Shown here: positions 1-64,000 of the stretch, piece by piece
Numbering within the stretch: position 1 is the first letter of the stretch
Layout of the letters: the number at the start of each line of letters is the position of its first letter
Origin: Haliotis rufescens
Lineage: Eukaryota
Reading direction: 5' to 3'
Assembly: GCF_023055435.1 (NCBI RefSeq)
Contig: NW_025963791.1
Coordinates: 11,532,001-11,596,000 of the forward strand
DNA: 64,000 nt
Made by a program: the position numbers and the translations under genes
The notes under the pieces: generated by a model
What the model was told of the DNA's origin: nothing
Databases searched by the model: none
What the model saw: the letters and a program-made list of their open reading frames with translations, nothing else

Positions 1-184
1 TGCAAGTCATCGATCCCAATTGCGTAGATCGATGCTCATGATGTCAATCACTCGATTGTCTGGTACAGACTCGATTATTTACAGACCGCCGTCATATATC
101 TGGAATATTGCTGAGTGCGGCGTTGAACAACAAACAAACAAACAAAACAAATTCTAGTTCCATTCGGCATTCGAAACCGCAGTA

Positions 185-346
185 GGGGCGGTCGGGTAGC
201 CTAGTGGTTAAAGCGTTCGCTCGTCACGCCGAAGACCCGGGTTCGATTCCCGACATGGGTACAATGTGTGAAGCCCATTTATGGTGTCCCCCGCCGTGAT
301 ATTGCTGGAATATTGCTAAAATCGGCGTAAAACCGTACTCACTCAC
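185..346 (+). mobile_element. SINE family 1 (tRNA-Asp-like head, ~165 bp, (ACTC)n tail)
   Basis: A box TAGCCTAGTGG, B box GGTTCGATTCC, GTC in the anticodon-like loop. 13-bp TSD tcgaaaccgcagt at 171-183 and 347-359. Confidence 0.9.
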
Positions 347-425
347 TCGAAACCGCAGTCATGCTAAACCATCTTATCTCGAAAAGAAAATTAGAGTTAT
401 AGGATCTTATATAGGGCTACAAAAA

Positions 426-430
426 ACTAT

Positions 431-470
<40 letters not shown>
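426..470. repeat. (TAC)n microsatellite; (GA)n tracts at ~9278-9322 and ~11553-11625; (GCAC)n ~29677-29710
   Basis: Read directly from the sequence. Confidence 0.9.
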
Positions 471-471
<1 letters not shown>

Positions 472-1978
472 TGCTGCAGATTTGGATAGATCGTAACATC
501 GTTATAAATGCAAACATCGTATTCAAAACATCGAAAGCGCCACGTAAATAAGGTTTATATGCACTTTTTCTGTCTTTAAATTTCAAAGGCTGAAACGAAA
601 ATACATTGAAGGTGGAGCCTTAACATACAGAGGCTCCATATATGGTCTTGTTGGGGGGAGTTACTTTCAACCCTACCTTTTAACATTCTCCTTTCCACAA
701 TTAGCAATGGCCATTTGTACACTGTACTTTCCTTCGTATGAGTGGGATTAAAAGATTAAAATATACTCCCCTTTTTTCAATAGCGGAAATGAGACACAGG
801 CCATTTATATCACAAATTAAAGTCAATATTCGGCGAGAAAACGAGGTGCAAAACATGCTATTTTTTCAATTGCGTATATTTTTCACGTTACGGTACTCAT
901 CTCATTAATTTTGTTGTAAGACCCTTCTTTGTTTGAAATATTGGCTGATCTGTGTATAAAATCATGAAACATCTACTTACTTCGTTCCTTTAATTGTAGT
1001 GACATCGTGAGCTCAAATTAATCCTAACTTTCCGACCTGTCCGACTTTGACAGTGACTCTAGGGTGCGACGTATCATGGAATATAAATGTTTCCCGGAAG
1101 ATGAATCGGTGGTTGCTGAGGAAGTAGTTGACCCCTACATGTTTGATCTGTAACCGACAACAGTGACGGAAATAATCAGGCTGATCCCCATCTTTAACGC
1201 ATGGATTACAAGTGATTGCAAAACACAGATTTACGGAAACCTTTTAGGGCCATCAAGTTGAAATTTCAAGATACATAAGTTGAAATTTCAAGATACTAAC
1301 TTAAAATTTTAAGATACTAATTTTCATTATAATAAGTTAAACTTTCAAGATAATAAGTTGAAATTTAAACTTAGAATCTTGAAATTTCAAGAAAATAACA
1401 AAAACAAAAACAAATGCCCCTAACAGGCTTCCGTGCATATTGGTTCGTTTGTTTATTTTCTCCAAATCAAAATATCCCGTGTCAGCATCATAGCCGTGCT
1501 CGTGGGTTTCACCAAAATGATATATGACCGAGACCTGCATCACTTCGGGCTTTCCGCCCACATTAAGCTGACACGCCGTGCTATAACTGGAATACTAACT
1601 GTTCAAAGCGGCGTTAAACCAACCTCACTCACTCCGATGTTTTACACGAATCACGCAATTATAAGTGTTGTAGATGTATTAAGCGAAAATGTTGTTTATG
1701 CCACGGTCAGAAAGAAATCTGTTATATCACGGCGGCGTGGTCGAGTGTGGACCAGACAAACCCGTGGTTGATCGCATGAGCAACTATCAGTTAAGGTAGG
1801 CGTAGACACAGAGTCAGGTCACACACTGCAACACATGCTCTTTGTAGCCGGCCCTTTAATAACCATTGGGTCCTTGGGTTAAATCTGTCCCGGATTTCCC
1901 ACTGGGAATATATAAAGAGAAGATTCTAGTTCAGGCGTCACTCATATCCCAGCAAGGCTTGTATTTCGTCATCCATAG

Positions 1979-2330
1979 GACCGCCTCCGTGGTCTAGTGC
2001 GTCCGCCCGGAAGAGCGGAAGGTCCGGGGTTCGATCCCCGGCTGCGTCATACCAAAAGACGTTAAAAGATGGTACTTGTTGTTACCCTGTCTGGCGCTCG
2101 GCATTAAGGGGTTAAAGCAAGGACTGGTCGGCTCGGAGTCAGTATACTGTGTCTGAGTGGGGTATTCATGTTAAACTGCGGCATGGTATCTCAGTGGGCT
2201 AGCACTATAAATCGGCATCAGTCCGGTCTAGTACAAGCAGCCACACAAACACACACACGTACATGCACGTCGCTATATAAGTGAAACAATCTTGGACGCG
2301 ACGTTAAACCCAATTTCACCTCACCTCACC
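1979..2330 (+). mobile_element. SINE family 2 (tRNA head, GTCATACCAAAAGACGTTAAAAGATGGTAC central domain, (CACCT)n tail)
   Basis: TSD tcatccatag. The central block resembles the Meta/MESC conserved SINE domain as I recall it (unverified). Confidence 0.85.
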
Positions 2331-3159
2331 TCATCCATAGCTTAACCATAGTCCCAAGCATGTTGTCAGGACAACCATGTTTAGTGATGCGTACAGGCCT
2401 ACTTGGCAAGGACGTTTGAAAGGTCAGTGAACGATAGATTACAACATAACAATAGCCGCGTTGTTATACGTTTCCTTCCCAGATTTAACTAGGTCATCTG
2501 AAAACAAATACGTAATAAGGATCTACATAGAGAAATGTATTTTTTATTACTTGCCCGTGAAGAGATCACCCGTTTAATAGACATACAGCTTTATTACACA
2601 TTGTGTAATACCAAAACGCGTGCTTATGTACTCTCGGAACACGTTTCACGAACAAATATTGAAAGCTCTCAACATCCCTTGGCGTATTCAACGACATTGT
2701 GTGTGGAGATGATAGATCACTGGGAGGAGCTTATGCACACTCGATGACCCCAGCAACCTTGTTGCTAGGCTGACGTCACATGGCATTGTTTCGCCGATGG
2801 ATCTTGCAACAAAATTCAACAAATTACGTCATCGGGTATTGTGACGTCATTGTAAACTTTGAGGTGCAAGGCCCCGTTCCACAAGGCGATCGTACTCTAG
2901 CGCAACGACAGTCGTTAGTCTAAGTTAAATTATGTGAGTTGTGATAGCCTTAGCGCTACGATAATTTTGTGGGACGAACGCCTGAATTCTAAAGCTGGAC
3001 CATTGTATGATATTAAATTCATACGTTTCAACTTTTGACGTGTTTGAAGTATTATTCTGTTAAACTGAATTGGATTATGCCATGGATCGTGTAGGTGTCA
3101 GCCTATTTACACTCAACAGTATAATTCTAAAAACATTATAAATGACAAGTAATAAATAA

Positions 3160-3301
3160 AATACTAAACTCGCTCTCGTGTAAAACCAATTTTATGAAAC
3201 TCGTGAATAGTTGTGGTATCTGACTCGCTTTCGCTCGTCAGATACCAGAACTATTCACTCGTTTCATAAAATTGGTATTACACGGGAGCTCGTTTAGTAT
3301 T
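3160..3301. repeat. ~142-bp imperfect palindrome (hairpin element)
   Basis: Arms aatactaaac...ggtatctgac / gtcagatacc...gtttagtatt around the loop tcgctttcgctc. Confidence 0.85.
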
Positions 3302-3931
3302 CTATATATCTGACGTACTCTCATTAAAAACAGATCTTAGTTTTCGCTACCGCTAAACAAAGATCTCTTAATCTCAGAAAATATATAATTTTGATGGAAA
3401 CACATAGCTCCATTTAAATTGAAAAGGAGCTCCAGTGAGGTGGGATATTCCTGATCCCCGGTAAAATCTAGACTTGCTTCATTCAGGTTTCGCTTTACAG
3501 AAAGGCCTGGGCGCAAGGGAAAATGATATGGGTCAGGGACTGTGAGACAAACTATAGCGAGAACTTCGAACTGATTCTAATATGAGACTGATCTGAAGCT
3601 TTATTAGGTGAGGTGAAATGGGGTTTAACGTCGCGTCCAAGATTATTGCACTTATATAGCGACGTGCATGCACGTGTGTGTGTGTGTGGCTGCTTGTACT
3701 AGTCCGGACTGGTGCCGATTTATAGTGCTAGCTCACTGAGATATACCATGCTGCAGTTTAACTCGAGGAAACTACGGAATCAAGGCTACAGTAACGCATA
3801 GAACGTATTTATTCTATAATAAATAAGTTTTATGTTATATATTTTAATGGAAAACCTTTATCGAGGAAAAACTATTTTTATTATCGTAAGAACAGGAAGG
3901 TTATTCGAGTCATTCAGGTGATATATACCAT

Positions 3932-4774
3932 CGTAGACGTGTTAGTAGCCGCCCTGAACAGGAAGTACGGTTGTATCACCCAGCCTTATTTAGATATAGG
4001 AAGACAGCTAGATGCGACGTAAGGCGTAGACGTGCTAGTAGCCGCCCTGCACAGGAAGTGCGGTTGTATCACCCAGCCTTATTTAGATATAGGAAGACAG
4101 CTAGATGCGACGTAAGGCGTAGACGTGTTAGTAGCCGACCTGCACAGGAAGTGCGGTTGCACCCAGCCTTATTTAGATATAGGAAGACAGCTAGATGCGG
4201 CGTAAGGCGTAGACGTGTTAGTAGCCGCCCTGAACAGGAAGTACGGTTGTATCACCCAGCCTTATTTAGATATAGGAAGACAACTAGATGCGACGTAAGG
4301 CGTAGACGTGTTAGTAGCCGCCCTGAACAGGAAGTACGGTTGTATCACCCAGCCTTATTTAGATATAGGAAGACAGCTAGATGCGACGTAAGGCGTAGAC
4401 GTGCTAGTAGCCGCCCTGCACAGGAAGTACGGTTGTATCACCCAGCCTTATTTAGATATAGGAAGACAGCTAGATGCGACGTAAGGCGTAGACGTGTTAG
4501 TAGCCGCCCTGAACAGGAAGTACGGTTGTATCACCCAGCCTTATCTAGATATAGGAAGACAGCTAGATGCGGCGTAAGGCGTAGACGTGTTAGTAGCCGC
4601 CCTGCACAGGAAGTACGGTTGTATCACCCAGCCTTATCTAGATATAGGAAGACAACTAGATGCGACGTAAGGCGTAGACGTGTTAGTAGCCGCCCTGCAC
4701 AGGAAGTACGGTTGTATCACCCAGCCTTATTTAGATATAGGAAGACAACTAGATGCGACGTAAGGCGTAGACGT
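3932..4774. repeat. 93-bp tandem repeat, ~9 copies
   Basis: Period 93 (3932 to 4025). It produces the 271-aa repetitive ORF. Confidence 0.95.
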
Positions 4775-4853
4775 GAGCAGAGGTGATGTGAAATGGGGTT
4801 TTAACGTCGCGTCAAAGATTACTGCACTTATATAGCAATAGTGTGTGCGCGCG

Positions 4854-4896
<43 letters not shown>

Positions 4897-5100
4897 CTGA
4901 TGCCGATTTATAGTGCTAGCCCACTGAGGAACCATGCCACAGTCTACCATTAATACCCCGCTCAGAAACAGTATATCGACTCCAAGCCGACCAGTCCTTG
5001 TTTTAGCCCCTTAATGCCGAGCGCCAGATAGGGTAACAACAAGTACCATCTTTCAACGTCTTTTGGTATGACGCGGCCGGAGATCGAACCCCGGGCCTAG
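4775..5100 (-). mobile_element. SINE family 2 copy at end of 93-bp array (3' half copy also at 3607-3762)
   Basis: Reverse-complement match; TSD ggcgtagacgt at 4764-4774 and 5101-5111. Confidence 0.85.
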
Positions 5101-6701
5101 GGCGTAGACGTACACCGCTCTGATGAAAGCTACGAGCACGCGTGAAGTTCCGACAGATCAATGATCATAATCGGGAAAGATCTAGGATTCGGATGTACAA
5201 TCAGCGGATCCTGACACAATCAAGGGACGCAACTTTACACCACTGGATGTGATTCCAACTTCATGTGTCTCCTTTAGGCTGGGCCGAATGGTAAACTTAT
5301 GGAATATTATTGAATAATTAATTATAAAAGCTACATTACATTTTCTGAATCACAATACCGTGTAATTTAGTAAAACTGTCCGGATTAACCAGTTTCCATG
5401 TATAAATAGACATTTTCAACAGTAATCGTACGGAATACGGGGTTATTGTATTGACAGGGTTTCACTGTATACAGTGTCGTTATTCCAGATATCATAGTCA
5501 ACCCTATCCCGTTGCTTGCCGATCTCAAAGAAAACACCCATGTTCTGTTAATACATCTTTATTACGGGTATATATTGACGTATTACATAATAAAACAATA
5601 CAGCAATGCAATGGGGAGCAGGGCTCACTAATATCCCCGACCTCGATTCCAACATCAGCTGAAGAACAGTTTTGCTATTGGAGATATATTGATGCCTTAA
5701 CGTTTGACCCGGCTTCCCTTAAAAGCACAATAATATAACATAATAATGGCTTGATTTAAAGACGCACAGGTGCATCATCGGCAAGCTTTTCCCTTTCAGG
5801 TCGGGATATAAATATATTTCATACCATGACAAAATTCACACCTTTCAGAAAATGCACATATGAAAATCAAACTTTTCACTGCACCTCTCCAATGAGGATA
5901 GAAAGTGTTCCTTAATTCTGAAAAGAATCCATGTAGTAGTTCTCAAGTTATAGGTAGCACAAATGTTGAAGTAAAAAAGAAAATTTCAAAGTTTAAAACA
6001 TGTAGAAATTCCTATTTTCTTAGAAAATCTTCATTATAAAATCACACTTTGCACGACACCTCTTCTATTAGTATGAAATCTCCTCCCTAAATTTGAAAAT
6101 AATCGATAAAGTATTTTTCTCGTCATAGGTCGCACTAATGTTTAAGTAAAACAATTCTAAATCAAGACATGAAAAATAGCCGTATTTTTTCAGAAAATTT
6201 AAATATTGACCTCACACTTCGCACTGCACCTTTCCTATTGGTATAGAAAGTGGTTACCAAATTTGAAAAGAATCAATGCAGTAGTTTTCAAGTTATAGGT
6301 CGCACAAAAATTGTCCTCGGAAGAACGGGCGGACAGACGGACTGACGGAATTCTTTGGTATATATATACCCCCGCCCTTTTAGGTCTAGGGTATAATAAA
6401 ACAATAATACAAGTAAATTTAGCCAGAGGAGCATATACAATCTTATTTCGGATTTTTCAATCAGCTTTAGATTAAACTGTAAAAAAAGTGCCATTCAAGT
6501 ATCATTGATGTGCATAAGTGTGAAAAATAATAATTGTCTGTTATTTTAATAACACATGCATATTTAGTTTGATAGACTATACTATGTTTATAAGTATGAA
6601 CATATTGAGCGATAAAGCTTACATAAAATATCTGTTAAATCTAATAAAAGACAAATCTGTTCCTCTTACCCGACAACAAATTATATGTTTGAACGTGTTG
6701 T

Positions 6702-8429
6702 TGTAGGAAAGGAGTTTTAGGTGGGTGAATGTATATTATTGTACCCCATGCCTGTAGGAAAGGAGTTTTAGGTGGGTGAATGTATGTCATTGTACCCCAT
6801 GCCTGTAGGAAAGGAGTTTTAGCCGGGTGAATGTATGTCACATTACCCCATGCCTGTAGGAAAGGAGTTTTAGGTGGGTGAATGTATGTCACATTACCCC
6901 ATGCCTGTAGGAAAGGAGTTTTAGGTGGGTGAATGTATGTCACATTACCCCATGCCTGTAGGAAAGGAGTTTTAGGTGGGTGAATGTATGTCACAGTACC
7001 CCATGCCTGTAGGAAAGGAGTTTTAGGTGGGTGAATGTATGTCATTGTACCCTTTGCCTGTAGGAAAGGAGTTTTAGGTGGGTGAATGTATGTCACATTA
7101 CCCCATGCCTGTAGGAAAGGAGTTTTAGGTGGGTGAATGTATGTCACATTACCCCATGCCTGTAGGAAAGGAGTTTTAGGTGGGTGAATGTATGTCACAT
7201 TACCCCATGCCTGTAGGAAAGGAGTTTTAGGTGGGTGAATGTATGTCACAGTACCCCATGCCTGTAGGAAAGGAGTTTTAGGTGGGTGAATGTATGTCAC
7301 AGTACCCCATGCCTGTAGGAAAGGAGTTTTAGGTGGGTGAATGTATGTCATTGTACCCTTTGCCTGTAGGAAAGGAGTTTTAGGTGGGTGAATGTATGTC
7401 ACATTACCCCATGCCTGTAGGAAAGGAGTTTTAGGTGGGTGAATGTATGTCACATTACCCCATGCCTGTAGGAAAGGAGTTTTAGGTGGGTGAATGTATG
7501 TCATTGTACCCTTTGCCTGTAGGAAAGGAGTTTTAGGTGGGTGAATGTATATCATTGTACCCCATGCCTGTAGGAAAGGAGTTTTAGGTGGGTGAATGTA
7601 TGTCACAGTACCCCATGCCTGTAGGAAAGGAGTTTTAGGTGGGTGAATGTATGTCATTGTACCCCATGCCTGTAGGAAAGGAGTTTTAGGTGAGGGAATG
7701 TATGTCACATTACCCCATGCCTGTAGGAAAGGAGTTTTAGGTGGGTGAATGTATGTCACAGTACCCCATGCCTGTAGGAAAGGAGTTTTAGGTGGGTGAA
7801 TGTATATCATTGTACCCCATGCCTGTAGGAAAGGAGTTTTAGGTGGGTGAATGTATGTCACAGTGCCCCATGCCTGTAGGAAAGGAGTTTTAGGTGGGTG
7901 AATGTATATCATTGTACCCCATGCCTGTAGGAAAGGAGTTTTAGGTGGGTGAATGTATGTCACAGTACCCTTTGCCTGTAGGAAAGGAGTTTTAGGTGGG
8001 TGAATGTATGTCATTGTACCCCATGCCTGTAGGAAAGGCGTTTTAGGTGGGTGAATGTATGTCACAGTGCCCAATGCCTGTAGGAAAGGAGTTTTAGGTG
8101 GGCGAATGTATGTCATTGTACCCTTTGCCTGTAGGAAAGGAGTTTAAGGTGGGTGAATGTATGTCACAGTGCCCCATGCCTGTAGGAAAGGAGTTTTAGG
8201 TGAGTGAATGTATATCATTGTACCCCATGCCTGTAGGAAAGGAGTTTTAGGTGGGTGAATGTATGTCACAGTACCCTTTGCCTGTAGGAAAGGAGTTTTA
8301 GGTGGGTGAATGTATGTCATATTACCCCATGCCTGTAGGAAAGGAGTTTTAGGTGGGTGAATGTATGTCACAGTACCCTATGCCTGTAGGAAAGGAGTTT
8401 TAGGTGGGTGAATGTATGTCATTGTACCC
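6702..8429. repeat. 51-bp minisatellite, ~34 copies
   Basis: Unit tgtaggaaaggagttttaggtgggtgaatgtatgtcattgtaccccatgcc. It produces the 491-aa TYIHPPKTPFLQAWG ORF. Confidence 0.95.
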
Positions 8430-9276
8430 TGATGGTGTGACTTATTTCTGTGCTTACAACGACCTCTCCATTATTGAAATGCCGTCGTGATAAAACCGTT
8501 TTGGTCAATTCCAAATCTTAAGTGTACACTTACTTTTCCTCGGCAATATATATCTGCAACCGGTGGCATCGAACATAAATTGTGGACAACAAAAATATTA
8601 GAGTATTACACACTAATAATTGCGCTGACAACCGAGTGTCAAATATTAATGGGCATGTCCTGCTTTCCGATGTCAGCTCTCATATATAGCTTGACACCGG
8701 GTGTCTAGGATAAATAGGTGTGTCCTTCTACTGGGCGTCATCCTTCCGACTTGGGTCATCCACTGGGTGTAGATATATCTCTACAACAAATACATAGTAT
8801 ACTTTATTGTACGCGTGATGAAATGCATCTGCACTGTAAACAATGTGTTTAAAATGTAAAATAAATAAAATAAAACCGACAAAACCATCCCATATTCATA
8901 AAAAATCTAAACACGTATAGAAATGTGTTTTAATCCTAAACGGAGCACTCATTTGGTGTCTTCTATCTCACACTTTTAGGGTCTAAACACATGAAATGAG
9001 CTATCGTCTCACAGCCGGAACGCCGTCTGAACCCAACATCCTCTTAATCTAAACACGTTTAGAATTTGAACATGTCTTTCCCACAATCGTAATCCTAAAC
9101 ATGTTAAGATCCCCAAACGCGTCAAAGTTATGGGAGAAGGCAGTGTTAAGGTTTGTGTTCAGACACATTGTTTCCAGCGTGAGGACCAAGTTTACTGTTT
9201 TAGGGGATTAAGCCAACCTCCAGAACCATAGAGAAAAATAAGTCCAACTCAAGTCTACAACGATTTGGCAATTCTC

Positions 9277-9323
<47 letters not shown>

Positions 9324-10554
9324 GCGGTTAAAGTGTTGAATATTAAAATTGAGTATACAACCATTTAAAAAAAACCTATTCACAAAACTTGCAGGCTCAC
9401 CTGACTTGTTGTTATTTGAGACCGGTTCAGTATAAATATCGTCGTGGTTATTAACGTCTGAAACATTAAATTGAGCATTATCTATATGGACTAGTCTGAA
9501 CCAGACAAACTGGTTGATACTATGAACAACGCAATCGACACAAGTCACCATCCTGATCACCCGATCCAATTAAGTCGCCTCTTTCAACTCAACATATAAT
9601 ACAGGGCCTAATCTAACCCAGGTTCCATCATTGAGTGTTTTTATCAAACGTCTCTGCAAATATCCATATTATGTAAGGGGCGGACCATTTGATATTTAGG
9701 GGGAAGGCCCAGGTTATGTTTTTATTTTAGTTTAAGGGGCTGAGATTTTTCTTCTTAAACCTGAGCTGATATTTTTTTTATGGTACATTTCAAATTCAAC
9801 ATATCGAAATAATGTTAAAATGTTCTCAATGTTCACTAAACTTAATCACTGCACAGAGGTAGGTGATTTTAAAACAGAACAATGAAAATAGCAGTATAAT
9901 AAAGCATTTTTATACAATAAAAGACAATACGCAAGATCCAGCGACGTAAGGTGTTAACTGACATATGTAGATAGCGCTGGGGATTAAGGGTCCAGCTCGG
10001 AAGGGGCTTATGATTAGAGGGGATACACTGAATGTTTGCTGAATACATTAAACAGAAAAAGGAGATAGAACATCTGTGGACTTTGGAAACATATTGAAAC
10101 AATTAGGTATTATGGAGAAATTAAGTTTTAAAGAAACCTATTGAAGTGGTTTGCACCATAACAATACCCCTGGACGTTGTGGAGCTTTTGTTCTCAAAAT
10201 AGTGACAATATTGAAAGTAAAAGTATTCAGTAAAATTAATTTCTCCAATCACAAAGATCAGTTTTTGCTTCAGATTGGTCAGGATAACGGGTGGTTGGTT
10301 TGTTGTTTACGCCGCACTCAGCAATATTCCAGCTACATGACGGCGGTCTGTAAATCATCGAGTCTGGACCAGACAATCCAGTGATTCATATCATGAGCAT
10401 CGATCCGAGCAATCGGGATCGATGACCTGCATCAACCAAGTCAGCGAGCCTGACCACCCGATCCCGTTAGTCGCCTTTTACGACAAGCATAGTCGCCTTT
10501 TACGGCAAGCATGGGATGCTGAAGACCTATTCGACCCCGGATCTTCACAGGTCT

Positions 10555-10960
10555 GGTCAGGAATCACATATATCAAAATAGAAACAGGTGATGCCGAACC
10601 TATTAGACTCCCTTCTTATAAGCAAAACGCAGCCATATCGATCCTTCTAAAACATGTTCAGTCACACAGATCCCACCCCCTAAAAATGTCCATGACATGC
10701 GTCATTTCTTAGGTTTAACCTCATCCTATCACAAATTTGTAGCCAACCTTTCTGGCATCGTTTCCCCTCTATACAACCTTCTGAAAAAAGATGCGACTTT
10801 CAAATGGTCCAACAATTCCCAACAGGCAATCGTAAAGCTAAAGCAAGCCCTTACAGCAGCCCCCATCCATGCATACCCCGACCAAAACAAACACTTCATC
10901 CTCACAACTGATGCATCTCAAACCGCAACAGGGTACATTTTAGGCCAATTTCATCCTCAG
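10555..10960 (+). mobile_element. Ty3/Gypsy LTR retrotransposon pol fragment (RT N-term + RT/RNaseH connection)
   Basis: IETGDAEPIRLPSYK then RHFLGLTSSYHKFVANLSGIVSPLYNLLKKDATFKW...PDQNKHFILTTDASQTATGYILGQ. The RT core is deleted. Confidence 0.85.
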
Positions 10961-11550
10961 GGCATAACTTGTAATGACGTTGTTAATTCTGTTGACAATA
11001 CAAGTATCTTCCTTAACATTGGTCCTGATTGTACGCGTGATGAAATGCATCTGCACTGTAAACAATGTGTTTAAAATTTTAAATAAATAAAATAAAACCG
11101 ATAAAACCATCCCATATTCATAAAAAATCTAAACACGTTTAGAAATGTGTTTTAATCCTAAACGGAGCACTCATTTGGTGTCTTCTATCTCACACTTTTA
11201 GGGTCTAAACACATGAAATGAGCTATCGTCTCACAGCCGGAACGCCGTCTGAACCCAACATCCTCGTAATCTAAACATGTTTAGAATTTGAACATGTCTT
11301 TCCTACAATCCTAATCCTAAACATGTTAAGATCCCCAAACGCGTCAAAGTTATGGGAGAAGGCAGTGTTAAGGTTTGTGTTTGTCCAACTCAAGTCTACA
11401 ACGATTTGGAAATTCTAGAAATTAAGGATTGTTCTTGGCTCCATTTGGGTTTTATTTTTTTATATTGTAGAAATATATATATTTTTAATTAAGAATTTAT
11501 TTCTGGGACTAAATGTCAGTCTAAAACGAATCATGCAATCAATATGTCGG

Positions 11551-11626
<76 letters not shown>

Positions 11627-12865
11627 CGGCGGTTAAAGTGTTGAATATTAAAATTGAGTATACAACCATTTAAAAAAAAAACTTATTCACAAAACTTGCA
11701 GGCTCACCTGACTGGTTGTTATTTGAGACCGGTTCAGTATAAATATCGTCGTGGTTATTAACGTCTGAAACATTAAATTGAGCATTATCTATATGGACTA
11801 GTCTGAACCAGACAAACTGGTTGATACTATGAACAACGCAATCGACACAAGTCACCATCCTGATCACCCGATCCAATTAAGTCGCCTCTTTCAACTCAAC
11901 ATATAATACAGGGCCTAATCTAACCCAGGTTCCATCATTGAGTGTTTTTAACAAACGTCTCTGCAAATACCCATATTATGTAAGGGGCGGACCATTTGAT
12001 ATTTAGGGGGAAGGCCCAGGTTATGTTTTTATTTTAGTTTTAGGGGCTGAGATTTTTCTTCTTAAACCTGAGCTGATATTTTTTTTATGGAACATTTCAA
12101 ATTCAACATATCGAAATAATGTTAAAATGTTCTCAATGTTCACTAAACTTAATCACTGCACAGAGGTAGGTGATTTTAAAACAGAACAATGAAAATAGCA
12201 GTATAATAAAGCATTTTTATACAATAAAAGACAATACGCAAGATCCAGCGACGTAAGGTGTTAACTGACATATGTAGATAGCGCTGGGGATTAAGGGTCC
12301 AGCTCGGAAGGGTCTTATGATAAGAGGGGATACACTGAATGTTTGTTGAATACATTAAACAGAAAAAGGAGATAGAACATCTGTGGACTTTGGAAACATA
12401 TTGAAACAATTAGGTATTATGGAGAAATTAAGTTTTAAAGAAACCTATTGAAGTGGATTGCACCATAACAATACCCCTGGACGTTGTGGAGCTTTTGTTC
12501 TCAAAATAGTGACAACATTGAAAGTACAAGTATTCAGTAAAATTAATTTCTCCAATCACAAAGATCAGTTTTTGCTTCAGATTGGTCAGGATTACGGTTG
12601 GTTGGTTGGTTTGTTGTTTACGCCGCACTCAGCAATATTCCAGCTATATGACGGCGGTCTGTAAATCATCGAGTCTGGACCAGACAATCCAGTGATTCAT
12701 ATCATGAGCATCGATCCGAGCAATCGGGATCGATGACCTGCATCAACCAAGTCAGCGAGCCTGACCACCCGATCCCGTTAGTCGCCTCTTACGACAAGCA
12801 TAGTCGCCTTTTACGGCAAGCATGGGATGCTGAAGACCTATTCGACCCCGGATCTTCACAGGTCT

Positions 12866-13270
12866 GGTCAGGAATCACATATATCAAAATAGAAACAGGT
12901 GATGCCGAACCTATTAGACTCCCTTCTTATAAGCAAAACGCAGCCATATCGATCCTTCTAAAACATGTTCAGTCACACAGATCCCACCCCCTAAAAATGT
13001 CCATGACATGCGTCATTTCTTAGGTTTAGCTTCATCTTATCACAACTTTGTAGCCAACCTTTCTGGCATCGTTTCCCCTCTATACAACCTTCTGAAAAAA
13101 GATGCGACTTTCAAATGGTCCAACAATTCCCAACAGGCAATCGTAAAGCTAAAGCAAGCCCTTACAGCAGCCACCATCCATGCATACCCCGACCAAAACA
13201 AACACTTCATCCTCACATCTGATGCATCTCAAACTGCAACAAGGTACATTTTAGGCCAATTTCATCCTCA
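12866..13270 (+). mobile_element. Second copy of Gypsy pol fragment (within segmental duplication)
   Basis: Near-identical to 10555-10960. Confidence 0.85.
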
Positions 13271-16200
13271 GGGCATAACTTGTAATGACGTTGTTAATTC
13301 TGTTGACAATACAAGTATCTTCCCCTAAGTCTGTATGGGACATGTTAGGACACCAAAGCGCCATTGCCCTAACGTTTCTCAATCGCTAAGGGCGGTGAGG
13401 TAGCGGCAACCCCCCGGGTTCGATTTCCCAAACGGGTAAAAAGTGTGAAGCACATTTCTGGTAACGTATCCTGTTGAATCTTTAGGGCAAATATTCTGTT
13501 TCCGTCCTAAACTGACAATGCCTTATCCTTATCGTTTATGGAATAATGCTGACTGAGGCATTAACAACCCACTCACTTTTCCCACTTCTTGCAAGTTTTC
13601 TGTATTTGATACAGATAACAATGACAGCCACGGTGAGAAAAAGGATGATCGCTGCCTCAACAACTGCAGCTATGAGTGGGCCAGGGGTGGAACCGACACT
13701 GAAACAACGAAAGGAAATACAGACTACAAACTCTGCGATAGGGTTTTTCCAAAATAGGTTTATACTCCACCAAACTGGTTAGTTTGACTTGGAAGTTATT
13801 GGCACAAAAGGGCTTCCATATGTCAGTATTCCTATCAAAAGTCGAGAAGTATATTATAGTGAACACTGATATTACTGGTACTGTACTGGAGAAGACAGAA
13901 TAATTTAGTTCTAAAAAACCAGAGATTTTGTTCTGTAGGGCAGAACATGCTTACCCCATTCCTCGCTGTTTTTTTCAGGGTTCCATTCATATAATTTTCA
14001 CATCTATTTTCCTCTTTATGCCAAATGGAATCTGTTTCGGACGATAATCAAGATTGATTATCCTCTTCTAGTGACGTTTTATATTCTGTGAATTGCCAAC
14101 AGGTATGGTACAACAGACAACAGACAACAGAGAATAATACGACAGTACAATGATGGGTATAGATGAAGAACTGGCGAGAGGGACACCATGGACTGACTTA
14201 CGTGGTTTCCAGTTCTTCATACACGCATCTGTCGCACTCATATTGACTGGGGCATTCGGCCGTGTACCTTACATTGGGCTCCAGAACATCCACATTGAAT
14301 GCTACAGAGTTTCCAGTCGCTCTTCCCACCTGTGATTGATCATTTAACAAGGTGATCTTAAAGCACATCTCAAAACGTAGGTAACATAAAGCACTGTAAC
14401 GAATAAAATTGAATAAAACAGTCAATGAAATCTAGTAGTCAGGGTATGCCGGAAAAAATCCAGGAACAACAATTATGTGTTAACGTGATTAGTTCTTGGG
14501 TATTTCACAACTTTCTGTTTGACTGAAATGTCCATATTCTATTTGATTGTCCTACTTATCTGATACTAGTATTATAAATCCAGATTAAGAATGAATTTCA
14601 TATATATTTTTTCACTTTCACTTTTTTTTCTTTTTCTTTCACTTTTTCTTTTAAACAAATTATAATTTACTTCTTTGTATTCCAGGTCATTTGTTCCGAT
14701 GCCTCGCACTATCTGATAGATGACAAAGCCACTTGCACCATTGCTGTCCTCATCAAATACACGACGTTGTTTGCCGTCCCTGTAGACATCCAGCTGAACA
14801 TCTTTGGTGTAGCGGATCAACTCAGAGGTTGAGTATTCTGGACACTTTGTGGCAGTCCCTCGACAGACATGATGAAGGCTGCTTCTGAAACCTTGGACCA
14901 AGGCATACAAGGCAGTGGTAGCAAATGGGACCCATGTGTCAATCTGATGGTGACTTGAGAGCAGTGAGGGAGTACATTCCTGTTTGTTCTTTTCCAGAAA
15001 ACTGCCTGGGAAGAAACAGTTTGCTCTTATCTCCAAAAATGGTCTCAGCCAGGGGTTTACATCGGAAGAGCTGCTGATATTGCGAAAATACTGTTCAAAA
15101 TTTGGGTCAACTGGAAGATCCTGAGCCATGGTGAAGCTTCCTTTCAGGTTGTAGTTGCCTTTAATAACGTTAGTCCGTCTAGCCCAGCCCTCTCCAGATC
15201 CAACGAAAATAAACTCTCCCAGTTTAATCTCTTCACTGACAGCTGTCATCAGAGCTGGTGTGGTGTGTGATCGGGAAAACACAATCACCATTCTGGCTGC
15301 CCTAAACTGTCTCAGTTTATACACGATGCCCACGTATTGTTTTGGATCAATGTCTTCTTTCACTGGTACGCTTTGTGCTACACAAACTCCTGCTTTCTTA
15401 GCTGCTTCCAGGACAGAATCCCGACCAGACTGTCCATACGCCTCATCAGTGTACAACACCTGGATGTACTTGGCTCCGAGCTTCTTTACTATCACCATCA
15501 TCGGTCCTGCTTGGTCATCGAGTGATGATGCTGTTCTCATGAAAGTGGGGTATTCTTTCCTGTCACTCAGTTTGGAGCTTGTGGAAGCAAAGGCTATAAA
15601 CAATTGGTCCAGTTGTTTCATTGTGGATGCTAGTGGAATGCTGATCGAACTCGCTAATGGCCCTATGTAGCCAATTACTTTGTCACTTATCGCTGAACTT
15701 TGGACCCCATCCCCGAGATGAAGTTCACCTTTATGTAATTTCACAATTTTATCCCTAATTATCACAGGGTTGTTGCATGTGTCCAGCACAACCAACCCCA
15801 TGGATGTGTTACCAAGAACTGATGCAAATTCTCCTGTTTTGTTGTTCACATCTTTTGTAGCAAACATCAAAGCCTCTGCAATGTCTACACCTACAGCTGA
15901 CCTTAAGGGACCACACCTAAAGACGTTTAGGGAGTCTCCATCAGTGCTTAGTCTGTTGTGTATGGGAACAAGAGCAACAACATAATAGTCCCCTTTAATG
16001 TGTATGATCTCCTCCAATGGGTCTTTTAGGCATTCTGGACAGTTGTATCCCTTGTGACAATTACCAGGAACTTGGCCGCCCTCTTTGCCAGATTTATCAA
16101 AGGATTGAATTTGATCAAGGGACAACTTCAGTGATCCATTGAACGATCCAACCTGAAATACAAATAAAATTTACAATTGAACTATTCAATTAATTGATAT

Positions 16201-18959
16201 TGATTGATTTAAATGAATTACATTATTGAATGTTATGATATCAACAAGAACATAAATAATAATAATGAATGTCACAGTGCCATAGAATGAGGATAATTTG
16301 TCTGCTCTTCAATTATGACCTACCTCATGAAAATTAAATTCTGTGTGATTCCTCTTGTAGTTGTAAATTTCGTACAAGCTCTTCTCAGTGTACATGTGCA
16401 TCTCGCCTTTGCTGAAGGATATGTTTCCCCTTCCTGGAAATAAACTACCCATCAGATCTGAGGGTTTGAGTCTCAGCTTTTCAATTTCTGCAATTAAGGT
16501 TCCCTGTGATACGTCGTTCATGGCATTGCATATTCTGTTCCCTGCACCACAAGTCCGACTGATGACGTTCTTGAAGGCCTGTGCCATCACACCAGTGGCT
16601 AGAACTGCATAGGAAATAAAAAGAGGTTGTTGGGTGATTCCATAGCTGTTGGACGAGTCACTCCAGCACTTGGTAATGTCAGTTTCTGGACGTAAATCAC
16701 ATCCAGTCAAAGACCGGAAGTAAAGAGATAACCAATGGTTTTCTTTTGCCTCTTCACGGAATGTTGTTGCATTTTGAAACAGAGTGTTCCAGTGAGAGGT
16801 AAATTCAGGTATTGGTTCATATACAGGTGTCGGTAGAAGAAGCCCTTTTGCTCGATCAAACACATTATTCTGACCGTTCTGTAGATACGATGGTTCCAGT
16901 GCTATCGCCTCGGACACAATCAACTGATACTGATCATTAAGTAGGTGTTCATCAAGGTATTCTAAGACTCTAGTCACAGTCCGTCCTTTCCCAAAGAACA
17001 CCATCCCCGAAACAGGGCTTGATTTGATGTCCAACTTTTCTCGCAGTGACGCAATACTGCTTGTTGTAGTGATCATTTCAAATACTGGAATGCAGATTCC
17101 CCGACGTTCAGATTCTACTTTCAAAGCTGTTGCACCTTCAATGCTATAGGAATCATTCTCGTAGCCAATGGCAACATAGTTCCATTTCAACTGTTGTATC
17201 AGCTGCAGCATGACCTGGAAAGAAGAAGTACCATTTTGAGTAGAAAACGTGTGCAAACATTCCGAATTTTATACCTCACTCTAATCTTTTGACAATCATT
17301 GTGCTGATGTCATGGTCTTGAAAACTGCCTCTATACATTGTCCAAATTCCTTGACCTTCAGTTCAGATCTCGGGAGTGACCTTGACTTTCACCTATAAGA
17401 GATGCTATCGATAAGGCATGACAAGTTTCCAGACGCTTTGTGTACTAACTGTTACCAATAAAGTGATTTGTGAGTGAAGGGTCTTGTTATCACTACTTCG
17501 GTTTTGTTTCCTTTGTACAGAAGTATGACAACCTAACCCCCCTTAGGCTTAAACACTTCATCCATGGATATCTTACTGATTCATCTGATGAAGGGACAAT
17601 AAGTAGGCCTGAGACGTCTTAACAAACAATAAAGAAGTTGTCATACCTACAAATCTCATGTCGTCATGTTAATGCAAATTAAAGAACTCAAACATTTGAT
17701 TGGATAACTTCGGCTTGTGAATAACTCAACCAATGAAACGCAATATAAATCTCACAAAACCAAGACGCATGAACATAACTTATGTTTTTATGTGGTGGAA
17801 GTGTGTCTCAACTCACCTCCACTTGGACATTGTCTGCCACTATGACACGTTACAGATTTTTGTAGATAGTTTTATCGGTGAGACTGGCGGCTGTGGCTGA
17901 GTAGCTGACCTGTAGCAGACGATCGTCTACCGGAAGTGAGCTTAGCAGACGTGACACTGGCTGAGTTTCTGATGTGGTTTCTGGGCCAAGAACACCTGGA
18001 AGTGGGATGATCAGGTAAAGACGCTAGCTGAATACCCAATCTTCCAGTGCTTCCTAGGAACAATGTGCTGTTTGGAACACATAATTAACTTTAAAATATA
18101 TAAAGTATATAACCTCTCGAGAAGGGCGTAATAGACAAAATAGCAGTGAGAACATCTTCTGGAGCAGACAAACAGCGCAAAAATAAAATGATAATTAAAT
18201 GAATGGGTCACCGAAAATCAGTGATAACATTTCAAGTCTTCTAAATTACTTGATCTTGTACCTACCCTTACTCTGTTGATACAAGAACCACCCACCAACA
18301 GCCAGGTACATCAGTGTAATTAGGTTGCTCACCAAAGAGAAGAGCTGTGGTATTTCCCTCTAATGTCCTCATCATCTCCAGTGTGCGCTTCACAGCTAGA
18401 GCTGGCTCTCCACACGTCCTGTGGGCCAGTAGACCTATTGTAACATCAACTCAAACGTGGGATTTGGAGATGAAATTTCAGCTTCAGTTTAATACAAGTA
18501 TAACTATTCTTAGTAAAAAGTATAATCAGTATTAAATTTTCCCAAATAAGATACACAATTTGCTTTGTGCATAAACGATAAGTGAGTATCCATTACTTGA
18601 AACTTGAAGATGTATTCAACTCTATGTTTTTTGGCATTCGATAGTATTATGTCATAAAGTAATTATGCCTTTGTTATCATGATTAATAAATTACGTTTTT
18701 TTTAAATATATGTATCATGAATATGACATTACAAAGGTTGTCAAAACGTTACTCGGCTGAAAACAGTCGCCGAAACACTGCGAACATAAGGTCTAAAGCA
18801 CAACCCGTTGGTTTGGAAGATCCACCTGCAGCAGTGAAAAATCGCTGAACACCTTTTTAGGGTATCTGTAAAAATGCACTAGCGGAAGTGGTATAAAATG
18901 CAATGGATCTTTGCCAAAACATTACAGGTAATGAATAGCACAAAAGATATGCCAGTTAA

Positions 18960-20020
18960 CTGCGCAACAGAGAGCAAGGGTCGAAGGAATGAGGCAAATG
19001 GGTGCGAACCATATCGAGATTGCAAGAAACATCAACCGAACCTGCAAACATCGTCAGTCTGTTAGAACCTTACAGTCAGACTGGCTACACGCAAGGCAGG
19101 GCAAAATCAGGCAGTCCAGGCGTAACGAATGACCTGTACTTGTGCAGTTTGCATAACAGGTACGTCATAGCGACGGAAGCGGTAGCAACAGCGTTTGGGC
19201 GCCGCATCAGTCGACGCACTGTGTTACGACGTCTCGGTGTCCCAGGCATTCGAGCCTGCCACACCTTTCGTGAAATGGTCGAAGACGTCACAGTGCAAGG
19301 AGGTGAGGTGAATTGGGTTTAAGGTCGCGTCCAAGATTAATGGACTTATATACCATGACGCAGTTTACCATGAATACCCCACTCAGTTGCAATATACTGA
19401 CTCCGAGCCGACCAGTCTTTGTTTTAGCCCCTTAACGACATTTACCATCCCCGGACCTTCGCTCTCCGTCTACCACTAGGCCATGGGCAAGGAACAATGC
19501 TGGCAGATTGGTGACTGGCAGGGAGTGCTTTTTACTGACGATTGGCACTAGGCTGCATTCAGGAGTTGCATCCATATGGTGGCGGTGGGTGATGGTTTGT
19601 GGAGGAAGTTGTGGCAACCAGCGGACGGGACTTGTCATTATCCATGGGAACGTCAACTGCCAGATCCACAGGGACGATGCTTTTCAACCCGGAGTGTTAC
19701 CATTCCCTCGCCAACAGTAGCATTAAATATTCGGCACGACAATGTAAGGCCGCACACTGCATAGGATTTCGTGGCTGTGCACAACGTCGCCGTTCTTCCA
19801 CGACGAATTCACTCACCAGACTTAAACCCTATTGTACACTTTGATCATCTGGATCGTCAGATCAGGATTCGGCCCCAGCCGCTACAGAACCGTCAACAGC
19901 TGGAAGCCGCTCTGACGGACGAGAGGCAACAGATTAACAATGATGTCATCAAGCGACTGACGACATCGATCTGACGGCGGGTCTGAGCTTGCATCGGTGC
20001 TCGTGACATTCGCTATTGAA
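18960..20020 (+). mobile_element. Degenerate Tc1/mariner transposase in intron 1 of copy A
   Basis: Frameshifted pieces: ISRRTVLRRL, VMVCGG...IIHGNVN, HDNVRPHTA, SPDLNPIVH, LEAAL..ERQQI..DVIKRLTTSI. Interrupted by a SINE fragment at ~19298-19435. Confidence 0.85.
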
Positions 20021-20364
20021 AATGCCTTGGTGGCTTTTCTTTGACATATGTGATGTAATGTGGTGTCGGTTGTACGGGTCGTCGATATTAAATGATCTGT
20101 TTAAAACTCATGTAGGCATTTTGCTTCAACGGGTAAATGTATTGTGAAAATGAAAAAACAACAACATTCAAACATTGTCCTAACTTTACCACAGTGATTG
20201 AAGCCATGACAAGCTTTTATGAACGTCGTGCATGTCACAGTATGGCGGGAAAACACCAGGTATGGACTTCACGTGTTGGAGATCGAACCCAGACATTTAG
20301 CGTGACGATCGAACGTTTTACCCACAAGGCAACATCACCGCCCCTGTAACTATATGAATATATA

Positions 20365-20612
20365 AGAATGTTATATTTGTATCTACCTAGGATGATCCCT
20401 GGGATGAAGGCCTGGCGGTAAATTAGTTGCATCATGCATCAGCTAAGATTCAGGAAATAATTAGCATGTTATACTTCTACCTACCTAGGGTGATCCCTGG
20501 GATGAAGTTCTGGCGGTAAATTAGTTGCATCATGCATCTGCTAAGATTCAGGAAATAATTAGCATGTTATATTTGTATCTACCTAGGGTGATCCCTGGGA
20601 TGAAGTTCTGGC
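20365..20612. repeat. ~99-bp tandem repeat spanning exon1/intron1 donor of copy A
   Basis: Three copies of ctacctaggRtgatccctgggatgaag. A partial extra copy occurs at the same place in copy B (44695-44810). Confidence 0.85.
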
Positions 20613-21716
20613 GATTGAGTTGCTTGAGGGTCCATCGAACGGCTTCGTGAATTTGAACAGAGACACGGTCGATGCCGGCACACTGGCCGCCTTCACTTGA
20701 CTGTATGGAGAACAACCCTCCCATCAGGATATCCCCCGGCAACGTGACGACGTTCTGTGACTTCCCCGGCACCACGATGACCAGCACCAACAGACAGATT
20801 CCTGCAGGGACTGCCATGCTGCAAGAACGCAGGGGTAGATTTCATCGTTAAGATGCAATGTTTTTCTTGATACTGTACAATCTGAAGATCATTTCTGAAA
20901 ACAAAATGTCAGCATAGTTCCAACAATATCACGGCGGTGTGTGGGCCTGACAAACCTGATATGATCAACGTGCTACGCCGTTGGGTACAATGAAACACAG
21001 CACACAATTAACCAAGCCATCGAGAACCTGCGCATAGACTTTCGAGATTTAGAGACAACGTCGCTTTGAGCCATTTCAAGACGCAGAAGTGATGATTCAA
21101 AACGTTATAGCCAGAGAATAATCAGTCTGGAATATCTGCCGAAACAGTCTCTCTGTTCAAAGGGCAACTTCTTACTGAAAAGTACATGACAGTATCACTG
21201 AAAATCAGAAGCTTGTCCTGCTCTTTCGTTAGCACCCACCACACACACAAGTTTCATTAAAGAAAAACTGACCACCAGATCCATTTAAGTAAGTGCCAGT
21301 GACTAACAAGGTGTGAAAACTTCGTGTAAAGTCATAGTATAGGATGGCATTTCGCACCACATTGACAAACAACGCGTCATATTTTGTAAATTCCTCTGAA
21401 TGTGTACTGTACAGGCTCTTGAATGACTTAACCAGGACTTTAATGGCGAAACCTTAATTGAAAGCATAGTTGTTAGCAAAGTGTGTCTGTACAATTTGAA
21501 TAAAATGTACCTGCTGTAAAGTGCCCAAGAAACTGATAAATGCGTTCGCCTTAAGCTGGATAATTATGAGATAAACATACATGTTTTCAATGTACAGTTG
21601 AGATACCTTGTAGATTTAACCGCGCTAAATTGAATTTGGAACCGAACGCGCAGTGTGGGGTTTCAAATGTTAACTCAAGCAGTTTAATTCCAGTAGGTTT
21701 TTCTACATAAAGAAAG

Positions 21717-21964
21717 GACCCGTGAAGATCCGGGGTAGAATAGGTCTTCAGCAACCCATGCTTGCTGTAAAAGGCGACTTTGCTTGTCGTAGGAGGCGAC
21801 TAACGGGATCGGGTGGTCAGACGCCAACTTGGTTGATGCATGTCATCGATCCCAATTGCGTTGGTCGATGCTCATGATATCAATCAATGGATTGTCTGGT
21901 CCAGACTCGATTATGTACACAGACCGCCGTCATATTGCTGAGTGCGGCGTTAAACAACAAACAA
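21717..21964 (+). mobile_element. SINE-like family 3 (non-tRNA structured head, (AAAC)n tail)
   Basis: TSD acataaagaaag. Other copies: 1-150(+), 10293-10553(-), 12597-12864(-), 36750-36985(-), 45803-45995(-), 48048-48288(-), 63085-63294(-); diverged at ~51790, 56430 and 56820. Confidence 0.88.
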
Positions 21965-24569
21965 ACATAAAGAAAGACTGAGCAATATTTCCTTCAACAC
22001 CGCACGTCACTACTATGACGCCATATCGCTCATTGTGACACACAAGATATGACGTCACATAGTATACAGTAAAGCGCCACATTTCAAGGGCTCTGTTGTC
22101 CACTAAACTTGAAATACATTCTCTTTGTAGAGTATTTTAGCGAGGTTTCTGTATTTCAACGCATCCTTTAAAGATTATAATAACCGCAACTTTGCATTTA
22201 GTTACCTATAATATAGTCATTTAAAAATACAAAACCCATTTAATGCGATCTAACGTGTTTAACGTTGGCGACACTTAACGCTGTTTTTTGTTTTTTTTCA
22301 TATTTCAAATGATGTTCAGTGTTCCATTCATATAACTTTCACCGCTATTTTGCCTTTTTTGCCATATGGAATCTGTCTAGGAGAGGAGAATGGTCTTAGG
22401 ACTGTATCAAATTTTGCTAACACCCCTCTTCGCTGTGACATTATTTTATGACCCCACCCCCACGCACACACACGCCAACTCGACCACTAAAATCTCAATA
22501 GGTCTACCTACATTTTAACCAACCTAATCTACAGATTTCAAATCGGCAGGTAGGGGTACTCAGGGTGTTGTAAATAGAGCGACAAACACTTTCCATAAGC
22601 TATAGAAATCTATGCCAAAAGCAGATTCGATTGTACAATTCCGACTATATCATGAGCCTGTGTTTATGAATCACTATCAAATAGTAATGATACCAGGTGT
22701 TCGCGAAAAAGTGAGCGTTGCCTGCCCCACCGATGGCACCGTCACAAACACATGCAAAAACAAGTCAATTGTTCACCTGAAAAAAAAAACACGGGAAGAA
22801 ATAGTATAAGTCAAAATAGGGAATTGAATCGGACATATTTTTTTTCACTGATGCGTCAAATTTGGAAATATCCTCCACATGTCTACCATAAAACGTTTTG
22901 AAAGCTTTACTGAGGTCTTGAATGCTGTAACTTGATCAAACAACTGAGCAAGTGTTGTAACCCATTGTCGTTAAGTCTGTTTGCTTGGTCACCCTTCGAA
23001 ATGAGCAGAATATATTCTTGTCTCAGTTTCCTGCACAACAGGAGAAGTGATAAGAAAAGTGTAATAAATCTAGGTCAGCCCAAGACGTGGGTCGTATTAT
23101 CTTAAAAAACAGTCTAATGTGTAGTATAGTATAAAACATTGACACTTAAAGAAATAAAGTTTACTTTTCCTGACCCCTTACGGTAAGAGGTGTATAGGCT
23201 CTCGTTTCACTCGGGCTATATTATAAGTGACCACATAGTGTGACTGATGTTAAAAGAATGTTTCAAATAAACGAGATGTCATACCATAGACTTGATATGA
23301 CAGGCTGTAACGTTCACAAAACGTCTTGTCCAGATTGCTGACGAGAATATTCTTTGAGATTTTCAAAAGAAATATCTAACACCTTCAAAATATTTCTTTC
23401 TAAAGTTTACAAGTCTTGTATTGTTTAGAACAGAATATAAGACACAATTACCAGCATGGAGTAACTGAGTTATTTTCTAATAAACAAAAGGATATACATT
23501 ATTGTTCAATGGACTTCCCAGTTGGCAATTAATAGCAACATACTGGGGTTTGTCCGAGGTGCTATTAATAGCCAACTGGGTATTCCATGGAACTTTCAAG
23601 ACTTCATACCCGGTGTGTTCTGTTCGCAGAAGTAACAAAACGACCGGGATGCATGCAGGCATGTGGATGCAGCTAATTATATTATATGCAAATCCATAAA
23701 AGATATTACGGAATTAAGTGAAGGTTTATAGATATTAATATTAATCTAGGTTTTCTTTGATTAAAACATGGCAGGCTGATAAGGAATGATTATACATTCC
23801 AGGGATGTGGGGATTTCTTTTCATGCTAATTCAACACGGGTTCTCTTTTCTCCCTGCTACACACATGCTAATGATAGTTTTCCCGATATCCGTACCCCTT
23901 TGGGTAATATTCTCTCAACAACAATGTGTGGTAAACTTCGGAACAGAGAATACAATATGGCGCGTGAAATCAGCTTTACGCGTGTGACGTTTATGAGGCA
24001 GATCGTCATAAAAGAAGCAAAAGTCATCAGAATCTCACCTGTCAATCTAGCTCAACCTCCAGTTCTGAAATCTGTTGTTGATGACCACTCTATTTCACGA
24101 CACAGACGAAGGGCAACTTAAGTAGAGCACGGAGATGATTGTGTTTATTCCAAGGCAAGATAATGTGAACTCACCCCTTCTCTCTTCTTTCTGAACGTGT
24201 ATATCTCTATCTGTTCAAGCATGGGCAGCCATGCGTGCGTCTTCTTTGTGGCGTTTGAAAAGGAGACGGGCACGTTCTGCATGAGGTCTTACATAAAGAT
24301 AGGGGTGGGGGTGGGGGTGGGGGTGGGGGTGGAGAGTGGGAATGGTGAAGGTGATGGGTGGGATTGTGGATGGATGTTTTTTTTCAGGATTTCCAGAAAA
24401 CCATATATTATCATTGGTTCGGTTAGTTCCCTAAATTAGATTGGTTTATGGATAGTGTCGTGCTTTCCAAGACAAATAAGACAAATTATAACCATTGCAG
24501 CTAAGTGTAACACTATTTTCCAGGGCATTATCATTTGCAGAAGCCATCGGCTTTACATTACCCATTACA

Positions 24570-25245
24570 TAACACACACGCCAACACGCCCATACATACA
24601 CACACGCCCACACACATATACACATACATACACACACGCCCACACACATTTACACATACATATACACACGCCCACATATACAAACACGCCCACACATACA
24701 CACACGCCCTTACACATGCAAACACGTCCACACATACAAACACGCCCACACATACAAACACGCCCATACACACACACGCCCACACATGCACACACGCCAA
24801 CACATACAAACATGCCAAAACACATACACACACGCCCACGATACCCATGCATGCATGCCAACACGCCCTCACACACACACACTTACACATACACGCACGC
24901 ACCACCACCCTCCCTCACACACGCACGCTCGCACGCACACATACACGCACGCACCACCATCCTTACACGCGCACGCTCGCATGCACACATACACGCACGC
25001 ACCACCACCCTCCCTCACACACGCACGCTCGCACGCACACATACACGCACGCACCACCATCCTTACACGCGCACGCTCGCATGCACACATACACGCACGC
25101 ACCACCACCCTCCCTCACACACGCACGCTCGCACGCACACATACACGCACGCACCACCACCCTCCCTCACACACGCACGCTCGCACGCACCACCACCATC
25201 CTTACACACGCACGCTCGCACGCACATACACATGCCCACGCACAA
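24570..25245. repeat. Complex CA-rich micro/minisatellite
   Basis: CACACGCC/CACATA units, then ~110-bp higher-order units. A related tract lies at 27660-27810. Confidence 0.9.
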
Positions 25246-26340
25246 GCGTTAGCTTCGGGAATGTTACCCTGAGTCAATTTATGTTATTATCATGATTTGG
25301 ATGATTCTAAAACTTGTTTTCTTATGAATTGTTTCTTTCAACTTAAGTTGCACTATTTATACCTTATTCTGTGTAACATTTTACCTACTATAGGGTCTAC
25401 TGGATTTTAGCCTGTTAAGCTAATAACGATGAAGAGAGATACGCAAATAGTATTACGAGATAAACTGACAGTGTCGCAGCATGCTATATTTACAACCCAC
25501 TTGCCCGACAAGCGAGTTTTAGTGGACTTACGTGTTAGCAACAACAATGCCTACTAGTAGATGTAAGGGATCACAGTCGTGTATAACATCGGAATTAGCT
25601 GTGCATAGGTATGACCCTTAGTCGTTGCAGCATCTCATGATCGTTGCTTGGTGACATAGATTCCTACCTAGTGAACCAAAGTAATAAAGTGATTCACCAA
25701 CAAGATCTGTGTAACTCACTTACTCAGTCGCTTGTATTTTGCAACTGTGTTAAGTAGGAAGAAAGCAATGCTTGTTTGTTAAAAATGTTTATTCAATGTA
25801 AAATGTACATAATATTCATTATAAATTTTAAGTTTCTCTTTTCATGTTGGTTCCCCACATGGGTACAATGTGTGAAGCCCATTTCTGGTGTCCCCCGACT
25901 TGATATTGCTGGAATATAGCTAAAGGCGGTGTTAAGACATACTCACTCACTCTTTTTGTGTTTACAAGTTAAATTGAAGTTCAATCAAAAAATGACGATG
26001 GCCCCAAACGTATGTCTGAATGACTTCAATATAAGGAATTGTTTACATGTTGCGAAGTTTTAAATATGTATGTATATGCATGTGCATCAAATTGGTTGCA
26101 GCCTTCTCGACGTACAAGAAAAAATATCAACGGTCATCGTTTCCGGTTTTTACTTGGACAACAAATAAGATGATGGACAAAGACATAATGTCCTATCATT
26201 GGCAAACTGTTGTTAATTGGGAATAATTTATTGTGGCCTAACCAGACAACCATGAAATATCGTATTTTAGTTAGTTTAAGAATTTTCCACAGAGAACAGC
26301 CACTTACAAGTTCAAAGAGTTCCGTGAGGTAATACATGTA

Positions 26341-26515
26341 CAGTAAACTACGTTTATAACGAACACGCTTATAACGAACTGACGGATATAACGAACTTAC
26401 TTTTTTGTCCCGACTATTTGCTGTAGTTATGTTGTATACATGCATATAACGAACTACGGCTACAACGAACTAAAATTAGTGGTCCCTTTAAGTTCGTTAT
26501 AACTGTAGTTTACTG
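26341..26515. mobile_element. TA-flanked MITE (CAGTAAACTAC...GTAGTTTACTG; Tc1/pogo-type) with internal ATAACGAAC subrepeats
   Basis: TIRs and TA TSD visible. Relatives at 40424-40778 and 60771-61496, both carrying nested insertions. Confidence 0.85.
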
Positions 26516-27182
26516 TATGTAAGTCAGTAAAACAAAATTTATAGCGACGCACGCGTTCCATGATTTAAATAATCCGATCCCCATCGTTCAATCAAATTAT
26601 CGCTAACGACTCAAACTGCTTAAGGTGTTTGAAGAATGACTGCTTAATATAGAAAGTTCAGTATGTGAGTGAAGATGTGCTCTCCGATTCAGTGATACGA
26701 CTATACTGTGTGTTACATTTACTATTTATATTTAAAAAATGTGAAAAATAACGATTTGAACAGAAAATAAGTAAATCAGAAAAAAACATACGAGATGAAT
26801 TTTTTTCAATAAAATCTACAAAACCCTTTCCATAATCATAGGGCATCTCATTGTACGATTCCGACTATATCATAAGTATGTGCTTAGAAATCACAATCAA
26901 GTAATAATGACACCAGGTGTTCGCAAAAAGAAGGACTCTACATTGTCCAGTCTCCGCTTGAGCTCTGGTGCAGATATTGTAAAGTGTATTACACGCCATT
27001 GCTTGATACATTGACAGTGAAAGAGAAATTCAAGCTAGCATTTAAACATGAAACTTGCAGGTATTGCCAACTGGATCAAGTCTTGCTCGAAGCAGAATGT
27101 ATCTTCAAGGTCAACTGAGGGTTAAGCAATACTGCTAGAAAGTCGTTTAAAATCGTCAATTTCGGTTGAAGGCATTGATAGT

Positions 27183-27188
27183 TTTATT
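27183..27188 (-). terminator. Candidate polyadenylation signal (AATAAA) of receptor copy B
   Basis: tttatt on the + strand, ~220 nt downstream of the copy B stop codon. Confidence 0.35.
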
Positions 27189-27405
27189 AAGAGAATATTT
27201 ATATGTACAAGAAAACGTTGCGTTTTCGCTGTTGCCTGCACTCAGTAGTTGAGTACCGTCTCTTACATCTGTATCGTTTCCAAACTTCATGGCACCATTA
27301 CATGGGTTTTAGTATTGCCACAGTACTGGTTTACAGTAAACACTAACAATTGCCCCGAGACAATGGGCCATCGTCAAAGATTCGTCTTGGAACAGCAGGG
27401 CATAG

Positions 27406-29677
27406 TTACTGCGCCGGCAGACTTTCTCTCCTCGCTTCCGGCACTGCCCTCAAGTACATTCCTGTAGAGTAGAGAACATGCTTATAGTTATATTTTCTAG
27501 TGGTTTGCACTTTGTATGAAGACATTATTAACGCAGCATTGGGGGTTCAACTCTGGATATATACAGCTACATTTATCGCACTTTCGTAAAATGGCAATTC
27601 GCAAGCTATAATCAACTGACAAAATCCAGACAATTTAAGGTCAAAATACTCTGTGGCCTCTCCATACACACATGCCTATACACATACAAACACGCCCACA
27701 CGCCCCCCCCCCCCCCTTCCACACACACGCCCACACATACACACACACACACACGCTCACACATACACACATGCCTATACACAAACACACACGCCCACAC
27801 ATACACCATCTAGAAAAAACTGAAAGATAAGGTGGTTCTGAAAAATCAGACAGGTACCCTAATAATCGAAATAAGAAATATACCTGAATGTCATTAATCC
27901 AATATGAACACGGCATATAATTATATTAAAAAATAGAATCGTTCAAACAGAAGGCGACTAAAATTGCGTTTACAATACTGTGTGCAGCCCCCCTCTGCAC
28001 CAAATGAACATTTTGATATGTTTGTTCTTTATTACATAACTTTACAAGTAACGTCAACGAAACTGTTTCGACAAACTGTGCAAACCTTTTTGGCCACAAC
28101 AAATCCGCTAAGTGATCTGGAACGTCTTTTCTGTGTTACCATTGTCTAAGGTATTTTTTGGACGTTCTCAATTGTAACGTGCGGATGATGTAGACATGTA
28201 TACTTTCCCTTCATCAATAATCATCCGTCCGTGCGCTGTATTCTAGTAACGATCTCTGGGCCCACTTGCACAAAGCGATCTTAGCGCTAAGATGATCTTA
28301 ACTCCCATACTTCAGCATAGGCTTACAATAGTCTTAGCGCTAAGATCGCTTTGTGCAAGTGGGCCCTGGTATGGCCTGCACAGTTCCACATCTTTTTTTA
28401 TTTTTTTGTTTTGTTTTTGTATTTATGATTTTTTTTTCACATCCATGATCTACTCACCTCTGTCCTCTGAGGCAGACAGGACATCAATGGAGTCATAATC
28501 TAAAAATAACATGTACATAATAAAATATCAAGAATTACGCTTAAGAATATGGTAAACTGTCTGCTGTTGTCAACTGTTTGTATAATTTACCTTCAGTACA
28601 TTGAGAGAGAATCCGTACTCATTAACAGAGATACAGTGATCTGTCTCAAGATCCCACTGATGGTTCATATGAAATGCATTCGTGGTATGCGGACCGGAAC
28701 TATGGTACAGTAGACAGAGTGCCTGCACGGAGAGCGCAAGATTGGTGTTCGATCCCTGGCCGCGTCATACCAATATAGGTTGATAGATGGTACTTGTTGC
28801 CCTGGCTGGTGCTTGACATTGAGGGTACAATACAAAGAGTGGCTCGTAGTCATGTCACATTTGCAGCATAAGGTAAGTTGGCTAGCACTATACTAACGGC
28901 TAAATCCCGGATACATACACACGCATGCAGTAAAATCCTCTTCAACTCGACGGTAACTCGACATTTCACCCCACATCATGGTATGTTACCATAACTCTAC
29001 ACTCACATCACAATGCTCATTGCATATTGACCGCCTCCGTGGTTTAATGGTAGAGCGTCCGCCCGGAGAGCGGAAGGACCGGCGTTCGATCCCCAGCCGC
29101 GTCATACCAAAAGACGTTAAAAGATGGTACTTGTTGTTCCCCTGTCTGGCGCTCGGCATTAAGGGGCTAAAACAAGGACTGGTCGGCTCGGAGTCAGTAT
29201 ACTGTGTCTGAGTGGGGTATTCATGTTAAACTGCGGCATGGTATCACAGTGTGCTAGCACTATAAATCGGCATCAGTCCGGACTAGTACAAGCAGCCACA
29301 CACACATACACGTGCATGCACGTCGCTATATAAGTGCAATAATCTTGGACGCGACGTAAAACCCTATTTCACCTCACCTCACCTCATTGCATATTAAGTT
29401 AGGCGGCTGTTAAATGTTTGATAAACTGTTAAACACGCTCTCGACGAACATTTCTGACATGCTAAATGTATTACCTGTATCTGCTTTATCTCCACTGTTG
29501 GGCGCCCCTTCAAACAAACGTTAAATAATAAAGAATCATTGGTCACCAACCCCCAAATATGACATATATGACTGGTACGAAATTCAGGTAAGGCAGATTA
29601 AATACAACAATGCAGAAAGCATGTCATTTTAAGTCCCGAAAGATCTTGAAACAGACAGTAACACGCCTGAAATTTCA

Positions 29678-29709
<32 letters not shown>

Positions 29710-30273
29710 CACATACGTCGGTACACACTCCTTATACACTACAGCTATAACAGAACCATATATCCAGTCACCTTTATAGGACAAGACAGCACTTTCAGTC
29801 TGATGACATTAACCATGGCCTCAGCCATGAACATAGAGAATGTTACAAATATGTAGTTGCTATCGCTTACTATTCGTAAAGTCAATGTCTAAAGTATAAC
29901 GTGTAGTTGTTAAGCCCTTTCTATACCTGGCGATGCAACATCCTTAGATGATAGAAGACGAATCTGAAGCTTCACTTGGAGTTTTACNNNNNNNNNNNNN
30001 NNNNNNNNNNNNNNNNNNNNNNNNNNNNNNNNNNNNNNNNNNNNNNNNNNNNNNNNNNNNNNNNNNNNNNNNNNNNNNNNNNNNNNNNNNNNNNNNNNNN
30101 NNNNNNNNNNNNNNNNNNNNNNNNNNNNNNNNNNNNNNNNNNNNNNNNNNNNNNNNNNNNNNNNNNNNNNNNNNNNNNNNNNNNNNNNNNNNNNNAGTGA
30201 GAGGGTGAGAGGGTGAGTGAGTGAGAGGGTGAGTGAGTGAGAGGGTGAGTGAGTGAGAGGGTGAGTGAGTGAG

Positions 30274-30311
<38 letters not shown>

Positions 30312-33300
30312 GACACGACCATGACGTATGACAGTTGTTGATTTGGTTGTGTATATTTCATATTCGTTTTCGCATGCGTTTGACCACATATTGCCAAAGT
30401 TTGTGCCATGTGTCATAATGTGATCTTTGGCGACCTTCACCTGGCTCCAAAACGTGATCACTACAAGATTTATGGTTTTCCAACCAGATATACTCCAGGT
30501 ATCATACAACGAAATTCTCACAGTGACCTTGACCTTTTAAAAACACCAAATCACACGTGGAATAATTCCCCAGGGTTGCATATGAGAAAACCAATATGGC
30601 AATGGACAAATTCGAGCAACATATCTACACTGTAGTATAATGTATAATATATGACAGGCCAAATTATATTTGCTAATGTGAGACATAAGTCCAAGTGATT
30701 TATATACATTTAAGCTGTGTACATTCCTCCCGTTAAACAGTACCCATATTTCCAGACAGCTAAAATGAGGTTCCCATTAAATAGCGATGAAAACTGTTAC
30801 CCCTTTGGCGTCTGTATTTTACACACATGACGATGACCGTCACAGCCAGAACAAGGATAGCTGCTCCTTCCCCTGCTAAAGCCGCCATCAGTTCAACAGA
30901 GATGCCGCTGACAATAGAAGACAACAATCTAGTGTCAGGGAGTGTCGTGCAATGCTGAGCCGGCCTGTAAACAACCTAAAGACCAGGCAAACAAGTTTAC
31001 GATAACATGAGATAAGGTCCGCTGCATCGGTGCGCGATGACACACAAATTACCTGGTCCTATAATGTCCAAAAAATGTTTAAATTACAGAGTGGAACAAT
31101 TTGAGCTGATTTACTGATGGAGTGAGTGAGTGAGTGGGTGGGTGAGTGAGTGAGTGAGTGAGTGAAGCCGCTTTGAAAATTCCAGTTATCGCCCTGAAGT
31201 GCCGAATGGGATGCAACTCTGCACAGCGAGTTGTGGCGCCGTAGACGACTGGGCCACAAGCGCCCCCTGTTTTCAGTCGAACAAAGATTTGAGTGACAGG
31301 GAAACAACAAAATAAGACATTTTGAGCTGATTAAGTGAAGTCATTAGTTGATAGTTCAAAACAACAAAGTAAAACATGTTGAGCTGATTAAGTGAAGTCA
31401 TTTGTTGATAGTTCAAAACAACAAAGTAAATCATTTGGAGCTGATTAAGTGAAGTCATTAGTTCATAGTTCAAAACAACAAAGTTACACATGTTCAGCTG
31501 ATTAAGTGAAGGGGCGGTCGGGTAGCCTAGTGGTTAAAGCGTTCGCTCGTCACGCCAAAGACCCGGGTTCGATTCCCGACATGGGTACAATGTGTGAAGC
31601 CCATTTCTGGTTTCCCCCATGCCGTGATATTGCAGGAATATTGCTAAAATCAGCGTAAAACCTTACTCACTCACTCACTCACTGATTAAGTGAAGTCCTT
31701 AGTTGATAGTTCAAAACAACAAAGTAAAACATTTGGAGCTGATTAAGTGAAGTCATCAATTGATAGTTCATAAAACAGATAGGGCAGGGTCATCAGTAAA
31801 TGCTATTTACCTCTGTTATCCAGGAATTATTTAGCAGTTTGTGTCGGTGTTGATCACAAATACAAGCTGTATCAAAGTTCAACTATCTATTTAAGAACAG
31901 TTCCCAATTCAATCACAGCTTACAACGTGTATATGATCCTGAATCAAAATTCGTTCTTAGATAATCACGAGGAACAGGACAGCAGAAAACGTAAAGACAG
32001 CTAAATGTAATCCTTATACCAGTCAAACGTACCTGGCCATACCCGCTGTTGTTTCAAATGTACACTTGTCGCACTCATATTGACTTGGGCAGTTTGCAGT
32101 GTAGGTAATTCTCAGGTCCTGTTCATCCATTTTGAAAGTGAAGACGTCCCCAGCGGCCATGCCAACCTACCCAAGAACATTATAAGCATCATCTATGAAA
32201 AAAGGCATTGAATGATGCATACATATGGAAGGGTGGTCACACAAGGTGGTGGATGGCAATGTACTTGAACACTATTTGTTCACCTTCTTTTCAAGGATTG
32301 AAAATAAAGACGCACAGTGTCTTTTTTGTTTTGTGAATTAATTTTATTTCAGTTCTTCAGCGGGAAAAACAAGTTCTCATGTCATCAATTTTACATGTAT
32401 TGACACCAGATGGAACTTTAAAACGTTGATATTCTTTTCAGATATAATAATACATATGGCCTAATTTCATTCCAGGTAACATAACCTCGTTAGGACATGT
32501 TTTCCAGTGGCCTAAAGTGAAACATACATTCCATTTATTGTACAATTTACAAGTGGTCACAATGTTTCCACTTTAATCTATAAAATATCTGATCAGCACG
32601 ATGTATTTCCTTCACAGTCGGAAAAGTATGAAACCCATTTCTGGTATCCCCCGCCGTGATATTGCTAGAATATTGCTAAAAGCGCATAAAAACACACTCA
32701 CTCACTACAGTAGGAAAAACAGTGAGCACAAAAAGTATATATTAACAAATCTGCGGTGAGATATACTTCTTTCACTTTTACCGAAGAGGTATAGATAATC
32801 AATTTCAGTTTTGCATAGAGTTCTTAAATACAATACAACGTCTGTCAACATCATCATCAGACATAGATGCTCGTGTAGATGGAGAAGTCGGGATTTATTT
32901 ATCAATTTTTTATCATAAGATCATCTGACAGATATAAGTTCATTAGATATTTGATTAGTTGATGTTACTGCTTGTGGAATTTTGAGATCCTTAGGCAGAA
33001 ATTGATATAAACGACATACACGCATAGAATACTTACGTCTTTGTATTCAAGGTCATCAGATCCAATTCCTGGAACTAGCTGAGAGATCCGAAATCCACTT
33101 GCACCATTTCCGCCCTCATCAAATACACGACGTTGTTTGCCGTCCCTGTAGACGTCCAGCTGAACATCTTTGGTGTAGCGGATCAGCTCAGAGGTTGAGT
33201 ATTCTGGACACTTTGTGGCAGTCCCTCGACAGACATGATGAAGGCTGCTTCTGAAACCTCGGACCAAGGCATACAAGGCAGTGGTAGCGAATGGGACCCA

Positions 33301-36300
33301 TGTGTCAATCTGATGGTGACTTGAGAGCAGTGAGGAAGTACATTCCTGTTTGTCCTTTTTCAGAAAACTGCCTGGAAAGAAACAGTTTGCCCTTTTCTCC
33401 AAAAATGGTCTCAGCCAGGGGTTTACATCGGAAGAGCTGCTGATATTGCGAAAATACTGTTCAAAATGTGGGTCAACTGGAAGATCCTGAGCCATGGTGA
33501 AGCTTCCTTTCAGGTTGTAGTTGCCTTTAATAACGTTAGTCCGTCTAGCCCAGCCCTCTCCAGATCCAAAGAAAATAAACTCTCCCAGTTTAATCTCTTC
33601 ACTGACAGCTGTCATCAGAGCTGGTGTGGTGTGTGATCGGGAAAACACAATCACCATTCTGGCTGCCCTAAACTGTCTCAGTTTATACACGATGCCCACA
33701 TATCGTTTTGGATCAATGTCTTCTTTCACTGGTACGCTTTGTGCTACACAAACTCCTGCCTTGTTAGCTCCTTCCAGGACAGAATCCCGACCAGACTGTC
33801 CATACGCCTCATCAGTGTACAACACCTGGATGTACTTGGCTCTGAGCTTCTTGGCTACCTTCATCATTGGTTGCACTTGGTCATCCAGTGATGATGCTGT
33901 TCTCATGAACGTTGGGTATTTGTTCCTCGCTCTTAACTTGGAACTAGTAGAGGCATAGGCTATAAACAGTTGGTCCAGTTGTTTCATTGTGGATGCTAGT
34001 GGAATGCTGATCGAACTCGCTAATGGCCCTATGTAGCCAATTACTTTGTCACTTATCGCTGAACTTTGGACCCCACCCCCGAGATGAAGTTCACCTTTAT
34101 GTAATTTCACAATTTTATCCCTAATTATCACAGGGTTGTTGCATGTGTCCAGCACAACCAACCCTATGGATGTGTTACCAAGAACTGATGGAAATTCTCC
34201 TGTTTTGTTGTTCACATCTTTTGTAGCAAACATCAAAGCCTCTGCAATGTCTACACCTATAGCTGACCTTAAGGGGCCACACCTGAAGACGTTTAGGGAG
34301 TCTCCATCAGTGCTTCGTCTGTTGTGTATGGGAACAAGAGCAACAACATAATAGTCCCCTTTAATGTGTATGATCTCCTCCAATGGGTCTTTAAGGCATT
34401 CTGGACAGTTGTATCCCTTGTGACAATTACCAGGAACTGGGCTGCCCTTTTTGCCAGATTTATCGAAGGATTGAATTTGATCAAGGGACAACTTCAGTGA
34501 TCCATTGAAAGAGCCAACCTGAAATGCAAAGAAAAATACTTTTGAACTGTTGTTAAATTACTTCACCTGTGTGCATTTAGCAAACATGTGGAAACGCGAA
34601 CTCAGCGGTACATCGGAGAAGATGTATATGGCACTATGACCTTTAAGAGTCATGCAATCTAACTGGTCCATAAGCAGTATCGAACCTTCTTGAGACCATA
34701 ATTTCTAGACCACAAGAGAAAACATTTATTTAGAAGCACTTCATTCACACACTGCCAAGATGGACAATTTTAAATACTGGTCTGACTTCATTAACGTTGC
34801 TAAACACTGTGTTACGTTTCCTAGAATATTCAAATTAAGCGTGGCTTTATATATCAGGCGGAAGACTTGACGAGCAAAGGCTGGTGTAAATGGCGGGTGC
34901 TACTGGTAGGGCAGGTAATGTTTACCATTTTCGCGAACACCTGGTGTCATAATTGATTTTCAGTGGTCCATTCATATAATTTTCACAGCTATTTTGTCCT
35001 TTACGCCCAATGGAATTTTCTTGCATTGAAAATTTATATTCCATTATGACCTACCTTATGAAAGTTAAATTCTGTATGATTCCTCTTGTAGTTGTATATT
35101 TCGTACAAGCTCTTCTCAGTGTACAGGTGCATCTCGCCTTTGCTGAAGGATATGTTTCCCCTTCCTGGAAATAAACTACCCATCAGATCTGAGGGTTTCA
35201 GTCTCAGCTTTTCAATTTCTGCAATTAAGGTTCCCTGTGATACGTCTCTCATGGCATTGCATATTGTGTTCCCTGCACCACAAGTCCGACTGATGACGTT
35301 CTTGAAGACCTGTGCCATCACACCAGTGGCTAGAACTGCATAGGAAATAAAGAGAGGTTGTTGGGTGATTTCATAGCTGTTGGACGAGTCACTCCAGCAC
35401 TTGATAATGTCAGTTTCTGGACGTAAATCGCATCCAGTCAAAGACCGGAAGTAAAGGGATAACCAATGGTTTTCTTTTGCTTCTTCACGGAATGTTGTTG
35501 CATTTTGAAACAGAGTGTTCCAGTGAGAGGTAAATTCAGGTATTGGTTCATACACTGGAGTCGGTAGAAGAAGCCCTTTTGCTCGATCAAATACATTATT
35601 CTGACCGTTTTGTAGATACGATGGTTCCAGTGCTAACGCCTCGGACACAATCATCTGAAACTGATCATTAAGTAGGTGTTCATCAAGGTATTCCAAAACT
35701 CGAGTGACAGTCTGTCTTCGTCCGAAGAACACCATCCCTGAAACAGGGCTTGACTTGATGTCCAACTTTTCTCGCAGGGAAACAATACTGCTTGTCGTAG
35801 TGATCATTTCAAATACAGGAATGCAGATTCCCCGACGTTCAGATTCTACTTTCAAAGCTGTTGCACCTTCAATGCTATAGGAATCATTCTCGTAGCTAAT
35901 GGCAACATAGTTCCATTTCAACTGTTGAATTAGCTGCAGCATGACCTGCGAAGATATGATAGATATGTTCTCAAGAGATGCACCTCAGGGGAATGATAAT
36001 AATTAATGCAGTAACCTGCGGCATTAATAATAGGGCCAACAGATATGATATACAGAGGACACAGCGTGATTTAACATGACAAGAGTCTTGAATTGAAATG
36101 AGTTTCAGATTGGCTTTAAAATGCTTGTCTTGTCTTACCTCCACTTGGACATTGTCTGCCACTATGACACGGTACAGATTTTTGTAGATAGTTTTATCGG
36201 TGAGACTGGCGGCTGTGGCTGAGTAGCTGACCTGTAGCAGACGATCGTCTACCGGAAGTGAGCTTAGCAGACGTGACACTGGCTGAGTTTCTGATGTGGT

Positions 36301-39300
36301 TTCTGGACCAAGAATACCTGAAAATCATCAGGAAAATACGCTATCAAGATACCCGATCATTCAATATCCTCTGTGTGAAAGTTCTTCAGGAAATATACTG
36401 TCTAGTACACTAGATTTCAAGTCAGTGTGTAAAGTTGTCATTGATAGAATGCAAAAACTGAAAATAGGAACAGATTTGGAATAAACCCATTCAAAATCTG
36501 GTTGCCCTTCAGGAATAGTATGTAGGCTTTCCAAATGGCAAGGCCTCCGATTACATAACCCTTATGTGCCAGCATCACTATATTAATTATTTGATTAAAG
36601 AGCTTGGTCTAAGTGACATATCAAATCATGCCACCTGTATGACCTCAAAAGACTCCATTCCAAAGCTCCATAAAACTAAAGGAAGATATCGCAGGGTCCA
36701 GGAAACGTACCACTAAATCTCTGCCTCAACGATCATCTATGAGGAAGGATTTGGCTGGTTGGTTTGTTGTTTAACGCCGCACTCAGCAATATTCTAGCTA
36801 TATGACGGCGGTCTGTGTACATAATCGAGTCTGGACCAGACAATCCAGTGATTGATATCATGAACATCGATCCAGGCAATTGGGATCAATGACATGCTTC
36901 AACCAAGTCAGCGAGTCTGACCACCCGATCCCGTTAGTCGCCTTGTACGACAAGCATAGTCACCTTTTACGTCAAGCATGGATTATAAGAAAGGACTTTT
37001 TTATATTCACAGAAAGTATTTGTGACAAGTGGAATTAATAAATACCATGTAGTTTCTATAAAACGCAAAGGATTTTTGTTTGACTTCTTACAAGCTCAGA
37101 AAAGAACCAGGTTCAATTCTGTCAAAACATTTGATTTTTCAACTTTGTACACCACTATCCCACATGAGAAACGTAAGGAAGGAAAAACTTTATTCTTATT
37201 TCATGTACTAAGTCACTATTGTGACCGCCTCCGTGGTCTAGTGGTAGAGCGTCGGCCCGGAGAGCGGAAGGTCCGGGGTTCGATCCCCGGGCGCGTCATA
37301 CCAAAGGACGTTAACAGATGGTACTTGGTGTTACCCTGTCTGGCGCTCGGCATTAAGGGGCTACAACAAGGACTGGTCGGCTCGGAGTCAGTATACTGTG
37401 TCTGAGTGGGGTATTCATGTTAAACTGCAGCATGGTATCTCAGTGTGCTAGCACTATAAATCGGCATCAGTCCGGACTAGTACAAGCATGCACATCGCTA
37501 TATAAGTGCAATAATCTTGGACGCGACGTTAAACCCAATTTCACCTCACCTCACTAAGTCCATTGTTACTTCTTCATTAGTTTCATTATCAAGTGATATA
37601 GTTAGTTGTTGTGATGTTTCAGAAAGGTCTTTTTTCCCACGTTCCTTTTTCTTTGGCAGACGCGTACGAAATTGTCCTATCGTGAATCATTAGTATTACT
37701 ACTTCCCAAAACATCTGATTTACCCACCTGAACTAGAAATGAAGGAGACCAGTTTCATGTTTACATCTGCGCACAAAACTTCAGAATGATAACAAGAGTG
37801 CTCTGAGAGCACAACATCCCCCGCATGAATTTTTTTAACGAGTCAAATGAAGCTCCGTAAAACAGGGGCATCTTGTGTGTAGAGTGTGAAGAATTGATTT
37901 CACAAGCTTAGTACCCTCTCTCACAATTAGGCAAATGAAGCTCCGTAAAACAGGGGCAGTAACTCTGTCAAAATTAGTCGAAATGAAACGGGACTGCGAT
38001 ATGCGTATCATCAACATGTCAACATCTTGTGTGTAGAGTGTCAGGGATATTCTCTGGAAACTGTAGGAGGAGTTGATTTCACAAGCTTAGTACCCTCTCT
38101 CACAATTAGGCAAATGTAGCTCCGTAAAACAGGGGCAGTAACTCTGTCAAAATTAGTCGAAATGAAACGGGACTGGGATATGCGTATCATCAACATGGCG
38201 ACATCTTGTGTGTAGAGTGTCAGGGATATTCTCTGGAAACTGTAGGAGGAGTTGATTTCACAGGCTTAGTACCCTCTGTGGGACGAAAAGACGGACAGAC
38301 AGACAGACGGACGGACGGACGGACTGCGCCACGACATAATCCCCCTGCGGCCATTCTGGCCCGGGGGGGGGGGGGAGGGATGACTTCAGCTTTCCAATAG
38401 TCAACTTGCCTTTACATCCATATTCCAGCAGCTCAAGTCTTTGGTGTCTACATTTCACAACGTTTGAGGTACGATTGAGCATACTCTACGAATATTTCAA
38501 AGAACGTCGTACGACTCTATCTCAAAAGTTGTTTGATCAATGTTTTAAGAAGGCCCCATGAAAGCTTTTTAATGGTAGATATGTAGCGGGCATGTCCGAT
38601 GCAATTCCCTATTTTGACTTGTGCCTAATGTTCCCGTGTCTTTTTCAGGTGAACAGTTTACTTGCTTTTACATGTGGTTGTGACGGGTGCCACCGGTGGG
38701 GAAGGATAAGCTCACCTTTTTGCGAACACCTGGCCCCGGGATCATGAAACTTACTTAAGACTATATTTTGTCTTAACTCTTAAGACAAAATTCGTGCTAA
38801 GCAAAATTTGAGCTAAGACCACTTTCATGATCCCGGGGCCAGGTATCACTATTCACTCACCCAGACAGTGTGATTAAAGCTGGCATCCATACAAACTGCT
38901 ATTTCTGAACAGTATGAACAAAGAAGTTGCCATACAAATTGTTTGTTATTAACAGTGTAAATAAAGAAGTTGCCATCCATACAAAGTGCCTTTTATTGAC
39001 AGTGTAAATAAAGAAGTTGCCATACAAAGTGTTTGTTATTAACAGTGTAAATAAAGAAGTTGCCGTCTATACAATGTTCTTGTTATTAACAGTGTAAATA
39101 AAGAAGTTGCCATCCATACAAAGTGCCTTTTATTGACAGTGTAAATAAAGAAGTTGCCATACAAAGTGTTTGTTATAAACAGTGTAAATAAAGAAGTTGC
39201 CGTCCATATAATGTTTTTGTTATTGACAGTGTAAATAAAGAAGTTGCCATCCATACAAAGTGCCTTTTATTGACAGTGTAAATAAAGAAGTTGCCATCCA

Positions 39301-42300
39301 TACAAAGTGCTTTTTATTAACAGTGTAAATAAAGAAGTTGCCATCCATACAAAGTGCCTTTTATTGACAGTGTAAATAAAGAAGTTGCCATACAAAGTGT
39401 TTGTTATTAACAGTGTAAATAAAGAAGTTGCCGTCTATACAATGTTCTTGTTATTAACAGTGTAAATAAAGAAGTTGCCATCCATACAAAGTGCCTTTTA
39501 TTGACAGTGTAAATAAAGAAGTTGCCATCCATACAAAGTGCCTTTTATTGACAGTGTAAATAAAGAAGTTGCCATACAAAGTGTTTGTTATAAACAGTGT
39601 AAATAAAGAAGTTGCCGTCCATATAATGTTTTTGTTATTGACAGTGTAAATAAAGAAGTTGCCATCCATACAAAGTGCCTTTTATTGACAGTGTAAATAA
39701 AGAAGTTGCCATTCAAAGTGTTTGTTATTAACAGTGTAAATAAAGAAGTTGCCATCCATACAAAGTGCCTTTTATTGACAGTGTAAATAAAGAAGTTGCA
39801 GTCCATACAAAGTGCCTTTTATTGACAGTGTAAATAAAGAAGTTGCCATCCATACAAAGTGCTTTTTATTAACAGTGTAAATAAAGAAGTTGCCATCCAT
39901 ACAAAGTGCCTTTTATTGACAGTGTAAATAAAGAAGTTGCCATACAAAGTGTTTGTTATAAACAGTGTAAATAAAGAAGTTGCAGTCCATACAATGTTTT
40001 TGTTATTGACAGTGTAAATAAAGAAGTTGCCATCCATACAAAGTGCCTTTTATTGACAGTGTAAATAAAGAAGTTGCCATCCATACAAAGTGCCTTTTAT
40101 TGACAGTGTAAATAAAGAAGCTGCCATCCATACAATGTTCTTGTTATTAACAGTGTAAATAAAGAAGTAACCGTCCATACAAAGTACTTGTTGTCAACAG
40201 GGTAAATATAGACGATGTCGTTCATATGAAGTGTTTGCTACTTGCTAATTTGTCTCAGATTTGTCCACATTATGCTGAAATGTCATTTGTCCTCATTAAG
40301 TAATCAGGTAGAGGAAAACTGATAATAGTTACATTCAAAAGTGTAAGCGGTGTCATATTATATATCCCTGTATTGTATGGTGACTAGGTATGTTTTCAGC
40401 TCCACTTGCAAAACCAGACATTACAGTAAAGTACGGTTATAACGAACTCAAAGGGACTACTAATTTTAGTTCGTTATAGTGAGTTAGTGAGTATGGTTAT
40501 ACACCGCTTTTAGCAATAGTCCAGCAATATCACGGCGGGGGACACCAGAATTGGGCTTCACACATTGTACCCATGTCGGGATTCGACCCCGGGTCTTCGG
40601 CGTGAGGAGCGAACGCTTTAACCACTAGGCTACCCGACCGCCCCTTAGTTCGTTATAACCGTAGTTCGTTATAAGCATATATACCGCATAACTACAGCAA
40701 TTAGTCGGGACCAAAAAAGTAAGTTCGTTATATCCGTATGCTCGTTATAAGCGTGTTCGTTAAAACCGTAGTTTACTGTATTTTGATTAAAACTATGAAC
40801 CTAAATAGTATAAAAAAAAGCAAACATCTTACAACAATCTATTTTCTTTTGGTTGAAGACAATTATTTTATTTTTGCCAAAGTCTGCAGCATAATTATTT
40901 TTTCAAGCCTTTTCTTGGACAATCTGACTATCAGAATATCCTCAGACTAATTCCTGTATGTGCGTCGCTGTTATTAATTCATCGAGTAAACACACATATT
41001 TTTCCTGTCGCTGAATAGGAAGTATAAAGTGTATTCAGAAAATATCGTAGTTTAAAGCAAGCATTTGTGTCAACACGTTCATGAATTCGAGATTACTGCT
41101 TTTGTGTGTTTTGCGCTAAAGCTTAGAACCAGGATATTAATCGTTTGCTTTTTGTGTCCGTGATTGTGTCTCATTCATTTTTAAAAAAAGATTAAGTTGC
41201 TTAAATTTGGAATAGGTCAACTTTGTTAATTTATAAGCTCCCGTATAAATATTTCTTTGTACATTTTCAGGTCTTTGAAGAGGAATATCGCACAATACAT
41301 ATATTTCCTTGTCAAGTATTATCGTGCCTGGTCTTGATTCTTTATGACGATGAATAATGACTCTACGAAAGCCTAATGGTGCCACTCTGGTAGCATATTT
41401 TTTCTTAAATCGGTAGTTCTCGTTATTTGAATCATTTGTTTACTTTCTCGAAATTTCGATTTTCTCCCCACGTTATTTCGATTGTAACTTCGTAATTTCT
41501 AATATTTTCTCGCTACTTCGATTTTTTCTCGTTATTTCGTTTATTTTCTCGTTGCTGTAGGCTACCTGACCTTCCTCGTTGCTTCGAGTTTTTTCTTGTT
41601 ATTTCGATTATTTTCTCGTTATTTCAAAAACTTACAATTTCGATTATTATGTCGTTATTTCGAATATTTTCTCTTTATTTCAAAAACTCGAAATTACGAG
41701 AAAATAATTTAAATAACGAGGATAAATTTGACATTTCGAGTTCTCGAAATAACGAGAAAGTAATTGAAATTGCGAGAAAAAAAAGTCGAAATGACGAGAA
41801 AATAATTGAAATAACGAAATATTTCGATTTAGGAAAAATATAATTATGCTACCAAAGTGGCACCATTAGGCTTTCGTATGATTCAGGCATGGCAAACCAC
41901 AACGTCCCGAAGACACAGTAAATATAGCACCCTGCAATTGACCCAGGGTCTTGGCGTGACGAGGTCTATTATAAATTACTGTAGGCTACCTGACCGTCCT
42001 CGAAACTGTTAAAATAGCTTTAGGAGCCCCCGGTACCTACCATAGAGAAATGATGTTTCATTGCGGGAAGCTGTCTCTATCAGTTCCAATGTCTGTTTCA
42101 CGGCGAGAGCTGGCAGAGAACACGTCTTGTAGGCCATCAAACCTATGTTAACATCGAAGAAAAAACATATGCTATAGTTATATAACATCGAAGAAAACAC
42201 ATATGATATCTACAGCATCGAAGAAAACACATATTCTATAGTTATACAACATCGAAGAACAAATATATGATATCTACAGCATCGAAGAAAACACATGTGC

Positions 42301-45013
42301 TAAAGTTATATAACATCGAAGAAAACACATATGATATCTACAGCATCGAAGAAAACACATATTCTATAGTTATACAACATCGAAGAACAAATATATCATA
42401 TCTACAGCATCGAAGAAAACACATGTGCTAAAGTTATACAACATCGAAGAAAACACATATGATATCTACAGCATCGAAGAAAACACATATTCTATAGTTA
42501 TACAAAATCGAAGAACAAATATATATCATATCTACAGCATCGAAGAAAACACATGTGCTAAAGTTATATAACATCGAAGAAAACACATATGCTATAGTTA
42601 TACAACATCGAACAACAAATATATGATATCTACAACATCGAAGAAAACACATGTGCTATAGTTATACAACATCGAAGAACAAATATATGCTATAGTTATA
42701 CAACATCGAACAACAAATATATGATATCTACAGCATCGAAGAAAACACATATTCTATAGTTATACAACATCGAAGAACAAATATATCATATCTACAGCAT
42801 CGAAGAAAACACATGTGCTAAAGTTATATAACATCGAAGAAAACACATATGCTATAGTTATACAACATCGAACAACAAATATATGATATCTACAACATCG
42901 AAGAAAACACATGTGCTATAGTTATACAACATCGAAGAACAAATATATGCTATAGTTATACAACATCGAACAACAAATATATGATATCTACAGCATCGAA
43001 GAAAACACATATTCTATAGTTATACAACATCGAAGAACAAATATATCATATCTACAGCATCGAAGAAAACACATGTGCTAAAGTTATATAACATCGAAGA
43101 AAACACATATGCTATAGTTATACAACATCGAACAACAAATATATGATATCTACAACATCGAAGAAAATACATATGCTATAGTTATACGACATCGAAGAAC
43201 AAATATATGCTATAGTTACACAACATCGAAGAAAACACATATGCTATAGTTATACAACATCGAAGAAAAATGATATACTCCAGTAAAACAACATCAAAGT
43301 AAACACATTCTACAATTGTTACGCCGTATTTACCCGCGGGGTGGTGGGGGTGGGGGTGGGGGTAGGGGTGGAGTGGGTATATAGATTCCCAGTAACCCAT
43401 GCTTGTCATGCGAGTAAGTGCAGTCCTGCTTGGTGACTTGTGTGTCGTCGTGTCCTATTACCCATGCTTTGTATCATCTGTTAGAGAGGTACAGACTCGA
43501 TATTAGTTAGGGGCACTCACTCACTCACTCACTATCACACTGTTACGTCGTAGTCAGTAATAGAACAGCTATATCACGGTACACGTGGATGTAATTGAAT
43601 CTGGATCAGACAAACCTGTGATCGATGTACATGGACGATGGCACATATTCAGTCACAGCTGAAAACCTAGCATCCCCGTGCAAATATCCACTAGATTCTC
43701 GTTTAACATGCATGTAGTGACAACACAATGATCGGTTGCTCAGGCCTGCTGATGTGGTCGATGTTTTCTCGTGGTGGACTGAAGTCCCCGCGTTTCGTCA
43801 GAAGCCCCGTGGCATTTATCAATTAGGCTGAGTTAACCACAAAAGAAATGTTTGGGCCGAGACATAAAAACACAAACACGAACCCCCTCCAACCCCATGA
43901 GCGAAATATTTCTTCAGTGGTTCTCTTTACCATCTTCCCGAGGCAAGGGAATTAACTGACTATAAAAGTCCAGTTTCCACCCTTGCCGAACTTGCTGGAA
44001 TTCTGGAGTTACATTTTGGCTGGACTAACGAGTCTATGTACAGTCCAATCAGAATCGCGTAACGAACGACATGGATTTCAAGTTGCAGATTTCGGTCGAC
44101 TGCAAGATTTGCAAAGCATGCGTATCGCCAACTGGGCGTCGACAGATATTTTGCGATTTATTTCATGTTTTTAATCAAGGTGCTCAAGTGATTTGATTCA
44201 CTTCGCGGGGTACGGCCCGTTATATTACAATATAGAAGAGACATACCTCGTAATAGCCACTGGTGGCGCTACGATCGACCCCAGAAATTCCAGCCTAGTT
44301 CGGCAAGGGTGGAAACTGGACTTTTATAGTCAGTTAACTCCCTTGCCTCGGGAAGATGCTCTTTACGTGTAAGTAGCACAATCTCTGCACTTGTAATTCA
44401 AGAACCTGCTGTCTCACAGTAAACGTTTTAGTGATGACACCAACACGAACGTCAAGATCAAAATCATTATTGTCACTAAGTGATGGTGATTGGTTTGACG
44501 CCGCTTTGAACTGCATTCCAGTTATATCATGGTGTGTCAAACTAAGTGAGGGAGGCCTCGGACGTTTACCACTTCACCGCGAGCACGTGTATGGTGCTGA
44601 CACACCTAGAAACATAATCAAGGAGAACAAGGATTCGAACCCACGATTATAGGTTATAATGGACGCAATTTCTTCACAGCTAATTAAGACGAATGGGATG
44701 AAGGCCTGGGGGTCAATTAGTTGCATCATGCATCAGCTAAGATTCAGGAAATAATTAGCATGTTATACTTCTACCTACCTAGGGTGATCCCTGGGATGAA
44801 GTTCTGGCGATTGAGTTGCTTGAGGGTCCATCGAACGGCTTCGTGAATTTGAACAGAGACACGGTCGATGCCGGCACACTGGCCGCCTTCACTTGACTGT
44901 ATGGAGAACAACCCTCCCATCAGGATATCCCCCGGCAACGTGACGACGTTCTGTGACTTCCCCGGCACCACGATGACCAGCACCGACAGACAGATTGATG
45001 CAAGGAGTGTCAT
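27406..45013 (-). CDS. Receptor copy B: single-pass membrane protein with two tandem Venus flytrap (ANF_receptor/mGluR-like) domains and a Tyr-motif tail, ~1086 aa, 10 coding exons
   Basis: Hand-spliced exons, all GT-AG and phase-consistent: 45013-44779, 42142-42041, 36317-36139, 35945-35055, 34518-33037, 32166-32033, 30907-30801 (TM: [33 protein letters not shown]), 29507-29475, 28499-28458, 27461-27406 (TAA). Sum 3261 nt = 1087 codons. mGluR-like motifs: [77 protein letters not shown]. The three small tail exons are less certain than the ectodomain exons. Confidence 0.85.
28259..28365. mobile_element. PIF/Harbinger-type MITE
   Basis: ~34-bp perfect TIR ggcccacttgcacaaagcgatcttagcgctaaga with a 3-bp CTG TSD. 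Similar elements at 38732-38840 and (degenerate) ~2870-2975. Confidence 0.8.
29029..29382 (+). mobile_element. SINE family 2 full copy
   Basis: TSD ctcattgcatatt. An older diverged copy lies immediately upstream (~28690-28975). Confidence 0.9.
29988..30195. other. Assembly gap (N run) next to (GTGA/GAGG)/(GT)n microsatellite 30196-30310
   Basis: The run of n lies in the copy B intron after the TM exon. Confidence 0.99.
31302..31770. repeat. 57-bp minisatellite, ~5-6 copies
   Basis: gctgattaagtgaagtca recurs at 31326, 31383, 31440 and onward. Confidence 0.9.
31511..31681 (+). mobile_element. SINE family 1 inserted in 57-bp minisatellite
   Basis: Full copy; TSD ctgattaagtgaa. Confidence 0.9.
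37223..37552 (+). mobile_element. SINE family 2 full copy
   Basis: Matches the 1979 and 29029 copies. Further copies at ~45590-45800, 49070-49460, 53560-53860, 62437-62740 and 63423-63770. Confidence 0.88.
37791..38380 (+). mobile_element. Helentron-associated (HINE/pearl-like) element
   Basis: Starts AACAAGAG, has ~180-bp internal tandem repeats, a (GACA/GACG)n microsatellite and a terminal palindrome/G-run. A similar element lies at ~5755-6400. Confidence 0.65.
38865..40200. repeat. 43/47-bp minisatellite, ~28 copies
   Basis: Unit acagtgtaaataaagaagttgccatccatacaaagtgccttttattg and variants. Confidence 0.95.
40479..40644 (-). mobile_element. SINE family 1 inserted in a MITE
   Basis: Full copy; TSD ttagttcgttata at 40466-40478 and 40645-40657. 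Confidence 0.9.
41366..41876. mobile_element. Foldback-type MITE, TA-flanked, internal inverted TTTCTCGTTATTTCG subrepeats
   Basis: TIR cgaaagcctaatggtgccact.tggtagcata. A structurally similar element lies at 1234-1433. Confidence 0.8.
42150..43270. repeat. 30/34-bp minisatellite with ~260-bp higher-order period, abutting copy B exon 2 acceptor
   Basis: catcgaagaaaacacat recurs at 30/34-nt spacing. A higher-order block recurs at 42469, 42731 and 42991. Confidence 0.92.
43931..44358. mobile_element. Non-autonomous DNA transposon with ~62-bp TIRs and 8-bp TSD (hAT or P-like)
   Basis: TIR catcttcccgaggcaaggga...cttgccgaact; TSD ctctttac at 43923-43930 and 44359-44366. Confidence 0.88.
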
Positions 45014-45095
45014 GCTGCAAGAACGCAGGTAATGGGTTGGGAAATCCCTTCACATTTATAGACCCAATGATTTACATACTATGAGTTACATAGGA

Positions 45096-45350
45096 GTGAG
45101 TGAGTTGGGTTTAACGCCGCTTTTAACAGTATTCCAGTTATACGGCGTGTCAGCTTAATGTGGGAGGAAAGCCCAAAGTGATTCAGGTCTCAGACGTTTA
45201 TCACTTCGGTGAAACCCAGGAGCACGGGTATGGTGCTGACAAACCTAGAAACAAAATCGGGGCGAACCAGGATTCGAACCCACAATTATAGGTTTCTGGC
45301 GTGTCCAAGGGACGTAAATCGGGGCGCCTTAGACGACTTGTCCACCCTTG
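45096..45350 (-). mobile_element. SINE family 4 (tRNA-like head with insertion, V-domain-like GTGGGTTTC...CTTTCCTCCCACA, (ACTC)n tail)
   Basis: B box GGGTTCGAATCC. Other copies: ~1480-1633(+), 46670-46885(-), 50545-50800(+), 55085-55345(+), 55395-55645(+), 60907-61090(+). Confidence 0.8.
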
Positions 45351-47389
45351 ACCCCGAGTTACATAGGATAAAAGGAAGATGGAAGACTGTGATATAGAAA
45401 ACACATACACACATACAAACAGACAAAAACAAACACAGACTCACACACATACACAGACACACACACACACATATGTACATACAAAGACACACATACACAC
45501 AAAGACACACAGACAGACACACACACGATTTGATCAGATAGCCAAATCCAGTCAGATCCCAAAGTAGAAAAACCCAAAGGAAATAATACACGTCCGCCCG
45601 GAGAGCGGGAGGTCGGTAGTTCGATCCCCCGCCGCGTCATACACAAAGACGTTAAAAAGTTGGTACGTGTTGTTACCCTGCCTAGCGCTCGGTATTGATA
45701 GGCAAAAACAAGAACCGGTCGGCTCGGAGTCAGTATTCATGTTAAACTGCGGCATAGTATCTCAGTGGACAAGCACAATAAAATCGACATTAGTCCGGAC
45801 TAGTTGTTTTACGCCGCACTCAGCAATATTCCAGCTAAATGACGGCGGTCTGTAAATAATCGAGTCTGGACCAGACACTTCAGTGATGGATGGCATGAGC
45901 ATCGATCTACGCAATCGGGATACGATGACATGCATCAACCAAGTCAGTGAGTCTGACCACCCGATCCCGTTAGTCGCCTCTTACAACAAGCATAGTAAAT
46001 ATTGAACATTGAAATAAATTTATCATCTCAAACTGGATTCCACGGGAGAAACCGCTTGGGTGAGATCAAGCGATCTCTCCCAGGGAAGATCACTTCAATA
46101 ACTGTAGTTTTTACTCTCAAGACACTGCTGATGGCTGTTTACAAATTGAAAATGATGTATCTATAGAATCTCATCCTTGTGTCTTTGGTCTCGGGTGAGA
46201 TTCTCTATGTGGCACAATACGTCACTGTGATAAACTAGTCCTATACTGCGAAAATATCTGCTGAGCTTACCCAATGGTGAAATTCAACGAGGTTTCAGGA
46301 TATAGACTAGTAAATCAAATGTTAAATATCTGCTAAATCTTAACATATACACTTTTAAAGAAAGTAAAATCATCGCCCTCATGAAAACCTGTAATCTTAA
46401 TTATAAATAATGTGGATGAAACGAGTTAAGAAAGAAAGCATCTATGATCTAACCTTGCCTCCAGTGTCCACAACTGGGTTCAGTCTGCTTCCTTCTTGCG
46501 ATAGAATAGACTTATAATTAAAGCTGTACTTGTATTTCAATCGCTATCTATTTCCTTGCAGCGCTGTACGCATGCGCCCGGCTGTGTATAGCTATTATTC
46601 ATGCATGGTAAGGTTCAGTATTGAGGAACGTTTATTGCCTAAAGATTGAGGCGCCTGGGCGTGGGCGGGTAAGTGAGTGAGTGAGTTGGATTTAACGCCG
46701 CTTTGAACAATATTTCATTTATATCACGACGTGTCAGCTTACTGTTGGAGGTAAATCCAAAGCTACGCATGTCTTAGACGTTTACCACTTCGGTGAAACC
46801 CACAAGTTAAGTATGATGTTAACAAACCAAGGCTTTCATCAGGTCAAAAAGGGATGCAACTCTGGACAGTGAATCAGCGCCTTAAAACATAAGGTTTACC
46901 GTGAGTGAGTAAGAGTGAGTGTTTAAAGCCGTACTCAGCGATATTCTATTTATATGACGACGGAAAATTTCAGACTGGAATAAATAGTAAGTCTATTTTA
47001 TACCTTGTGTATCTTTAACTTCAAACGTCAAACAAATACAGTTTATGTTGTCAAATACAAGTTCTGACACTAGGTATATGTTTCTTGAAATAACTACTTA
47101 AACAGGAGGCATAAAATATACTTGTTAATTCTCAAAATGACCTTGCATTCTTGTGATGAAAAAAATTTAAAATAATAATATCATAACCCGACAATTAATT
47201 TTAAACCAAAATATCAGACACACTTTTTGTCTTATAGATATTCATCTTTTCACACATTAAAAATCAAATCTGTCTATATCGCAAACTGACTTATTTAAGT
47301 ATTTTTTAATACGCGTAAAATCTGAGCGGCTGGTAAATATTGCATGATCCATCCACTGTAGCCTTGGGGCATTGAGAGTTATGTCCCAA

Positions 47390-47450
47390 GTATATACTTC
47401 CGGTAGGGGGCGCGGCATCATTTGTCGTGTCAGAAACCAAGATGGCGGGT
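47390..47450 (+). promoter_or_regulatory. SRP68 proximal promoter motifs (ETS-like ACTTCCGG, CTCF-like CCGGTAGGGGGCGC, YY1-like AAGATGGCGG over the ATG)
   Basis: Motifs read directly just upstream of and overlapping the ATG at 47442. This combination is typical of housekeeping genes; function is inferred. Confidence 0.45.
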
Positions 47451-50400
47451 GAAGGGGAAAGCGTGGGCCAAGAAAGTGAAATGTCTGGCGAACAGACGAC
47501 TTCTACCCAAGCAATACCTCAGTCATTTACGGTAGAAGGTATGCAAATGAACAATAGATAATTACCTTGAATGTTTCTTCTTCCTGAGTGAACAAGCATA
47601 TCATAAGTCTAAAGAGACAGAAACCAATATGTTCAAACATGTGACTAATTTTTGCAAACCTGAACAGATGGATTTGTTAAGTCGAAACTCATTTAGTGTT
47701 CTTACAACACATTTTGTGTTATATGTGTTGATGACTGCAAGCTGTGACAAGAGAAAAGAACTGACCACGGATAAAACCTTTGACGATGTTGACCATATTG
47801 TGTATATGTTGATATTGAAGCCAATAGACATAACATTCACTTATCAATTTTCCCATATGGTTCACATCAACAGTTCATCCATTTCTGTAGAAGGTGCTGA
47901 CTTAATACTTAGGTGGTATGCAACGTCTAAATAATCGGAACATGCAGTCAATGCATTATTCAGTTTTTGTGTTTGAATGTCAATATCTGCAATATTTATT
48001 TAATTCTTGAAAAAAAACCATGAAAAACTTTGATCCATCATATCCTTGGTTTGTTTGTGTATGTTTGTTATTTAATGCCGCACTCAGCAATATTCTAGCT
48101 ATTAGCAGTCTGTAAATAATTGAGTCTGGATCAGACAATCCAGTAATTGACATCATGAGCATCACTCTACGCAATTAGGATGCGATGACATGCATCAACC
48201 AAGTTAGCAAGTCTGACCACCTGATCCCGTTAGTTGGCTTTACGACTAGAATGGATTGCTAAAGTCCTGATTTGGATCTTCATGGGTCCATGTCATTGGT
48301 ATTGTGTAGCTATCAGCTGTTTGAAAAAATACATCTTTAAGCTGAATATAAGCAACAGACATACACCTGTCAAATATTTGTTCATGTTATTTGGTGGAAT
48401 GTGCTCTATGTGATTAACTATCAATTTGATAGTTTCTATGTCAATCAAAGCCTTGCTCTGTTTGGATTGATGACATGTTTATAATCATGACAATGGCATA
48501 TGTTGGTAAACATGGTAAAGAGTGATGACATCACTAGCAGATAATCATATATTGATCACATTAGTAATGACACACTGATAGCAGTAATCATGATAATAAT
48601 GGATTAACCCTCTCCAGTTTCTGAAAATTAGTATATATTTTATATATGATATATATCATCATCCTTGTAAGGTACATTTTGCCATGTTAAATGATGTATG
48701 TTAGACTGGTTAGTGTTATATGTTCAGAGGGGTAGGGGTCTTTGATTCTTTGTAATACTAAGAGACAGAATATATTTTCAGTCACTGGAACATGTTCGAT
48801 AAGTATACATTTTGAAAGGACACATGGAATTTTTTTCAGACCCACAGCATTTTATGTGAATATTTACTGATAAAAAAAACCCTCATTACCTGTGATTATA
48901 ATATGATTATGATGTTTCTTGTTTTCTGACAATCGGATACAGTGTTAACTCAACTTGGCTGTTACCATATTTTCTTGTGTATAGTGCACACTTTTTTTTC
49001 CAAAAAACACAGCTGTGTAGAAGGGGGTGCGCATTATACACGAAATAATGAGTTTGGTCAAGAAGTACATGACCATCTCTGTGGTGTAGTGGATAGAATA
49101 TCTGTCTGGAGAGTGGAAGGTCGGGTTTGATCCCCTGGTTGTGTCAAAGAGGTGGTTACTTACTTACTTACTTTGGAGATTTAACGTGCGCTTTCCAACT
49201 GATGCGTATTTCGCACACGGAAGAGGTGGTACTTCTTGTTACCTTACATAGCACTCAGCATTTAGGGGATGAAACAAGGCCCAGCTCTCTAGGGGTCAGT
49301 ATTGTGGGATACCAGAGGTAAACTCACTGGAAGGGTATCTCAGTTGGCTAGCCTTCTCCGTACTAGTAAAAGCAGCTACTCACACATGTATCATGTGTAT
49401 GCACACCACTGTATGAGTTCAACAATCTAGGGGGAGACGTTTAACCTGATTTCACCTCACCTAGAGCTAGACATTGTAGATGTGTTATTTTCTTAAGAGT
49501 ATTATTGTGTTTATTTGTGTACATTCTGTCTTCAGTTCTCCAGTTAATCAAAGAGGCACAGCAACAGCATGGTCTCAGACATGGAGACTATCAGCGTTAC
49601 AGGTGAGACAACCTGGTTACAGATACTTAGTCAGTGTTCTGATTGTTGGTAATTCTCTTGATAATTCTGCACAATATTTGAACCTGACTTTCCCAATCAT
49701 TAGGGCTGGCTATCGGTATGGATTATAGAGATCGATAATCGCTAACTAAATATCAATAAATATCGGAGAAGTAACTTTTAAGCAAATATGATAGAAACTC
49801 CCGAAAGAAGTCAATATATTTCACGTCACATGTGAGAAGTGACTCATTTATGCATGGGTTACTTTGTGGACATTTGAGACAACATAAACGGTTGCTTTCC
49901 GTCTTCGACTATTGGCATTATTGACATTAACAAATCTGTTTCGGTAAATCTTAACTTTATTTCATTACAATAGTTTATGTAAGTTATTGTCAGTGACAAT
50001 AATTTAATATCAATAAATCGTTGATATTTTTTTCCATCAACAATATTTCTGATTATCAATCTTTTCAGCCATCCCTACCAATGTTTAATTGTTTTATTCT
50101 GATTTGAAGAAATTAGAAGTTCTCTCATTCAGCTTGTTTAGGTGCAATAATGCCACAACAATAATAAAGTGTAAACACATGGTGAATAGGATTGGGAATA
50201 AATGCAGGTTGGCATCAAGCAACACCAGGCTGTGACATGTTCGTGTATGTGTTTTGCAGGAGTTACTGCTCAAGGAGAATCAGGAGAATACGCAAGTCTC
50301 TACACTTTCCACAGGGTAGTAAACACAAAGTTCAACCAAAGAAAATCAGCATAGAAATGCTTACAGATCCAAGGTATTGAGCATGATGAGCCCCCAATGT

Positions 50401-53400
50401 AGCAATTGAATGGGGCTTTGTTTTTGCTGATCTAAACTGTTTCATGAGTGTCTTATGTCATGCCACATTATCTTGTCTGTCAGTTAACAGGTTATAAACA
50501 TATACCATTTTAACACATCCTCTGAATGGGAGGGGGTGGGGCGGCACAGGTGGCCTAGTCGTCTAAGGAGCCGGGATTTGCTGTGCAGAGTTGCGTCCCT
50601 TGGACACGTCTGAAACCTATGATTGTGGGTTTGCCCCGATTATGTTTCTAGGTTTGCCAGCACCATATCCATGCTCTTGGGTTTCACCGAAGTGGTAAAC
50701 TTCTGAGACCTGCATCACAGGCTTTCCTCCCACATTAAGCTGACACGCCGTGATGTAACTGTAATACTGTTAAAAGCTGTGTTTAACCCAACTCACTCAC
50801 TGAATGGATGGATGATTTCATTGTGTAATGAGTAATGGTGTCTCAAAATGACCTGTGTGGTTGGTATTTCTGCATTTATTTTTGTAAAGTGTGGATGTGA
50901 AGGAAATGTATCTGCAATAAAATGTGTTTCTGTGTATTATATATAATATGTCATAAACTTATCTTATCATTAGCACGATAAATGTCTGACAGCTGCATTT
51001 GTGTATCGTTCTGAATCAAAACAAAGTTCATTCAATGAAATTACTTGACCCTGTAGAAGACCCCGAAATTAAGTATATATTCACCTCGCGTTTCAAAGGA
51101 ATTGGCTTGAACTTTACCTGTGGTTTAAACTGTCAGACGAAAAACGTATGTCGTGTGTCATCTATATTATCTGTAAAGGCCCATCAGATTTTCTTTTCAA
51201 GTCCAGAATGAACTCTGAATACACAGCCTCATAACCAAACATTGTGAAACAGTATTGCAGTGTACCAACTGTTGGAGAATCATAACATCCGATTAGCATG
51301 ACTTGCAGGGTTTGAATTAATGTATGTCTGATTGCCTGAGACTGCAAGACAGACCAGAGACATTTCCTTGTGGACTACCACTTTTACCATTAGGTAATTA
51401 ACCTTTAACTGTCCTTGTGTAATTGTTTATTCCAGATACCTTCAGTTACCACTGTTCTCTGCTGAGAGGGCATGGGCATTTGCAATGCAGCTCCAGTCCG
51501 AGGCCAACACGGAGCCAAGGAAAAGGTTCCACTTGATGGCGCGTCTCCAGAAGTCTGTGCAGCATGCAGGTGAACTGAGTGCCCTTAGTGACAGCCCCAA
51601 GTGTGATGCACGGACGAAGCTGGAGTGTCAGGTCAGTGGACAAAGACACTGCAATTTAAAAGCCAGAGTTGCGTCCCTTTGGGATACCAGAAACCTGTGT
51701 ATTCATCATCACATGCTCATTAAGTGCAGTAGTTATCCCTTTGTCTTTGTCAGTTTTATTACATTATTTTGCATTATTTCCCCTCTAGTGAAACACAGTT
51801 AGAATAGATCCCCAGCAACCTATGTTGGTCATGTGTGGTGTGTTAATGGATCGGGGTGTCAGGTTTGGTGATTTGATTCATTGTGTGTCGTTGTCCCTTT
51901 ACAGAACAGAACAAAACATCAATCACTGCTTTGTCTGGTCCAAACGCAACTGTTTTCAGGTCGCCGTCTTAAAACATTATCATCATTACATAGCTTGAAT
52001 ATTGTTCAGTGTAGGGTTAACCAACAAACAAATATGGGTATCATGTATACTTGAAATGTTTGATCAACATTTTGAACTTTTCTGTTTATTTTCAGGCCTA
52101 CAATGCATGGATCAAAGGTTCTCTCTACTTTGAATCGTCAAGTTGGGAGAATGCTATGGAACAGTACACTAGTGCTAAGTAAGGGAATTGTTGCAGACTT
52201 TTAAATTATTTGTATCAAGGTTATTACCAGGTCACTGTTTGCATGGGGGGCGGTCGGGTAGCCTAGTGGTTAAAGCGTTCGCTCGTCACACCAAAGACCT
52301 GGGTTCGATTCCCGACATGGTTACAATGTGTGAAGCCCATTCCTGGTGTTCCCTGTCGTGATTAGCTGGAATATTGCTAAAAGCGGCGTAAATCCATACT
52401 CAATCACTCACGCATGGGGGTGGTTGGGTAGCCTAGTGGTTAAAGCATTCACTCGTCACACCGAAGACCTGGGTTCGATTCCCGACATGATAACAATGTG
52501 TGAAGCCCATTTCTGGTGTCCCCGGGGCGGTCGGGTAGCCTAGTGGTTAAAGCGTTCGCTCGTCACGCCGAAGACCCGGGTTCGATTCCCGACATGGGTA
52601 CAATGTGTGAAGCCCATTTCTGGTGTCCCCTGTTGGGATATTGCTGGAATATTGCCAAAAGCGGCGTAAAATCATACTCACTCACTGATTACCTCTGATC
52701 ATGACTTGTTGTATAAGACATGGCTGCTGCTTTCAGGACGATCTATGAGAAGCTGTCCGGAGCACTGACAGAGGACCTGCAGGTGCTGTACCAGTCTCGC
52801 GTGGAGGAGATCTCCCCCAATATACGCTACTGTGCCTACAACATCGGAGACGAGTCCGCCATTCGAGACCTCCAGAACATGAGGCTCAAGTCTGGAGAGG
52901 ACCAACTTACATCAAAACTGGACGTAAGTGGAACAAATAATTTGATCTGTACAATTCACTTCACAATTATATTTAAATGTAGACATGTTGCTATCTAAGT
53001 GCATTTATCTTGAATGAAATGTTAGAACTCATTTTGCCTCACTTATTTCCATGTGGGTTTTGTGTGAGCTGAATCATGCCACATGCTACTGACTGAAATA
53101 AAGTAACAATTAGAGCTGAGTATCGCCTGGTATCTTGCGATACGATACATATCACGATACAGACTGACAATAGCAAGGGTATCATGATACACAAACAAAA
53201 AGTAAGAAATGATGAAACACTGAAATTTAACTCTAAAACCTCCGGATTCATGCATTTACTTATTGTATCAAAAACAAAACTGCTTTAAGCAAAAAAAACA
53301 AGAGCAAAACAGTTTTAAATGAAGGGATTGCTATATTAAATGTAATAGTAGCAGGCATCCTCCATCACCACATCCTCTTGTTCCGCCAGGCTTACACGTT

Positions 53401-56400
53401 GCTCTGTGCTGCTCCTGCCGTTACAGGCAGTCACTCCATCAGTTTTTGTTCTATTATTGCGTTTCACAATGTCACTAACTGACCATTCAAGTATCATCTT
53501 TACCTTAGTATCGACGATAATGTAGGTATTGGTGAATCGTTACAGCTTTAGTTACAATGGAGATCGGCGGGTCCGGGGTTTGATCCCCGGCCGCGTCATA
53601 CCAAAAGACGTTAAAAGATGGTACTTGTTATTACCCTGTCTGGCGTTCGACATTAAAGGGCTAAAACAAGGACTGGTCGGCTCGGAATTGGTATACTGTG
53701 TCTGAGTGAGGTATTCATGTTAAACTGCGGCATGGTATCTCAGTAGGCTAGCACTATTAATCGTCATCACTCCAGACTAGTACAAGCAGATACAAAACAT
53801 AAGTGCAATAATCTTGGACGTGGTGTTAAACCCATTTTCCCCTCATCTCACCTCACCGCACCTAGTTACAATGTGTGGTTTGCTTTGTTCAGACTTGATC
53901 ATTGCAGCAACAGTGATATTAGTTTTGCTGACTGTGGCATGAGACAAATATCAAATTATTTCTCTGAGAGATGAATAGAACATGGAAGACACTAAGATTG
54001 AGTACTATTTTGTATATGAAGCGCATGTTCCCATGAGAGAAACTCTTCTTTGTGTAGGACCTTCTGTCTCAGACCCGAGAGAAGCAGGCGGCTACCTTGT
54101 CTGAGATAACATGGCAGGGACGGACGGTGCCTGTGAAAACGGAGTCTGTTAGGGTCTTCCTCCTCAACCTGCAGGAGAGCTCCAAGGAACTGGAGTCGGC
54201 AGACAATAATGAGACTAAAGTGTCCATTTATGAATCCTTGCTGAAGGAGTGTATTGATGCCCAGCAGGCCCTGCGAGATGCTCTACATGACGATCAGGTA
54301 CAGTTGGGGTACATTATACTATGTATATGGGGATCCCAACCCAGAGATAAAACTAGCCTCATCACTGGGTTCATGGAAAGTCATTGCACCTTCCTGCGAA
54401 CTATTATTTTTTTGGGTGCCGATCATTTACAAATACAAGTTGTCCTGCATTTTCAGTCGTGTAATGCATGACAGTGGTCATTGAATTCAGTGTGAAATGA
54501 TATGGGAAATATATCCAATATATATAAATGTAAACATTGTCATTGTCCATTCTCAGTTTGTGATAAATTTAGCGAGTTTCTATCATTCTACCCCACTCTC
54601 AAATTTTCATTCTCACAATGAAGATGGTATATGGCCGGTATTGCTATGATAAGACAGGTTAGGAAGTAAGTGACAGTAGGTTACTAAGTTGTGTTCCTCA
54701 TAAAAAAGAAGCTGACATCCATATATTCTCTTCCCTAGTGTTTATGTTAAAAAAATCCTGAAATGCCTATATATTTTTTCACCATCTAAAGACAGAGATT
54801 AACAGTAGAGTAATGTTTGTGTAGGTGTTTAAAGCTGTGACCCGCGGCCAGCCTGTGGAAGGAAGGATCTCCAATCAGCACTACCTGCACTCCTACCTGA
54901 CGTACCTGCGGCTCACCAAGACTGTGGAGAGGAACCTGTTGCTGATAGACAACCTCAAGAACTACTTGCCAGGGAAGCTGGTGGAGGAGGGCAGGAAGAT
55001 CACCAAGCCCCAGGACCTCGTTAGGCTGTACGACATCATTATTCAGGTGAGGTGGCGTAAGCACTGAGTACACTTATTCCGAGTGGGGGTGTGTGTGACC
55101 AGTCGTCAAAGGTGCCATGATTTGCTATGCAGAGTTGCATCCCATGGGCATGCAAGAAACCTATGATTGTGGGTTCGAATCCCGGTTCTCCCCAATTATG
55201 TTTCTAGGTTTGTCAGCACCATACCCGTGCTCGTGGGTTTCACCGAAGTGGTAAACGTCTGGGGCCTGCTTCACTTTGGGCTCTCCTCCCACATTAAGCT
55301 GACATGCTGTGATATAACTGAAATACCAACTCATTGACTCACTTTATTCAGGGTGGTGGTGTATTCTTGATATGTTGTCCTGATCTTCTGTGGGTGGTTG
55401 GGTGGCCCAGTCGTCCAGAGGCACCATATTTCTCTATGCAGAGTTGCTTCCCTTGGACTTGCCAGACGCCTTTGATCATGATGATACGGTTTGCCCCAAT
55501 TATAACTAGGTTTGTCAGCACCATAGCCCCAGCAAAATGGGTAATGTTGAAGACCTGCATCACTTCAGACTTTCCTCCCACATTAAGCTGACACACCGTG
55601 ATATAACTGGAATACTGTTAAAAGCGGCGTTAAACCCAACTTACTCCCTCTGATCATCATCTCTTAATAGGATGTTTGTTTACCTTTCAGAATTTAAATG
55701 ATATACCCAATCTTCATGGGTTAGAAGAAAGTCCCTCATTGTTAGAGGAAATCACAACCAGAGTCACAAGTTTTAAAGCATCTAGGTAAGTGAAAGGATA
55801 TGATGTTAACAAAACGCTTACTAGTTCATATTTCTGAGTTACTGAGAGCTGTGCGCACACTGTGGTGTGGTGCTGAATCCATATCATTCTGAGACTAGTG
55901 GTATGGATAAAACGTGTGTCATTTGAAACAAACTAGTCACTTTGGATATTGATGGCCCATTGATTTTAAGGTTTAAAAATCCCATGCAGAGTTGTCTCCC
56001 TTTTCTGTGAGGATCCTCTGCTTGTGAGTTTAATTCAATCCTCGTTCCAGTTACAATGCTTTTGTTTGTTGCCTGAAAGTGCTTAACCTCATTGAGCTGA
56101 TGTGTGCTGTGATATAACTGAATAAAAGAAGTTGTAATCCATAAAAAAGTGTCATGTATTCAATTGAGATATTGTTCATGATGATGTATTGGCCATACTC
56201 ACTCCCCATGCTAAGAATGATATATTAAAGGCAGCATTATCACACTTTGTCCTTGCAGATCCTTTTACATTGCTCAGTCGTACTCTGCTGCGAAGAAATG
56301 GACTGAAGCCATAGCCTTGTATCAACGGACAATCACTAATGCAGACAAAGCATTGTCAGGGTACAAGAAGCTGAAACCCCAGGGGATGTTTAAGGTTGGT

Positions 56401-57671
56401 GATATTTAATCTTCATTTCCCCCTCGTGGGGATGTCAGGTTAGTTTTGATACTCAGCAAACCTATGCTGGTCATAAGAGGCAACCAAATGGATTGATTGG
56501 TCAGATTCGGTGTCTTGCGTGTCATTGTACCCTGACAGCATTGGTTATTGCTCACAATATCAATCACTTGATTGTCTGGTCAAAACTTGGTTATTTACAG
56601 AGTATATCTGAATGCGACGTTAAACAACAAAGGTCTTAATCAAAAATTGTCTTCCAAAGGGACAGTGTTATTTTCCATCTAAAGGATGCAATTTGTTGTC
56701 TTTTAACATGTTTAATACTGGTTTGTATATTCAAAGAAATAAATATGCAGCATGAAACATAAGTTTTTTTTAAGAATATATTCATTGATCGAAATATCTG
56801 TGGAATGTGAGCAGCAGCTAGAATAGGTTCCCAGCAACCAATGCTGGTCGTAAGAGGCAGCTTAGTGGATTGGTGTTCAGGCTCGGTGTTTTGGTTGATG
56901 GTGTCGCCAGAGGGTGTGGGTTGTTGCTCACACTATCAATCAGTGGATTGTCTGGTGTAGCTTTAAATATAGTGGGACCTTTGCTGAGAGCACCCTAATA
57001 TAATCATCAAACTAAACGTTGACTTTACTTTGTATGTCAGGGTGAAGTAGCCAATCTGAATGAGCTGGTGAAAGACGTCAATGGACTGATGTATTCGTGC
57101 CACGCCTCCAGTATCTTGAAGACGGATGATGCTGCTGACAGCCTTGGGGTGCTGCCATCTAGTGACAAGAGGGTAAGATTCACCAAGCAAAGAAGAAAGA
57201 TAGAGATATTATGGTATTGAGGGGAGGTAACTTTTGTCACCCTCAATTTGTGTTGGTTAATCAATAGGCCTCTTGCTGACATTTGAAAGGGCAGATAACT
57301 TTGATGGCCCTCTGTTTTGACTAGGCATTTATTGTATTCTTAAAATGAAGGTTTCTATGTTAACAATTAACATTCCCTCAAAAAGGTGTAGCTGAAGTTG
57401 TTTTCAATAATTATTTTGTATGGTGTTTTTTCAGCCTCTCAAAGATCGTTTGGACACATTTGCAGAAGATAAGTCTTTGACCAGCAAGAAGCCGAATATA
57501 ACAGCGTTCCCACCAGATTTCAAGCCTATTCCTTGTCGACCTTTATTCTTTGACCTTGCGTTGAATCATGTTGAGTTCCCCTCCCTGGAAGAGAAGATGG
57601 AGCAGAAGAAGGCTGCAGGAGGAATCACGGGCTTCGTCAAGGGCTGGCTTTGGGGCGGGGGCAAGAAGTAG
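47442..57671 (+). CDS. SRP68: Signal recognition particle subunit SRP68, 12 exons, ~601 aa
   Basis: Exons 47442-47538, 49536-49602, 50260-50373, 51436-51631, 52096-52178, 52737-52923, 54058-54297, 54825-55046, 55691-55785, 56259-56394, 57041-57172, 57435-57671 (1806 nt, phases consistent). Hallmark SRP68 segments: QQQHGLRHGDYQRYRSYCSRR, AERAWAFAMQLQSEANTEPRKRFHL, RVEEISPNIRYCAYNIGD, KPQDLVRLYDIIIQ, FPPDFKPIPCRPLFFDLALNHVEFPSL, GITGFVKGWLWG. Confidence 0.96.
52246..52686 (+). mobile_element. Three head-to-tail SINE family 1 copies in SRP68 intron 5
   Basis: Copies at ~52246-52410, 52416-52523 (3' truncated) and 52524-52686. Partial family-1 copies also at ~13389, ~25848 and ~32617. Confidence 0.9.
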
Positions 57672-60600
57672 ATGCATGGATGAGCAGATGGATGAATGGG
57701 GGTGCTTGTACTGTCTGTGTATCTGATGAGATAAACAGTCCTGGTGTTTTTAGAGTCTGTGACAGTTGTCAAAGTGATGCTATGCGTTGAAATGGACTAC
57801 ATGAAGTCCTTAGTGTAAGAAAAAGACTTTTTTTTTAAAAGACTCCATTTCTTTGAAAAAGCCTTATTGTCAGACAGGTTCTATCTTAACCATTTGCTGG
57901 GTAATGTGTAATGCTGTGGTTGAAGACGCCGTAGTTCATTGTGCAGTTGCCAGGATCTGCTTATATTATTTTAAATTAGAGGATTTCCCTGTTTATGATC
58001 ATTAGTTTGTCAGCGTCTCCATGCTAACTCGCTTCACCAAAGTGTTGGACCTGCATCACTTTTGACTTCTGTCACTTTGCCATTGAGAGGAATGGTGACA
58101 GATTGAACTGTACTGTTACCTAATATGTTTGATTTGGAATGGTTAATCTGGTTGTATATATAAAGTAACCATGGTTATAAGCTATGCAGAAAAGTTGAAC
58201 TACCAAGATCTATTCAAAAGTGAATGGAATGATCTGATGTTGTGAAATATGTCCAGGGTCTCCTCCAGTTCATCAGTAACTGGAAGACAATGGAATCATG
58301 TCAGTCAGTCAATTCCTATTACCACTCTCTCCTTTTCCTTGTAAAACTTATCCTGTCTGTTGTTGATGTTGTCATGGTGATGCTGTCATGGTGATGCTTC
58401 CTTACATCCCATAGTCTCCAACTGTTCCCTGCCTTTTACCAGTATTTTGTCTCGGAGAATCATGAAGGTGCAAGCGTGTCACATAGTCATCCATTGGAAA
58501 GCTTATCCTAAATCATGGCATATATATTTGTGTAAGATCTCTCAACTCAGTGTGAAGTGCACAAGTGTCTGTATCTGTTTTGTATTTTCATGGCATTAGA
58601 TTCATGCTCAATGAGAAAGGATAGTGAACAAAGAAAAGATGTATATTTTTGCAGGAGAGACAGCTGGGACAGTTCTGTGGCCAAGTACATCAATGTATGT
58701 TAGTCTGTTAGATTTGGAGAACAGAGCTCTGACATTGTGGAGTGTGGATGTTTGAAACTTCATTTAAAGTACTGAGAGTCACAGCAGTACGGAAACTCAT
58801 TCTTCCATTGATGGTATTCACCTCAAAGTTACCTCCCTTCAACATTTTCCGGTGGCCCGAAGCAATGCTACCTAAACATCACTGGTCCATAAGAAAGTTT
58901 CCTAGTCTGCTACCAGATTAATTTTAACACATTTATATAGCCAGTATTCCTCACTTTTGTCCTTTCATTATTTTAAGAAACATGTTTCATATTTTCGGAC
59001 TACCTCGATTTTAGGTCTACTTATCCTTATTAATGTTTACTTGAGAAGTGTTTTTGTTGATCCTTATCAATAATTGACCTGTGATGAGTTGTATATGGTG
59101 TATCATTTTATGAGTCATGTATCCATATTCGTGATTCTTTGGAATGACCAGTGAACCCCTTTCAAAGACCCAAAATACAAACTCTGTGACTGTAGTGGCA
59201 TTGCAGCGGTTTAACAGTGTTAAGAGCAGCATGTCACTTTGAACTGATTCCAAATGTTTTCTGACAGAAATATGTTTGTGTATATGCTCAGTTCAACTTG
59301 ATTTTGAACTTGTCTGAACAGTCCTTGTAAGCATTTTACACCACATACAAGAACTTGAGCATGAATCTTTTTCAGATTCAATGTCCATCTGTTTGAGATC
59401 TTGCTAATGTACTGTTTGTGTGAATTATGCAATTGTATGAATGCCAGTGTGAATATGTTAATATGTGTACATACTCCGTAGTGTGTGGCGTCCAAGAGGT
59501 ACTAGCTCCACACCAGCATCTGGGTGGGAGATGGACAGTGTAAGTCAATAAGGTGGGCAGCTGGGCTGTGATGTGATGAGGCAACGAGTCATGATGTTCC
59601 AACAAGTGATCATGGCATTACAACATTCATCAGCCTGTTAAACTATTGGTTTACGACAATTGTTGCATCAAGTTCACTTGTCCTCTGTTTAAACTGGCAG
59701 TCCTAGCACTAAGACTGTATCTGTGACATGGACTCATGGTAGTCTTGGTAGTCATGGTGCCATGGTGAACAAGGCTCTGTTTGCAGGATGACCCTATGTA
59801 TGTCATGAATTATATGTTGTTCTCATCTGTGTCACGCCGGGCAGTTAAGGTGTGTGTTCTTTTCTGACCCTTGCCACACAGTTTCCGAGCTTCAGACATG
59901 ATCCCCTGTGAGATGGTCCGCATAGGCCCCAAGTGAGGCTGATCTATCTCTATGCATCTTGAACTTCCTCTAACAGTGCAAGATGTTTAATTTTGTTAGA
60001 AATGATGTTAATTCAATGGCCTTGTTTTAACCAATGTATAGCCTGGACTGGAACAAATGTGATAGTGGGTTCTTTTGATGGTCTTACATGACCGTTTGTT
60101 TGGGGTCATGGGTACACAAGTTGTCTAAGGTGCTGAGTTATGCCCCTTGTTCCCAGAACCACCCCCAAGCTCCTGGGTTTTACCCAAATGGTATCGGTCT
60201 ACTATTAAACTGAAATATTGTACAAAGAGGCAATAACCCATGCTCGTTTTAGCTAAGGAGGCACCTTCCAGATCATCATAAGTCCACATAACAATACATG
60301 GCCTATACATGGCCTATACATTCTTATGTCTAGTTTTCCTATGTATCAAATCAGCAACATTTTCTTGAATTTTTGTCAAAAATACGGATGAGATAAAAAG
60401 TTTTGAATATTTATGTGCATAATGTGAACAACATAACTTGGTGTTTGAATACGTCATTCTTCTGTGCCATGGCTGAAAGACTTGTACTAGGTTGTACATA
60501 GCAGTAGCACTTGAAACACTTGAAACAGGGTGGTTAAGAGGTTCTGCCACTGTCTTCAGACCAACACTCTGGTTTATTGTTGACATTGGTGCAATATGTG

Positions 60601-63600
60601 TAGCCTTTATGTCCCCAAATGTCTTGATAATCCTATTCCTGAAAGCTGTGTCGGTACTTCCTTTGAATGACTTCAGCTTGTGTAAATCAGAGTACTTTTC
60701 CCTGACTTTACATCAGCATGTTTAGGTTTCCTCCTGAATGGAGGTGGCGCAGCCTTAACTTTCTCATGTACAGTAAACTACGTTTATAATGAACACGCTT
60801 TTAACGAACTGACAGATATAACACACAAACTTTTGGTCCCTGCCATTTGCGATATATTTTTTTTTCATATAAGGTTGATGGATATAACGAACACACTTAT
60901 AACGATCCCGGTTCGCCCTGATTATGTTTCTAGGTTTGTCAGCACCATACCCGTGGTCGTGGGTTTCACCGAAGTGGTAAACGTCTGAGACCTGCATCAC
61001 TTCGGGCTTTCCTCCCACATTAAGCTGACACGCGACATTATAACTGGAATACTGTTAAAAGCGGCGACAAACCCAACTCACTCACTCACTTATAACGAAA
61101 AAATGGATATAGCGAACTTACCTTGTGGTCCCGTGTGTACACTGTTATCGTTAATGTTTAAGTGTATAACGAACTGTTAATCCCTGAGCTGAGTTCCTCA
61201 TGTGTCACCAATATGCCTATCAAAACATCTGCGGCCAAGCGCTGCTGTTCAAAGCGTCAATAAACAGATCAAGGCAATTGAGTTACTCTTAAGTACTGAC
61301 ACCTTGTGCTCAAATGACACCCTCAGTTACAATAGTAACAGTGATTGAAGTGGATATATTCTGTAATGTACAGTGCACACTTTCGACATTTATCGATTAA
61401 CATGTCACATGACTTAATAAAAGATGTTTAACGAATGGTGGATATAATGAACTAAGATTATTGATCCTTTGAGTTTGTTATAACCATAGTTTTCTGTACC
61501 TAATATTCAGGTTCAAGCATTTACATATACAAGACGACCAATTGTTTTGGTTAGGAAGTTCAAAAATTGCTGATTGACTTGAGAAGATTACCTGTGCAAA
61601 GATTGTCTATGAAGGTGGCTGATGTGAACTATTTATCTCCAAATACTGCATATTTATGTTCATTATATAAATCATTAGTAATGGTGATTTGTTATGGAAA
61701 TGATCATGTGATTATTGATCAGCACATGCTGGTAGGTGAGTGGGGAGAGTGTTAGCACACCATGCTCCAGTCTGGGGTTCAACATGACACATCGTGGTGT
61801 GAAGCTCCCCTCGGGCTCCCCTCATCTACTTGGATCTCTGTAGGCACCTTGTGCTGCTTCCTACGAGTTGAATGAAATTGTTGGCAGCGTATGCCTGCTC
61901 CCTGTAGCTAGGAAAGCATTACCAAACAAGCAAACAAGTACGTTTTGTTGATTTATGAGAACTTGTATGAGAAATTGTTTTGTTTGAGAAACTGTTTGTA
62001 CCCCTCATTTTGTTCACATATTGTCATGTCATTTGCTGAGATTTCGTTGCAGGGGTCTTTTCTCAGTAAGCAGGTTACTGATTGGTTAAAGAATATATTA
62101 TTTGTCAACTCAATTAAAGAAAGAAGGTTAGATTTAAGTGTCAGCTGTAATGAATTAATATTTATTTTGAAAACTTTGATGGTTTACAAATAATGCATGT
62201 TGTTAAACTTGACAAGTTCTGTTATATATTCTGTTTACTTTATTTTATTCTGGGAAGGTGATGCATTTGTTGACAATGAATGTACATTAAAACTTCAAAC
62301 AGTTGCCAGTGTGATATTGTATGAATTCAGTTTTTGGACACCTGCTATACAGTGAACCCTTGCATTCAGAACCATTATCTTTTTGGAAGGTTTTTCTTGA
62401 GTGACAAAACAAGGTACCATGATTTCACAATTTATTGACCGCCTCAGTGGTCCAGTGGAAATTGTCTGCCCAGTGAGCGGAAGGTCATTGGTTTGGTCCC
62501 AAGCCCAGTCATACTAAAAAACGTTAAAAAATGGTACTTATTGTTACCCTGCCTGGTGCTCAGCATTAAGTGGATAAAACAATGATAGCTAGGGTCTGAG
62601 TGGGATATCCATGTCGAAATTGCAGTATGGTATTTCAGTTGGCTAGCACTGTAAAATCGGCATTAGTCTGGACTAGCACACATACATCAGACAAGCAGGC
62701 ATGCCATCATAATCTTGAACACCTTCTGGTTTCACCTCACTTCAAAATGTGTTATTCAGGGCGATTTCCCTAGGAACCGTACTAATTGTATCACTATGAG
62801 TAAATGCTGAATGAGCCAAGTTAGTGTTTGTGAAGAACAAAGATGATGTACACCATCAATAGTATCATGATCACGAAACAGTTCCAGGTCATTGCCCCAC
62901 CCTAGTCATCCAAGACACTGAAATTCACTGTGTAAAGTTGCGATATATTGGGGTGCTAGACTTATTTGCTTTTTAATACGAAATTGTTCCTGAATATGAT
63001 TCTTGGATTGTGAAAAAAAACCTGGTGTTGTGAGAGACATTGTGCCCATAAGTTTCATCTTAAGACTTTGAGTCTTCCTCCCACAATAAGCCGCACTCAG
63101 CACTATTCAAACTATATGACAGCTGCCTGTGAATAATCGAGTCTGGACCAGACAATCCAATGATTGACATCATGAGCAATTTGGATACGATGACATGCAT
63201 CAACAAAGTCAGTGAGCCTGGCCACCCAGCAAAGTCGCATATTAAGACAAGCATGGGTTGCTGAAGACCTATTCTAACACGGAACTTCATGGACAACATT
63301 AAGCTGACATGCAATGATATAACTTGCATCCTCTTCCAAGGGACTCTCACCAATGTACTGATAGTACTATTTCATCACAACTACTCACATATTGGTATGC
63401 ATATTGTTGGCGATAAAGAATGGACTGCCCCCCAGGTCTGGTGGATAGTGTGCGTCCTGATTGAGAGCGGAAGATGGTTTGATCCCGGCTGCATCATACC
63501 AAAAGAAGCTATAAGATGGTACTTTTTGTTACCCTGCCTGGCGCTCGGCTTTAAGATGATAAAACAAGGACAGGTAAACTCCCGAGTCAGTCTACTGTGT

Positions 63601-64000
63601 CACAGTGGGGTATCTATGTTATACTGCGGCATGGTATCTTAGTGAACTGGAACAAAAAAAAACAGCATTAGTTTGGACTAGTACATGCAGGGACGCTCGC
63701 AAGCACCCACCCATGTGGCTATATGAGTGATATAATCATTTCTGCGACATTGAACCCCATTTCAACTCGCTGATAAAGAAAGTAGTCTGTTTATGCTTAT
63801 GTAATTTTTATAATTACTTAGACGTATTTCGGACATGAGAGATAATCATTCTCACTTCACCCTATCAGATTTACAGTAGAAGAATTGTACAGCTTTCCAC
63901 TAAAAAACATTTAAAAAAAATAAAAAATGTAAGCGCTCCCCTTCACATTGTGATGCTGAATGTAACCCCCGACTTGGCCTCCACTCGTAACAGGGGAGCT

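Follow-up and report, generated by a model that had tools for sequence, protein, structure and literature searches.

A two-Venus-flytrap, single-pass receptor gene of Haliotis rufescens belongs to a mollusc-wide family with a tyrosine motif in its tail

What kind of receptor places two Venus flytrap (VFT) modules before a single transmembrane (TM) helix and a short tail, and how could it report that a ligand has been bound? The question is raised by copy B, one of two tandem paralogues in the window analysed here, a stretch of 64,000 nucleotides of the Haliotis rufescens genome. Copy B is an intact gene encoding a type I membrane receptor. Its ten exons occupy the minus strand from 45013 to 27406 (Table 1), with canonical AG or GT at all internal splice sites, and form one continuous open frame, the product of which is letter-for-letter RefSeq XP_048248200.1 (P0001; LOC124141188, Haliotis rufescens, 1086 aa). 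A tblastn search with this protein gave a 100% match for every exon inside the exon limits, with the TM exon and all three micro-exons of the tail among them; the junctions originally proposed (32033>30907>29507>28499>27461) are therefore those of NCBI's model. From its N-terminus, the protein runs through a signal peptide, two complete, bilobed VFT domains of class C type (VFT1 and VFT2), each with a C-x5-C-x2-C knot behind it, the TM helix, and a disordered tail of 49 aa, and all elements of the predicted layout, including the KYRR stretch after the helix, were found at their proposed places. Exon e1b is easily overlooked because its skipping preserves the frame.

Table 1. Positions in the window of the exons of copies A and B and of the assembly gap
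Feature	Position	Strand	Remarks
Copy B e1: start codon, signal peptide, VFT1 start	44779-45013	-	ATG at 45013; GT donor after 44779; XP_048248200.1 residues 1-79, 100%; first hydrophobic peak at residues 1-19
Copy B e1b, 102 nt: first strand-helix unit, VFT1 lobe 1	42041-42142	-	Residues 80-113; AG/GT read; acceptor adjoins minisatellite 42150-43308
Copy B e2: VFT1 segment with G-P-E-T-T-S and S-A-T motifs	36139-36317	-	100% match; weak ANF_receptor match
Copy B e3: remainder of VFT1	35055-35945	-	ANF_receptor E=2.1e-13
Copy B e4: VFT1 module end, first C-x5-C-x2-C knot, all of VFT2	33037-34518	-	ANF_receptor E=2.8e-31
Copy B e5: final VFT2 strands, second C-x5-C-x2-C knot	32033-32166	-	100%, residues 964-1007
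Copy B e6: TM helix, Glu near outer end, then KYRR stop-transfer	30801-30907	-	Hydropathy peak 2.33
Assembly gap (N), e6/e7 intron (TM exon to first tail exon)	29988-30195		Microsatellite adjoining
Copy B e7, 33 nt: juxtamembrane tail	29475-29507	-	AG/GT sites; 100%, residues 1044-1054
Copy B e8, 42 nt: conserved Y-D-S-I tail motif	28458-28499	-	Kept in H. cracherodii and H. rubra B-type
Copy B e9: Y-L-R-A variant of family motif, then stop	27406-27461	-	TAA at 27408-27406; occurs in H. cracherodii; H. rubra B-type model has another ending
Copy A (LOC124141164), tandem paralogue	8731-20817	-	
Copy A e1	~20817-20583	-	
Copy A e1b	~18444-18331	-	
Copy A e2	~17998-17815	-	
Copy A e3	17214-16324	-	
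Copy A e4	16152-14671	-	
Copy A e5	~14341-14216	-	
Copy A TM exon	~13676-13596	-	
Copy A duplicated 57-nt Y-T-E-P exon	near 11741 and 9434	-	
Copy A last exon, with Y-L-H-P	8781-8731	-	

The only Pfam hits in XP_048248200.1 were the two expected ANF_receptor stretches, along with Peripla_BP_6: 7tm_3 (PF00003) and any kinase or cyclase domain were absent from the protein, and NCD3G (PF07562) matched neither the protein nor the copy B exons. Hydropathy gave the signal peptide and, after VFT2, the one predicted TM segment. Among solved structures, relatives at E<=1e-5 are headed by mGluRs, with CaSR and taste receptors next; the best solved relative for VFT1 (e3) is mGluR2, at only E=1.2e-4, and those of VFT2 (e4) are mGluR5/mGluR1, at E about 6e-41. 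The AlphaFold model (mean pLDDT 84.9, pTM 0.72) shows two VFT folds, with residues 1012-1041 as a TM helix, and structurally it comes closest to mGluR ectodomains, at a target TM-score of up to 0.89. Together with 7tm_3, which has 34 matches in the genome and none on the contig of copy B, these searches bear out the original prediction of mGluR-like tandem VFTs with a single TM, a non-catalytic tail, and no 7TM, kinase or cyclase. Automatic annotation had been expected to mislabel the protein as mGluR-like; RefSeq names it 'uncharacterized', not mGluR-like, whereas an automatic ESM Atlas cluster name does read 'Metabotropic glutamate receptor 6/7/8'.

Several known systems approach this layout. 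Copy B shares with mGluRs and other class C GPCRs (mGluR1/5 ectodomain, PDB 1EWK, 6N4Y) the VFT fold and sequence, a Cys-containing linker after the VFT, and the alpha-amino-acid pocket signature, largely kept in both of its VFTs. Unlike mGluRs, it has two VFTs per chain, short C-x5-C-x2-C knots replacing the 9-Cys NCD3G, and one TM helix in place of 7tm_3. Venus kinase receptors are single-pass proteins with a class-C-like VFT and tyrosine phosphorylation as output, and are present in molluscs (PMC3703292, PMC4026697). They possess one VFT and their own intracellular tyrosine kinase, whereas the Pfam search found no kinase family in copy B or its long-tailed relatives, which rules out this class for copy B. 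Tandem periplasmic VFTs on a single-pass-like stalk are also known from the bacterial sensor kinases BvgS/EvgS (PMC4352136), but these VFTs are of SBP_bac_3 type with a histidine kinase output, and the likeness is one of layout only, with no homology.

Copy B is a member of a mollusc-wide family of common layout. The search for the same architecture yielded about 50 cluster representatives with two VFTs and a single TM; those with names come only from gastropods or bivalves (Haliotis, Patella, Nucella, Batillaria, Solemya, Potamilus, Saccostrea, and Pinctada), and each of these is labelled 'uncharacterized'. Copy B shows the defining features of the family, namely VFTs of d1 and d2 type, C-x5-C-x2-C after each, and one TM. 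Tails range from 19 to about 600 aa, with several hundred residues in many members, and no Pfam domain, including no kinase, was found in the long ones. The Logan contigs that carry family member P0014 (1099 aa) measure 3671 and 3712 nt and leave no room for introns, which suggests that at least one organism has a full transcript of this layout. As to whether the family had already been described, it is catalogued in databases, and no paper describing it was found.

Conservation within the family extends to the knots and the ligand pocket. Each VFT is followed by a 3-Cys knot, with no 9-Cys domain there, and the three Cys of the second knot (e5) are invariant in 42 family members. The pocket residues were placed by motif equivalence to what we take to be the mGluR1 numbering, with a printed alignment for VFT2 only, to mGluR5; on this placement, the signature of VFT1 is kept in most of the 42 members (S/T 37, T 36, D 36, Y 34, E/D 36), as is that of VFT2 (S 38, T/S 38, D 30, Y 42, E/D 39). 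The Haliotis A/B clade has Leu at the D208-like position of VFT2.

Domain trees place the two modules beside those of larger receptors. VFT1 clusters with the first VFT of 7TM proteins that have 4 to 5 VFTs (45 rows, SH-like 96, FastTree), a grouping also obtained with IQ-TREE (16 rows, SH-aLRT 98). The VFT2 clade (support 97 with 57 rows and 92 with 12 rows) has the inner VFTs d2-d4 of those proteins as its sister group, with joint support of 98 and 83. Elsewhere in the trees lie the membrane-proximal VFT d5 and the mGluR-like rows with a single VFT. By these trees, VFT1 is homologous to the first VFT of class C GPCRs that carry 4 to 5 VFTs, and VFT2 to the inner ones, and such VFTs are the closest relatives of the two modules. 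Databases contain class C GPCRs that combine 7tm_3 with 2 to 5 ANF_receptor domains, from molluscs, echinoderms, amphioxus, and a nemertean, and the earlier statement that VFT receptors usually have one VFT understates this; all are 'uncharacterized', for example XP_074641006.1 (Tubulanus), XP_059178375.1 (Physella), and XP_035691717.1 (Branchiostoma). They retain a membrane-proximal VFT and the 7TM domain, whereas the C-terminal part of copy B is a single helix plus a tail with a tyrosine motif. Genes of this multi-VFT plus 7TM kind are also present in the H. rufescens genome (C290:3.61-3.68 Mb).

This homology to the N-terminal modules of multi-VFT GPCRs opens a serious rival reading, somewhat unlikely in our estimate, in which copy B is an accessory ligand-binding subunit. 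It would pair with a 7TM class C GPCR and relay ligand occupancy in trans, as the N-terminal VFTs of multi-VFT GPCRs do in cis, and its tail motif would serve assembly, trafficking or regulation. The tree positions and the occurrence of multi-VFT 7tm_3 proteins in molluscs, H. rufescens itself, and other phyla argue for such a role, as does the fact that class C receptors are obligate dimers and often heteromers. However, the lack of any 7tm_3 gene on its contig means that there is no genomic linkage, fusion in other proteins is a mere hint of interaction, and an acidic tyrosine motif that is the sole conserved cytoplasmic feature of tails of such different lengths would be left unexplained.

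The tail of copy B has no catalytic domain and is disordered in the AlphaFold model (pLDDT below 50); in it, Y-D-S-I is followed after 11 residues by Y-L-R-A and then V-P. The Y-D-S-I stretch keeps 14 of 15 residues across H. rufescens, H. cracherodii, and H. rubra B-type, and the juxtamembrane tail has diverged; by this comparison, the tyrosine motif is under constraint. Family tails do not align, their sole common feature being the acidic motif D-x-Y-[LI]-x-P, with D favoured at -2 and -1 of Y-[IL]-x-P. In its strict form, Y-[IL]-x-P was found at 37 sites in 31 of the 50 tails, as against 2.7 tails expected from shuffling and a mean of 2.8 sites (maximum 9) in shuffled tails, a 13-fold enrichment in a control that ignores the kinship of family members. 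Copy B carries Y-L-R-A and Y-D-S-I instead of the strict form, and copy A and A-type orthologues carry Y-L-H/R-P. We take Y-[IL]-x-P to resemble the SH2 classes of PLC-gamma, SHP-2 or Crk/Nck type. ITAM, ITIM, and ITSM patterns were not enriched among the 50 tails relative to shuffling: T-D-Y-D-S-I of copy B fits ITSM and S-A-Y-D-S-I of H. rubra fits ITIM, but both patterns are at chance level family-wide (7 vs 6.0 and 20 vs 14.9). An ITAM (YxxL/I, 6-12 residues, YxxL/I) is ruled out in copy B by Ala at +3 of the second motif, and D-x-Y-[LI]-x-P matches no immunoreceptor consensus. The predicted tyrosine-motif tail stands as a constrained motif; its immunoreceptor type is not supported.

A ligand sink or endocytic receptor resembling NPR-C, serving clearance or nutrient-sensing uptake through a tyrosine sorting signal and relaying no signal, appears improbable. 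The short, non-catalytic tail of copy B would suit it, as would Y-D-S-I, which is kept in B-type orthologues and fits YxxPhi, the pattern of AP-2 cargo; the ESM Atlas feature look-alikes also include an NPR-3 cluster (score 0.93). Nevertheless, YxxPhi is not enriched in the family tails (66 sites vs 68.4 expected), the family motif has Pro at +3 and not a Phi residue, many members have far longer tails, and mGluRs, not natriuretic peptide receptors, head the solved relatives. NPR-C (NPR3) itself resembles copy B in that its ectodomain is of ANF_receptor type, it spans the membrane once, and its short tail is non-catalytic, but it has one VFT and binds peptides, whereas copy B has two VFTs, another tail motif, and a sequence far nearer to mGluRs. 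The two VFTs and the mGluR-led solved relatives set copy B apart from the NPR-C type, with which the short tail alone agrees.

Copy A, said in the original prediction to have the same layout and a homologous last exon, does share the exon layout, but the likeness of the last exons is confined to Y-L-x-x-V and the closing AQ-stop. Moreover, its exon 2 carries a premature stop (TAC>TAA, 17852-17850), and its RefSeq model (P0160, 928 aa) begins only at the exon 3 Met. The A and B paralogues have near-identical ectodomains within each species and differ in TM segments and tails. The pair can be likened to paired immunoreceptors (KIR, SIRP, Ly49 type), which also bear Tyr motifs in non-catalytic tails; these, however, have an Ig or lectin ectodomain, whereas copy B has a VFT ectodomain and no known adaptor, ITIM/ITSM are not enriched in its family, and its Y-D-S-I-x11-Y-L-R-A fails ITAM at the second +3. 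In copy B, e6 and e7 join in frame across the intron that contains the assembly gap, and the H. cracherodii orthologue (P0151, separate assembly) has zero extra residues at this junction. It is highly improbable that copy B is an artefact whose transcript runs on into hidden 7TM or other exons, as the gap might suggest, or a decaying gene like copy A with its premature stop, since the frame is intact across 1086 codons, the estimated gap of 208 bases is too small for a 7TM domain of about 750 nt, the entire contig lacks a 7tm_3 match, H. cracherodii has the same C-terminus and length after VFT2, the single-TM layout recurs in the gastropod and bivalve representatives, and P0014 lies on transcript-length contigs.

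Tentatively, we favour copy B as a double-VFT receptor with a probable amino-acid-like ligand, read out through a phosphorylated tail tyrosine that docks SH2/PTB proteins. The motif enrichment, the chance levels of ITIM, ITSM, and YxxPhi, and the domain trees leave phosphotyrosine signalling plausible but unproven, and the SH2-recruiting, immunoreceptor-style signalling first proposed is pure inference. The residues that contact the alpha-amino-acid moiety in mGluRs are kept in both VFTs, and each VFT therefore probably closes on an amino acid or similar small ligand. By analogy with other VFT receptors, closure would alter the arrangement of a dimer. The tail tyrosine, as the only conserved cytoplasmic read-out, would be phosphorylated by a cytosolic tyrosine kinase and could then dock SH2 or PTB proteins, at Y-D-S-I and the degenerate Y-L-R-A in copy B and at Y-x-E-P and Y-L-H-P in tails of the copy A type.

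Copy B (LOC124141188) encodes a type I protein of the secretory pathway, in which two intact Venus flytrap domains (VFT1 and VFT2) are followed by one transmembrane (TM) helix and a disordered tail carrying a constrained tyrosine motif. Every proposed junction was read, and AG acceptors and GT donors with fitting phases were found throughout the exons; joined without e1b, these form a single open frame with a lone terminal stop. Hydropathy analysis detected two hydrophobic segments, a signal peptide and one TM segment. A HMMER search with exon 4 recovered XP_048248200.1, "uncharacterized protein LOC124141188 [Haliotis rufescens]" (1086 aa), and tblastn of this protein against the window matched 10 of 10 exons at 100% identity inside the exon limits, those of the TM and tail included. 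The junctions and tail of the original prediction are therefore exactly those of the NCBI gene model. A run of Ns adjoining a CA/CTCA-type microsatellite lies within the e6/e7 intron, and a 7TM domain (~750 nt) would not fit in a run of this estimated size. The flanking exons e6 and e7 join in frame, and nothing is inserted between their products in P0151, the orthologue that another assembly gives for H. cracherodii, where the residues at the junction are unchanged. Intron 1 holds two minisatellites, of which the one with the 34/64-nt unit stops 8 bases short of the exon 1b acceptor.

Coordinates of copy B, of other features of the window, and of related loci on other contigs
Feature	Position	Strand	Remark
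Copy B e1	45013-44779	minus	splice sites read
Copy B e1b	42142-42041	minus	102 nt, frame-neutral
Copy B e2	36317-36139	minus	splice sites read
Copy B e3	35945-35055	minus	rest of VFT1 region, splice sites read
Copy B e4	34518-33037	minus	splice sites read
Copy B e5	32166-32033	minus	splice sites read
Copy B e6 (TM exon)	30907-30801	minus	splice sites read
Copy B e7	29507-29475	minus	33-nt tail exon
Copy B e8	28499-28458	minus	42-nt tail exon
Copy B e9	27461-27406	minus	56-nt tail exon
N run, e6/e7 intron	29988-30195		
Minisatellite, copy B intron 1	38877-40212		47-nt unit x29
Minisatellite, copy B intron 1	42150-43308		34/64-nt unit x18-36
Copy A TM exon	~13596-13676	minus	outer Glu
Copy A exon 2 stop	17852-17850	minus	TAC (copy B) to TAA
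Mosaic similarity, copies A and B	14671-20817 and 33037-45013	minus	apparent gene conversion
Copy A tail region	9401-12860		contains a ~2.3-kb tandem duplication
57-nt Y-T-E-P exon, two copies	near 11741 and 9434		within the duplication
Retroelement fragment, two copies	10289-10514 and 12598-12825		within the duplication
SINE-like elements	31510-31676, 32623-32706, 29029-29387, 37223-37554, others		tRNA-derived
SRP68 open frame	54097-54471	plus	Pfam E=2.6e-11
Long open frames, not genes	3971-4786, 6641-8116, 24455-25295		repeat products
Double-VFT genes in tandem	C583:8044193-8142393		five or six
Lone double-VFT copy	C585:589229-593243		
Multi-VFT class C GPCR genes	C290:3616909-3682558		7tm_3 exons at 3626042, 3658612, 3681731

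Elsewhere in the window, an open frame matching SRP68 is probably one exon of a neighbouring signal recognition particle 68 gene. Long open frames at three places were rejected as products of minisatellites and CA-rich microsatellites; their Pfam matches are under the cut-off and lack any accepted stretch. Many copies of tRNA-derived SINE-like elements occupy introns and flanks, and most of what the two halves of the window share outside the exons is due to them.

Pfam searches of the copy B exons and of XP_048248200.1 detected ANF_receptor twice together with the related Peripla_BP_6 and nothing beyond these, in agreement with the predicted presence of two ANF_receptor domains and absence of 7tm_3 (the class C GPCR 7TM domain) and NCD3G. 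The single TM that had been claimed was also recovered, as the one hydrophobic segment besides the signal peptide and as a helix at residues 1012-1041 of the AlphaFold2 model. This model, built on a 42-sequence family alignment (mean pLDDT 84.9, pTM 0.72), consists of two bilobed alpha/beta domains and that helix, with pLDDT below 50 in the tail from residue 1040 on. Foldseek comparison of the model with the PDB found mGluR ectodomains as the best matches (target TM-score up to 0.89). VFT2 is near mGluR5 and mGluR1 (E about 6e-41), while the VFT1 exon 3 is far more diverged (mGluR2, E=1.2e-4). Behind each VFT is a C-x5-C-x2-C knot, with cysteines invariant across the family, which occupies the position that the nine-Cys domain has in class C GPCRs. 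A complex prediction for two copies of VFT2 (residues 500-975) scored 0.01, below the mark, which speaks neither for nor against a homodimer. A Pfam match of the TM exon to DAP10 (E=0.043, under the cut-off) was set aside as chance. Near the outer end of the TM helix, the proteins orthologous to copy A (A type) and copy B (B type) carry a Glu in four of four Haliotis species seen, and this residue is absent from the other family TM segments printed.

At E<=0.001, 1851 proteins were recovered with exon 4. Among the best 150 matches, about 50 combine a double VFT, one strong hydrophobic segment near residue 1000, and a tail whose length runs from 19 to about 600 residues, and every named member among these 50 is a mollusc. 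The taxon range, taken from the named subset of matches, comprises the gastropods Haliotis, Patella, Nucella, and Batillaria and the bivalves Solemya, Potamilus, Saccostrea, and Pinctada. Homologue searches with XP_048248200.1 and with the family alignment returned at least 8-9 proteins from Haliotis and Patella. All family names are "uncharacterized" or "hypothetical", and Pfam found no domain in the long family tails. The family spans the phylum, is conserved, and has grown through tandem duplication. For one member, P0014 (1099 aa), the source is a pair of Logan contigs, 3671 and 3712 nt long, that could not accommodate introns, so that the layout apparently exists as a complete transcript somewhere. 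Outside the window, five or six more double-VFT genes lie in tandem on contig C583 (37-46% identical in VFT2, one with stops), and a lone copy lies on contig C585. A six-frame scan of the whole 1.33-Gb assembly for 7tm_3 gave 34 matches, none of them on the contig of the window (C13) or near the double-VFT genes of C583 and C585.

The origin of the ectodomain was addressed with 166 VFT domains cut from the matches, using FastTree on all and IQ-TREE in quick mode on 62. Family VFT1 clusters with the first VFT of proteins possessing four to five VFTs and 7tm_3 (support 96 and 98, respectively). A clade of its own (97 and 92) contains VFT2, and the inner VFTs (d2-d4) of the same proteins are its sister group (98 and 83); both the membrane-proximal last VFT of multi-VFT proteins and the ordinary single-VFT class C receptors fall outside these clades. 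The double-VFT ectodomain is therefore the module found at the N-terminus of multi-VFT class C GPCRs, set here on its own helix; as the VFT trees are unrooted, truncation and fusion are not told apart by them. The presence of 7tm_3 was confirmed in the multi-VFT proteins, which have up to five VFTs, are unnamed or auto-named, and occur in bivalves, gastropods, octopus, a nemertean, a crinoid, starfish, and amphioxus. On contig C290, rows of VFT-sized exons, each followed by a 7tm_3 exon, represent such receptors; class C GPCRs of this genome also lie on contigs C68 and C357.

The family tails cannot be aligned, and they have one motif in common, Y-[IL]-x-P, present in 31 of 50 tails at a total of 37 sites, against a mean of 2.8 and a maximum of 9 under per-tail shuffling, an enrichment that is indicative and not a probability because the shuffle control is not corrected for relatedness. 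Any Y-[IL] was present in 46 of the 50 tails. The motif Tyr is preceded by acidic residues or Pro (14 of the 37 sites have D at -2, and D or P stands at -1), position +2 is often Thr or His, and several tails lacking the strict motif have Y-L-T-A/V variants. By the same shuffling of 50 tails, YxxPhi (66 observed, 68.4 expected), ITSM (7 and 6.0), and ITIM (20 and 14.9) occur at chance, and the family motif is no AP-2 signal. The copy B tail contains the variant Y-L-R-A followed by V-P, plus Y-D-S-I, and A-type tails contain Y-x-E-P and Y-L-H/R-P. Of the immunoreceptor-style tail originally proposed, the constrained tyrosine motif was upheld, but ITIM and ITSM were no more frequent across the family than by chance.

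In mGluR, GABA-B, CaSR, taste, and pheromone receptors, ligands are sensed by VFT domains, whose known couplings are few (7TM, ion channel, guanylyl cyclase, and tyrosine kinase). In the mechanism proposed here, a small ligand would bind the double VFT, binding would alter the dimer arrangement, and this change would lead to a cytoplasmic event at a tail tyrosine. With fixed residues at +1 and +3, an acidic-Tyr motif has the look of a kinase substrate site and of an SH2 site. Since a motif of this kind alone is conserved in tails of differing length, phosphotyrosine docking is the best single reading, adopted tentatively and at somewhat less than even confidence. The main rival, which we regard as rather unlikely, is an action in trans, with a class C GPCR as partner; homologous modules act in cis within such receptors. 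A clearance or sorting role would fit the Y-D-S-I of copy B but not the family motif, and is improbable. That copy B is an artefact or a dying gene is very unlikely. The Y-D-S-I block keeps 14 of 15 positions between the H. rufescens and H. rubra B-type proteins beside diverged juxtamembrane residues, which speaks for the micro-exon e8 being genuine coding sequence that is under constraint.

The ligand pockets were mapped by motif comparison with mGluR, using for VFT2 an alignment to mGluR5. The residues S165, T188, D208, Y236, and D318 of mGluR1 are those we take to hold the alpha-amino-acid moiety. Among 42 aligned members, the corresponding VFT1 positions are S/T in 37, T in 36, D in 36, Y in 34, and E/D in 36, and those of VFT2 are S in 38, T/S in 38, D in 30, Y in 42, and E/D in 39. 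By this mapping, all five positions appear to be retained in most members in both VFTs. The Haliotis A/B clade has Leu at the D208-like position of VFT2, and both positions taken to match the side-chain contacts Y74 and R78 of mGluR1 are Ile in the alignment with mGluR5. An amino-acid-like ligand other than glutamate would be a reasonable guess.

Copy A, a second, related copy, lies downstream at ~8.7-20.8 kb of the window with all exons present. Its exon 2 contains a premature stop, and the RefSeq protein (P0160, LOC124141164; 928 aa) begins at the exon 3 Met and thus lacks a signal peptide. Copy A may represent a pseudogene or a null allele, or the assembly may be in error here. Its tail region includes a tandem duplication that doubles the 57-nt Y-T-E-P exon, both copies of which are present in the RefSeq protein, as well as a retroelement fragment. 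Between A and B in H. rufescens, e1-e4 are 95-98% identical in nucleotides (92-95% of residues in e3-e4), and between the two types in H. rubra they share 88-97% of residues. Residue identities between A and B in H. rufescens and between types in H. rubra are, respectively, 53% and 38% in e1b, 43% and 49% in e5, 50% and 40% in the TM exon, and 26% and 23% in the tail. Comparison of H. rufescens copy A with the H. rubra A type gave 77% in e5, 59% in the TM exon, and 52% in the tail. Exon e5, the TM exon, and the tail track A/B type across Haliotis species, as e1b also appears to do, and the introns of the two copies do not align. Alike VFT exons together with a type-specific TM and tail indicate that the ligand-binding exons are being homogenised between A and B, and the pattern looks like gene conversion confined to these exons. 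The same pattern of like ectodomains with distinct TM and tail is known from paired immunoreceptors; here it is an observation and not proof of function.

Phosphotyrosine docking can be extended to a wider reading that unites a third class of mollusc VFT output through a docking tyrosine, an A/B paired-receptor system, and abalone amino-acid chemoreceptors, and that is a long shot as a whole. Amino-acid-type ligands would be read by the double VFT and relayed without a 7TM, channel, cyclase, or kinase domain. Gene conversion would keep the A and B ectodomains alike, and the TM and tails, with Y-x-E-P/Y-L-H-P in A versus Y-D-S-I/Y-L-R-A in B, would give opposite or distinct signals, as do vertebrate activating/inhibitory immunoreceptor pairs. 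The double-VFT receptors could be the abalone's amino-acid chemoreceptors; larval settlement cues are reportedly tied to this chemoreception in work from the Morse laboratory.

Family proteins are listed in RefSeq and UniProt as uncharacterised, and their ESM Atlas cluster is automatically named "Metabotropic glutamate receptor 6/7/8"; the mGluR-like mislabelling that had been expected occurs in the latter but not in the former. In the full-text literature searched, which covered sources other than subscription journals, no paper was found on tandem-VFT single-pass animal receptors or these loci, or on multi-VFT class C GPCRs. The sole tandem-VFT systems discussed there are bacterial BvgS/EvgS and similar. 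The family can be provisionally classed as VFT receptors of undescribed architecture and output. Two VFT sensors carried by nothing more than a TM helix, together with a conserved tyrosine motif, would amount to a new signalling output or, alternatively, to an accessory subunit of a new kind for class C GPCRs. The analysis also brings to attention multi-VFT class C GPCRs, with up to five VFTs, as widespread in invertebrates, and abalone biology gains concrete candidate receptors for amino-acid cues.
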